Shown one piece after another: positions 1 through 64,000 of a stretch of 64,000 nt of DNA (position 1 is the first letter of the stretch; each line of letters opens with the position of its first letter). Both the position numbers and the translations under genes were made by a program. Origin of the DNA: Eledone cirrhosa (lineage: Eukaryota). The notes beneath the pieces were generated by a model that saw only the letters and a program-made list of their open reading frames with translations, ran no database searches and was not told where the DNA came from. The stretch is from NCBI GenBank assembly GCA_964016885.1, contig OZ024754.1:29512001-29576000 (forward strand), in the 5' to 3' direction.

Positions 1-39
1 TCAGATATACAATTGTGTATACATGAGGAATTGTAGCAT

Positions 40-172
40 GATAGCTGTCGAAACGGCTTGAGCTCTGTCGTCGGGGTTCTGACTCTTTTCCTATTACCCA
101 CTCTACTACCCAAAGTATCGAGTACTCTGGTGCGTTATGGTCCACCTCGTTCCTTACCACACTTCCTTCGTT
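40..172 (+). repeat. Dispersed short repeat (PLE-terminus-like) ending in a (TA)n tract
   Basis: Matches 41558-41688 (+) and 16411-16535 (-): TAGCTGTCGAAACGGC...AGTATCGAGTACTCTGGTGCGTT. Confidence 0.65.
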
Positions 173-999
173 ATATATATAAATGCGTATAAATATTGAA
201 GCCATGTCATCAACTGTACTTTATAGAAAATTGATCACACTAGATTCAATCTCACGGTCAATATAATTATTGGTATTAAGCTGATTATCTGTTGTATGTC
301 ATATTTATCTTCCTTGCATTGCATGTTTAGTTGTCATATTTCAAAACCTTGGTGATTAAATGTTGTTTCTGAAATAATTTTGTTAAATGTACACTGTTAT
401 AATTTAGTAGTTCTGTCAATGAAATCATTTCATATTAATCGATCTCACACAACTGTAGATCTTCAGAAGATATAGGGCAATATATCATATCTTGTGTTGG
501 CCATCATTCAAAATTCGTTTCCCGTGTCCATCAAATTTATGGTTGGTTTTGTTTTGTAGACGTTTATATAGGGAGAATACTTTCCAAGTAATGATAACCC
601 ATATTTAATTATAGTTGGGTGATTTTATAATTCATTTTCTAAACGTAGATCGCTGATATGATCAAATTAGTTTAAGCAGAGTGAAAACTCTGTAAAATGT
701 AAGCTGGTAAATTGCTCGTCAATTACAATATCAGGGAACTATTATAATATTCTAACAGAACATACACTTAGATAGGGAGATGCAAAATAGGGATAATTTC
801 TATACAGCCATTGTAGGGTAGTACCATAAAGCCTGTGTATTTGTGTAATCATTTTTCCACCATATTTGCGGATATACAGAAAGAGATAATGTCTTTTCCG
901 ACCACAATGCAACAGCAGAGCAGCATCATGGAGGATATATCCATCCACTGTGCCCGAGAATTAATTACGTACTTAAGGAATCGTGTAAAATAAAACATA

Positions 1000-1620
1000 G
1001 AATGGAATGCAATCTGTTCATGTATGTTCTAAGAATATTAGAGATGAATGTGAAAGATGATTACAACTGGCAAGTGGATTCTTACTGAACAGTTGACATG
1101 TTCTAGAAGAGTTTACTCGGTCAATCTCGGACCAGATGCAACCCGAAACCAATGATTCAGCTGTGACATTCGTATGAAACGTGAATGTGAAGAAGTAGGG
1201 TGGATCCAGAACTTGCTTGGACTATAAGAGGTTTGGACAATATCGTCTGATCTCCCAGATTTGTGTAAGAATTATTCGGAGTTCATCTGCAAGAAAAGAC
1301 AATTGCTGCTGTCCTGTGGTCAGAAGCAGGCATCATAGTCTACGGAGTTTAGCTGACAGTCCATATGAGAGTTGTGTAGATGAACAGCATGAGTGTAAGA
1401 TGAATAAGTATGAAGACATTACCAAGGAGGGGGGTATCAATGCTTAATAAAGACAGTGGAAGTTGGTGTATGTGGATTTGTCACAACTCCGACGTGTGAC
1501 CCTCTAGGTTAGCTTGAAATCAAAGATTAGAGAAGAACAGCATCAATCAAACACTTGTAAGAGAAGGCTGAGAAAAAGCTCAATGTAGTTTTGGTGAAGG
1601 AGGAATGGTAACTGGAGTTA
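1000..1620 (+). pseudogene. Decayed 3' end of an R2-superfamily (HERO-like) non-LTR element, REL endonuclease region
   Basis: Frameshifted remnants LTV-PYE..EQHECKMNKYEDI and TVEVGVCGFV (1453-1482) resemble the ELTVPWE..HERK..KY..VEVGCRGF motifs. Confidence 0.6.
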
Positions 1621-1689
1621 AGATAAGATACATCAGGCCACACACGTTGTTTACTGTTTAAGCGGATATGAAGTGTTAATTCTACCAAT

Positions 1690-1960
1690 GGTCATCGTGG
1701 CCGTGTGGTGTAAACCAGAAGTATGGACAAGAAGATCATCAGAAGGTCCCGGGTTCATAAACCGCTGGAGAAGAAAAACAGCAGGAGGACACATAGGATT
1801 CATGATCTGGGTGGGTCCGGCTCCCTTAAAATGTCAGGAGTAATCAAAGTCTGAATTACTTGCTTTGTGGGAAGTCTTCCTCTGAATATCCTCCTATCGT
1901 GCATTTGCCATGTCACGAGTTGCCGCCCAATATGTAGACCGTTCTTCTGAAGATGTTTTT
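1690..1960 (+). mobile_element. tRNA-derived SINE-like element
   Basis: A-box-like TGGCCGTGTGG and B-box-like GGTTCATAAACC; 3' limit uncertain. Confidence 0.45.
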
Positions 1961-1983
1961 CATATATATTTAATTCTCTCTCT

Positions 1984-2098
<115 letters not shown>

Positions 2099-2141
2099 TG
2101 TAGGGATGTAAGTAATATGTGTTTTTCGTATATATATATAA

Positions 2142-2212
<71 letters not shown>

Positions 2213-2744
2213 TGTGTTTTTCCATTGCTGTGCCACAGTAAATAAAAATGAAATTTGATCGATTGATTTCGTATTTGGGAGTATAAAATAAAAGTTAATT
2301 ATAATTATATTGAAATCGTTGCGTGCTTGACTTGTATTTACTACGAGAAAACCACCCAGACTAGATAAATATTCTAAAGGAAAATTATAGGCATGCAGTA
2401 AACGTTATACAAACTTAAGATGTTATTGTTGCTGAAGGAAAACAATCTTTAGATGCTCTGTATCTGTATATAATCATTATATTGCATGTTATATGTAAGA
2501 TGAAGAATCACAGTCACATTTAAAAACTTACGTTCAAAAATTGCAGACAGCAGCATTGATAAAATAACCAATTTTGATCAATACAGACATAAATACAAAT
2601 TTACATATATAAATATGATTTTAAGCATACACTTATATGGAAACATAAGAGCATAGATACATACATACACAAATAGAGAGACTGGTCGATAGATAGGTAG
2701 ATAATACACACACACACAGATATATATATATATATATATATATA

Positions 2745-4457
2745 TAGAAAAGATGAATATAAAATGAAAGTGCTTTTATAAAGGAATTTATTAGGTATTG
2801 ACATATGTTTCTGTAACAGACGGAATACCTATGTATCGCTGCTTGCGTAATCATATAATGTTAGCAAGTATTCGATAGCAAATGTATAATCAGTTGTCAC
2901 TTCTTCAGAGATATTGGATAAATTGGAAAAAATCAGAAAAATTGAAGTATTTATATGAGTTGTAAGAAAGGAAGAAGAGAGGGGATAGTATATGACAGAT
3001 GGCAATTCAATTTGCTGGTAAACAAGTATATGGAAGGATTTTTATGAGAATACAATGAGTATATGGCTTATTTTATCTACATAAGAATTTTTGGGAGTGC
3101 CTATTTTAATCTATATTTGACCAATTGAACAATGGGCAGGGTTGGTCGTTTGGTGTAGAAGTATTAATACAGATATAAAGTGTCAAGTAAGGAAGAGAGA
3201 GATTTTCACTGCTACTGTATAACAACAATGCTGGTAGCCTGCTGGTATATGCATTAGGGAATTGAATTAAGAAATCTCATTTTATCTATAGCAGTTTATA
3301 TTAAATGGTAAAGAATAGAAGAGTTGATAGAATTAAAACTAATAGAGAATGTTAATATGTATTTTGATGTATATGCAGGGGCAAGCACTATTATATCCCA
3401 TTTTAGGTTAAATTGCTGGTTATTTTCGCGCAGCTGCCATGCCTTGTCTGCGAGTGTTGTTACATATCGCAGAGAAGGCTTGGCAGCTGCACGAAAATAA
3501 CCAGCAATTTAACCTAAAATGGGATATAATAGTCATTGCCCCTGCATATGCCAAGGACAGGAATTTTGTAAATTGTGTAATATGGAATTATTTTTGTATT
3601 ATGAAATCCAAAAATATTTTATTAAATAACAGAATAGAGCGATCCTTATACTGTAACCATCGCTTGAAATCTACATTTTCATATTACAAACGCTACCAGG
3701 TTGAACGCCTGTCTCCATCTCCGTTTGATTGTCAAAATACATATTAACATTCTCTATTAGTTTTAATTCTATCAACTCTTCTATTCTTTACCATTTAATA
3801 TAAACTGCTATAGATAAAATGAGATTTCTTAATTCAATTCCCTAATGCATATACCAGCAGGCTACCAGCATTGTTGTTATACAGTAGCAGTGAAAATCTC
3901 TCTCTTCCTTACTTGACACTTTATATCTGTATTAATACTACTACACCAAACGACCAGCCCTGTCCATTGTTCAATTGGTCAAATATAGATTAAAATAGGC
4001 ACTCCCAAAAATTCTTATGTAGATAAAATAAGCCATATACTCATTGTATTCTCATAAAAAACCTTCCATATACTTGTTTACCAGCAAATTGAATTGCCAT
4101 CTGTCATATACTATCCCCTCTCTTCTTCCTTTCTTACAACTCATATAAATACTTCAATTTTTCTGATTTTTTCCAATTTATCCAATATCTCTGAAGAAGT
4201 GACAACTGATTATACATTTGCTATCGAATACTTGCTAACATTATATGATTACGCAAGCAGCGATACATAGGTATTCCTTCTGTTACAGAAACATATGTCA
4301 ATACCTAATAAGTTCCTTTATAGAAGCACTTTCATTTTATATTCAGCTTTTCTACATTTTCTCCGGAATATAATTTATACTCGTTGAGCAAACTTACACG
4401 TACGCTGTTCATCTCTAACGTGACGATATATTATCACTACATTATTGATAACTTGAA

Positions 4458-4462
<5 letters not shown>
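2745..4462. mobile_element. Penelope-like element 3' fragment with inverted duplication
   Basis: 2745-3446 is the reverse complement of 3475-4354, lacking ~3551-3731; both ends lie in (TA)n. Confidence 0.8.
3470..3700 (+). pseudogene. C-terminal part of a PLE GIY-YIG endonuclease (decayed)
   Basis: NLKWDIIVIAPAY...C...ILLNNRIERSLYCNHR resembles the PLE KW.II..A.PY....C.LC..E....LLN.R.E....C.H tail. Confidence 0.7.
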
Positions 4463-4517
<55 letters not shown>

Positions 4518-4518
4518 G

Positions 4519-5035
4519 TAAATTAATAAAAATAATGAATAAACACAAAGAAACAGTTACTTATATTAAAAAATTCATCATTTTACGATCGTTTCTAGGA
4601 TATATATGTTAGTGTTGGTATGTTTATCATATAGGTCTATGTAAAATGTTTACAAACTATCAGAGGGAATATACATACCTACACATATATATGCTGTCTT
4701 CAGAAATGATTATTTCTGAAGACAGCATATATATGTGTAGGTATGTATATTCCCTCTGATAGTTTGTAAACATTTTACATAGATCTATATGATATACATA
4801 CCAACACTAACATATATATCCTAGAAACGATCGTAAAATGATGAATTTTTTAATATAAGTAACTGTGTCTTTGTTTTTATTCATTATTTTTATTAATTTA
4901 TCTTGACTCTGTTTTCCTGTATTTTTCATAGAAAAAATTTTTTTGAATACATCTTCTCTTTTCATGATATTCGGATTACATTGAGTTCTTCATACGGATT
5001 GGACACTACCGTATATTTTGGTAGATTTATCAATA
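4519..5035. mobile_element. Fold-back PLE-type terminal repeat with a hammerhead on each arm
   Basis: Arms 4519-4707 and 4712-4900; relatives at 21133-21822, 23740-24283, 44150-44340 and 47655-47900. Confidence 0.75.
4709..4842 (+). ncRNA. Type I hammerhead ribozyme motif with long helix II
   Basis: ATTATTT-CTGAAGA-(~100-nt hairpin)-GAAAC-GATC-GTA-AAATGAT; mirror copy on the minus strand at ~4577-4710. Confidence 0.65.
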
Positions 5036-5529
5036 TATACGTATATATATATATATTTATATAGTAAAATAATAAACGTAAAGGATAAAATCCGAAGAGG
5101 GCTCGATAAGGATAATATATATATCAAATATATAAAAACCATAGAGCAAATATTTATTAAAATAACAGATTAAAGTTTAAGCAAATAATCGCTTCTTTCA
5201 CACATAACGGGATCTTCAGAAGACTAATAAGCCTTACTATTTAGACTTGATCAAATGAATATAGATGTATATATATGAATATCGTATTCCACAGAGATTT
5301 TCTGACTAGAAATAGGTAGTAGCTTAATCACTACATTGCTATTCGATGCATCGACCTCCAACGATCAATCGTCCCTCTGAAACGATCGTAATACAAGGAA
5401 CTAACTAACTACCCACGTCTGACATGTCTTTTTTCATCGTTTTATGCGCAAACACACACACACATACAAACACACACAGACACATACACACATACACACA
5501 CACACAAATATATATATATATATAAAAGG

Positions 5530-5745
5530 AACGATCGACTTTCGTCAAATCGGACCGAGGGAACAATGTTTCCGCTGGTCTTTCAATTGCTAATACTATC
5601 TATCGGTCGCAACTCCAGGTAGAAGGAGCAACGTGATATAAAGCGTCTTGCTCAAGGACATAACGCATCGCCTGGTCCAGGAATCGAACTCACAACCTTA
5701 CGATTGCGAATCCAATTCTCTAACCACTCAGCCACACGCATTCAC
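5530..5745 (-). mobile_element. tRNA-derived SINE with V-domain-like core
   Basis: Minus strand: TGGCTGAGTGGTTAG (A box), GAGTTCGATTCC (B box), TGTCCTTGAGCAAGACGCTT. Confidence 0.7.
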
Positions 5746-6132
5746 TATATATATGGCTGTAAAAGGTAAACAGATATAACAACGCAAATGGTACAGTATA
5801 TGGAAGGAATATATTAGTTTAATGCTTGAAATAGCAGGAAGAGGGTCTTAACTTTTCGGACATTAGAAATTAGAAAGAATATATATATACACACACACTT
5901 ACATCGGTCAATATTCTTACACTGTATCTTCTAAAATATTTCAAACATACCAGTAGTTTCTTTCTTCCTCCAAACTTTATATCAGAGACCAGTTGTTAAA
6001 TCGATAAACTTCTCCCTTGAGAATGGTTTGAGAAGAATTCCATTAATTACGGCTTAGTTTTTTGTAGTCACTATTCCTTCCAACGATTTCGTGTTATGAA
6101 TTAAAATAAAAATAAAAATAGGATAATAATAA

Positions 6133-6170
<38 letters not shown>

Positions 6171-6185
6171 GTAATAATAATAATA

Positions 6186-6356
6186 ATTGTTTCTATTTTT
6201 AGGCACAAGGCCAGCAATTATCCAGTACATTACTGGTACTTTATTTTATCGACCCCGTAAGGATGAAAGGCAAAGTTAACCTCGGCGGGATTTGAACTCA
6301 GATCATAAAGGGACGTAACTCTATGCTTCAAAGCATAGAGTTACGTCCCTTTATGT
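6186..6356 (-). mobile_element. Nin/Deu-core SINE, 5'-truncated, with a terminal inversion
   Basis: Core GCCTTTCATCCTTACGGGGTCGATAAAATAAAGTACCAG; hairpin at 6304-6356. Confidence 0.85.
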
Positions 6357-6371
6357 AATAATAATAATAAT

Positions 6372-7015
6372 GATTTCATTTATTAGCCACAAGGGCCGAC
6401 ATGTAGGGGACAATACAAAGACAGGGACAGTGGGGTTTACAATAAGGTCGAGTAAAAGTACACAATGGCAAGACTAATTTAACAATGAAGATATAAAAAT
6501 ATAAAATAAACTATGCGTAAATATAACAAAATAAATTCCCCTATAGGGGTGGACGACCCACGGGTGACTCAGGTACCCCACCAATCCTGAACCACCCTGC
6601 ACTTCTAGGGCACCGAGGGAGAGTATCCCAAGGGCCATTCTCGCCACATTCATCCACCTTTTAGCAATTGTACAGGAGGGTAGCACTTCTCTCTCCGCCC
6701 TCACCTTCCTTTCCAGGTGAAACTTAAAGAAGTTAATGAGGGATTGGCCGAAGAGAAAAGTGTCTGTCTTCATTCCTTTTAATCTGGTCCACCTATAATC
6801 TCTTTCGCAACGGCCACCAGACAGAGGAAAATTGCCTGCTCTTCCTGATCTAAGGAAGGCGGCGGGTCGATATTCACTATGGACTCGGCCGATAGCCGGA
6901 TTCGTTCCATACGCGACAGTAGCGGTCCGTCTGACAGCACTTCCGTGCCTGTAGAGTTTATCATTAGCCACGGCATACCTAGCCCTCCGCGTAGAGGGTG
7001 GTGCAAAAGTGGTGC
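6372..7015 (-). mobile_element. 3' fragment of an L1/Tx1-like LINE (ORF2 C-terminus plus 3' UTR)
   Basis: Frameshifted peptide FLCLVAVAKE../..WTRLKG..FFKFHLERKVRAERE..KRW; AATAAA near the 3' end; clade assigned by resemblance only. Confidence 0.5.
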
Positions 7016-7032
7016 ATAATGATAATAATGAA

Positions 7033-7096
<64 letters not shown>

Positions 7097-7097
<1 letters not shown>

Positions 7098-9125
7098 GAC
7101 CTATCACATGTCTGCCCGTAATGTGGAAACTGTTGACGAGCATTGTGTCTGAGGAAATCTACCATCACCTCCACACAAACAACTTGTTGCCGGACGAACA
7201 GAAAGGATGCCGAAAGAAGTCACGTGGTACAAAGGACCAGTTGCTTATTGATAAGATGGTAATGGGGAATTGCAGGAGGAGACACACTGATCTTGCCATG
7301 GGATGGATAGACTACAAAAAGGCATTTGACATGGTGCCTCATTCCTGGATCACCAAAAGCCTGGAGATCTTCAGGGTGGCAGATAACATCAGACAGTTGC
7401 TGGGCAGGAGTATGGGGTCCTGGGAGACAGAGTTGACATCAACTGGAGTATCCTTGGGAAGCGTGAAGATCAAGAGAGGTATCTTCCAGGGAGATAGCCT
7501 GTCCCCTCTGTTGTTTGTCCTTGCCCTGATGCCCTTGACCATTATGCTGCGAAAAGTGAGAGCAGGATACAAGTTGGGAAGGGGAGAGCTTACCATCAAT
7601 CACCTCCTCTTCATGGACGATCTTAAGCTCTTCGGGAAAAGTGAGAGGGAGTTGGATGTGCTTGTTGACACTGTCCGTATTTTCAGCAGTGATATATGTA
7701 TGCAGTTTGGTATTGGTAAATGTGGAGTCATTGTGATGAGGAGGGGTAGGTTGAGCAGAAGTAACGGGATCCAGATACCAACAGGTGAGATGATAAAGGA
7801 AATTGACTCTGAGGAAGGATACAAGTATTTGGGCGTTCTGGAGGCTGATGGCATAAAGAACAAAAAAATGAAGGAATTGTTAAGAACTGAATACATTCGG
7901 AGAGTAAGGAGCGTATTGAAGTCACATCTGAACAGCAGAAATGCCATAAGCGCAGTAAATTCCCGAACTGTGTCTATTATTAGGTACAGTGCGGGAATTC
8001 TGAGATGGAATGTTGCTGAACAAAAAGAAATGGAGAGGAAGACTAGGAAGCTATTGACTATCTACAACATGTTCCACAAGAGGAGTGATGTCGATAGACT
8101 CTACCTAAGGAGATCTGAGGGTGGAAGAGGTCTTATCAGCATAGAGGACTGTGTTCAGATGGAGAAAAACAACCTATACAAATACGTGACCTATAGTAAG
8201 GAGCCAATGCTCAGAGCTGTACTGAAGGAGGGGACAGTAGGCCAGGGGATATCCAAGGAGGAAATAACATCAAGGAGGAAGAGCAGCCTTAAGGGAAAAT
8301 CCCTTCATAGTATCTTCTTTGAGAAAACTGAATTTAGAGATCCACAGACATGGAACTGGTTGAGAAGAGGAGACCTCAAAAAGGCTACAGAAGGAATGCT
8401 AATGGCTGCGCAGGAGCAGGCCCTCAAAACGAAGTGGTTGAAGCACCATATCTACAAGGAGGAGGCTAGCCCACTGTGCAGGATCTGTGGAGAGAGAGAG
8501 GAGACTGTGGCTCACATTGTGTCCGAGTGTAAACACCTAGCCCAGACCCACTATAAGGGCTGGAGACACGATGTGATGGGCAGGGTGATCCACTGGCACC
8601 TGTGCAAAGTAAACAATCTACCACATTCTGAGAAATGGTATGAGCATAGGCCAGAGGCGGTGATGGAGAACAGTCAGGTGAAGGTGCTGTGGGATTTTAG
8701 GATACAGACGGACAAAAAACTGGAACACAATAGACCTGACCTGGTGGTTGTGGATAAAGAAAAAAGATCGTGCCTGATTGTGGATGTGGCCTGCCCGTTC
8801 GACACGAGAGTGCAAGAGAAGGAGAGGGAGAAAATTAACCGATACCAGGACCTAAAGTGGGAGGTGAAAAGGATTTGGAACTGCCATGAAGTCAAAGTGA
8901 TCCCGATTGTCATAGGCGCACTGGGGACTATCTCCAAAGGTTTCCAGGGATGGTTAAAGAAAATCGGCCCCTTCACGCTTTTTGGAACGCTTCAAAAGGC
9001 ATGCTTGCTTGGAACGGCAAGAACCCTCCGATACGTCCTGAATATCTGAGGCTGCAGGTAGTGGCTTGATATTCAATCCAACGGACTTTCCAGTTAACCA
9101 ACATCAATGACTGAGATTCAAGGAA
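7097..9125 (+). mobile_element. 5'-truncated R4/Dong non-LTR retrotransposon in (TAA)n
   Basis: Near-identical to 11664-13690; open frame to the stop at 9049 (RT, CCHC, REL); (TAA)n on both sides. Confidence 0.95.
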
Positions 9126-9154
9126 TAACAAAATAATAATAATAATAATAATAT

Positions 9155-12100
9155 TAGGGAAGAAGACGCACGAGGTGACGGAGGTCATGAAATCGCTCCC
9201 GTAAGTTTTGAATTTTTAACATATTTAAACCATTTGTGAAATAACAACTCTTAGTGCAAATGCTACGTAAAGCACCCGGCTTGAGCCCCAAAAAATTCGG
9301 ACCCAAAATATATTGTTATAAGGCTCAAATATTCAAATATTCAACTTTGTATTGTACACTGTATATCCCCCCAAAAAAATGGCTATAAATGGAAGAAGAA
9401 GAACCCCCCCCCCCTCCTCTCCTCTGGCTACACTATATAGGACAGCTAAACTCACCAACACCAGAAACTAGATACACCACCCACCCCATCATCTGTGTAC
9501 ACTAAACACAACAGCATTTTCACCTTCACCGCCACCGCTCACTACGGCCATCATTACCACCACTATCCCATCACCGCCGCCACCACCCCTTGACTCCTTC
9601 ACTGCTGCTGCCACCGCTACAGCACCATCACTACAGTAATACGGTCGCATCACCGCCACCACTGCCTCGGTATCGACATCACCACCACCACTGTCTCAGT
9701 ATCGCCAACGCCGCCAGTCTCTGCTGGCTGCCACTTCCACATTATAGAATTCCTACTACTAACAAAGAGGAAGGCATCAAAATATATAGATAGACTCAAA
9801 AGAAAAAAGAAAAAACAAACAACAAAACCAAAGCAGCACAGCAACAACAGCAAAAAACGAGAAAAACAAACAGAGAAAAACAAAAACAAAAAAAGAAACC
9901 CCAAAAACGTAAAGAAAATAAGAATGAAGAGAGAAGCAAGCGGACGGACAGAGAAGAGGGGGGAAAAAGTAAAACTTAAAAAACAAAAACTAAGTCAGAC
10001 ATTCGAATACTACATTACAATGAAACTTATGCTTATTCATTTTTGGGGCCCTTTCTGCCCGTGTGTTTGTTTGTTTATGTGTGTTCGTATACAGCGTGGT
10101 GATAATGCCACACAAGGGCCAAGTGGGATGGCGGATCCACAGATGGCTATGTAAACATACATTCGCCAATCCTCGATAAGAGTGTTTAAATATCGAACAT
10201 AAACAGTTCGAATAACGGTGAAATGGAGACTAGAACGTCATGTGACAGACTCTCACCCAACAGGTGCCCCCTGGCTCAGCAGCAGGAACCTGACTGTCAA
10301 CCAAATACTGCTGATGTTGGAGGAAGAAGAAGAAGGAAAGGGGCCAGAACCAACTGGACGAAAGAATTGAATAGAACTGTTATGCAATGCTACCTGAAAA
10401 GTAACCCCAAGGAGAGGGGCTACAGGAGACGGATGCATAACATCTGGAACGAGATTGGTTTATTTAAATTAGATGAACAAAAATTGGCCGGGCAGGCTCG
10501 GGTAATAAGAACTAATGGGTGGATAAGCGAGCTGGAACTGGAGGAACTGAGCAGAGAGAATGGCTTGGAGATGGCGGGTGTAGTATGCCAGACAAGCGAG
10601 CCGGAGGGAAATGAAGGTGAGGAGGTCCTGAGAACGGAGGAACCACCCGAAGCAGACAATGATCTGAATACTGAGATAAATAATACCTGGAACAGAGATA
10701 CGGCCACTGAGGAGATGAATGCTGACGGGCTAGGACAAGATTCGGTTGACATCCTAAATTTAGTGGTAGATGAGTTGAACAATGATAGTGGGAGACCTAT
10801 GAACCTAAGATTTGTAGACAGGAAAAAGTTAAAAGAAACAACAGCTAAGGTAAACAAAGTCATCCCATACCTTGAGGCGAGGAGTCTTCACCAGTGCAAC
10901 AATATCCTCAAAGCAACAGCAAATACGGTGAGGAAACTACTTGGTATAAAAGCGAGAGGAAACAACAGACAAGAAAGAGCAGAGCCGTGGTGGAAGAAGC
11001 GACTGAGTGGGCAAATCGGGGAAATGAGAAATGACATAGGAAAGCTTGAGTCACTACTGAATGGGACACTAAAAAACATAGGCACTAAAAATAGACTGGA
11101 AATAAAATACAAAACTAGGAGTAAAAAGCTAAATATTATCATAGAGGAATTGAAGCAACGCATTGTAGCAAAGAGTGCCAAAATCAGGCGATACGAGAAC
11201 AGAGTCAGTCAGTATAAACAGAACCGCATGTTCGACAACAACCAGAAGATGCTGTTTGGACAGCTTGAGGGGAAAGAAAGAGGCAACGACTTGATCCCTG
11301 GGGCGGAACAAGCTAAAACATTCTGGAGAGGAATATGGGAGCAGGATGTTAGACACAATGCCCAGGCAGGGTGGATTGAGACAGTACAGAGGGAGATCGG
11401 TGAGCAGGCACAACAACAGAATGATTTGAGTATCACAGTTGAAACTCTTAAGGGGCAAGTCAAAAAACTAACCAACTGGAAATCACCAGTCCCAGATGGT
11501 GTGCAGGGGTATTGGATTAAACATTTAACATCCCTCCACCCGAAGCTGACGGCCATGTTCAATGACTGCTTGGTGTCGGGTGAGGTGCCAGAGTGGTTGA
11601 CAAAAGGTACCACAGTTCTGATAATGAAAGACCGAATCAAGGGTAATGATGTTACCAACTATAGACCTATCACATGTCTGCCCGTAATGTGGAAACTGTT
11701 GACGAGCATTGTGTCTGAGGAAATCTACCATCACCTCCACACAAACAACTTGTTACCGGACGAACAGAAAGGATGCCGAAAGAAGTCACGTGGTACAAAG
11801 GACCAGTTGCTTATTGATAAGATGGTAATGGGGAATTGCAGGAGGAGACACACTGATCTTGCCATGGGATGGATAGACTACAGAAAGGCATTTGACATGG
11901 TGCCTCATTCCTGGATCACCAAAAGCCTGGAGATCTTCAGGGTGGCGGATAACATCAGACAGTTGCTGGACAGGAGTATGGGGTCCTGGGAGACAGAGTT
12001 GACATCAACTGGAGTATCCTTGGGAAGCGTGAAGATCAAGAGAGGTATCTTCCAGGGAGATAGCCTGTACCCTCTGTTGTTTGTCCTTGCCCTGATGCCC

Positions 12101-13690
12101 TTGACCATTATGCTGCGAAAAGTGAGAGCAGGATACAAGTTGGGAAGGGGAGAGCTTACCATCAATCACCTCCTCTTCATGGACGATCTTAAGCTCTTCG
12201 GGAAAAGTGAGAAGGAGTTGGATGTGCTTGTTGACACTGTCCGTATTTTCAGCAGTGATATATGTATGCAGTTTGGTATTGGTAAATGTGAAGTCATTGT
12301 GATGAAGAGGGGTAGGTTGAGCAGAAGTAACGGGATCCAGATACCAACAGGTAAGATGATAAAGGAAATTGACTCTGAGGAAGGATACAAGTATTTGGGC
12401 GTTCTGGAGGCTGATGGCATAAAGAACAAAAAAATGAAGGAATTGTTAAGAACTGAATACATTCGGAGAGTAAGGAGCGTATTGAAGTCACATCTGAACA
12501 GCAGAAATGCCATAAGCGCAGTAAATTCCCGAGCTGTGTCTATTATTAGGTACAGTGCGGGAATTCTGAGATGGAATGTTGCTGAACAAAAAGAAATGGA
12601 TAGGAAGACTAGGAAGATATTGACTATCTACAACATGTTCCACAAGAGGAGTGATGTCGATAGACTTTACCTAAAGAGATCTGAGGGTGGAAGAGGTCTT
12701 GTCAGCATAGAGGACTGTGTTCAGATGGAGAAAAACAACCTATACAAATACGTGACCTATAGTAAGGAGCCAATGCTCAGAGCTGTACTGAAGGAGGGGA
12801 CAGTAGGCCAGGGGATATCCAAGGAGGAAATAACATCAAGGAGGAAGAGCAGCCTTGAGGGAAAATCCCTTCATAGCACCTTCTTTGAGAAAACTGAATT
12901 TAGAGATCCACAGACATGGAACTGGTTGAGAAGAGGAGACCTCAAAAAGGCTACAGAAGGAATGCTAATGGCTGCGCAGGAGCAGGCCCTCAAAACGAAG
13001 TGGTTGAAGCACCATATCTACAAGGAGGAGGCTAGCCCACTGTGCAGGATCTGTGGAGAGAGAGAGGAGACTGTGGCTCACATTGTGTCCGAGTGTAAAC
13101 ACCTAGCCCAGACCCACTATAAGGGCTGGAGACACGATGTGATGGGCAGGGTGATCCACTGGCACCTGTGCAAAGTAAACAATCTACCACATTCTGAGAA
13201 ATGGTATGAGCATAGGCCAGAGGCGGTGATGGAGAACAGTCGGGTGAAGGTGCTGTGGGATTTTAGGATACAGACGGACAAAAAACTGGAACACAATAGA
13301 CCTGACCTGGTGGTTGTGGACAAAGAAAAAAGATCGTGCCTGATTGTGGATGTGGCCTGCCCGTTCGACACGAGAGTGCAAGAGAAGGAGAGGGAGAAAA
13401 TTAACCGATACCAGGACCTAAAGTGGGAGGTGAAAAGGATTTGGAACTGCCATGAAGTCAAAGTGATCCCGATTGTCATAGGCGCACTGGGGACTATCTC
13501 CAAAGGTTTCCAGGGATGGTTAAAGAAAATCGGCCCCTTCACGCTTTTTGGAACGCTTCAAAAGGCATGCTTGCTTGGAACAGCAAGAACCCTCCGATAC
13601 GTCCTGAATATCTGAGGCTGCAGGTAGTGGCTTGATATTCATTTCAACAAACTTTCCAGTTAACTAACATCAATGACTGAGACTCAAAGA
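9155..13690 (+). mobile_element. Apparently full-length R4/Dong-clade non-LTR retrotransposon
   Basis: Single ORF, ~75-nt 3' UTR, (TAA)n on both sides; the 5' limit is inferred from the upstream TAA tract and is uncertain. Confidence 0.85.
10223..13615 (+). CDS. Non-LTR reverse transcriptase with CCHC knuckle and restriction-like endonuclease (1130 aa)
   Basis: [85 protein letters not shown]. Confidence 0.95.
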   Translation: METRTSCDRLSPNRCPLAQQQEPDCQPNTADVGGRRRRKGARTNWTKELNRTVMQCYLKSNPKERGYRRRMHNIWNEIGLFKLDEQKLAGQARVIRTNGWISELELEELSRENGLEMAGVVCQTSEPEGNEGEEVLRTEEPPEADNDLNTEINNTWNRDTATEEMNADGLGQDSVDILNLVVDELNNDSGRPMNLRFVDRKKLKETTAKVNKVIPYLEARSLHQCNNILKATANTVRKLLGIKARGNNRQERAEPWWKKRLSGQIGEMRNDIGKLESLLNGTLKNIGTKNRLEIKYKTRSKKLNIIIEELKQRIVAKSAKIRRYENRVSQYKQNRMFDNNQKMLFGQLEGKERGNDLIPGAEQAKTFWRGIWEQDVRHNAQAGWIETVQREIGEQAQQQNDLSITVETLKGQVKKLTNWKSPVPDGVQGYWIKHLTSLHPKLTAMFNDCLVSGEVPEWLTKGTTVLIMKDRIKGNDVTNYRPITCLPVMWKLLTSIVSEEIYHHLHTNNLLPDEQKGCRKKSRGTKDQLLIDKMVMGNCRRRHTDLAMGWIDYRKAFDMVPHSWITKSLEIFRVADNIRQLLDRSMGSWETELTSTGVSLGSVKIKRGIFQGDSLYPLLFVLALMPLTIMLRKVRAGYKLGRGELTINHLLFMDDLKLFGKSEKELDVLVDTVRIFSSDICMQFGIGKCEVIVMKRGRLSRSNGIQIPTGKMIKEIDSEEGYKYLGVLEADGIKNKKMKELLRTEYIRRVRSVLKSHLNSRNAISAVNSRAVSIIRYSAGILRWNVAEQKEMDRKTRKILTIYNMFHKRSDVDRLYLKRSEGGRGLVSIEDCVQMEKNNLYKYVTYSKEPMLRAVLKEGTVGQGISKEEITSRRKSSLEGKSLHSTFFEKTEFRDPQTWNWLRRGDLKKATEGMLMAAQEQALKTKWLKHHIYKEEASPLCRICGEREETVAHIVSECKHLAQTHYKGWRHDVMGRVIHWHLCKVNNLPHSEKWYEHRPEAVMENSRVKVLWDFRIQTDKKLEHNRPDLVVVDKEKRSCLIVDVACPFDTRVQEKEREKINRYQDLKWEVKRIWNCHEVKVIPIVIGALGTISKGFQGWLKKIGPFTLFGTLQKACLLGTARTLRYVLNI

Positions 13691-13698
13691 GTAATAAC

Positions 13699-13764
<66 letters not shown>

Positions 13765-13766
<2 letters not shown>

Positions 13767-14085
13767 GAGAGTGCAAGAGAAGGAGAGGGAGAAAATTAAC
13801 CGATACCAGGACTTAAAGTGGGAGGTAAAAAGGATTTGGAACTGCCATGAAGTCAAAGTGGTCGTGATTGTCATAGGCGCAATAGGTACTATCTCAAAAA
13901 GTTTCCAGGGATGGTTAAAGAAAATTGGCCCAGCCACGCTTTTTGGAACGCTTCAAAAGGCATGCTTGCTGGGAACAGCAAGAACCCTCCGATACGTCCT
14001 GAATATTTGAGGCTGCAGGTAGTGGCTTGATATTCATTTCAACAAACTTTCCAGTTAACTAACATCAATGACTGAGACTCAAAGA
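13765..14085 (+). mobile_element. Short 3' fragment of the same Dong family
   Basis: [14 protein letters not shown]...LRYVLNI* plus 3' UTR, between TAA tracts. Confidence 0.92.
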
Positions 14086-14119
14086 ACAATAATAATAATA
14101 AGAATAAGAATAAGAAGAA

Positions 14120-14408
14120 GAATCGATACCAGGACTTAAAGTGGGAGGTAAAAAGGATTTGGAACTTCCATGAGGTCAAAGTGGTCCCAATTGTCATAGG
14201 CGCACTAGGTACTATCTCAAAGAGTTTCCAAGGATGGTTAAAGAAATTTGGTCCCACCCCGCTTTTTGGAACACTTCAAAAGGCATGCTTGCTGGGAACA
14301 GCAAGAACCCTCCAATACGTCCTGAATATCTGAGGCTGCAGGTAGTGGCTTGATATTCATTTCAACAAACTTTCCAGTTAAATAACATCAATGACTGAGA
14401 CTCAAAGA
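14120..14408 (+). mobile_element. Short 3' fragment of the same Dong family
   Basis: [15 protein letters not shown]...VLNI* plus 3' UTR, then (TAA)n. Confidence 0.9.
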
Positions 14409-14432
14409 ACAATAATAATAATAATAATAATA

Positions 14433-14750
14433 AATGTGGAAATTGAGAACTAAAACAATACCAGTGGTTGTAGGCGCTCTAGGAATGATACCTAAGGGGT
14501 CTAATGATTACTTATCGCAAATCCCAGGAAGCCCGCGTATAGGAGAAATACAAAAGATAGTACTAATGGGAACTGCCCATATACTAAGGAAGGTTCTGTC
14601 AATATAAGTACATCACAAGTCTAAACACCTAAAGATGCATGTGTGTGTATGTATGTTCTTTCTTGAACATGGCGGACCTTGTTGTCTCTTGAGGTCACTG
14701 GTTGTGACTTGGTGATAACTCGTATGAACATAAAGCAAGATAAATGCAAC
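14433..14750 (+). mobile_element. 3' fragment of a second R4/Dong family
   Basis: WKLRTKTIPVVVGALGMIPKG...IQKIVLMGTAHILRKVLSI*; different 3' UTR; TAA-flanked. Confidence 0.85.
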
Positions 14751-14792
<42 letters not shown>

Positions 14793-14793
<1 letters not shown>

Positions 14794-15186
14794 TACGAAA
14801 ATATAAAGATCTGCTTATTGAAATAGAGAAAATGTGGCACCTCAAGGCCGTTACAATACCAGTGATTGTGGGAGGACTGGGAATGATCAGGAAAGGAACA
14901 GAACAATATTTGCGAATGATTCCTGGTTTACCCTCTCTGCACGAGGTGCAAAAAATTGTTTTGACTGGTACTGCACACGTATTGAGAAGAGCACTATCTC
15001 TGTAAGATTGATGTCCCTCCTTGTATTTACATATGCATATGAACATGTATATATATCTATACTGTTTTTTTTAAAATTATAATGCTGTATTAACTGGCTT
15101 ACCAATGCACACTGTGAATTTATTTACCCTACCGAAGACACTGGGCATATATCTCAGAAACAATAATGAAAGAAAATAAAAATGAC
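14793..15186 (+). mobile_element. 3' fragment of a third R4/Dong family
   Basis: KYKDLLIEIEKMWHLKAVTIPVIVGGLG...VQKIVLTGTAHVLRRALSL*; TAA-flanked. Confidence 0.85.
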
Positions 15187-15195
15187 AATAATAAT

Positions 15196-15383
15196 AATTG
15201 TTTCTACTTTAGGCACAAGGCCAGCAATTATCCAGTGCATTACTGGTACTTTATTTTATCGACACCGTAAGGATGAAAGGCAAAGTCAACCTCGGCGGGA
15301 TTTGAACTCAGATCGTAAAGGGACGTAACTATGCTGGAAAGCATGGCGTCCGACCCTCTACCGATACTGCCGATCCACCACCC
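15196..15383 (-). mobile_element. Nin/Deu-core tRNA-derived SINE, full length
   Basis: A-box-like GGCAGTATCGG, B box GAGTTCAAATCC, core, AGAAACAATT tail. Confidence 0.9.
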
Positions 15384-15862
15384 TCTACATTAATAATAAT
15401 AATGACACACATGAATAATAATCCCGGGCCCTTCCCCGCCTTATTTGCTTCAGATGGCGTCTCATAGTCTGAAATGCTGAGACGCTATTATGAAACACAC
15501 CTGATGTTTCTGTGTAATGTCCATGTTGAATCGTTGATTACAATCTCTTCGGTAAAATTCCCAACATATATTTAATGATTTATAATTCTGGGAGCGAAAA
15601 GAAAATATTAAATAACGTTTTATGTATAGAGTATGCTTTAAATCCTGTTACGATTATTGGTTTACTAGCTATTTAAACTTCTTTCAATATACATATATAC
15701 AGATATATGAGCTTGCGTGTAGATCGTTATTTTAGATTTAAAAGCATTACAATATATTCTTGTATAACGTGTATTCATGTTATCAAAAGTACGGTTTTTG
15801 TATTTTGTGCAACATCGAAACGAACGTATGGAACGATACTAATAATGAGATAAGATTAAATG

Positions 15863-15960
<98 letters not shown>

Positions 15961-16316
15961 ATGTATGTATGTATGTATAAACGTCCCCTTCTCAATAAAG
16001 AAGATGAAAAAAGCTTACCTCTTAATTTTAAATCTTTAATTTTTAGTTTTTTAATTCTTATTAATTCTTTTTTAAGGTGAATTTTACTAATACATCGAAA
16101 CCGGTAATATTTTATATACTTTATATACATTATAAAACTATATTTTTAGAGAATTGTCGCTCTCATTTTTTTCAATAATGTCATCTTTTCAATATAGTCA
16201 CCTTGACGAATCAAAGAAAGGAAAAACAAGAAAAACAGACCCTAAAATATATTTTCCGTGCTATTTCCTAATTCACCTTTTCTTTATCTTTCTCTCTCTC
16301 TCCCCCCCCCCCTCTC

Positions 16317-16373
<57 letters not shown>

Positions 16374-16560
16374 TACTTTCTCTCTCTCTCTCATATATAT
16401 ATATACATATAAAAAACGTGTGGAGTAGGAAGCCACGTGGACCAAAACGCACCAGGGTACTCGATACTTAGTGTAATAGAATGGGTAATTGGAAACGACG
16501 GCTGAGATCCGGCCGTTTCGACAGCTAGATCCAGAGCTCAGGCGTAGGTATCCTGACTTT

Positions 16561-16600
<40 letters not shown>

Positions 16601-16844
16601 TGTGTATCTCAGTATCACACCAGGGCTTTTCAGAACTTATTCATTGTACTACATAGAAATATTATTCTGAATATCTGAATACATATAAATACTTTCTGAA
16701 TGTCTTTTGAATATTCATAGAAGATTATCAGATAAAAATAATCACTTCACCAGAATCTTAACGAGACTGACATTGTTAAAAAATGTTTAATATTGTTGTT
16801 ACCATTTCCGTCTAGAATATATATATATATATATGTGTGTATAT

Positions 16845-16890
<46 letters not shown>

Positions 16891-16891
16891 A

Positions 16892-16950
<59 letters not shown>

Positions 16951-16956
<6 letters not shown>

Positions 16957-17420
16957 CGTAAAATAAGAAAATTATAAAATTAACTTACTTACTAAAATTT
17001 CACTCCAATATATCTCCAATATTATCTCCAAATTATTTTGTTGAGCAAAAATTGGCCAAAACTGCTACTATAGTAACAGTCCGGCTGCTGTCTTCTTAAC
17101 AAACCACTCTTCACTGATTGACCTCGATGTCACGTGACTGATTCTTTTGAATTTGCCACCGACGCAGTAGGCAGTGATTTTTTCAATGGAATTTAGTCCA
17201 CGCTTTGCTTTTTTCCATCCACTGAATTATTTTTGTATAAGTTCCCTGTGTCCACGTATTGCCTGGAAACTTAGCTGAGAATAGACTTCCCTGATGACGA
17301 AAAGCTTCTCCGTACGTTTCTTCGAAAACTATGTTTATTCCCTTTCAGAAACTAATTAGTTGGAGTGAAATTTTAATAAGTAAGATAATTTTATAATTTT
17401 CTTATTTTACGTCTCTCATA
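16951..17420. repeat. Fold-back insertion next to (TA)n
   Basis: 16951-17008 is inverted at 17358-17418; degenerate CTGATGA..AAAAC motif at 17291-17335. Confidence 0.6.
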
Positions 17421-17532
17421 TTATTGTTCTGCATCCCGATGCATTGAACCACAAAGTTACTAAGACAAAACCTATATATTTGCTAGCATAAGTATGCATC
17501 TGTGTATATATATGTTACTAGATATATTAATT

Positions 17533-17638
<106 letters not shown>

Positions 17639-17645
17639 GTATATT

Positions 17646-17746
<101 letters not shown>

Positions 17747-18543
17747 GCATGCAGTAGAATAATGTTCATGCAATGGAGTATATAGCCCATGCATAGAAAC
17801 CCTAGAAGCATTCAGTACAGATTTGTACGCTTTCTATGCGTGGGCTCTATATTCTATTGCATGAACATTGTGACTAATATTGTAAAACTTTTTGCCTAAA
17901 ATCAATATATCTTTTGAAATTTATAATTTTTAATACCTACATGTATTCTTTCACTACACCATTCTCTTATATTGCATGTACTCTATTGTAATTAATATTT
18001 TTGATATAATATTCTTGCTATAATATCCTTGTTATAAATTTTTGCTATAATTAATAACCATATCCTTAAATATAACACATAACTCCACTTATGTATATTA
18101 TAGCTTTAGTACAATTTTTCATTATAATCTTTCATTACAATTTTTATATCAGTTCAATTTTCTTATACCCTTGCTCTTTAATATATTGATGTTAACACTT
18201 ATACTTAGTCTTCTCACCTATAATGTATCCTGCTAAAAGTTCAAGTGATTAGGAATATATTTGTTTCAACCTTTATGTACTCCGATGATCCCACATACCT
18301 ATATCTGGATGAAACGATCGTAAGCTATTAAATGTTTTAAACACAATTTGATTGTTTTTTGTTATGTTGTATTTCTGTTCTGTATTGTACTTGCTATTTG
18401 ACATTGAGTTACTTTTCTTACTGGTAATCGTGTAATATACAATATTACCCTTATCTTATTTATATTTTTATATATAAATATAATTATTATATATATATAC
18501 ATATATGTATATATATATATTTATATATATGTATATATATATG

Positions 18544-18695
<152 letters not shown>

Positions 18696-18697
18696 TG

Positions 18698-18751
<54 letters not shown>

Positions 18752-18753
18752 TA

Positions 18754-18859
<106 letters not shown>

Positions 18860-18964
18860 CACATATACATATATATATACATATGTCCATATATATATAC
18901 ATATATATATATACCTATATATATACGTATATATTTATATATATATATATATATATATACACAT

Positions 18965-19040
<76 letters not shown>

Positions 19041-19314
19041 TAAAAAATGTCTTTAGAATTACTAGATATAATATATACCATTTCCTCTCCCAATTAGCAT
19101 AATTAACCATATAAAAATTCAATTAGACCAAGCTATAAGAATAAAGGCTCCTATGAAGAAATCTCCGACAAATAACCAAAAGCAGCCCCTTCGCGGTGGC
19201 TACGATGGAGTATTTATTGAATATTTCGACAGCATGTAGAAATCGACCAGATATACAGTCAACTAAACACAATTAGGTGTGAAATCTAAATTAGAAGAAA
19301 TGTGTACATACCAA

Positions 19315-19396
19315 ATTACCTCTACCATGGTTTCGTCCGTATTTTAAGACATCCGATAACGGAATGTCCAGAGTTTCGGATTCATCAGGAGTGAAC
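19315..19396 (-). ncRNA. Type I hammerhead motif (slightly decayed)
   Basis: CACTC-CTGATGA-ATCCG..GACATTCCGTTATCGGATGTC..CGGAC-GAAAC-CATG-GTA-GAG. Confidence 0.55.
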
Positions 19397-19780
19397 TCAA
19401 AATTAGACATTTAATTTTCCAAAGTGATCGCGCCAAAAATACATTCAAAAATGGCTAAGAATCGTGAGGTGGCAGCGGTCAAGTTAGAAAGGATGTGATT
19501 AGTTGCTTACGGCGGGTAGGCTTAATGCTAGAAAGCGCAGCCCAATATAGCCAAATTGTATCTCAACCAAACGGGAGATTATTACATATGAAGGTTTACA
19601 TATATATAAATTCATAGATATATATGTGTTTTGCAACAGGTCACGTTGTGGCTCAATGAAGAATTAATAAATTAAATAATCAGAGCTATATATCATAAAA
19701 CATGTCTTTAGAATTACTAGATATAATATATACCATTTCCTCTCCCAATTAGCATAACTGAACTTATATATATGTAAACC

Positions 19781-19829
<49 letters not shown>

Positions 19830-19998
19830 AAAAAAAGATGATATCGAAAATGCAGAAACCGGTAAAGGAACCAAATAAATATATATATTTTTTAAAAAAA
19901 TAAGACTCCAGTTGCATTTTCGATTTCATTTTTTTTTTTTATACTTTCACTCGTGTAGGACACCTCGGTTATTTTTTATTTTGTAAAAAAAACCTCAC

Positions 19999-20042
<44 letters not shown>

Positions 20043-20046
<4 letters not shown>

Positions 20047-20230
20047 GTTTCTACTTTAGGCACAAGGCCAGCAATTACCCAGTGCATTACTGGTACTTTA
20101 TTTTATCGACCCCGTAAAGATGAAAGGCAAAGTCAACCTCGGCGGGATTTGAACTCAAATCGTAAAGGGACGTAACTATGCTGGAAAGCATGGCTTCCGA
20201 CCCTCTACCGATACTGCCAATCCACCACCC
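20043..20230 (-). mobile_element. Nin/Deu-core SINE, full length
   Basis: Matches the family consensus. Confidence 0.9.
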
Positions 20231-20359
20231 TTATATATATATATAATATGTAGAAAAGATAACACACGAGAGAGAGTGTGTGTGTTTATCAATATACAGG
20301 GAAAAACCACCAGTGTATGGAATCTATAAACTATGAAAGGTGAGGTAGACGGATAATAA

Positions 20360-20533
20360 TGTTTGGCATATGGCCAGCAATTACCCAGTGCATTACTGGT
20401 ACTTTATTTTATCGACCCCGTAAGGATGAAAGGCAAAGTTAACCTCGGCGGGATTTGAACTCAGAATGGCAAGGGCCGTAACTCTATACGTCAAAACATG
20501 GCATCCGACCCTCTACCAATACTGCCAATCCAC
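20360..20533 (-). mobile_element. Nin/Deu-core SINE (AATGGCAAGGGCC variant) inside one arm of an inverted repeat
   Basis: Same variant as 53835-54018; host arms ~20244-20575 and 20665-20845. Confidence 0.85.
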
Positions 20534-20943
20534 ATATAAATCAAAATGAATTTACCCACCTTTATAATAATACATCACACACGTACAAACCCAAAGAGAT
20601 TTGTTTCACCAAAAGATTAGTGAATGGCGAAAGAAATCTTTGCGTTTGTACATGTGTGATATATAGTTATAAAGGTGGGTAAATTCATTTAGATTTATAT
20701 TTTTAATTATTATGCGTCTACCTTACCTTTCGTAGTTTATAGATTCCATACACTGGTGGTTTTCCCTGTATATTGATAAACATACATACACACACACACA
20801 CACTCTCTCTGTCTCTCTCGTGTGTTATCTTTTCTACATATTATACTTGAAGAGCTCAAGATTCCTTTTCCTTTGAGCACATAATTTACAGGGACTAACG
20901 CGAGTCTATGACTCCGTTATTTTATTGTGATATAATATATATA

Positions 20944-21010
<67 letters not shown>

Positions 21011-21321
21011 GAGAGTGGGAGAGAGATATTGGGAAATGGAAACATCCTTGATGCAGTAAAATATATTTACAAGTTATATCTTTTTTTATAAACACACACA
21101 CACATATAAATATTATATATATATATATATATAAATTAATAAAAATAATGAATAAAAACAAAGAAACAGTTCCTTATATTAAAAAATTCATCATTTTACG
21201 ATCGCTTCTAGGATATATATGTGTGTTGGTATGTATATCATATAGATCTATGTAAAATGTTTACAAACTATCAGAGGGAATATACATACCTACACATATA
21301 TATGCTGTCTTCAGAAATAAT

Positions 21322-21496
21322 TGTTTCTACTTTAGGCACAAGGCCAGCAATTACCCAGTGCATTACTGGTACTTTATTTTATCGACCCCGTAAGGATGAA
21401 AGGCAAAGTCAACCTCGGCGGGATTTGAACTCAGATCGTAAAGGGACGTAACTATGCTAGAAAGCATGGCGTCCGACCCTCTACCGATACTGCCAA
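21322..21496 (-). mobile_element. Nin/Deu-core SINE with 14-bp TSD
   Basis: TCTTCAGAAATAAT at 21308-21321 and 21497-21510. Confidence 0.9.
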
Positions 21497-21819
21497 TCTT
21501 CAGAAATAATGATATTTGTTTATTGAAAAAAAACAACAAAGATTTAATATAATAGGTCTGTTTGGGAACAGGTTTTGAATTGACCAATAGAAAGGTAGTG
21601 AGTGGTCAAGATGGTAGAATAGTAGTAATAGAACTTTAATTTAGGGGTAGAGGAAGGCAGATTTCAGTTTTGATTTTTATTAATTTATCTTGACTCTGTT
21701 TTCCTGTATTTTTCATCGGAAAAAAAATTTTTGAATACATCTTCTCTTTTCATGATATTCGGATTACATTGAGTTCTTCATACGGATTGGACACTGCCGT
21801 ACATTTTGGTAGATTTATC

Positions 21820-21872
<53 letters not shown>

Positions 21873-23071
21873 GCCAGATAAACGGGGATACAGGATCACA
21901 TATGAGCCTACTGCAGGCGAGATATAAACTTACAAACGTTCTATGCTGTAACGCTGCTTGCTCACTAGAAGTAGTAGCAAACACACAGGATAATGTAATA
22001 CAGGACATGTTGAATATTAACTAGAAATAATTAAGATGGTGTGTTTATGGCTGGATCAAAGCTGACTTAGGATGGGGCAAAATTTGTAGAGGTTCAAACG
22101 TTCAGTAAATATGAAACTTATAGATGTAAGATGCAGAACGAAAATACTTTCGGATAATTCAATTATTTCCGTATTTAGAAAACCATCGATTTTGTAAGAG
22201 ATTTAAATACTGTCAGTATTGATCTCATTGATACATTTATATCATTTAAAAAATCATTTATTTATAGACAAAGAAGTATTTGGATTCCTCGCAGTTTGCC
22301 GCTTGCAGCATATCACCATGGTAACTCAATAATAATTACATTTCAATGCCTCTTTGATAAAGAATTGTGAACTTTCAAAAAATGTATGTGGTGTCACTCG
22401 CAAATAAACAAATATTTTCTTGTAATTAAAGTTTGTTTCCACATAATCAAGTTACCCAATAAACAACAATTATTTCTCTGCATTCGAATTGCCATTTAAT
22501 ACCTAAACTACTCGAAAACTAAGATCTAAAGTTAGATAAATAATTTTGTTGTTATAAATAATCGATCTTGTTGTGTTCTAAAGAGATATCTCAAATACCA
22601 TCCATTACATCTCTCGATAAAATCAATAACTGCATAATAGTTACGCTAAAAAATGTAATTATTTGCGAATAGTGCACACATGGGGACGAGAGAAACTTTC
22701 AGGTAGGTTTAATTATCTCTTGAATAGTTCTATACACTATGTTTGAAAGTTAATCCGTAAAAGATTGATTGTTTGACATGGAATAAAGTTTATCAAAGTT
22801 CATCAAAATCAGTTTTCCAGTGTATTAAATGAATATCCAATCGTTGAATCTTGTGGAAAATACATTACACAGCCCTGCCGAAATCTAAAATCTATAAACA
22901 ATACAGATGTATATAGATAAGTTTATTTGGGAAGTGTATTTTCGCGTTTTTTGCCTTCCATATAATTTTTTTCGATGAAAAATACATTAATTCAAAAATA
23001 CATTGAAATGTTCAAGACATACCAAGCGAAACAGGAAAATATTAGTGTTTATTATATTTATATACTATAAA

Positions 23072-23256
23072 GGGCGGTGGATTGGCTGTATCGGTAGAGG
23101 GTCGGACGCCATGCTTTCCAGCATAGTTACGTCCCTTTACGATCTGAGTTCAAATCCCGCCGAGGTTGACTTTGCCTTTCATCCTTACAGGGTCGATAAA
23201 ATAAAGTACCAGTAATGCACTGGGTAATTGCTGGCCTTGTGCCTAAAGTAGAAACA
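23072..23256 (+). mobile_element. Nin/Deu-core SINE with 21-bp TSD
   Basis: ATTATATTTATATACTATAAA at 23051-23071 and 23257-23277. Confidence 0.92.
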
Positions 23257-23567
23257 ATTATATTTATATACTATAAATTTCCCTAAAGAATAGCCATGGA
23301 ATAGTTTTACAACAAATCTAAACTACCGAAGACACGTGTGAGTGTGAGCATATGCGTACCTTTGTGTGTGTAAGTATATTATACTCATGAATAGTAGTAT
23401 GAAAGTTGGCAATGAATGGCTTCATATAAAGGTAAGTATACAATGGTTACTTCATTTATTTCATTTAATCTCTAATGATCTTGTTAACTGTAATATATTC
23501 ACATATAATATATTCTACCTAAACTACATTGTATATAAAATTCATATTTATAAATTATGTATTTTTG

Positions 23568-23601
<34 letters not shown>

Positions 23602-23606
23602 GCGCG

Positions 23607-23688
<82 letters not shown>

Positions 23689-23907
23689 TCTCTGTATATA
23701 TATATATATATACATATATATGTATATATATGTGTATATAATTGTAGGGTCTAAGCCGTATGAAGAACTCAATGTAATCCGTATGTAGATGTCGTGAAGC
23801 AAAGTTTAAAAAACAAAATTTCAACGATATAATTCATTTGAAGCAGAGTCAAAATAATACAAATACTGAAAACAATGCAATTAAACAAAATACGGGTAAT
23901 TCATAGT

Positions 23908-24085
23908 AAAACTCATTATTTTACGATCGTTTCTGGGGGGGGGGGGGAGGGGGGGGGGAGGGGGGGGGGTAGTTCTCCGTATGTACATTCTATTAGTGAT
24001 CTATGTAAAATATATTACAAATTATCAAAGTAACAAAATATACACACGTCTTCCCCACCCGCCGTCTTCAGAAATAATGAGTTTT
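23908..24085 (-). ncRNA. Type I hammerhead motif with 14-bp helix I and ~130-nt helix II insert
   Basis: AAAACTCATTATTT-CTGAAGA-...-GAAAC-GATC-GTA-AAATAATGAGTTTT. Confidence 0.65.
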
Positions 24086-24280
24086 TTTTATTGAAGAATA
24101 TAAAACATGTATTAATAAATAACCGTTTAAGAACAAGGTTGAGATTGACCAATAGTAAAAATAGGAAGGGGCAATATAGATCATTAAGCTGGTAGTAGTA
24201 GAAACGATCGTAAAATAATGAGTTTTACTACGAATTACCCGTATTTTGTTTAATTTCATTTTTTTCACTATTTGTATTAT

Positions 24281-24343
<63 letters not shown>

Positions 24344-24360
24344 CGTTTCTGAATTTGTAT

Positions 24361-24402
<42 letters not shown>

Positions 24403-24412
24403 GAATTTGTAT

Positions 24413-24491
<79 letters not shown>

Positions 24492-24714
24492 AATTTGTAT
24501 AACAATATATATATATTTCGTTTCTGAATTTGTTTAGCAAGATTCTTTATCTGAAATCGTGTGTTGAAACCGATATTGTTATACTTTGGGAGGGTCATGT
24601 TGCCAATAAGAAACACACGCACCAGTTGCTTTCACTTCAATTTAATTTAATATATATTTATAAATTTACAAATTTATAAATTTCTGGTTGGTTGGTTGGT
24701 TCCACAACCAGATA

Positions 24715-24777
<63 letters not shown>

Positions 24778-24802
24778 TTATACATATATATATATATATA
24801 TA

Positions 24803-25040
<238 letters not shown>

Positions 25041-25375
25041 TATACATCTGTGTGTACTTCTTTTTTAGAAATTATCTTCTGAAAGAGTCTTTATGTGAAA
25101 TTATGTGAATTACATTATGTAGTCATACTTTAAGAATTGATATTCATAATATTCAAGATGGGAGAACGATGAAAAAAATGGCGAATTTTATGACGACCGT
25201 GGATTTATTATAGCTCTGTTGCTAGGAAGGAAGACTTTTTGGAACGAGGGAATAGATTTCACCCGTTTATTTGGTTCTCCTGCTTAATTGTGCATGAAAA
25301 ATATATACGTACGGTTTATAAAGATGTGAAAGGAAAGAAAATGCGATATATTTTAAACACACACACACACAAACA

Positions 25376-25478
<103 letters not shown>

Positions 25479-25484
25479 CCATGT

Positions 25485-25524
<40 letters not shown>

Positions 25525-25563
25525 GATATTAATAAATGGAAACTATATTTATAAAACCATATT

Positions 25564-25628
25564 TATTTCATTATACATATTTCAGGGATACCAAATTAAA
25601 TTACGGTATGCCTTCATCAGACAAAATA
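25564..25628 (-). ncRNA. Type I hammerhead motif (AUA site) in a dispersed PLE-type repeat
   Basis: TATTTTGT-CTGATGA-AGGCATACC..GGTATCCCT-GAAA-TATGTAT-A-ATGAAATA; relatives at 34444-34504 and 56553-56618. Confidence 0.55.
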
Positions 25629-25737
25629 CAATATATAACAGTTTTACAAATAAGCTTTGACGTACCCTTTTAAAATGCAACCATTATTTTTGGAAGCCAT
25701 CCGGATAGTGAGTTGTTTATATTATTTTAATAAGTCA

Positions 25738-25922
25738 AGGGCGGTGGATTGGCAGTATCGGTAGAGGGTCGGACACCATGCTTTCCAGCATAGTTACGTC
25801 CCTTTACGATCTGAGTTCAAATCCCGCCGAGGTTGACTTTGCCTTTCATCCTTACGGGGTCGATAAAATAAAGTACCAGTAATGCACTGGTAATTGCTGG
25901 CCTTGTGCCTAAAGTAGAAACA
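25738..25922 (+). mobile_element. Nin/Deu-core SINE with 17-bp TSD
   Basis: ATTATTTTAATAAGTCA at 25721-25737 and 25923-25939. Confidence 0.92.
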
Positions 25923-26191
25923 ATTATTTTAATAAGTCATAGTGTTAAGGACAATTAGAAAAAGACGCAGAGAAAGAAAAAGACGGAGAGAGAGAAAGAA
26001 AAAAAACGTCGAGAAATATCGGAGAGAGAGAAATGTATGTAGAAAAAAGAAAGAGATAAATAAAGACAGGTTTTATAAATATAGTTTCCATTTATTAATA
26101 TCGTATATCTACTCCAAATACTTGTCGAGTGCTTTATATCAGTTACAAAAATATTTACTAGTTGTATCCCAACAATTTTAAATAGAACTTT

Positions 26192-26278
<87 letters not shown>

Positions 26279-26294
26279 GTATATAGCTAGATGG

Positions 26295-26910
26295 ATATGG
26301 TGGCTGCCAACTCGTTTTCGAGTACGACCACTACTTTATATCCATGTAGGAGAACCCCTACCGGTGCGCTGAACGAGTGTGACTTCTTAGTCCAGCCAGC
26401 GACTTGAAAACTCTGGTACAAACACTACACTTGTGACAATTATTGACACATAGTGCTTTGCCTTTGGTACCATGTGACGACAAGTGCAGAGAGATCTCCA
26501 GATATAAAGCAATGCCTGTGCCGTGAAGCTTTTATAGTGAGCAAAGGCACTGCACAAAGCCAGTCCCACTCTCTTAACCAAGATGATATTTACCAAAAAG
26601 AAGAACAAGTCAACATCATTGGATACCATCAGGGTTGCAGGTGTTATATCAGAGTTTTCCTTCTCCTAGAATTCTGCCTTGACAAAGGTTAAGGGGTCAT
26701 CTCTCCCAGTGATTTTGGATGGCCATTGACTCTTAAGAGCTCCTTTGCCCTTTGACAGGTTTTGTTTTTAGTCCTGCAGGATGTCCAAAGTCACCCTCCT
26801 CACCAAGAAATCTTGGTGGGGTTGCCAGTTTAGTCGCCAACGACCCGACCATGAGACAGGTTGTACTGGGATACATGTTACCAGTAGCACCAAGTGGTGA
26901 CCTGACATGG
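26295..26910 (-). mobile_element. Dispersed non-coding retroelement-like repeat
   Basis: 26295-26707 recurs at 51337-51749 and 58743-59154; (CATA)n adjacent; class not determined. Confidence 0.6.
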
Positions 26911-27085
26911 ATATACATGGATATACATACATACATACATACAAACAAGAGCCATCAAACTTATCACAAATCATATTCAACTCATATCTTTATATCAGAT
27001 AGATATCTACATTCATCAAAATATATTTGAATGCTTGGTGTTCTTGGAACTTCAATTTCTTGTATTGATAGCATTTAATATATAT

Positions 27086-27268
27086 ACTAGACCACCCTTG
27101 ACCCGTTGGTTCACGTTCATTTCAAAATATTTTTTAAAAGTCATGTTCACTTAAAAATAATTTTTAAATAATTAAAATATACACAGACATGTATATAATG
27201 TGAAATGAAACTGGAAGGCCCATATATATACGTGTGTATGTATATATATATAAATGTGTGTGTTTCTG

Positions 27269-27299
<31 letters not shown>

Positions 27300-27349
27300 G
27301 TGTGTGTGTGTGTATGTGGTTGTCTGTGATCTATATACACTGGACATAG

Positions 27350-27380
<31 letters not shown>

Positions 27381-27725
27381 TATATATACACACACACTCA
27401 CAACAACACCACCAGCACTCGCTTCCATTTTCCTTCTCTGTCCCCTCTCTCCCTCTCTCTATGTCTCTCTTTCAATCTACTCTCTCACAACCACTATCTC
27501 TTTTTCTCTATCCTTCTCTCTTTCTCTATTTAAGAAGGTACCCGGAAAAACCCCATATCTCGGGAAAACATGCTCCGATTTACGCGAAACTTGTTTTATT
27601 CCATTTGTATTCCTATTTGAGGGAGGCAATTTCCTTTCAAAGTACTTTCCCATTATGTGTCCTTTTGGCTGTATTACATTACAGACAAGCAAGCAAGCAA
27701 TCACAGAGTTTTAGTTATATATATA
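27086..27725 (-). mobile_element. Possible non-autonomous Helitron-like element
   Basis: ACTAG at one end, TTTTAGTTATATA at the other, internal microsatellites. Confidence 0.35.
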
Positions 27726-27831
27726 TATATACATATATATAAGATAAGTTTATCCCGGGTTCAATCGGGGGTAACCACAGTAAGTAAGGTGCTCAGTACA
27801 AAGCAGGATATAAATATTTAATATAGAAAAG

Positions 27832-27880
27832 GCTTCTACATGACTAGAACTGTTTCTTTCGGGAGAAATCATCAGGAAGC
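27832..27880 (-). ncRNA. Type I hammerhead motif
   Basis: GCTTC-CTGATGA-TTTC-TCCC-GAAA-GAAAC-(12 nt)-GTA-GAAGC. Confidence 0.55.
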
Positions 27881-28660
27881 GATATATTTACAAACTGTGA
27901 GGCTTTATGCCCTATAGAATGGAAATAGCTGTCTAAAGAGCGGATTCTTTCCATTGGAAATTCTCTGAATTTCCAATCTTTTGATAAGCGAAACCGTCGG
28001 TAACAGCATTAGAACAGGTGAATATTTAAATCGTATTTTAATTTATTTAAAAGATTGTTTAATCTTTACTTGTTCCGCTCATTTTTATAGTTCTGGTATC
28101 TCAAATTAGTACCATTGAACAACAATTATTATAGACACCATATATATTTCTGTAGGTATTTAGTACATGTTGGAATATTTATATCATTTTATATGTATTC
28201 TCCATTCTATGTAGAGAACAAAATGTTGTATCGTGCTGCTATTTTTTTAGTAGCATAAAAAACAACGAGTCTATAATACTCCCGCTTTTACTTGCGGCCT
28301 GCTTATGTCTGGGTCACTTTAACGGCCTGACCTCATACATCAGACAGGAAGCGTTATATTTACAAACTGTGAGGCTTTATGCCCTATAGAATGGAAATAG
28401 CTGTCTGAAGAGCTGATTCTTTCCATTGGAAATTCTCTGAATTTCCAATCTTTTGATAAGCGAAACCGTCGGTAACAGCATTAGAATAGGTGAATATTTA
28501 AATCGTATTTTAATTTATTTAAAAGATTGTTTAATCTTTACTTGTTCCGCTCATTTTTATAGTTCTGGTATCTCAAATTAGTACCATTGAACAACAATTA
28601 TTATAGACACCATATATATTTCCGTAGGTACTTAGTACCCGTTGGAATATTTTATATCAT
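27873..28660. repeat. Direct repeat, ~310-bp copies 472 bp apart
   Basis: CAGGAAGCG.TATATTTACAAACTGTGAGG at 27873 and 28345. Confidence 0.85.
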
Positions 28661-28661
28661 T

Positions 28662-28842
28662 GGTGATTTGGCAGTATCGGTAGAGCGTCGGACATGCTTT
28701 CCAGCATAGTTACGTCCCTTTACGATCTGAGTTCAAATCCGGCCGAGGTTAACTTTGCCTTTCATCCTTACGGGGTCGATAAAATAAAGTACCAGTAATG
28801 TACTGGATAATTGCTGGCCTTGTGCCTAAAATAGAAACAATT
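28662..28842 (+). mobile_element. Nin/Deu-core SINE
   Basis: Matches the family consensus. Confidence 0.88.
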
Positions 28843-29262
28843 ATATATATATATGTATATGTATATATATATGTATATGTATATATATGAGAGTGTGTGT
28901 GTGTGTGTATTTGTGTATGTATATATGTGTGCGTTTGTGTGTGTTTGTGCGTTGGCGTGTATATATGGATAGAATGATTCTCAGTATATCTTCCGAATAC
29001 CTGCGCTCTGCGTTCAAATCTCGTTTACACCAACTTTCACTTTCATCCATTCGCGGTCGATAAATAAAATACCGGTCCAGTGTTGATTCGAACTCCCTCT
29101 TTCTCTCACTTTCTCTAACTCTCTATTATCCTCTGGAAACAATCGACTGGAGTGGAATGAATTCCACTATGTTTGAATTGGAAAGACACATCGGATATTA
29201 CAACGAGGCCCCGACGTTTCCATCAACGGTTAGGTGGATGCGGCCCGCCATAGCACGGCACA

Positions 29263-29292
29263 TCTATATATATAAAACTGAGGATGTCTGAC

Positions 29293-29326
<34 letters not shown>

Positions 29327-30190
29327 TTTGAATCCCTAAAACTCGAGAAGCACCCAACCGACTGTTTTCAAACTTTACACATGTAATACTTATGTTTCAG
29401 GGCGTCTTCTCAGCAAGAAAAAATTTAAATTGTCAATGCCCTAGGGACTGCATTAAGCGATTTAGCGATCTCTCTCTATAATTCTTAGTCTTTTTCTTTT
29501 TTAGATAGATATATACATATAACGGTGCGCCCTTATAATATATGTCTGTATGTCTGACTGCCTGCATTACGTCACTTCCCTGAGGATGTCTGTCTGTGTG
29601 TGTGTGTGTCTGTGAGTTTGAATCCCTAAAACTCTAGACGTAGCCAACCAACATTTTGACACTTTACTTATATTTCAGGGAGTTTTATGCACATAAAAAA
29701 TTCAACTTTTTGATATATAACTTTTTGATCCCCTGGGGCCCGCATTAGGTGAAAAACTGCGTTTTTTCCGGTTTTTAGGGGTTTTTTTAGGCGTTACGTC
29801 AGACTGATTTCCTTGAAATTGTAACTATGTATTAGTCAGTCTCTTCTTCATACCGTGAGCAAAGAAAATCCAACTTTTTTATGGCCTAGGGCTCTCATTA
29901 GATGAAAAACTTCAACTTTTAAGGTTTTTAGGGCTTTTTACCGAAATTTCAAGGCAAATTATGCACATAAAAAAAATTCATTTTCTTGATCCCTTAGGGC
30001 CCGCATTAGGTGAAAACATGCATTTTTCCTGCTTCATCAAGGAAAATCTTAAAGATTATCCAGCCATCAGAGTATTCAATTTATTTTCTTTACATATTGT
30101 CCAGGCATGCAGCTTTTCCACGATTAGGTCTGTTGGCGACTCCGCGTTCCAAAATACCTTATCCCGTGCAACGCCGGGTACCACTGCTAG
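29263..30190 (+). mobile_element. Non-autonomous Helitron
   Basis: A|TCTATATATATAAA start, CCCGTGCAACGCCGGG hairpin, CTAG|T end; internal duplication at 29278/29580; related minus-strand piece at ~39170-39430. Confidence 0.8.
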
Positions 30191-30376
30191 TAACATATAA
30201 AATATTTTCACAGATTTGTTTAGTAAGTCCCTTAATCTGTGACAATGTGTTGAAAATGAAGTAATTACGTAGTAGTAGGACCATTTTAGCCACTTGTCTG
30301 ACACGTGACAGGAACATACATCTTGGATGAATCATTTTAACCATTGAAAATGACAATTATTATTATCATTATTATA

Positions 30377-30561
30377 CGGTGAATTGGCAGTATCGGTAGA
30401 GGGGCGGACGCCATGCTTTCGAGCATAGTTAAGCCCCTTTACAGTCTGAGTTCAAATCCCACCGAGGTTAACTTTGCCTTTCATCCTTATGGGGTCGATA
30501 AAATAAAGTAACAGTAATGCACTGGGTAATTACTGGCCTTGTGCCTAAAGTAGAAACAATT
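30377..30561 (+). mobile_element. Nin/Deu-core SINE
   Basis: Matches the family consensus. Confidence 0.88.
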
Positions 30562-31569
30562 ATAATATAAAAAATAAAATTATACAAAATAGAAATTTTA
30601 TAAAACAGAAATATATAATATGAAAATTAAAAATATATTAAAAAATACACAAAAACACGGAATAAAATGCAAACAGCGAGACTTTAGTAACTTTCGGCCA
30701 GTATTGGCCCAGGCCATGTCTAACTTAATAGCACCAATTCTAAAATATATTTGCTAGAAAATTGTCGATGAGAACCCCAGAAAGTTAATTAGTTTCGAGG
30801 TCATCCTCTGCAAAGAATTGTGCCTGAGGACGTTCGATATAAGTTATATGTAATGTGAAGAGGCCAATTTATCTCCATATAGACAAAAGATAACTGTATT
30901 ATCCGAGTAAGACATTTCACTAAAACTCCCTAATTTCCTTTAATAGAAAGACTCACGGCCTTATAATCGTTGATTATTTCAATGTAAATGAAGAATCATT
31001 TAACCAGTGATTTTACTATATTCGATTTAATGTTTAAATAAAAGTACTTAACACCGTTTATATATTAGCGATATTAAGATAAAGTCAGCCTCAGTTCCTG
31101 TCAAATGTATAACTTAAATGGGCGGAATTAGATAATATAGGAATGAAAACAAAGCTAAGTTAGTGTGTAGATCCCATCTACATCATTGATGTTAATATTT
31201 CAATACTCATATCAACTGAGCTAATTGGCTATTCATTGAATTGATTTAAGAAATTAAGTAGCAATGATCCTCCCTTGCACAGAGAGCGAGAGAGGGAGAG
31301 AGAGAAAGAGAAAGTCACACACACACACACAGACTAATACTAAAAATATAAAATATCATTAATATGTAATACCATTCATTGTATTAAAATATTTAGTGAA
31401 AAATAGAATTTATTAAAATTAAAATTGTACATTTCTTTCTACCTGGAATATAGGTGAAACTTCAGAACGGAATTATGTAAGTATCTACTTTTCTAAAACA
31501 CTCCTCCCCTCCTCCACTCCTCCACTACAATTTCCAAGTAATTTATCTTTACTTGATGGAGACAGTTAT

Positions 31570-32066
31570 AAAATTTTGGTAAAATACAATTTTGATGAAA
31601 TACAATTTTGGTAAAATACAATTTTGATGAAATACAATTTTGGTAAAATACAATTTTGGTAAAATACAATTTTGGTAAAATAAAATTTTGGTAAAATAAA
31701 ATTTTGGTAAAATAAAATGTTGATGAAATACAATTTTGGTAAAATACAATTTTGATGAAATACAATTTTGGTAAAATAAAATTTTGGTAAAATACAATTT
31801 TGGTAAAATAAAATTTTGGTAAAATAAAATGTAGGTAAAATAAAATTTTGATAAAATGCAACTTTAGTAAAATACAACTTTGGTAAAATACAATTTTATT
31901 AAAATACAACTTCGGTAAAATGCAATTTTGGTAAAATACAACTTTGGTAAAATACAATTTTAGTAAAGTACAACTTTGATAGAATACAATTTTAGTAAAG
32001 TACAACTTTGGTAAAATACAATTTTAGTAAAACCTTTATAAAAATTGGTAAAATACAATTTCGGTA
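31570..32066. repeat. 16-bp minisatellite (TTTTGGTAAAATACAA)n
   Basis: About 30 variant units. Confidence 0.92.
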
Positions 32067-32229
32067 ATTTTAAGGGCTTTCACCCTATTTTATAACCTTA
32101 TAGCATCTCTGCTCACGAGCACAGCATTCTTTATATTAACAATTATATATATATATATGGTGAACTAACTGTTGTGTAACCACTTCTACCTAACTCGTCC
32201 CATGGACTGAGTGCTCTACCACTACGGAT

Positions 32230-32567
32230 TTCATTTTGCCTTTCATCCTTACAGGGGTCGATAAAATAAAGTACCAGTAATGCACTGGGTAATTGCTGGC
32301 CTTGTGCCAAAAGTAGAAACAATTATTACTATATATATATATATATTATTACTATATATATATATAGTATATATATATAGGCGGTGGATTGGCAGTATCA
32401 GTAGAGAGTCGGACGCCATGCTTTCCAGCATAGTTACATCCCTTTACGGTCTGAGTTCAAATCCCGCCGAGGTTAACTTTGCCTTTCATCCTTACGGGGT
32501 CGATATAATAAAGTACCAGTAATGTACTGGGTAATTGGTGGCCTTGTGCCAAAAGTAGAAACAATTA
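32230..32567 (+). mobile_element. Two adjacent Nin/Deu-core SINE copies (partial 32230-32325; full 32380-32567)
   Basis: Match the family core and tail. Confidence 0.85.
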
Positions 32568-32643
32568 CTATATATATATATATATATATAAAGAATTAGT
32601 ATATCTAGTAACATATATATACACAGATGCATACTTATGCGAG

Positions 32644-32723
<80 letters not shown>

Positions 32724-32771
32724 CGCATAAGTATGCATCTGTGTATATATATGTTACTAGATATACTAATT

Positions 32772-32810
<39 letters not shown>

Positions 32811-33209
32811 CTGGTCCCGTGCCGTCTAATTGTAGCATTTTATATATAAGAATGATACAAAACCAAGTTTTTATTACGAACTTCTTTTGTGGAACAACTA
32901 TCCGGAGCTAACATAGATAATATCTAAGCAAGATAATATCTTTGTGCGCGTATTTATATATTAATATGTATGAGTTTAAAACTATAAACACACAAACACA
33001 CATACACATACACAATCATAATAGTGAACGTGTGCAGCATATACACAGATACCCACATAATTGTAATGATTCTTAGAACAGTTGTGACTGCTTTCCATAG
33101 TCTCTAATCACCCTCTTCCTTCCTCAGATATCACATAGATGTGTGTGTATGTAACAATTATTTTGTTTAATATGTCTGTTTATGTGTGTATATATATGTG
33201 TTGGTGTGT

Positions 33210-33322
<113 letters not shown>

Positions 33323-34639
33323 AACATTGGTTATTATTATAGTTGGTTCTTTCAAATATCATATCAGCATCAGTTGCATTATCTGAGGCACTCACAAAGC
33401 ACTCAATGATGCGAGAAATGTATTAGTTGCTATATCAGAGTGAACACATTAAGATATCAGAGGGAAAAACCATGAATAATATATATAAACTGGGTGTACC
33501 CATCTATAGTATATAGCAACAACAACAACAACAACAACGGCGAATGACAAAAGAGAATCAATAATTTAAAAAAAAAAACGATTATATATTTGTTATTTCT
33601 AATTGAATATTTTAATGGAAATAAATATGAGAGGCAAGCTAAGGTTCGCATAACTGAAATAATAAAACATCCACGTTTTTATTATTTAAAATGTAATTAG
33701 GAAGGAAATCAAAAGAAAAAATGCTACTGAATATTTAGTGCTCGAAATAGATATATACAGGATTAAATTTATTTTAATGTTAAGGCAAAGATTATGCTAG
33801 AGTAAGATCAATGTATTTTTTTTACAAAATTAAACTGTGATAACCTTTATAGTTTTATATTACAGTAATCTAACATATTTCAACAATACGATAACGTTTG
33901 TGAAGTAAAAATATAATTGAATAGCAGAGAGTAGTAGCAATTCATAGAGTACGGAAATATATATGTGTCTGTGATTATATGTGTATGTATAAATGTGTGT
34001 GTGTATAAGTGTCTGTGTGTGTGTGTGTGTGTGTGTATGTGTGTGTGTGTATGTGTGTGTGTGTGTATAGATACCTTTTAAAATGATTAGTTTCCTTTGT
34101 ATATATTTCTTTAAGTAAGAAATATATTTCACCAATTAATCAGTAAATCACAGTAGTCAAATCCTGGATGGTCACCAAAGGAGAAGAACATTTCTATTTC
34201 TATTTATATAATGCTTATACATGCACAATTATTAATCTATAAAGATATTTATATACTTACAATCTGTTGTAATGTGATAAGATAAAATCTACTTACAACC
34301 ACAATTCTTCATATAATCAAATTGATTATATATACAATATTATAACTCATAATATAGGGAAATAAATTTAAATTCTGGAATCATATTCCACCATTCCCGC
34401 AAATTGTTAATTCCTTTTAAATTAAGGTAAAACAAATTTTTTGTATTTTCTATGATGAGTGCGTACCAAAGTTTTGGTACCCTTGAAATATATATAATAG
34501 AATAAATATGGTTTTATAAATATAGTTTGCATTTATTTAATATCTTTGAATATTATACTCCAGAAAACCTGTCGAGTGCTTTGAATCAGTTATAAACATT
34601 TATATTTGTTGAATTACCAACAAATTGAATATCCCTTTT

Positions 34640-34712
<73 letters not shown>

Positions 34713-35048
34713 TGTATATATATATACATATTTGTGCGTCTGTTTATAAGCATGCATATATAAATATATATATATACATATGTATATCATAATTATTATC
34801 TACCATATTTTTGGGACGTTTGATGTGTTCGTATCCCAAGTAACAAAACATTATAGTCGAGGCAATGCATAGCAATAATATAATATGATTGTTTCACTCG
34901 ACTTAACTTTTCTAAAAATATTAGCTCGGTGATGGAAACATAAATTAATGTAAATATAATTATGTTAGATACGTTTTACTAGAAATGTTTGAAGTTTGAA
35001 GTTCAAATGGAATATCTTTTCAATTATCAGAGGTATCAAATTTCGGCT

Positions 35049-35228
35049 TTGGCAGTATCGGTAGAGAGTCGGACGCTATGCTTTCCAGCATAGTTACGTC
35101 CCTTTACGATCTGAGTTCAAATCCCGCCGAGGTTCACTTTGCCTTTCATCCTTACGGGGTCGATAAAATAAAGTACCAGTAATGCACTGGGTAATTGCTG
35201 GCCTTGTGCCAAAAGTAGAAACAATTAT
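35049..35228 (+). mobile_element. Nin/Deu-core SINE
   Basis: Matches the family consensus. Confidence 0.88.
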
Positions 35229-35807
35229 TTAGGTTTTATAATAATCATGTAAAATTAATTGAAATCAGTCATCACAGTCATTTTACAAAAATGCATATTT
35301 GGTTGGTTACAAGGCTTAGTGCTTCATTAAAACACCACTGTTGTCTCTCCCCTCACTTCCGTTCTGCGTGCGCAAACACCTCTCCCTCTCCTCCACTTCC
35401 GTCTTGACCAAACATTCCTTGGCCTCGCTGTACTATACTTGACCAATGCTCAACACTGGATTTACTTGTTTACATACACACACGGACATACCCATACACA
35501 AACATACACACATCTACCCTCACACACACATATACATAATATACTCCTACTTATTGACAGAACACAACCATGCAATGGTTACCATCCCCCGGGTAAACGG
35601 GTGCTCCACTCTGTCCGCTTGGGCTGTGGGGCGGCGTGCACGTGAGATCCCGTTTGCTCACTATACAGAGAGATGGGGGCGATGACGGTGGGAGTTTGGC
35701 TCTTCCGTGTCTTCCGTGTTCGGACACATTGCACCTGTCATGGGGATCATGTAATAATTCCATTTTCCCTGAGATTAAATATCATTTTACTATCGTACAA
35801 AACCACA

Positions 35808-36342
35808 ACACTTGTGGGTACAACATACACACAATCTTCCGATACACACGTGAAATACACACACACACGTGCGCTACATGACACACTTTGTGAGTACAAC
35901 ATACACACAATCTTCCGATACACACGTGAAATACACACACACACGTGCGCTACATGACACACTTTGTGGGTACAACATACACACAATCTTCCGATACACA
36001 CGTGAAATACACACACACGTGCGCTACATGACACACTTTGTGGGTACAACATACACACAATCTTCCGATACACACGTGAAATACACACACACACGTGCGC
36101 TACATGACACACTTTGTGGGTACAACATACACACAATCTTCCGATACACACGTGAAATACACACACACACGTTCGCTACATGACACACTTTGTGGGTACA
36201 ACATACACACAATCTTCCGATACACACGTGAAATACACACACACACGTGCGCTACATGACACACTTTGTGGGTACAACATACACACAATCTTCCGATACA
36301 CACGTGAAATACACACACACACGTGCGCTACATGACACACTT
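35808..36342. repeat. 76-bp minisatellite, 7 units
   Basis: TGTGGGTACAACATACACACAATCTTCCGATACACACGTGAAATACACACACACACGTGCGCTACATGACACACTT, nearly invariant. Confidence 0.95.
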
Positions 36343-36452
36343 ACATACGTAAAAATAATGTAAACATCACAAACACAGCCATTAACACATACATATACAC
36401 ATACATACGTACACACTCACACACATAAAAAATCACCAATACACACCTGCGT

Positions 36453-36534
<82 letters not shown>

Positions 36535-36743
36535 TCAACACAAAAGTGATGATACACACACACACACCCAAATCGGACCCCCTCACATAAATAGAAATTA
36601 GAGAAAAAGCCCCCCGAATACGCACACACACAAAACAAAACTATAACCTCACAGACATGCACACACAGACCAGTGTACACACTTCACTTTATAAGACTCT
36701 GGAACGGATAGACTGAAGCCACACACACACATACACACACACA

Positions 36744-36860
<117 letters not shown>

Positions 36861-37623
36861 CCACACCGATACAATGTAATTACCCAGCCTCCCTAGGCCG
36901 GACTTTCACTAGAATGTTAGTCTACGACTCCATTTATACCATAAACATGGTTTTGTCTTCGCGTGTATTTGTTATCCACGGTCCACATAACGACGTATTA
37001 TCTTCGCTTTTTTCCGTTCATTGCCAGGGAACGTCTTCACGAACCAAAGTGTCGTCTTCCTTCGGTTGCAACGTTTTTCGAAATATTTACTTCTGCGTAC
37101 ACAGATTGATTTTTTATTTTCAGAAGATCCCGTTAAGGGTGGAAGCAGCGTTTCCTTGCTTAAACTTTTATTTTGATATATACTAGCAGAATGGCCTGGC
37201 GTTGCTCGGGATTTGCTTTAGGGTTCTTATATATTTGTTATATATTTATCCTTATTGAGCCTCGTGAAATAAATACGTTTGTTTATATTTTGTGTATGCA
37301 AAAATATATGTACACGAATATATAATTATATATATATATATATATATAAATTGAAACAAAATGAAAACGAAATTTCATTTCTCACTCTTAGTATGGCACT
37401 TACTACTACATATATGTATGTACGTATACATGCATACTTACATTTAAGTAAGTGCCATACTAAGAGTGAGAAATGAAATTTCGTTTTCATTTTGTTTCAA
37501 TTTATCGTTTTCGGTATGCCTGACCGATTTAACTCACTCAATATGCAAATTAGGCTGCTCAGCCGTTAATTTCCATAAGGAAAGTATATACTTTCGAACG
37601 TTCAACTATCTGGCAGATGGGTA

Positions 37624-37667
37624 AACGGTGCTGATGATAGCTAACAAGCTTGAAACTAGTACATCGT
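37624..37667 (+). ncRNA. Type I hammerhead ribozyme (family A)
   Basis: ACGGTG-CTGATGA-TAGCT-AACA-AGCTT-GAAA-CTAG-TA-CATCGT. Confidence 0.8.
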
Positions 37668-38099
37668 CCCTGTGTCAGTGTTGAACAAAAAGGTGACGTG
37701 GTTGCCTTAACACCGTATGGCATAAATTCAGGCTGTTCAGTTTGTTTACAAACGAACAAAGCGACGTTATAATAAGCGCCGCTAAACTGATACGTGCATA
37801 TATGTATGTGTACCTGTATGCATATGTATATATATATGTATATATATATATATATATATGTGCATGCTACTGTACGTCTGTATACATATATGTATGTACG
37901 TATACATGCATACTTACGTTTAAGTAAGTGCCATACTAAGAGTGAGAAATGAAATTTCGTTTTCATTTTGTTTCAATTTATCGTTTTCGGTATGCCTGAC
38001 CGATTTAACTCACTCAATATGCAAATTAGGCTGCTCAGCCGTTAATTTTCATAAGGAAAGTATATACTTTCGAACGTTCAACTATCTGGCAGATGGGTA

Positions 38100-38144
38100 A
38101 ACGGTGCTGATGATAGCTAATAAGCTTGAAACTAGTACATCGTT
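38100..38144 (+). ncRNA. Type I hammerhead ribozyme (family A)
   Basis: AACGGTG-CTGATGA-TAGCT-AATA-AGCTT-GAAA-CTAG-TA-CATCGTT. Confidence 0.8.
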
Positions 38145-38308
38145 CCTGTGTCAGTGTTGAACAAAAAGGTGACGTGGTTGCCTTAACACCGTATGGCATA
38201 AATTCAGGCTGTTCAATTTGTTTACAAACGGACAAAGCGACGTTATAATAAGCGCCGCTAAACTGATACGTGCATATATGTATGTGTACCTGTATGCATA
38301 TGTATATA

Positions 38309-38360
<52 letters not shown>

Positions 38361-38595
38361 TGCTACTGTACGTCTGTATACATATATGTATGTACGTATA
38401 CATGCATACGTACATTTAAGTAAGTGCCATACTAAGAGTGAGAAATGAAATTTCGTTTTCATTTTGTTTCAATTTATCGTTTTCGGTATGCCTGACCGAT
38501 TTAACTCACTCAATATGCAAATTAGGCTGCTCAGCCGTTAATTTTCATAAGGAAAGTATATACTTTCGAACGTTCAACTATCTCGCAGATGGGTA

Positions 38596-38640
38596 AACGG
38601 TGCTGATGATAGCTAACAAGCTTGAAACTAGTACATCGTT
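38596..38640 (+). ncRNA. Type I hammerhead ribozyme (family A)
   Basis: Same fold; CTGATGA at 38603. Confidence 0.8.
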
Positions 38641-38798
38641 CCTGTGTCAGTGTTGAACAAAAAGGTGACGTGGTTGCCTTAACACCGTATGGCATAAATT
38701 CAGGCTGTTCAGTTTGTTTACAAACGAACAAAGCGACGTTATAATAAGCGCCGCTAAACTGATACGTGCATATATGTATGTGTACCTGTATGCATATG

Positions 38799-38829
<31 letters not shown>

Positions 38830-38885
38830 GTGCATGCTACTGTACGTCTGTATACATATATGTATGTACGTATACATGCATACTT

Positions 38886-38934
<49 letters not shown>

Positions 38935-39046
38935 TAACAAATTAAAGTTTAAGCAAAGAATCGCTGCTTTCACCCTTAACGGGATCTTCTGAAACTAAAA
39001 AAATCAATCTGTGAACGCAGAAGTAAATATTTCTAAAAACGTTACA

Positions 39047-39139
<93 letters not shown>

Positions 39140-40531
39140 TATACATACACACACACACCGCGTTATAATCTCGTAATGTAGACAGACAGACATACAGACA
39201 GATATTATAAGGGCGCAACGTTATATCTATGTATCTATCTAAAAAGAGAAAGACTAAAAATTATAGAGAGAGATCGCTAAATCGCCTGATGCGGTCCCTA
39301 GGACACTGAAAATGTGAAAGTTCTTTTGCTCAAAACACTCACAGGACCATAAGTATTACATGTGTAAAGTTTGAAAACAATCGGTTGGGAGGTTCTCGAG
39401 TTTTAGTGAGCGGACAGACAGACATTCTCTCCTAGAGCTAATGATTAATTGATTAATTTAATTAGACAATTCTAGTGATTAGTTAATTATTTATGTTTGT
39501 TTAATAACGGTCTGGTTGAGTGCTTAATTCAGTTTGTGTAGGGAACTTATTCCATTGCTCATAATTTGAATTTGACCGCCATAAACCGGCTCTTAGCTTC
39601 CTTTGGAGTAACATGTGCCCCCACAATCGGACTGGCGTCAGAACGGAAGCCTGTTGAGAAAGTAAATCCACTGTTCGATCTTCCAGAACCTTAACTTGCA
39701 CACACCGCAAGCGGATTTTGTAGATTTCGGATTTACAGAAACCTAACTGAGAATGCAAAATATCGAAGTAACGGTCCAGGTCTGTTATATATATAATATA
39801 TGTATATATGTGTGTATATTTTCTCGCGAGTCAGTTCTTTAGTTTCTACGGACCCCCCGGCTGAATTACCGGTCGCTATCTTCAATTTGCAAAGCCCTTT
39901 AAACTGTATGTTATTACTCTGAGGTTTTATACCTTGTTGAGTGCTTGGCTGCACTTCTGAATGCATTCGTCGGCTTAGCTGCGGCTCGAGCTTCGAATAT
40001 GCTGTACTTCCATTTTTATATATATATATATATGTATGTATGTAAAAGGTAAATAGAAATAATAACACAATCGGTACAGTATATGGAAGGGATATATTAG
40101 TTTAACGCTTGATACAGCAGGAAGAGGGTCTTAACGTTTCTGAGGCTAGTCTTTCATCAGAATAAAGAATGAGAAATAAGATAGATTGAAGGGACAGGTG
40201 GGATGGAATTAGAAAAAATGTTTTTAGATAAAAATAACAGGTCCATTCATGTTGACATCTCTTCATCTTCCGGGATTGATAAAATAAAGTACCAGTAAAG
40301 CACTGGGGTAGCTTTAATTGACTTTCCTCTCTACAAAGATTGTTGGCATTCTGCCTAAATCAGAACACATCATTATTATTTATATATATAAACATATGTG
40401 CACATATTTGTACCTACCTATCGATGCAGTTATGTACAGGAATATATATATGTATATATATAGAAAAGCGCTCAACCTGGATATACCTATGTATATATAT
40501 ATATATATATATACACAAATATATATATATA

Positions 40532-40640
<109 letters not shown>

Positions 40641-40711
40641 AATGGTAGCTATGATGCTTCCATAGGCGGTATGCTAGTTGAGCACTCTATGTTCTTACAG
40701 AGCAGAGTGTG

Positions 40712-40978
40712 ATATAATATAAACCGAAAAATCAGTGATGCATCTGGACTCAATTTATTGTGTGTTACAATTGTTTCGCTGGCAGACAGCTCGAGACACG
40801 ATTAGTGTATGGGTCTGTCTGATTCTAGAACTGCAGGTTCGTCGGACCCTGGTAATAATTTCGGAACAAATTAGTTCCAAAATTATTGCCAGTGTCTCGA
40901 GCTGTCTGTCGGCGAAACAATTGTAACACAATAAATTGAGTCCAGGTGCATCATTGATTTTTCGTTTTATATTATATA
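40712..40978. repeat. Fold-back insertion; arms carry the hammerhead 3' half GAAAC-AATT-GTA
   Basis: 40712-40799 is inverted at 40892-40978. Confidence 0.7.
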
Positions 40979-41253
40979 TATATATATATATATATTAGGC
41001 ATATATACGTACATATATAAATGATGAGAATGAGAGTGTGTAAGAGAAGAAGACGAGAGAGAGAGAGAGGAGAAAGGGAGAGTGAGTCACAGAATGGATG
41101 TGTGAATCCAATGAGAAGGAGAGAACTACGGGCTTCAGTCCGGAGTCCATACGTTTATGAGTGGCAAAAGTAGTTAACTCCTTAACGATCCTAACAGCCT
41201 AGTGTGAAAACAACTCAACTCTTCTCAGACGAACAGAAAGAAAATCAATATAC

Positions 41254-41334
<81 letters not shown>

Positions 41335-41418
41335 TACATATATATACATATACATACATATATATGTATATACATATATACATATACATAACCACACATA
41401 CACACTTATATACATATA

Positions 41419-41493
<75 letters not shown>

Positions 41494-41498
<5 letters not shown>

Positions 41499-41686
41499 AA
41501 AAAGTATGACCCCGACGGCAGAGCTCAAGCCGTTTCGACGGCTATTTCTGGACTAGAAATAGCCGTCGAAACGGCTTGAGCTCTGCCGTCGGGGTCATAC
41601 TTTTTCCTATTTCCCACTCTACTACCCTAAGTATTGAGTACTCTGGTGCGTTATGATCCATCTGGTTCCTTACCACAATTCCTTTG

Positions 41687-41688
<2 letters not shown>
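41494..41688. repeat. Perfect ~58-bp-arm hairpin in (TA)n, member of the 40-172 family
   Basis: 41494-41551 is the reverse complement of 41558-41610. Confidence 0.85.
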
Positions 41689-41750
<62 letters not shown>

Positions 41751-41774
41751 ACATATATACACATATCCGTACAT

Positions 41775-41844
<70 letters not shown>

Positions 41845-41912
41845 ATATATACATATATATATATATGTATATATATATATGTTTATACATACATACATAT
41901 ATATATATATAT

Positions 41913-41960
<48 letters not shown>

Positions 41961-42028
41961 ATATATACATATATATATATATGTATATATATATATATGT
42001 ATGTATATACATACATGTATGTATATAC

Positions 42029-42098
<70 letters not shown>

Positions 42099-42167
42099 GT
42101 ATATACATACATGTATGTATATACATACATATATATATATACATATATATATATATGTATATATACA

Positions 42168-42212
<45 letters not shown>

Positions 42213-42282
42213 ATATGTGTATATATACATATATATATATATGTATATATATATATGTATGTATATACATACATGTATGTAT

Positions 42283-42374
<92 letters not shown>

Positions 42375-42807
42375 TTATATATAAATATATATATATGTTT
42401 GCCTATATATAAATACATATGTATATACATATATACATAATCTATATATACATATATACATATATACATATATATATATATGTGTGTGTGTATATATATA
42501 TACGTGTGCGTGTGTGTGTGCGTTTGTTAGTATTAGGATATAGACTGTTATGTGAAAACAAATTATGTGTTTAGGTAATTGACAGAAATAAATATTGCTT
42601 TATCTATAACATTATATATAGGAAAAGACCGACAACAGCGAGGTGGAATTCATTCATACTTATTGTAAGCAATACATAATTAAGTGAGCAAATTATGCAA
42701 TTTTTAGGTCTGACTAGCAATTTATTGGCTGCCCAATATAATAAACATGTTTGCAAATGAGGGATATATTATTACAACTGCCACGAGGTGCATCATTATT
42801 CTTATAT

Positions 42808-43132
<325 letters not shown>

Positions 43133-43223
43133 AATATAAATTACCGAGAATCGTATTTCGGCCTATGAATTAACGAAAAACAACTTCCGAGATGTGTGGC
43201 AAGCGCTCAATGATTCAGATAAA

Positions 43224-43285
<62 letters not shown>

Positions 43286-43637
43286 AATTAAGTTAAAAGT
43301 GTACATCCACATATGTATACGGAAATATTAGTATGCATATAAATACACACATGTATACATATGTACATGTACTGAGTTTTGCCCTGGACACTTTACTGTG
43401 AGTGTCCAGCTAGTCTGTATGTAACCAAACAGACCAACCGGATTTTAGAGTAATACAGGTTTTCAAGGAAACACATTTCCTCTATTCTCCAGAGAGCCAG
43501 ACAGGATACACTTTTAACTTAATTGTTTAAGCGTCAGTCATACAATAGTGAGTTATAAGCGAAACGAAATTTAATTTCGTTTCGTTATTTGTTTTTATCG
43601 TTTACGCTGAACCGGTGCGTACAATGACTCGCGTTCT

Positions 43638-43686
43638 ATGCAAATTAGTCTGCCCACTACTAATTTTCATAGAAAAAGCATATAAC
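43638..43686 (+). promoter_or_regulatory. Conserved octamer-containing block upstream of the hammerhead (candidate snRNA-type promoter)
   Basis: ATGCAAATTAG.CTGC.CA...TAATTTTCATA...AAAG.ATATA shared by families A (37543, 38019, 38515, 62621, 63633) and B (43638, 61162). Confidence 0.4.
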
Positions 43687-43730
43687 GATATGTGCTTTTA
43701 CGATTCTCTAGAGAAGCCGGAAGATGGGTA

Positions 43731-43775
43731 AATATTGCTGATGAGATGTAATAACATCGAAACTAGTCCAATATT
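43731..43775 (+). ncRNA. Type I hammerhead ribozyme (family B), canonical core with GUC site
   Basis: AATATTG-CTGATGA-GATGT-AATA-ACATC-GAAA-CTAG-TC-CAATATT. Confidence 0.92.
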
Positions 43776-44194
43776 CCTGTCTGGCTCTCTGGAGAATAGA
43801 GGAAATGTGTTTCCTTGAAAACCTGTATGACTCTAAAACCCGGTTGGTCTGTTTGGTTACATACAGACTAGCTGGACACTCACAGTAAAGTCTCCAGTGA
43901 AAAACTCAGTACATGTACATATGTATACATGTGTGTATTTATATGCATACTAATATTTCTGTATACATATGTGGATGTACACTTTTAACTTAATTGTTTA
44001 AGCGTCAGTCATACAAAAGTGAGTTATAAGCGAAACGAAATTTAATTTCGTTTCGTTATTTGTTTTTATATATATATATATATCCATATATATATATACA
44101 TATATATATATATATGTATAAGTAAATATATATATATGTAAATATATAAGTTAAAACAAGGAAATACAAAATCAAGTCATTAGGGATATACTTC

Positions 44195-44330
44195 ACTGCT
44201 TTACGATCGTTTCTAGATGGTGATAATAGATTGTATCTCTACTCAGTTATTGTTCTATGTAAGTTTACAATCAATCAGATAGAGAGAATATTTACTTACA
44301 TGCATATCACCACCTGTTTTCAAAAGCAAT
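44195..44330 (-). ncRNA. Decayed long-helix-II hammerhead motif
   Basis: ATTGCTT-TTGAAAA-CAGGTGGTGATA..TATCACCATCTA-GAAAC-GATC-GTA-AAGCAGT. Confidence 0.45.
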
Positions 44331-44379
44331 AATAATCATTATTATTTATATATGTGTGTATACATATATATATATATAA

Positions 44380-44434
<55 letters not shown>

Positions 44435-44436
<2 letters not shown>

Positions 44437-46372
44437 GAGGACGTACTGTTGAACCGGATTCACGTACCTCTGAAATATGTATAATAACATTTAATTGATC
44501 ACAAGAACATCTATTTTATTAATATTTGAATTTAATATTATATTAATAACTCTGGAAAATAAATCATGTAGAGTGCTTCCAATCTACTGTAAATCTCATT
44601 CTTTGATATACTCATTGAATCTTGTATAACTCTTTAATATATATATATATGAGAATAAACGTGCTGCGTGGTTGCAAATGGGTTACGTGTGAATAAAGTG
44701 GTCCTTCATCAGTGATCTTCCAACCATCATTGGTATTTCTTCGCTTTAAAGACCATATACCTCCGGTTGGTGCGAGCAACGGCTAAAGAAAGTCGTTGGG
44801 ACACGTAAATAAAGGGAACAGCGAAAGTGTAAACAAACAAAGATGGTGAAGCAACGAAAAGTGAGGAAGAACGAGTCAAGTCCCAAATTTCCATGAATAT
44901 AAGTTCGGTGAAATCGTGAACGAGAGAGAATAAAGACAATCAAACCTGGTTGGAATGTGAGCAAGGAAGGAATTCCGTACAGGTCTAACGGGAGGAAGAA
45001 GGGGTCTAGCCTGTGAATTCGGTGAACATAAGTTCTGTGAAATCGTAGACGAGAGAGAGAAAAAAGGCGAACCCGCCTGACCAAGCGTGCGATAGAAAAG
45101 AATTACGCACAGGTCAAACGGGAAGAAGGAGGATGAGGAGGAGAGGTAGTAACAGAGAGTGAGTGAGTGAAGGGTGAGGAAGAGACTAACAGAGAGAGTG
45201 ACTGTTAGAGAGGGTAAAGATACAGAGAAAGAGGAAGCAGTAAGAACGAAATAGACGGGTCACAGCGTGGTTGGTTGGAAGATCACTGATGAAGGACCAC
45301 TTTATTCATATGTAACCCAAATGCAACCACGCAGCACGTTTATTCACATATTTACACATATTTTTTCCCCCGCTGTGACCCGTCTATTTCGTTCTTACTG
45401 CTTCCTCTTTCTCTGTATCTTTACCCTATCTAACAGTCACTCTCTCTGTTAGCCTCTTCCTCACCCTTCACTCACTCACTCTCTGTTACTACCTCTCCTC
45501 CTCCTCCTATTTCCCGTTTGACCTGTGCGTAATTCTTTTCTTTCGCACGCTTGGTCAGGCTGGTTCGCCTTTTTTCTCTCTCTCGTCTACGATTTCACAG
45601 AACTTATGTTCACCGAATTCACAGACTAGACTCCTTCTTCCTCCCGTTAAACCTGTACGGAATTCCTTCCTTGCTCACATTCCAACCAGGTTTGATGGTC
45701 TTTATTCTCTCTCGTTCACGATTTCACCGAACTTATATTCATGGAAATTTGGGACTTGACTCGTTCTTCCTCACTTTTCGTTGCTTCACCATCTTTGTTT
45801 GTTTACACTTTCGCTGTTCCCTTTATTTACGTGTCCCAACGACTTTCTTTAGCCGTTGCTCGCACCAACCGGAGGTATATGGTCTTTAAAGCGAAGAAAT
45901 ACCAATGATGGTTGGAAGATCACTGATGAAGGACCACTTTATTCATATGTAACCCATTTGCAACCACGCAGCACGTTTATTCTCATATATATATATTAAA
46001 GAGTTATACAAGATTCAATGAGTATATCAAAGAATGAGTTTTACAGTAGATTGGAAGCACTCTACAAGAATTATTTTCCAGAGTTATTAATATAATATTA
46101 AATTCAAATATTAATAAAATAGATGTTCTTGTGATCAATTAAATGTTATTATACATATTTCAGAGGTACGTGAATCAGTTTCAACAGTACGTCCTCATCA
46201 GATAAAATAAAATAAATCTTAACCATCTAACATCTCAGGGAATGTCATGTATCATTTTATTTTATCTGATGAGGACGTACTGTTGAATCGGATTCACGTA
46301 CCTCTAAAATATGTATAATAAAATTTAATTGATCACAAGAACATCTATTTTATTAATATTTGAATTTAATAT

Positions 46373-46375
<3 letters not shown>
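44435..46375. mobile_element. ~1.9-kb nested fold-back structure (PLE-type)
   Basis: 44435-45266 is inverted at 45371-46198; second inversion at 46196-46375; hammerhead motifs at 46147-46207 (-) and 46259-46324 (+). Confidence 0.75.
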
Positions 46376-46403
<28 letters not shown>

Positions 46404-46570
46404 ATATGTTTGTGTTCTGACTTTGTGCTGTTCCCTCTCATGTAAATTTTCTTTATAATAATTTTTCCGCTCTCTACTATACAATGAAGGGCATAACTCG
46501 AAACGTAATTAACATTCTATTCTGAGCGTTAAACTACTATCCTCTGATTTCTCAATATTTTATCTATTGT

Positions 46571-46655
<85 letters not shown>

Positions 46656-47538
46656 ATATATAATATATTGAGAAACCCACAGATACATGCGGACATATAC
46701 ATGAATATATCCACATCCATCCTTGAGTTAATGGTGCCAACCTTAACCGATGTTGCTCTATGAATAACTGGGACAAACCAATCCGAATGGATTAGACTGA
46801 ACCAGTATCAGAGCTAAAAGTACATTATGAAGAGAGAAGAAACATTTAGATATAATTAGTAATAAGATGTATCATACCTAAACTGCTTCTAGATTCCTCG
46901 ACTACGTAGTTTCGTGGCATAAACAAAAACAATACATCATATAGATATAGAGCCTTTGCGAGGTCTGCCTACTTATCAAGACGATACCTCGTTTTACTAG
47001 CATCAAGAACGCGTCTATATGATGTGAGAAAGAATCCCAAAAGGCGAAGGGGGAGACAGTCACGTGATACAACGGTCAAGAAACAGAGCTAAGCCCTTTA
47101 TAACCCCGAAAAAAATACCACGGGGGAGGAGGGGGTATTTATATCGAAGCCGTAGAAGAGGTGGTTAAGGAGGAGAGAAGTATGAGTAATGGCAGCTTTC
47201 CAGCAGTCACTACACTTCAAAGATTACTCGACCAGAGGGAGTTATGAACAATATATTGAGACACCCACAGATACATGCGGACACACACATATACATGAAT
47301 ATATCCATATATATATATGTGTGTGTGTGTGGAGCTGGGGATGCGTGTGTGTGTGTGAGTTGTATTTATGCTGATATATATGTATGTATGCTGATATATA
47401 TGTATGTATGCTTGTATATGAAAATAAATGCACATATGCACAGATAGCCCTTCACACACACATTTATATGTATATAAGTGTATATATGTATATGTATATA
47501 TTATATATATATACATGTATATATATATCAACAGATGT

Positions 47539-47570
<32 letters not shown>

Positions 47571-47595
47571 ATGCATATATTTATATATGAACACA

Positions 47596-47659
<64 letters not shown>

Positions 47660-47908
47660 GATAAATCTACCAAGAGTTTACGGTAGTGTCCAATCCGTAT
47701 GAAGAACTCAATGTAATCCGGATATCATGGAAAGAAGAGATGCAATGAAAAATCACTTTCGGTGAAAGATAAACGGAATACAGAGTCAAGATAAAATATT
47801 TAAAAAATAATGAATAAAACAATGAAACAGTTCCTTATATTATATTAATATAAGGAACTGTTTCATTGTTTTATTCATTATTTTTTTAATATTTTTTTAA
47901 TTTTTTAA

Positions 47909-48005
<97 letters not shown>

Positions 48006-48169
48006 GATAACAAAATATCGTTATAGGAAATCCAGTTAGAGGTTGTGAATACTTCTTATTATGGATAGTTTTAGCGTACGGCGTTGCTTGACTCAACTAA
48101 AAAAGAGGTTTACGTAGATGAGGAGTTTATTATTTCACTTGTATTCCTATGTAAGTTTATCTTGGAGTA

Positions 48170-49243
48170 ATAAAATTGAAAAAGTGGAGAATAACATGGT
48201 CTACAGTACAAAAAAGGGAATTTATTTGCAGTCTAACGATTGTTTCACTGATAGAGTTGTCTAAAACTTGCTGAACACTAAAAGCAGTGAAACTCAATTT
48301 TAAATACGATGTTAACTCTATTAGATCTTCGGAAACTGTTAAACAAATATATATGTAACCGGCAAATTTACAAATTCAAATTACATCATCAATAATAATA
48401 TTAATAGTAAAGATATAGAGAGAAAAGGAGGAAGAAAGGGAGATAGATACAGTAAAGAAAGAAGGAGAAGAAGGAGGAAGAAGAAGAAGAAGGAAAAAGA
48501 AAAAGAAAAAGAAAAAGAAAAAGAAAAAGAAAAAGAAAAAAAAAGAAAAAGAAAAAGAAAGAGAGAAAGAAGAAGAAACTCCCCAGCTGTGGAGTCAATG
48601 TAATGCCATGCTAAGCTACCTGAATTTATAGTACATAGGTATACTATATTTGTCTCTAGGCATCTGTTTTGTAATGGGCATTTGTCAGGTAGATGGCAGT
48701 TACATTTAGCTGCTTTTCTATGTGCCGGTTCTACTATATGGTTTTGTAGATTGCTATGTACGGGCTGAGAATTGGGTTTGTTGATGTATTGTGGTGATGT
48801 GTTCAGACATGTGTTTGGTTGTGATGATGTTATATGCTTATGTTTTGTATTTGGTGTTATGGTACTTATTTGTGGGCTACTTGTATTATAAATTCTTTTA
48901 TAGTTAATTTTTATGTATGTGTGATTCTATGTTGTTGGCAGTGGGGTATTTTTCTTTTTCTTTCTTTCTTTCCTTTATCTATCTCCCTTTCTTTCTTTTT
49001 TTCTCTCTCTATCTTTATTATTAATATTATGATGATGTAATTTGAATTTGTAAATTTGCCGGTTATATATATTTTTTGTAACAGTCTCTGATGATCTAAT
49101 TGAGATAGCATCGTATTCGAAATTGAGTGGCACTGCTTCTAGTGTTCAGCAATATTTAGACAACTTAATCAGAGAAACAATTGTTAGACTGTAAATAAAT
49201 CCCCTTTTTTTGTACTGTTGACCATGTTATTCTTCACTTTTTC

Positions 49244-49250
<7 letters not shown>
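48170..49250. mobile_element. Penelope-like remnant with inverted hammerhead-bearing termini
   Basis: 48170-48380 is inverted at 49035-49250; internal minus-strand peptide KCNCHLPDKCPLQNRCLETNIVYLC (48627-48710) fits the PLE zinc knuckle and GIY-YIG start. Confidence 0.75.
49081..49192 (+). ncRNA. Type I hammerhead motif with ~80-nt helix II
   Basis: ACAGTCT-CTGATGA-TCTAATTGAG..CTTAATCAGA-GAAAC-AATT-GTT-AGACTGT. Confidence 0.75.
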
Positions 49251-49313
<63 letters not shown>

Positions 49314-49943
49314 ACAAGCAAATTATAAACGTAAACATGTAAGTATGTTTTTCAAACGGTGCGCGAGTTTGAAATTAGAAATTAGAAATTATAAGCTTCC
49401 ACCGGATTTTAGACTAAAGAAATTTTTAGCCTGATAGTGGGGTTTATAACCCTCGGAGAAATGGAACAAGATGAGTGTTGCCGTACATGTACGGCAACAC
49501 TCATCTTTTTCCATTTCTCCGAGGGATATATACATATATATGTGTATATATATGTATATATATGCATAAATCTGTATATATATATATGTATATATACACA
49601 TACATATATAAATGTATACATACACACACATATATATACCTATATATACATATATATATACATATATACATATATATACATACATACATATATACAAACG
49701 CATCCACATTTTCATATGTGTGTGTGTGTGTGTTTGTGTGTTTTAAATGTCAACTAAGAAATAAAACAATACAGGAGAACAATACAGTACAATGCTGATA
49801 TATATCAGTTTAACGCTTGCTCTAGTAGGAAAACGTTCTGAATATTTCAGACGCCGGTACTTTATTGGAAATAAGAATAAGACACAAGAGAAATAGAGGA
49901 TAGAAAAGGTTAAATATGTGGAGAAAATGAAAAGCATTATATA

Positions 49944-50645
49944 CAGGGTGCGGACGGTATTTGAGGACAGATTTATGGTTTAAAAAAAAAACGCTTATAT
50001 AATAACAGAAAAAAACTGTTATTTTTAAATAAAAATAACAGAAACATAAAACTAAATTATCGATTTGATAATTTCCTTCAATAAAACCACCATAAGCTTC
50101 AATAACTGTTCTACGAGGGGTCGAAATCGTTTACAAGCTCGGATTAAGTGATCCTTATTCATATCAGACATGACTCGAACTATGACGGCTTTCAAAGAAT
50201 CTTTGGTGTTATGGGGGTGTTCATTGACATTTGTCTCAACGATGCTCATGGTAGTCCAGTCGATTGAGATCTGGAGAATTAGGAGGCTAAATGTTGAGGG
50301 TGATGTGATCATGCAAATTGTCGCCCATCCATTCTTGTGTTATTTGAGCCTTGTGTGATGGTGCAGAATCTTGTTGAAAGACATAAGGCTTTCCATTGCA
50401 TACACTGTTGATCCAAGGCTTAACTACTTTATCCAGAACCTCAATATACGCCACAACATTCACCCTAAGGCCTTGAGGAAAAACGTGAGGAGGCCTCACA
50501 TGTCCTTCGTTGCTAACAACACCCAAAACCATGACACTTGCAGAAAATTTTGTGTGCAGTATTCTTGGAACCTCAGAAGGATCTGCACATAGCCACCTGT
50601 CGTTTCTTCTGTTAGTTTTCTGGTCCTGGTCAAAGTTTTTCTAAT
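49944..50645 (-). mobile_element. Truncated Tc1/mariner (DD37D, maT-like) transposon, frameshifted copy
   Basis: TA|CAGGGTG end; YVFQQDSAPSH..PNSPDLN. Confidence 0.85.
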
Positions 50646-51762
50646 GTGTATTTGGTCAGCCATTTGAAGTTACATATACACTTTTATGTATTTTCTCTGC
50701 AAGATAGCTACAGGGAAATCGTGTGTTGAAACCAATATTGTCACATTTGTGAATGGTTATTTTCCCAGTATTAGCAATAAAAAGAAATGCACGCACTATA
50801 TGATTTGCACTTCATCTTTATTGCTCGTTTTTCGTTCGTTCGTCAAAGTTATTTCATCACGCATTCTGTGACCTCAATGACTATCTATTCTCTTGCGTAC
50901 TTCCTCTTCTTTCTGATCGTAAAATTCTACCCCATCTTGTCTTTTGTTCTGTGCAGACTATTGATAAAATGTCTATCCACAAATAAAATAATGCATACAT
51001 ATATACTTACATACATACAGAAAGTTGTTGTGACAACAACTGGGGGCCTTTCACTCCCAGCCTAAAAAAAAAGTATTATTTGGGTGTCCGTTGACTACTG
51101 AGTTCCTCTGCCCTTTGTCGTGTCTTGTATTTCATCCTGCAGGGTGTCTAAATATTACCCTCCTCACCAAGTATATAATAAGATCCATATCTACACATAC
51201 AGACATGCATACATATCTACCTAGTTGATGTTGTGTAAATTCCAATGAGAGAGTCTTGTGTCTATGTTAGAAACCGACTCTCTCTCTATTGGGAAAAAAT
51301 TTGTGAAATTATAAAACCAGAAGAACATACATACATATATGGTGGCTGCCAACTCGTTTTCGAGTACGGCCACTACTTTATATCCATGTAGGAGAACCCC
51401 TACCGATGGGCTGAACGAGTGTGACCTTTTAGTCCAGTCAGCGACTTGAAAACTCTGGTACAAACACTACACTTGTGACAATTATTGACACATAGTGCTG
51501 GGCCCATGGTACCATGTGATGACAAGTGCAGAGAGATCTCCAGATATAAAGCAATGCCTGTGCCGTGAAGCTTTTATAGTGAGCAAAGGCACTGCACAAA
51601 GCCAGTCCCACTCTCTTAACCAAGATGATATTTACCAAAAAGAAGAACAAGTCAACATCATTGGATACCATCAGGGTTGCAGGTGTTATATCAGAGTTTT
51701 CCTTCTCCTAGAATTCTGCCTTGACAAAGGCTAAGGGGTCATCTCTCCCGGACATATATACA

Positions 51763-51796
<34 letters not shown>

Positions 51797-51817
51797 CATA
51801 CATACATATATACATAC

Positions 51818-52264
51818 ATGAAAATAAAAACTGCCACCATATTAAACTACAACGGGCCTGATATTGTTGTTTTGGACCACACATTGAAATCGTACTTTGT
51901 TGTAGAAATCAGCTGCCCACTTGATGTAAACGTTGTTATAAATATATGGGAGAAGGGCATCTACGGACCATTTATGAGGAGTTTGCAGATCCGATATACA
52001 AGATACCCCTTCATCTTCATACCCATCATTATTGGACACGGGGTCGATAAAGTACCAGTAATGTACTGGGTAATTTCTGGCCTTGTGCCAATAGTAGAAA
52101 CAATTATTGGAGCTACAGGTTATATACTAACCCGCTTGGACCAAAGTATAACTGAACTTGGATTTGTGAACAAAGAGCGCAGCTCCCTTATTCATAGACT
52201 ACAAATGGCTGTGATAGCAGGCACCTTCAAAATTTGCAAAACATTCTTTCTTTTCAAGGTATGA
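51818..52264 (+). pseudogene. REL endonuclease 3' fragment of an R2-superfamily non-LTR element, with an in-frame SINE insert
   Basis: PDIVVLD..FVVEISCPLD..IPIIIG; the paralogue 59219-59590 lacks the 75-nt insert. Confidence 0.75.
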
Positions 52265-53067
52265 CAATTTCTTTTTATTTACAACATTGCCACCAGGAAG
52301 GTGGCCGGTCAAAAATGTACTCGAAATTAAGAGAAAGAGAAACACACATATATACATGTATGTATGGTCCCGTAACTCCTAATAGAGCCGCTTGGGCGCA
52401 GTATTGACATATGGCGTTTCTTGCGCATTTTGAGCCTGGCGGAGCCCATTCCTCTCCAGGCCTGAATACAGCAGATTTCCTCCAGAAAGGGATAGAAAGT
52501 GAGAGAGAGTGGCAATGAGAAAGAGATATAGACGAAAAATCGACCCCAGTTCTAGACAGGCACTTTTTTTATTCACCTCGAGTGGAATTTGAACTCAGAG
52601 AGCAGAGAGGTGGAACGAATATTATAATGCATTCTAGCCGACGCTCTAACGATTCTGCCAATTTGCCGCCTATATACATACATACATGATGATGGCTGCG
52701 ACCTCGTTATCGAGTATGGCCATTGCACGATACAACATTATTAATAATTATCAATTAATGCTATAGTACAATGCCTGTGCCTAAAGATTTTTTTTCAAGT
52801 GAGGAAAGACTGTGCACTGAGCCAATCTCATTCTCTGAGTGACAGTAACTGTAACGCGTAAAGAAGAAAAGATCAACATCATCGGTAACTACTGAGCCGC
52901 AGGTTTTATATCGGAGTTATCCCAGTTTCCTGGGTTGCCTTCTCATAGAAAAATGCCCTGACAACTGCTAGGGGTCCTTCACTCCCAGTGATTTAACCGC
53001 GCGATCGTGTATCCAGCCTAATTATTTCTATGAACATACATACATGCATACTGTGATGCAGTATGAT

Positions 53068-53834
53068 ATAATATAATATAATATATAATATAATAGATTA
53101 TAATATATAATATAATATATAATATAATATATAATATAATATATAATATAATATATAATATAATATATAATATAATATATAATATAATATATAATATAAT
53201 ATATAATATAATATATAATATAATATATAATATAATATATAATATAATATATAATATAATATATAATATAATATATAATATAATATATAATATAATATAT
53301 AATATAATATATAATATAATATATAATATAATATATAATATAATATATAATATAATATATAATATAATATATAATATAATATATAATATAATATATAATA
53401 TAATATATAATATAATATATAATATAATATATAATATAATATATAATATAATATATAATATAATATATAATATAATATATAATATAATATATAATATAAT
53501 ATATAATATAATATATAATATAATATATAATATAATATATAATATAATATATAGTATAATATATAATATAATATATAATATAATATATAATATAATATAT
53601 AATATAATATATAATATAATATATAATATAATATATAATATAATATATAATATAATATATAATATAATATATAATATAATATATAATATAATATATAATA
53701 TAATATATAATATAATATATAATATAATATATAATATAATATATAATATAATATATAATATAATATATAATATAATATATAATATAATATATAATATAAT
53801 ATATAATATAATATATAATATAATATATAATATA
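53068..53834. repeat. 12-bp satellite (ATAATATAATAT)n
   Basis: Highly homogeneous; paralogue at 60213-60387 and 61518-61830. Confidence 0.95.
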
Positions 53835-54158
53835 ATTGTTTCTACTTTTGGCACAAGGCCAGCAATTTCCTAGTTTATTACTGGTACTTTATTTTATCGA
53901 CCCCGTAAGGATGAAAGGCAAAGTTAACCTCGGCGGGATTTGAACTCAGAATGGCAAGGGCCGTAACTCTATGCGTCAAAGCATGGCGTCCGACCCTCTA
54001 CCGATACTGCCAATTCACATAATATAATATAATATAATATATAATTGTTTCTACTTTTGGCACAAGGCCAGCAATTACCCAGTACATTACTGGTACTTTT
54101 TTTATCGATCCCGTAAGGATGAAAGGCAAAGTTAACCTCGGCGGGATTTGAACTCAGA
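53835..54158 (-). mobile_element. Two Nin/Deu-core SINE copies (53835-54018, 54044-54158)
   Basis: Match the family consensus; one counterpart at 61831-61938. Confidence 0.88.
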
Positions 54159-54163
54159 TATAA

Positions 54164-54823
54164 TCTATATATATAAAGCTGTGGTTGTCTGTCTGTCTAT
54201 CGATTTTTGGCACACATCTCCTCTTAGAATCTCTGACGGAATTGCACCGAAATTGCTATACTTGTACATTGAGCCCTAGCGAAGACATCAGAAAAAAAAA
54301 ATTTCAAATTGACCCACCCTATGTGACGAAATCGAATCTAATGTATGGATTTTTGAGCGTAAGTGACGAGTTATTTCCCTTTGTTCTGTTTACATTGAGC
54401 GTCTTACGTTCTGTTTACATTTTCTGCGTGAAAAAATTAAAAAAATTACGCTGGCTTTCTCAGCGTTTAAAATGACATTAACACAATACACGAACAGTTG
54501 TCGAGCCAGCAAAATTTTGACCTGCAAAATTCATCAGTTCGAACACTAAGCTTCCGTTTTGCTTAATTTCCATTTAAAAGCCTTTTAAAACAATATTTTT
54601 ACTTGAAAACAAGTCTATTTAAAGACTACGTAAAACAAGCAAATATTTCGTAAAAAAAAGCAAAAATTATATAAGTTTATTTAAAATATATGTATCTGTG
54701 AATTTCGTTAGGCGTGCAGACAGATAGTCTTGCAGACAGACTTTAAGCCAAAAAAGAAACTTAACATTGTAACTTTAACACAGCTACTGGGCGACCCCGA
54801 GCAACGCCGGGCTTTACTGCTAG
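54164..54823 (+). mobile_element. Non-autonomous Helitron with an empty site in the paralogue
   Basis: A|TC start, CCCGAGCAACGCCGGG hairpin, CTAG|T end; absent at ~61943. Confidence 0.88.
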
Positions 54824-55457
54824 TATAATATAATATAAAAATATAATCTTACTACAATTAAGGCTAACATTAAACTGAAACACATACTTTGGTATTCATT
54901 GTCGATAGACGAGACTGAATAAATTATTTGCTAATGTTGAATACGCCACTGGAATGAGAACAGTCTAAGACGTAAATTCATACATTCAAATCCACTGTGT
55001 AGTTAGTTACTAATTCAGTTAATTGCCATTTTTTCTACATCATCTAAAACGTCCATAAATTTTAATAATTGTAATATCCGTAAATGGCCGATAAATATCT
55101 GTGTTACTTTTGTAAAAGTAACGTAATTGTTGGTAATCAAATAAATATACTATTAGTCATCATTGAACGGAGAATGTGCTAGGGTACCATTACTGAAGTA
55201 CTGTCCCAATGGAAATTTTATCTCGTACAATGGATTTCCTGAAACACAGAAGTCCGATTTCTTACATCACAAACTTTCAATTAGCTTTAGGTCATCGCAG
55301 TTCTATGAATTTCTATTATTTGCATTGTTTTCAATATGAATAACTTTGAAAGAATTTTTAATGGGTGAATGATATAATATCTATGGGAGGAAGTTTAATA
55401 AATTCCATTGAAGATATGAAAATATATATATAATTATTAATAATTATATACACACAT

Positions 55458-55623
<166 letters not shown>

Positions 55624-56193
55624 GAAAATAAAGAAATTAATGTGAGCAAGAAGCCAACAGTATTTCATAATATATAAGTGACTATAACGTCAAGATGGAA
55701 AATATTTAACGTAAGATATGGGAAAATAATTCAAACTCAATAAAAAAAAAAGTCAAGACAGAAATTTTATCCACAGATTTTGTGAAATCCATGGAAAAAA
55801 TCAATAGTCTTAACTCAGAATATAATTGAGGTTAAATACTCATCCTTCAATTTGGAAAAACTACAAATGCTCTTTATAGTCTTAAAAAGACTATTTCACG
55901 AAACTTTTCAGTGGGGTTAGTCACGTTTGTAGTCGTTCATCAGTAGAGCTCAAACACGATAACCAAATCACTGCTAAAATATGCCAGAAAGGGAATATAT
56001 ATATATTTATATATATATATTTATATACACACACACAAATGGAAGTTTAGTAAAATCGAAGTTTCGGCTGTAGCCAAGCTAACGATATACAATTAGGAAT
56101 GCGCAGCATAGCACTACGTAAGGCTGGACCTTAAAGCAATTAACATACGTTAGATAGCGTGACAAGTTCAAAATTGCGGTAGGCAAGCCTAGC

Positions 56194-56300
<107 letters not shown>

Positions 56301-56308
56301 CGTATATA

Positions 56309-56421
<113 letters not shown>

Positions 56422-56428
56422 AATATAA

Positions 56429-56474
<46 letters not shown>

Positions 56475-57339
56475 GCCAAATCAACTTTTTCAAATACAAG
56501 TCGATGTTGAACGGTATGTCAAATCTATTTATCTATAAAACTGTCTATATTGTATTTTGTCCGAAGAAGGCATAACATATTGTTAATATGATATCCCTGA
56601 AATATATATAGTGAAATAAATATGGTTTATAAATATAGTTTCCATTTATTTAATATCGTAAATATACTCCAAATACTTGTTGAGTGCTTTTATATCAGTT
56701 ATAAATATTTACTAGTTGTAACCCAACAATTTAAATATAACTTTCCATATATATATATATATATATATATTAGAAATTAGAAATTATAAGCTTTCACCGT
56801 ATTTTAGACTAAAGAAATTTTTAGCCTGATAGTGGGGTTTATAACCCTCGGAGAAATGGAAAAAAGATGAGTGTTGCCGTACATGTACGGCAACACTCAT
56901 CTTTTTCCATTTCTCCGCGGGATATATACATATATATGTGTATATATATATGTATATATATGCATAAATCTGTATATATATATATATATATGTATATATA
57001 CACATACATATATAAATGTATACATACACACACATATATATACCTATATATATATATATATATACATATATATACATATATATATACATATATACAAACG
57101 CATCTACATTTTCATATGTGTGTGTGTGTTTGTGTGTTTTAAATGTCAACTAAGAAATAAAACAATGCAGGAGAACAATACAGTACAATGCTGATATATA
57201 TCAGTTTAACGCTTGCTCTAGTAGGAAAACGTTCTGAATATTTCAGACGCCGGTACTTTATTGGAAATAAGAATAAGACACAAGAGAAATAGAGGATAGA
57301 AAAGGTTAAGTATGTGGAGAAAATGAAAAGCATTATATA

Positions 57340-58046
57340 CAGGGTGCGGGCGGTATTTGAGGACAGGTTTATGGTTTTAAAAAAAAAACGCTTATATAAT
57401 AACAGAAAAAAACTGTTTTTTTTAATAAAAATAACAGAAACATAAAACTAAATTATCAATTTGATAATTTCCTTCAATAAAACCATCATAAGCATCAATA
57501 ACTGTTCTACGCGGGGTCGAAATCGTTTACAAGCTCGGATTAAGTGATCCTTGTTCATATCAGACATGACTCGAACTATGAGGGCTTTCAAAGAATCTTT
57601 GGTGCTATGGGAGTGTTCATTGACATTTGTCTCAACGATGCTCCATACATGGTAGTCCAGTCGATTGAGATCTGGAGAATTAGGAGGCCAAATGTTGGGG
57701 GTGATGTGATCATGCAAATTGTCGCCCATCCATTCTTGTGTTATTTGAGCCTTGTGTGATGGTGCAGAATCTTGTTGAAAGACATAAGGCCTTCCATTGC
57801 ATACACTGTTGATCCAAGGCTTAACAACTTTATCCAGAACCTCAATATACGCCACAACATTCACCCTAAGGCCTTGAGGAAAAACGTGAGGAGGCCTCAC
57901 ATGTCCTTCGTTGCTAACAACACCCAAAACCATGACACTTGCAGAAAATTTTGTGTGCATTATTCTTGGAACCTCAGAAGGATCTGCACATAGCCACCTG
58001 TCGTTTCTTCTGTTAGTTTGCTGGTCCTGGTCAAAGTTTTTCTAAT
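57340..58046 (-). mobile_element. Truncated DD37D (maT-like) transposon; ORF 57448-57960 is the transposase C-terminus
   Basis: QQD + 37 residues + D (WPPNSPDLNRLDY); TA|CAGGGTG terminus. Confidence 0.9.
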
Positions 58047-59218
58047 GTGTATTTTGTCAGCCATTTGAAGTTACATATGCACTTTTATGTATTTTCTCTG
58101 CAAGATAGCTACAGGGAAATCGTGTGTTGAAACCAATATTGTCACATTTGTGGATGGTTATTTTCCCAGTATTGGCAATAAAAAGAAATGCACGCACTAT
58201 ATGATTTGCACTTCATCTTTATTGCTCGTTTCTCGTTCGTTCGTCAAAGTTATTTCGTCACACATTCTGTGACCTCAATGACTATCTATTCTCTTGCGTA
58301 CTTCCTCTTCTTTCTGATCGTAAAATTCTACCCCATCTTGTCTTTTGTTCTGTGCAGACTATTGACAAAATGTCTATCCACAAATAAAACAATGCATACA
58401 TATATACTTACATACATACATACAGAAAGTTGTTGTGACAACAACTGGGGGCCTTTCACTCCCAGCCTAAAAAAAAAAAGTATTATTTGGGTGGCCGTTG
58501 ACTACTGAGTTCCTCTGCCCTTTGTCGTGTCTTGTATTTCATCCTGCAGGGTGTCTAAATATTACCCTCCTCACCAAGCATACAATAAGATCCATATCTA
58601 CGTATACAGACATGCATACATATCTACCTAGTTGATGTTGTGTAAATTCCAATGAGAGAGTCTGTGTCTATGTTAGAAACCGACTCTCTCTCTATTGGGA
58701 AAAAATTTGTGAAATTATAAAACCAGAAGAACATACATACATATATGGTGGCTGCCAACTCGTTTTCGAGTACGGCCACTACTTTATATCCATGTAGGAG
58801 AACCCCTACCGATGGGCTGAACGAGTGTGACTTTTAGTCCAGTCAGCGACTTGAAAACTCTGGTACAAACACTACACTTGTGACAATTATTGACACATAG
58901 TGCTGGGCCCATGGTACCATGTGATGACAAGTGCAGAGAGATCTCCAGATATAAAGCAATGCCTGTGCCGTGAAGCTTTTATAGTGAGCAAAGGCACTGC
59001 ACAAAGCCAGTCCCACTCTCTTAACCAAGATGATATTTACCAAAAAGAAGAACAAGTCAACATCATTGGATACCATCAGGGTTGCAGGTGTTATATCAGA
59101 GTTTTCCTTCTCCTAGAATTCTGCCTTGACAAAGGCTAAGGGGTCATCTCTCCCGGACATATATACAAACATACATACATACATACATACATATATACAT
59201 ACATATATATATACATAC

Positions 59219-59590
59219 ATGAAAATAAAAACTGCGACCAAAATAAACTACAACGGGCCTGATATTGTTGTTTTGGACCACACATTGAAATCGTGCTTTA
59301 TTGTAGAGATCAGCTGCCCACTTGATGTAAACGTTGTTATAAACATATGGGAGAAGGGCATCTACGGACCATTTATGAGGAGTTTGCAGATCCGATATAC
59401 AAGATACCCCTTCAGCTTCATACCCATCATTATTGGAGCTACAGGTTATATACTAACCCGCTTGGACCAAAGTATAACTGGACTTGGATTTGTGAACAAA
59501 GAGCGCAGCTCCCTTATTCATAGACTACAAATGGCTGTGATAGCTGGCACCTTCAAAATTTGCAAAACATTCTTTCTTTTCAAGGTATGA
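59219..59590 (+). pseudogene. REL endonuclease 3' fragment of an R2-superfamily non-LTR element
   Basis: YNGPDIVVLD..CFIVEISCPLD..IPIIIGATGY. Confidence 0.75.
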
Positions 59591-60788
59591 CAATTTCTTT
59601 TTATTTACAACATTGCCACCAGGAAGGTGGCCGGTCAAAAATGTACTCGAAATTAAGAGAAAGAGAAACACACATATATACATGTATGTATGGTCCCGTA
59701 ACTCCTAATAGAGCCGCTTGGGTGCCGTATTGACATATGGCATCTCTTGCGCATTTTGAGCCTGGCGGAGCCCATTCCTCTCCAGGCCTGAATACAGCAG
59801 ATTTCCTCCAGAAAGGGATAGAAAGTGAGAGAGAGTGGCAATGAGAAAGAGATATAGACGAAAAATCGACCCCAGTTCTAGACAGGCACTTTTTTTATTC
59901 ACCTCGAGTGGAATTTGAACTCAGAGAGCAGAGAGGTGGAATGAATATTATAATGCATTCTAGCCGACGCTCTAACGATTCTGCCAATTTGCCACTGTAA
60001 CCCGTAAAGAAGAAAAGATCAACAACATCGGTAACTACTGAGCCGCAGGTTTTATATCGGAGTTATCCCAGTTTCCTGGGTTGCCTTCTCATAGAAGAAT
60101 GCCCTGACAACTGCTAGGGGTCCTTCACTCCCAGTGATTTAACCGCGCGATCGTGTATCCAGCCTAATTATTTCTATGAACATACATACATGCATACTGT
60201 GATGCAGTATGATATAATATAATATAATATGATATATAATATAATAGATTATAATATATAATATATAATATAATATATAATATAATATATAATATAATAT
60301 ATAATATAATAGATTATAATATATAATATAATATATAATATAATATATAATATAATATATAATATAATATATAATATAATATATAATAACAAATAACGAA
60401 ACGAAATTAAATTTCGTTTCGTTTGTAACTCACTTTTGTATGACTGACGCTTAAACAATTAAGTTAAAAATGTACATCCACATATGTATACTGAAATACT
60501 AGTATGCATATGAATACACACACGTATACATATGTAGATGTACCAAGTCTTTCACTGGTTACTTTACTGTGAGTATCCAGCTATTCTGTATGTAAACACA
60601 CAGACAACCCGGTTTTTAGAGTCATACTGGTTTTTGAGGAAACACCTTTCCTCTATTCTCCAGAAAGCCAGACAAGGAATATTGAACTAGTTTCGTTGTT
60701 GTTACTACTGCCCTCTACTAATTTTCATAGAAAAAGCATATAACGATATGTGCTTTTACGATTCTCCAGGAAGGCCGGTAGATAGGTA

Positions 60789-60833
60789 AATATTGCTGAT
60801 GAGTTGTAACAACAACGAAACTAGTCCAATATT
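60789..60833 (+). ncRNA. Type I hammerhead ribozyme (family B), GUC site
   Basis: AATATTG-CTGATGA-GTTGT-AACA-ACAAC-GAAA-CTAG-TC-CAATATT. Confidence 0.92.
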
Positions 60834-61254
60834 CCTTGTCTGGCTTTCTGGAGAATAGAGGAAAGGTGTTTCCTCAAAAACCAGTATGACTCTAAAAACC
60901 GGTTTGTCTGTGTGTTTACATACAGAATAGCTGGATACTCACAGTAAAGTAACCAGTGAAAGACTTGGTACATCTACATATGTATACGTGTGTGTATTCA
61001 TATGCATACTAGTATTTCAGTATACATATGTGGATGTACATTTTTAACTTAATTGTTTAAGCGTCAGTCATACAAAAGTGAGTTACAAACGAAACGAAAT
61101 TTAATTTCGTTTCGTTATTTGTTTTTATCGTCTCCTTTGAACCGGTACGTACTCACACTCTATGCAAATTAGTCTGCCCACTACTAATTTTCATAGAAAA
61201 AGCATATAACGATATGTGCTTTTACGATTCTCCAGAAAGGCCGGTAGATAGGTA

Positions 61255-61299
61255 AATATTGCTGATGAGTTGTAACAACAACGAAACTAGTTCAATATT
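61255..61299 (+). ncRNA. Type I hammerhead ribozyme (family B), GUU site
   Basis: Same fold, with GAAA-CTAG-TT-CAATATT. Confidence 0.88.
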
Positions 61300-62609
61300 C
61301 CTTGTCTGGCTTTCTGGAGAATAGAGGAAAGGTGTTTCCTCAAAAACCAGTATGACTCTAAAAACCGGTTTGTCTGTGTGTTTACATACAGAATAGCTGG
61401 ATACTCACAGTAAAGTAACCAGTGAAAGACTTGGTACATCTACATATGTATACGTGTGTGTATTCATATGCATACTAGTATTTCAGTATACATATGTGGA
61501 TGTACATTTTTAACTTAATAATATATAATATAATATATAATATAATATATAATATAATATATAATATAATATATAATATAATATATAATATAATATATAA
61601 TATAATATATAATATAATATATAATATAATATATAATATAATATATAATATAATATATAATATAATATATAATATAATATATAATATAATATATAATATA
61701 ATATATAATATAATATATAATATAATATATAATATAATATATAATATAATATATAATATAATATATAATATAATATATAATATAATATATAATATAATAT
61801 ATAATATAATATATAATATAATATATAATATACTTTTGGCACAAGGCCAGCAATTTTCCAGTGTATTACTGGTACTTTATTTTATCGACCCCGTAAGGAT
61901 GAAAGGCAAAGTTAACCTCGGCGGGATTTGAACTCAGATATAATATAATATAATATAAAAATATAATCTTACTACAATTAAGGCTAACATTAAACTGAAA
62001 CACACACTTTGGTATTCATTGTCGATAGACGAGACTGAATAAATTATTTGCTAATGTTGAATACGCCATTGGAATGAGAACAGTCTAAGAAGTAAATTCA
62101 TGCATTCAAATCCACTGTGTAGTTAGTTACTAATTCAGTTAATTGCCATTTTTTCTACATCATCTAAAACGTCCATAAATTCTAATAATTGTAATATCCA
62201 TAAATGGCCGATAAACATCTGTGTTACTTTTGTAATAGTAACGTAATTGTTGGTAATCAAATAAATATACTATTAACCATCATTGAACGGAGAATGTGCT
62301 AGGGAAAATAATTCAAACTTAATAAAAAAAAAAAGTCAAGATAGAAATTTTATCCACAGATTTTGTGAAATCCATGGAAAAAATCAATAGTCTTAACTCA
62401 GAATATAATTGAGGTTAAATACTCATCCTTCAATTTGGAAAAACTACAAATGCTCTTTATAGTCTTAAAAAGACTATTTCACGAAACTTTTCAGTGGGGT
62501 TAGTCACGTTTGTAGTCGTTCATCAGTAGAGCCCAAACACGATAACCAAAATCACTGCTAAAATATGCCAGAAAGGGAATATATATATATTTATATATAT
62601 ATATATTTA

Positions 62610-62911
62610 GCTGACTCGATATGCAAATTAGGCTGCTCAGCCGTTAATTTTCATAAGGAAAGTATATACTTTCGAACGTTCAACTATCTGGCAGATGGGT
62701 AAACGGTGCTGATGATAGCTAACAAGCTTGAAACTAGTACATCGTTCCTCTGTCAGTGTTGAACAAAAAGGTGACGTGGTTGCCTTAACACCGTATGGCA
62801 TAAATTCAGGCTGTTCGCTTTGTTGACAAACAAACGAACAAAGCGGCCGGCGTTATAATAAACGTCGGCTAAACTGATGCGTGCATATATGTATGTGTAC
62901 CTGTATGCATA

Positions 62912-62960
<49 letters not shown>

Positions 62961-63407
62961 GCGTGCTACTGTACGTCTGTATACATATATGTTTGTACGT
63001 ATACATACATACTTACATTTAAGTAAGTGCCATACTAAGAGTGAGAAATGAAATTTCGTTTTCATTTTTTTCAACTTATCGTTTTCGGTATGCCTGACCG
63101 ATTTAACTTACTCAATATACAAATTAGGCTGCTCAGCCGTTAATTTTCATAAGGAAAGTATATACTTTCGAACGTTCAACTATCTGGCAGATGGGTAAAC
63201 GGTGCTGATGATAGCTAACAAGCTTGAAACTAGTACATCGTTCCTGTGTCAGTGTTGAACAAAAAGGTGACGTGGTTGCCTTAACACCGTATGGCATAAA
63301 TTCAGGCTGTTCGCTTTGTTGACAAACAAACGAACAAAGCGGCCGGCGTTATAATAAACGTCGGCTAAACTGATGCGTGCATATATGTATGTGTACCTGT
63401 ATGCATA

Positions 63408-63479
<72 letters not shown>

Positions 63480-63923
63480 TGCTACTGTACGTCTGTATAC
63501 ATATATGTATGTACGTATACATACATACTTACATTTAAGTAAGTGCCATACTAAGAGTGAGAAATGAAATTTCGTTTTCATTTTTTTCAACTTATCGTTT
63601 TCGGTATGCCTGACCGATTTAACTCACTGAATATGCAAATTAGGCTGCTCAGCCGTTAATTTTCATAAGGAAAGTATATACTTTCGAACGTTCAACTATC
63701 TGGCAGATGGGTAAACGGTGCTGATGATAGCTAACAAGCTTTAAACTAGTACATCGTTCCTGCGTCAGTGTTGAACAAAAAGGTGACGTGGTTGCCTTAA
63801 CACCGTATGGCATAAATTCAGGCTGTTCGCTTTGTTGACAAACAAACGAACAAAGCGGCCGGCGTTATAATAAACGTCGGCTAAACTGATGCGTGCATAT
63901 ATGCATGTGTACCTGTATGCATA

Positions 63924-63970
<47 letters not shown>

Positions 63971-64000
63971 GCGTGCTACTGTACGTCTGTATACATATAT
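62610..64000 (+). mobile_element. Retrozyme-like tandem array, family A (at least 3 units, periods 496 and 516 bp; runs off the window)
   Basis: CTGATGA cores at 62709, 63205 and 63721; the third has GAAA changed to TAAA. Confidence 0.85.

Follow-up and report, generated by a model that had tools for sequence, protein, structure and literature searches.

Animal non-LTR retrozymes and their circular RNAs have been described by Cervera and de la Pena (2020; PMC7229834), the link of retrozymes to Penelope-like elements by Li et al. (2026; 10.64898/2026.07.22.740005), and animal retrozymes are reported to be heavily and constitutively transcribed. On what drives this transcription the consulted portions of both papers are silent and describe no internal promoter ('promoter' occurs twice in the former, each time for T7, and the word is absent from the latter); in the literature covered, a promoter is described only for newt and schistosome repeats. 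The question is raised by the hammerhead repeats in the 64,000-nucleotide stretch of DNA analysed here (the window), in which a preliminary description had placed an octamer-containing block upstream of each ribozyme core and read it as a promoter belonging to each unit.

Tandem hammerhead units in the window have the features of non-LTR retrozymes

The host genome comprises 3.0 Gb and is rich in microsatellites, with a repeat landscape suggestive of a cephalopod mollusc. The window holds two related hammerhead repeat families, A and B, with tandem units of 466-516 bp and a GC content of 0.34-0.36 (Table 1); long arrays of units are found on C1. Each A or B unit carries an internal (AT)n hairpin and one type I hammerhead, whose stem I is long and whose stem III is a palindrome of two pairs. 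Hammerheads were recognised via motif and fold: the core motif is present in eight of the nine units in the window and mutated in one, and the local hammerhead folds have z scores of −3.1 and −4.9. A comparison of the window with Rfam returned nothing at gathering score, hammerheads included. The sense strand of the units has no stop-free frame of at least 110 aa, and the antisense frames reach only 124-137 aa, running through the microsatellite. Folded as a circle, the A monomer has a minimum free energy of −160.6 versus −107.1 ± 4.3 for 30 shuffles, and the B monomer one of −158.9 versus −95.1 ± 4.1 (30 shuffles). With a hammerhead per unit, short, non-coding, low-GC (<45%) tandem units and a self-paired monomer, the A/B element is an ordinary non-LTR retrozyme on all testable features, its self-cleavage and circles being predicted. 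Hammerhead-like cores of other repeat families lie at 17291 (+) and at 25620, 40160, 46201, 55943 and 62526 (−).

Table 1 Family A and B features in the window; listed octamers are perfect unless a variant is given.
Feature	Position	Strand	Details
Family A array, 3.1 units of 476-496 bp	37407..38888	+	octamers 37543, 38019, 38515; cores 37631, 38107, 38603
Inverted partial copy of family A unit 3′ end, on 5′ side of array beside (AT)n	37346..37446	−	
POU-type 12-mer TATGCAAATTAG (octamer 37543-37550), also 5′ arm of hairpin	37542..37553	+	matches host U6, U6atac and MRP promoters
PSE-like core, TCAG at octamer +16, in hairpin loop and inner stem	37557..37565	+	host Pol II snRNA profile 5.8
3′ arm, complement of octamer arm (RNA hairpin), not PSE	37567..37577	+	folds; differs in A′, I, C, D, J
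TATA-like box (TATATA 37585-37590) within 16-base palindrome	37580..37595	+	
Predicted transcription start, C|A, octamer +72 (inferred)	37615	+	projected from host PSE (−55 to −58) and TATA (near −30)
Type I hammerhead, long stem I, 4-bp stem II, 2-bp palindromic stem III	37600..37686	+	motif, fold
Hammerhead core; predicted cleavage after 37661	37631-37661	+	fold z −3.1 on copy at 38070-38170
Family B copy	43507..44069	+	octamer 43638, core 43738; inverted segment 43281-43506
Family B array	60708..61519	+	truncated block with core 60796; octamer 61162 with core 61262
Inverted segment of family B array	~60383-60705		
Second family A array, begins 16 bases before octamer, exceeds window	62605..64000	+	octamers 62621, 63117 (variant ATACAAAT), 63633
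Cores of second family A array	62709, 63205, 63721	+	GAAA to TAAA in the last

An octamer-containing block is conserved upstream of the ribozyme core

The octamer precedes the hammerhead core sequence CTGATGA by 88 bases in family A and by 100 bases in family B, confirming the interval of 88-100 bp given in the preliminary description. A perfect octamer accompanies seven of the nine A/B cores in the window (Table 1), ATACAAAT takes its place at one (63117) and the block is 5′-truncated at one (core 60796). The A sequence quoted earlier is found at 38019, 38515, 62621 and 63633, and the unit at 37543 departs from it by one base (TTTCC for TTTTC). Families A and B are identical at 40 of the 50 positions of the block (octamer arm 12/12, loop 7/13, 3′ arm 11/12, TATA part 10/13), as compared to 25/39 and 21/33 in the two strands of stem I, 7/14 in stem II and 53-67% in the remainder of the unit. 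Outside the catalytic core, no other stretch is as well conserved between A and B as the block. The claim that it is more similar than the flanking helices thus holds numerically (50-67% in helices and elsewhere), but A and B are collinear and homologous over the entire unit, and their likeness in the block partly reflects common descent.

By itself the octamer shows no enrichment in the window, where its 10 matches compare with an expectation of 6.3 and are equalled or exceeded in 7 of 100 shuffles. Genome-wide, the octamer-plus-core pattern has 20,057 matches and its reversed control none, placing the link between octamer and core far beyond chance; a looser core-only pattern produces 102,489 matches, some of them counted twice, against 1,790 for its control. 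Octamers without a hammerhead lie at 50311 and 57712, within a 2.7-kb duplication (96.7%; 49374-52036 and 56769-59437) that contains a transposase-like fragment.

The block resembles host snRNA-gene promoters

We compared the block with the promoters of the best-scoring host U6, U2, U1, RNase P, U6atac, U5, MRP and U12 loci, the true genes being chosen partly by score and by the look of their promoters (one of ten U6atac loci). The 12-mer TATGCAAAT(T/G)AG is found at −76 to −78 in five host promoters (U6 L001, L002 and the L003 array, U6atac L122, MRP L286), where the element has the form TATG(C/G)(A/T)AAT(T/G)AG and is followed by a TATA box at −30. We take this 12-mer to be a full POU2 site. 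It is present in five of six distinct host Pol III-type promoters, the exception being RNase P, which has ATCAGT at −66 and no octamer. Octamer and TATA box are 46-49 bp apart in the host Pol III genes, whose terminators are T5-T11. The element is in place in nine of 11 distinct U6 upstream sequences, displaced by an insertion in one type and absent from one, and nine of the ten U6atac loci are without it and look like retrocopies. Some U6 array copies (L007, L008, L010-L013, C19) have a ~190-bp insertion at the TATA box that displaces octamer and spacer.

No octamer lies within 300 bp of any of 17 host Pol II snRNA genes (16 U1, U2 and U5 genes, plus U12). Common to the host U1, U2 and U5 promoters is (A)TCAGT at −55 to −58 (15 promoters; anchored by the search in that region), and U12 has CCAGC at −58. 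From this comparison a host snRNA promoter code emerges, with a proximal octamer in U6, U6atac and MRP and ATCAGT in U1, U2 and U5. Set against the U1, U2 and U6 upstream regions, as the preliminary description had suggested, the block gives a divided picture: its 12-mer recurs in U6 and its YCAGY word in U1 and U2, but the octamer is absent from U1 and U2. The organisation of host Pol II snRNA genes is therefore not matched, and, since none of those examined carries a proximal octamer, the block appears to be a hybrid without a host model.

Most U1, U2, U6, RNase P and U12 promoters of the host also have the word YCCCTT, roughly between −250 and −285; AATTAA occurs ~33 bases before the Pol II PSE, and the host 3′ box reads AAAWYCAGAYT (loci L001-L066, L121, L287). 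The upstream YCCCTT and AATTAA elements have no clear presence in the retrozyme units. One family B copy (L071:282) sits ~1.2 kb upstream of a U1 gene.

Octamer, PSE-like core and TATA-like box keep near-constant spacing across families

A sample of 115 distinct octamer-plus-core copies comprises 21 of A, 8 of A′, 6 of I, 32 of C, 32 of B, 12 of D, one of J and three (L219, L225, L231, of 16 unclassified) that were dropped as probable chance or unrelated matches, so that the spacing counts below cover 112 copies. Most families were collected with the octamer pattern, so that the constancy of this element from family to family (A, I, C, B, D and J) is partly circular; copies within a family are not independent, and A, I and C share ancestry. 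Beyond the octamer, the columns common to all or nearly all of the six family majorities are a T before it, AG at +9/+10 and CA at +17/+18, the latter forming the centre of a YCAGY word located 16 bases past the start of the octamer.

Scored with the host Pol II PSE profile (host leave-one-out 7.0-16.3), this PSE-like core reaches 13.3 and 9.1 in C, 5.8 in A, −0.4 in D and −6.2 in B. In A (copy at 38019, identical at 37557) it is the top of 290 upstream sites and 0.15% of background sites score as high, while 14% of background sites are as good as the one in B. Similarity to the host PSE, on which the preliminary description depended, is accordingly found in C and A (strong and moderate, respectively, relative to the host Pol II element ATCAGT) and is poor in B. 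On the U6-type profile B is the best of all families, with 6.8 (host leave-one-out 8.2-14.3; background 95th percentile 5.7).

The octamer-to-TATA distance is 40 in all 21 A and all eight A′ copies, 41 in all 32 B copies, 43 in five of six I and 25 of 32 C copies, 39-42 in eight of 12 D copies and 42 in the single J copy. It is nearly constant although the spacer sequence varies between the seven subfamilies, and at mostly 40-43 across the 112 copies it falls outside the host Pol III range of 46-49. A pyrimidine-AG follows the TATA-like box by 27-33 bases in 103 of the 112. TATA-like words are common in the AT-rich host genome; only two of 35 background octamers have a TATA-like box at that distance.

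Furthermore, we scanned the 200 bases upstream of the core jointly for PSE and TATA box in ten representative copies and ten other hammerhead loci. The best site lay 69-77 bases before the core in six of the ten representatives (A, I, C, one D and the octamer-less F and G) and in none of the other loci. Individual P values are modest (0.015-0.445), and for A′, B, J and one of the D copies the scan did not recover the site expected.

Several families have upstream sequences of their own. Octamer-less families F (L213, L215, L184; 310-bp tandem units) and G (L099:2700, L094, L207, L209) have an ACCAGT/ATCAGT PSE and TATAAG 77 bases before the core. Family E (L099:871 (+), L175, L192, L196; in the window near 27875 (−)), apparently the commonest in the core-only sample, has CCAAT, CACCC and TATAAATA ~40-90 bases before the core, words that resemble an mRNA-type Pol II promoter. 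In family C (L133, L134, L135, L101), two extra ~33-bp repeats, each octamer-like plus PSE-like, precede the block, and one of them has an 11-base match to the host U2 PSE.

Judged by sequence, a match of the block to host snRNA-gene promoter elements is supported, its 12-mer resembling that of U6, U6atac and MRP and its YCAGY word that of U1, U2, U5 and U12 in A, I, C and D, and poorly in B. The predicted layout combines a proximal octamer, as in host Pol III genes, with Pol II-like spacing, and corresponds fully to neither the U6 nor the U1/U2 type of promoter.

Spacing and T runs favour Pol II

The octamer position, which is that of host Pol III genes, argues for Pol III. On the corresponding alternative the block would be a type 3 (U6-like) Pol III promoter, with POU site and TATA box recruiting Pol III and unit-length RNA arising by leaky read-through of T runs. 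The proximal 12-mer is indeed confined to host Pol III-type genes, family B resembles the U6 spacer, and, according to the consulted part of PMC2220036, Schistosoma hammerhead repeats use a Pol III promoter. The T runs can be read in two directions: they lie at or near both 3′ ends of B insertions, as such a promoter would have it, but as T5-T7 runs they also precede the next hammerhead in many units. With T7 in six of 11 A units and T5-T6 in all 20 B units (26 of 31 overall), they resemble host Pol III terminators. Moreover, a YCAGY word of the Pol II type lies ~26 bases before the TATA box in families A, I, C, D, F and G, and the octamer-to-TATA distance of 40-43 departs from the 46-49 of host Pol III genes. 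Insect Pol III snRNA promoters are reported to keep PSE and TATA box at a tightly conserved distance (PMC1761439, consulted in part). The shorter spacing, the U1/U2/U5/U12-type core and the T5-T7 runs argue for Pol II, and spacing and T runs together favour Pol II read-through. We therefore favour transcription of the units by Pol II and consider transcription by Pol III unlikely.

A significant snRNA 3′ box was absent from A and B (P 0.12 and 0.08), which suits read-through, and from eight of nine representatives overall; the one in D (P 0.02, at +280) is probably outside the element. Four sequencing runs of unrecorded kind were used as contigs. As contigs cannot show transcription starts, a rise in depth near 38096 (run X6) was not used as start evidence, and single low-depth contigs from runs X4 and X5 were likewise left out.

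The octamer arm pairs with a variable partner in RNA

In every one of 12 representative blocks the octamer arm is predicted to pair with a partner lying 25-35 bases further downstream (−4.2 to −13.2 kcal/mol; z ≤ −1.5 in eight of the 12), whereas the same stretch of the five host Pol III promoters barely folds (−0.9 to −3.9; z −0.3 to 1.4). The conserved 3′ half of the block, TAATTTTCATA, had been described as PSE-like; we rejected it as a PSE, as it complements the octamer arm, changes between families and has no match to the host element. The predicted PSE-like core sits instead in the less conserved hairpin loop. The octamer/PSE-like/TATA-like promoter proposed for each unit is thus supported by sequence, with the PSE placed elsewhere and an RNA hairpin added.

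The partner strand and the pairing register vary from family to family (A/B, A′, I, C, D and J), while the octamer strand is constant, and RNAalifold on ten representatives across families found no common pairs and no shared helix. Since no helix is common to the families, a single conserved RNA helix does not account for the constancy of the octamer. The contigs of run X1 show two common variants within the block; both are A′ changes in the 3′ arm, one breaking and the other making a pair.

The pairing of the octamer arm in every representative and its lack in the host promoters, together with the strong self-pairing of whole monomers, would also suit a block that acts as RNA only, as a hairpin in the circular RNA and perhaps a binding site for protein or reverse transcriptase, with transcription supplied by outside promoters. 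We regard this as improbable, because partner and register vary by family over a fixed octamer strand, and because the match to the host element, the fixed TATA spacing and the PSE plus TATA box in the octamer-less F and G would be left unexplained. Least probable of all is a relic, once captured from a host snRNA-type gene and no longer needed, since the collinear homology of A and B and the missing common variants over octamer and loop in run X1 contigs (by estimate non-significant given 22 listed unit differences) are set against an octamer arm (12/12) and a fixed TATA distance that survive ~40% divergence elsewhere, and against the upstream amplification in family C of octamer-plus-PSE-like repeats, including the one that matches the U2 PSE.

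Insertion anatomy requires read-through for inheritance of the putative promoter

The 5′ truncation points of the arrays vary, and an inverted partial copy often lies on the 5′ side. The 3′ end falls on one of two fixed points ~65-90 bases apart and mostly runs into (AT)n. The unit 3′ end lies ~45 bases before the next octamer, so that the promoter is inheritable only via read-through combined with hammerhead-to-hammerhead or circular RNA. Retention of the promoter via read-through fits the tandem, 5′-truncated insertions. A second block shared by A and B lies at the unit 3′ end, a GAAA...TTTCGTTT hairpin (37473-37505 and 61090-61130 in the window, and equivalents), which is a candidate reverse-transcriptase start signal.

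The same anatomical marks are described for Penelope-like insertions in the available portions of 10.1101/2021.04.23.441226 and PMC11167929, and A and B share with these the inverted 5′ partial copy, the tail and the AT-rich target. Penelope-like fragments are abundant in the genome. One Penelope-like family from the window, followed at 29 loci, has only inserted or AT-rich pieces in common with A or B; the sole pLTR-type hammerhead seen in it has no octamer, and Pfam gave no name for its endonuclease.

A Penelope-like fragment with inverted terminal pieces, a hammerhead-like motif at 49088 and many genomic relatives occupies 48170-49251, and presumably includes the CNC..CPL..C linker. At 7097-14430 lies a non-LTR retrotransposon, which we take to be R4/Dong-like, with a 1141-aa frame at 10190-13612 (RVT_1, E 1.4e-21; zf-RVT) and a partial tandem beside (ATA)n/(TAA)n repeats.

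A proposed internal snRNA-type promoter that survives retroposition

We propose that the block serves a non-autonomous hammerhead retroelement (a non-LTR retrozyme) as its internal snRNA-type promoter, most likely one used by Pol II, and that it also folds as RNA; we put the probability of this reading at roughly 0.6. The observations behind it are the sequence matches and spacings, the folds, the number of copies and the anatomy of the insertions. The following steps are predicted, from factor binding, choice of polymerase and start site through cleavage and circle formation to the mobilising enzyme. A POU factor on the 12-mer would help SNAPc onto the PSE-like core 15-16 bases away, TBP would occupy the TATA-like box ~26 bases past that core, and transcription would start near octamer +72, just inside hammerhead stem I. 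The polymerase would continue through into the following unit, two successive hammerheads would release a monomer that holds the next unit's promoter and can circularise, and a Penelope-like reverse transcriptase would copy the monomer into AT-rich sites as 5′-truncated tandem arrays. Because the monomer contains the promoter, each new array would bring its own promoters, and because the promoter travels as RNA, a partner 25-35 bases downstream would be selected to pair with the invariant octamer arm. The predicted start at 37615 falls in the 5′ strand of stem I, and stem I reaches upstream of it, which is what a multimeric or circular mature RNA would lead one to expect.

More tentatively, and with the odds against it, the retrozymes of the host genome may be promoter-capturing circular RNAs whose families acquired different classes of host promoter immediately upstream of the hammerhead: the hybrid promoter in A, A′, I, C, B, D and J, a plain Pol II snRNA PSE plus TATA box in F and G, and a CCAAT/CACCC/TATA mRNA-type promoter in E. 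In the hybrid, half a helical turn less between octamer and TATA box would switch a U6-like promoter to Pol II and so render T-rich units readable, and the partner strand would evolve to hide the motif in an RNA hairpin.

The internal snRNA-type promoter would offer a precise answer on transcription for an invertebrate family with ~20,000 marked copies, naming the elements and predicting both the start base and the polymerase. A natural hybrid promoter also suits study of how spacing affects polymerase choice, and tens of thousands of putative POU/SNAPc sites could affect nearby transcription.

Comparison with known systems

An snRNA-type promoter in newt satellite 2 was reportedly described by Coats, Zhang and Epstein in 1994, and its layout is that of vertebrate Pol II snRNA genes. 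The promoter of Schistosoma SMα consists of tRNA-type internal boxes, not of octamer, PSE and TATA box. The newt precedent invoked in the preliminary description is stated in PMC2220036, the consulted part of which gives an internal snRNA promoter for Pol II to newt satellite 2 and a Pol III promoter to the Schistosoma repeats. Like newt satellite 2, the units described here are tandem hammerhead repeats with a short stem III and a predicted internal snRNA-type promoter kept through retroposition. Unlike in the newt repeat, the octamer abuts a PSE-like core at ~−72 (the host Pol III position) and is followed by a TATA-like box, the block is also a predicted RNA hairpin, and promoter activity is predicted from sequence. 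With SMα they share the tandem hammerhead repeat with a promoter of its own (here predicted), and differ from it in that SMα uses Pol III (PMC2220036, same part).

The elements resemble the described animal non-LTR retrozymes in their non-coding, low-GC tandem units, one type I hammerhead, self-paired predicted circles and many thousands of copies, and differ in the 466-516-bp A/B units with an internal (AT)n hairpin. Partial tandems, an inverted 5′-truncated copy, a one-sided tail, AT-rich targets and a minimal stem III are shared with Penelope-like elements and pLTR hammerheads; unlike these, A and B have no ORF, their 3′ ends are ~65-90 bases apart compared to the 30-40-bp tail given in the consulted descriptions, and they have no homology to the one autonomous-type family checked. 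With the host type 3 Pol III promoters (U6, U6atac, MRP) they have the same 12-mer and a TATA box downstream in common, but differ from them in a spacing reduced by 5-6 bases, in a PSE core that in most families takes the U1/U2/U5/U12 form, and in needing no terminator before the next unit. A literature search covering main texts, largely of non-subscription papers, returned no such promoter layout for invertebrate retrozymes. While the principle of an internal promoter is known from newt satellite 2, the predicted hybrid octamer/PSE/TATA layout appears to be new and unlike that of any host gene examined.

What the first reader, a model, noticed from the sequence alone, without database searches (positions are those of the whole stretch)
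60388..61518. Evidence that the hammerhead repeat is mobile: present in one duplicate only
Seen: the 12-bp satellite is uninterrupted in copy 1 (53068-53834) but split by family B in copy 2. The family A array at 62610 likewise has no counterpart at ~56020, although the duplication may simply end there. All four loci sit in TA-rich simple repeats. Inference: recent insertion with an AT-microsatellite preference.
Basis: partly seen in the sequence, partly recalled or inferred. Interest (0 to 1): 0.7.

Follow-up and report, generated by a model that had tools for sequence, protein, structure and literature searches.

The report
Ribozyme repeat caught after jumping
A 1.1-kb protein-free repeat carrying a hammerhead-ribozyme motif sits in one copy of a local duplication and is absent from the other, and its head-to-head arms with fixed ends in AT microsatellites show that it likely jumped there recently using Penelope-type retrotransposon enzymes, a known kind of element here caught with its empty site.

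Summary
Observation confirmed. The 12-bp satellite is intact in copy 1 and split in phase by a 1,130-bp family-B insert in copy 2. The insert differs from its family at 4 of 1,091 bases, where about 10 are expected if it predated the duplication (p 0.01-0.04). Insertion is therefore favoured over deletion from copy 1.

Family B is dispersed genome-wide. In 37 insertions, 57 of 67 3' ends abut (TA)n (background 7.4%). Two-armed insertions have one long and one short fixed end in 27 of 28 cases. This is the published Penelope-like element (PLE) signature: an inverted 5'-truncated arm and a 'tail' on one end only. B is best read as a non-autonomous PLE, or non-LTR retrozyme. A young Neptune/Nematis-type PLE with the same target exists in the genome, and one B-PLE chimera was found, but the partner is unproven.

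Family A at 62605 is not a clean empty/filled pair. Its age matches the duplication, and copy 2 starts exactly at another PLE-type family's start site, so PLE enzymes may have made the duplication itself (about 30%). The scan reported the same two-arm architecture earlier in another genome. Cleavage and expression are untested.

The parts
49374..56020 (.). Duplicate copy 1 (empty site)
53071..53836 (.). Uninterrupted 12-bp satellite (ATATAATATAAT)x64 beside a SINE-like repeat
56769..62604 (.). Duplicate copy 2; starts exactly at the modal short end of family C; lacks 52668-52847 and 55185-55722 of copy 1
60212..60388 (.). Left half of the split satellite
60388..60709 (-). Family B inverted arm, unit positions 95 to about 416-421, long 3' end facing left; hammerhead truncated
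60388..60457 (-). 'Tail' (unit 347-421), present on this outer end only; contains a perfect 13-bp hairpin
60708..61173 (+). Family B full 466-bp unit; longest stop-free frame in 60708-61519 is 60 codons
60789..60833 (+). Type I minimal hammerhead motif (stem I 7 bp, CUGAUGA, stem II 5 bp, GAAAC-UA-GU-C); predicted cut after 60826
61174..61519 (+). Second unit, ending at the short 3' end (unit 346)
61255..61299 (+). Second hammerhead motif (GUU triplet, the family majority)
61518..61832 (.). Right half of the split satellite
62605..64000 (+). Family A array (about 500-bp units, hammerhead motifs), 5'-truncated, joined to copy 2 at ATTTA; ends 27 bases past the window in (TA)n
49306..49533 (.). 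Family C two-armed element, long left end; its homologue in copy 2 (56769-56929) begins at the short end
43281..44069 (.). Older family-B insertion (about 90% identical), short left end and long right end, in (TA)n
37346..38888 (.). Family A insertion: short inverted arm plus three units, in (TA)n

Best explanation
Family B is a protein-free, 466-bp tandem-unit repeat with a type I hammerhead motif that likely inserted into the AT satellite of copy 2 after the duplication, by target-primed reverse transcription with borrowed Penelope-like (PLE) enzymes. Shown: empty versus filled paralogues, in-phase satellite, two head-to-head arms whose 3' ends face outward at two fixed sites 70-75 nt apart, AT-microsatellite flanks, and fewer mutations than the flanks. 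Inferred: a GIY-YIG endonuclease nicks both strands of the AT repeat. Each 3'-OH primes cDNA on a multimeric or circular B RNA, one at the long and one at the short internal start site, with 1-2 nt of microhomology. The two cDNAs are then joined at a variable central point. The two arms usually come from the same source lineage. Untested: ribozyme cleavage, circRNA, transcription, and which autonomous PLE supplies the enzyme.
For: Empty site intact and in phase. Insert 4/1,091 differences (3 private) against about 10 expected from the 0.92% per-lineage rate; rate symmetric, 9 vs 8 polarised changes; conditional p 0.037 and 0.014. Dispersed copies on many contigs, full-length matches 97-100%. 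63 of 67 3' ends at two sites (34 at 419-421, 29 at 346-352); 57 of 67 abut TA vs 7.4% background. Long+short in 27 of 28 classed two-armed insertions, p about 1e-7 vs 0.5. Ends fetched afterwards fitted the rule in 4 of 5 B and 3 of 3 A cases. Arms share subfamily alleles: 36 observed vs shuffled mean 4.3, max 13; 24 vs max 12 without the most divergent locus. A second empty-site case: B inside family A's internal (TA)n, with A in register on both sides (L016). A PLE ORF family with stop-free frames of 822-828 aa, RT and C-terminal GIY-YIG motifs, and 9 ends at one fixed site followed by TA. One B-PLE chimera, L022. Same architecture described for PLEs (PMC8557442, PMC3846280, PMC11167929; passages).
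Against: Dating rests on 4 changes and assumes equal rates; loci were chosen by likeness to the window copy. Copy 2's satellite is 23 units shorter, so satellite recombination has happened here. No target-site duplication can be read (only 0-1 bp modulo 12). The window's own two ends fail the strict (TA)n test because the target is a 12-bp AT satellite. One insertion is short+short (C1d), 4 are atypical, 5 are single-armed, and 2 of the 28 were called by hand. B shares no detectable homology with either PLE family examined. The Neptune-type loci seen did not show the long/short two-arm pattern. Pfam hits are below the curated cut-offs. Rfam gave no hammerhead hit at gathering threshold, and monomer folds are not better than shuffles (z -0.8 to -1.5).
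Confidence: 0.85

Rival explanations
1. B was present before the duplication and was deleted from copy 1 by recombination between the flanking satellite halves.
For: An in-phase rejoin would leave no scar; the satellite lengths differ (766 vs about 492 bp), so the array is unstable.
Against: The insert has 4 differences where about 10 are expected (p 0.01-0.04). The two large indels that look like losses are missing from copy 2, not copy 1 (one polarised by outside copies). Even if true, B would still be a mobile PLE-type element.
Confidence: 0.07
2. The two 'duplicates' are two alleles falsely assembled in tandem, so B is a presence/absence polymorphism (still an insertion).
For: 1.8% divergence with several indels; in run X1 the two versions have similar depth (5.6 and 4.8) and no single-copy control was laid.
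Against: No N gap in the window. A 750-bp spacer is not duplicated. The same family-C insertion has different left ends in the two copies, and they share a private allele at 49426.
Confidence: 0.1
3. B spreads as DNA (satellite amplification, gene conversion, or Helitron/rolling-circle DNA transfer) and the hammerhead is incidental.
For: Some loci are long arrays with higher-order periods (about 20 units at C1:375.63 Mb), as unequal crossover would make.
Against: Fixed outward 3' ends, variable 5' ends, one-sided tail and TA adjacency match PLE retrotransposition. One arm ends at the predicted ribozyme cut (L011). Stem I is kept in 26 of 30 distinct hammerhead variants.
Confidence: 0.05

Closest known systems
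Metazoan non-LTR retrozymes (Cervera and de la Pena 2020, PMC7229834; Li, Clavereau and Pollet 2026, bioRxiv 10.64898/2026.07.22.740005)
   Same: Non-coding tandem units with a type I hammerhead and short palindromic helix III, low GC, dispersed copies; proposed to be non-autonomous PLE derivatives.
   Different: The parts I read argue from distribution, pLTR homology and RNA data. 'inverted', 'microsatellite' and 'target site' do not occur in the main text of PMC7229834, and the preprint parts read give no junction analysis. Here the evidence is junction anatomy plus an empty site. circRNA was not tested, and no pLTR parent was found.
EN+ Penelope-like elements (Neptune, Nematis, Naiad, Hydra, Poseidon; PMC8557442, PMC3846280, PMC11167929)
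   Same: Partial tandems, inverted 5'-truncated copy, tail at one end only, (TA)n target, unreadable TSD, two internal RT start sites.
   Different: No ORF; tail 70-75 nt (A about 58, C about 66) rather than 30-40; near-strict one-long/one-short pairing; helix III with ACUAGU, unlike the minimal motif of the Neptune-type PLE in this genome.
Non-autonomous Chlamys PLEs (MRC1, Chlamys-N4; PMC8557442, PMC9977147)
   Same: Non-autonomous, multicopy head-to-tail insertions into microsatellites, moved by an autonomous partner.
   Different: Green-algal, (C)n/(CA)n targets, partner identified by 3' homology; most Chlamys lack hammerheads.
pLTR-mediated capture of host DNA in Adineta vaga (PMC3846280)
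   Same: Host DNA moved in trans between PLE termini; a possible model for copy 2 as a whole.
   Different: There the ends are of one family, with an 8-bp TSD and an allelic empty site; here the ends would be of two families (C and A) and the copy lies 750 bp from its source.

Membership tests
Non-LTR retrozyme | Type I hammerhead in each tandem unit, at least two consecutive | tested here: met
   60796 and 61262, 466 bp apart; stem I kept in 26 of 30 distinct variants; no Rfam hit
Non-LTR retrozyme | Short non-coding tandem unit | tested here: met
   466 bp; longest stop-free frame 60 codons; within the 51-972 bp range of the 2026 preprint
Non-LTR retrozyme | Dispersed multi-copy family | tested here: met
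   464 and 815 candidates, 39 and 40 scored; 37 distinct insertions examined
Non-LTR retrozyme | Self-cleavage as a dimer; monomeric linear or circular RNA in vivo | not testable with these tools
   Needs in vitro transcription and RNA data
Non-autonomous PLE | Inverted 5'-truncated copy beside partial tandem | tested here: met
   32 of 37 insertions are two-armed or chimeric
Non-autonomous PLE | Tail on one end only (two fixed 3' ends) | tested here: met
   27 of 28 long+short; tail 70-75 nt, longer than the published 30-40
Non-autonomous PLE | AT-microsatellite target | tested here: met
   57 of 67 vs 7.4%; target shown to pre-exist by copy 1 and by L016
Non-autonomous PLE | Sequence homology to the pLTR of an autonomous PLE | tested here: inconclusive
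   None with the two PLE families examined; other PLE families in the genome were not searched
Non-autonomous PLE | Target-site duplication | tested here: inconclusive
   0-1 bp modulo the 12-bp unit
Neptune/Nematis PLE (candidate partner) | RT plus C-terminal GIY-YIG with upstream CX2-5CxxC | tested here: met
   L076/L077 translations; Pfam RVT_1 E 4e-4 and GIY-YIG E 0.035, both below cut-off; motif definition from PMC8557442; no tree built
Plant-type LTR retrozyme | Type III hammerhead in LTRs, PBS/PPT, 4-bp TSD | tested here: not met
   Type I motif, no LTR pair

The most novel reading that the evidence does not exclude
The whole of copy 2 (56769-64027) is one PLE-made insertion. One target strand primed at family C's short start site on a read-through RNA of the neighbouring locus and copied 5.8 kb of host DNA. 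The other primed on a family A multimer, and the two cDNAs joined at ATTTA. Protein-free ribozyme repeats would then make local segmental duplications, and B later jumped into the new copy. For: copy 2 begins exactly at C's modal short end, while copy 1 has the long end. A's divergence, 10/1,127 = 0.89%, equals the 0.92% duplication age. Nothing at the boundaries needs a second deletion. A mixed-template insertion exists (L022). Against: 6 of A's 10 changes cluster in unit positions 6-19; A vs B age differs only at p 0.10; both ends are 'short'; adjacency suits a DNA-level duplication; gene conversion or recombination with another family C copy could give the same border.
Probability: 0.3. Interest if true: 0.7.

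Novelty: new member of a known kind. Interest (0 to 1): 0.5.

Why it matters
Animal retrozymes are assumed to move with PLE enzymes, on evidence from co-distribution and pLTR similarity. This locus gives a junction-level case. A distinctive 12-bp satellite shows that the AT flank is pre-existing target rather than a tail added by the element. The one-long/one-short end rule names two exact RT start sites that can be tested with a purified PLE protein, tying retrozyme mobility to the two-start-site mechanism shown in vitro for the anole PLE. If the duplication itself was PLE-made, these repeats would also drive structural variation.

Tried and rejected
Rfam at gathering threshold: 0 hits in the window. 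Monomer folding does not beat shuffles. Third copy of the duplicated segment as an outgroup: the unique part (61960-62304) occurs only in copies 1 and 2 among 40 scored candidates. Splicing as the cause of copy 2's deletions: no GT-AG on either strand by inspection; microhomology 0 and 3 bp. Unequal crossover with the family C copy just downstream (L031:385) was considered: the border fits, but the sequences left of the two C copies do not match without an extra inversion and deletion. Copy number: 0 B hits in 40 evenly spaced 10-kb stretches (399,800 bases), so no estimate beyond the search candidates; summed contig depth is not a copy number. Sequencing runs: no RNA holder listed. The junction was skipped as repeat, so polymorphism could not be tested. 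X6, X4 and X8 gave no cover of the flank. X4 and X5 each hold one 495-496-base contig that wraps round the unit at low depth; this could be tandem DNA, a circle or trace carry-over, and was not interpreted. A general empty-site search over 37 insertions gave one clear case (L016) among 7 with any collinear hit. A second, decayed PLE family showed no homology to A, B or C.

Full report
Setting. The window is G000:C14:29512001-29576000 of a 3.0-Gb, 1,796-contig animal assembly. That it looks cephalopod is my recollection of its SINE and microsatellite content and was not tested. All coordinates are window coordinates unless a locus is named.

Observation. Self-alignment shows a direct duplication, 49374-56020 and 56769-62604, with 76 substitutions in 4,198 aligned bases. 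The 12-bp satellite is continuous in copy 1 (53071-53836) and split in copy 2 (60212-60388, 61518-61832). Written as 7- and 5-mers, the left half ends on a 7-mer and the right half starts on a 5-mer, so removing 60388-61517 restores the phase. A target duplication or deletion can only be 0-1 bp modulo 12. No (TA)n was added at either junction. At the left end the satellite letter replaces one family letter (ATAATAAC vs ATAAAAAC), as expected if target DNA primed with short microhomology (inference). Copy 1 holds no A or B sequence.

Anatomy. B is a 466-bp unit. The insert is an inverted arm (unit 421 to 95) joined head-to-head to a direct arm (1-466, then 1-346). Each full unit has a type I hammerhead motif: stem I AAUAUUG/CAAUAUU, CUGAUGA, 5-bp stem II, GAAAC-UA-GU-H. 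The core pattern occurs 8 times in the window and never in 100 shuffles. Across held loci, 26 of 30 distinct variants keep at least 6 of 7 stem I pairs, and stem sequences differ between A, B and older B while still pairing. Against this, Rfam gave nothing and monomer folds are no better than shuffles. PMC4209133 (passages) describes such short palindromic helix III motifs as working as dimers with low in vitro activity. Cleavage is untested.

Direction of the event. After dropping gap-adjacent and low-complexity columns the flanks differ at 64 of 3,474 sites. Of the 18 sites with outside copies, 9 are derived in copy 1, 8 in copy 2 and 1 is unresolved, giving 0.92% per lineage. The insert differs from the majority of 37 B insertions at 4 of 1,091 bases, 3 of them private, against 10.0 expected if it were as old as the duplication (Poisson p 0.028 and 0.010; conditional binomial 0.037 and 0.014). 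One private letter (60608) is also nearly absent from run X1, which may be the source sample and is not independent. The test is modest, assumes equal rates, and uses loci ranked by likeness to the window copy. No third copy of the segment was found. A second empty-site case is L016, where B lies in family A's internal (TA)n with A in register on both sides.

Family-wide pattern. I examined 37 distinct insertions: 25, 11 and 1. The older copy at 43281 was not counted. The script found 67 outward 3' ends: 34 at unit 419-421, 29 at 346-352 and 4 elsewhere. Of these, 57 are followed by alternating TA, against 7.4% of positions in 400 kb of evenly spaced genome. The window's own two ends are among the 10 that fail, since its target is the 12-bp satellite. 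Of 28 two-armed insertions with both ends classed (L012 and C1c by hand), 27 have one long and one short end, 1 has two short ends and none has two long (p 1e-7 vs 0.5). Left out were 4 atypical and 5 single-armed insertions. One search's query favoured loci reaching 421, which cannot explain the lack of long+long pairs. Ends fetched after the rule was formed fitted in 4 of 5 B and 3 of 3 A cases; a fourth A stretch did not reach the end. One A insertion is long+long (L047). Central junctions vary. The two arms share non-majority alleles 36 times in 29 insertions vs a shuffled mean of 4.3 and maximum of 13, or 24 vs a maximum of 12 without the most divergent locus. So both arms usually copy the same source lineage, although C1c and C1e mostly do not. 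Families A (ends 437/495) and C (49374/49308) show the same design.

Mechanism and partner. PMC8557442 (passages) describes PLE insertions as partial tandems with an inverted 5'-truncated copy, a 30-40-bp tail often on one end only, (TA)n targets and unreadable TSDs. PMC3846280 (passages) says the same and reports host DNA captured between pLTRs. PMC11167929 (passages) shows that a purified PLE cuts and extends both strands at AT-rich DNA and starts reverse transcription at two internal sites that define the tail; it saw no strand difference in start site. The bioRxiv preprint 10.64898/2026.07.22.740005 (parts 1-3 of 5 read, through the discussion) argues that retrozymes are non-autonomous PLEs and leaves the mechanism open. 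PMC7229834 (passages) defines the class; PMC9977147 and PMC6962438 were seen as passages only. In this genome, locus L022 joins a B long arm and B sense piece to a PLE RT fragment and that PLE's own 3' end in (TA)n, with no B remnant beyond. That family is young and abundant: 12,173 candidates, 120 scored, top matches 95-98%. [quoted passage not shown] It is a candidate partner only: it shares no homology with B, and its loci did not show two-ended arms.

Family A and the duplication. The A array runs from 62605 to 27 bases past the window, and copy 1's 56030-56660 does not resume after it. A is therefore not a clean empty/filled pair. Two facts suggest more. Copy 2 begins exactly at family C's modal short end (8 of 14 inner ends among 19 loci), whereas copy 1 has the long end; both share the same inversion junction and a private allele at 49426. 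And the A array differs from its family at 10 of 1,127 bases, equal to the duplication's age, though 6 of these cluster near the unit start and A vs B differs only at p 0.10. Copy 2 may thus be one PLE-made insertion with a C-primed arm carrying host DNA and an A-primed arm (about 30%). DNA-level duplication with conversion or deletion at the C border is at least as likely. A false tandem of two alleles is not excluded, but would still make B an insertion.

Earlier findings. After this analysis, the scan's index returned one note from another genome (e1-8807173) with the same two-arm, two-fixed-end reading; a search by sequence returned nothing. It is an unchecked AI note and is not counted as support.

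Verdict. It works like a non-autonomous PLE and meets the sequence-testable criteria for a non-LTR retrozyme. It is a new member of a known kind, with an unusually clean empty site and a testable end rule. Interest 0.5.

Noticed in passing
L011:1267-1455 (G000:C4:325.77 Mb): A family B arm ends at unit 118, at the predicted hammerhead cut, followed by (TA)n and a short inverted echo of the same end; 1 of 67 ends. It may be priming on a self-cleaved RNA.
   Followed up: partly
G000:C8:31392976-31408767 (L211-L228): The pLTR of the Neptune-type PLE itself forms a tandem array of about 416-bp units with its hammerhead-like motif: a retrozyme-like array with an obvious PLE parent.
   Followed up: partly
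window 54160-54822: Insertion in copy 1 only, with short GTCT repeats near its start and a hairpin plus CTAG at its end; looks like a non-autonomous Helitron (recalled features, not tested).
   Followed up: no
window 7097-14433: Non-LTR retrotransposon-like region with tandemly repeated 3' ends beside (TAA)n; a hand-read frame resembles a restriction-like endonuclease domain of R4/Dong type (recalled, not tested).
   Followed up: no
window 61158-61192 and family A unit start: Families A and B share an imperfect palindrome TATGCAAATTA...TAATTTTCATA (contains the octamer ATGCAAAT, recalled) about 90 nt upstream of the hammerhead, and both have hairpins just upstream of each fixed end; candidate promoter or RT-binding signals.
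   Followed up: no
L031:1470-1730 and L230-L240: A second, decayed PLE family (RT plus C-terminal GIY-YIG-like fragments) flanked by inverted arms; 1,366 candidates, 80-87% identical.
   Followed up: partly
window 55580-56023, 56472-56748 and many self-inverted hits: Several more head-to-head or tandem repeat families end in (TA)n; much of this window may be PLE-type non-autonomous elements piled into the same TA tracts.
   Followed up: partly
window 52037-52103: SINE fragment in copy 1 only, flanked by a repeated ATTATTGGA (TSD-like).
   Followed up: no
window 35808-36342 and 31568-32032: 76-bp x7 (98% matches) and 16-bp x29 tandem arrays.
   Followed up: no
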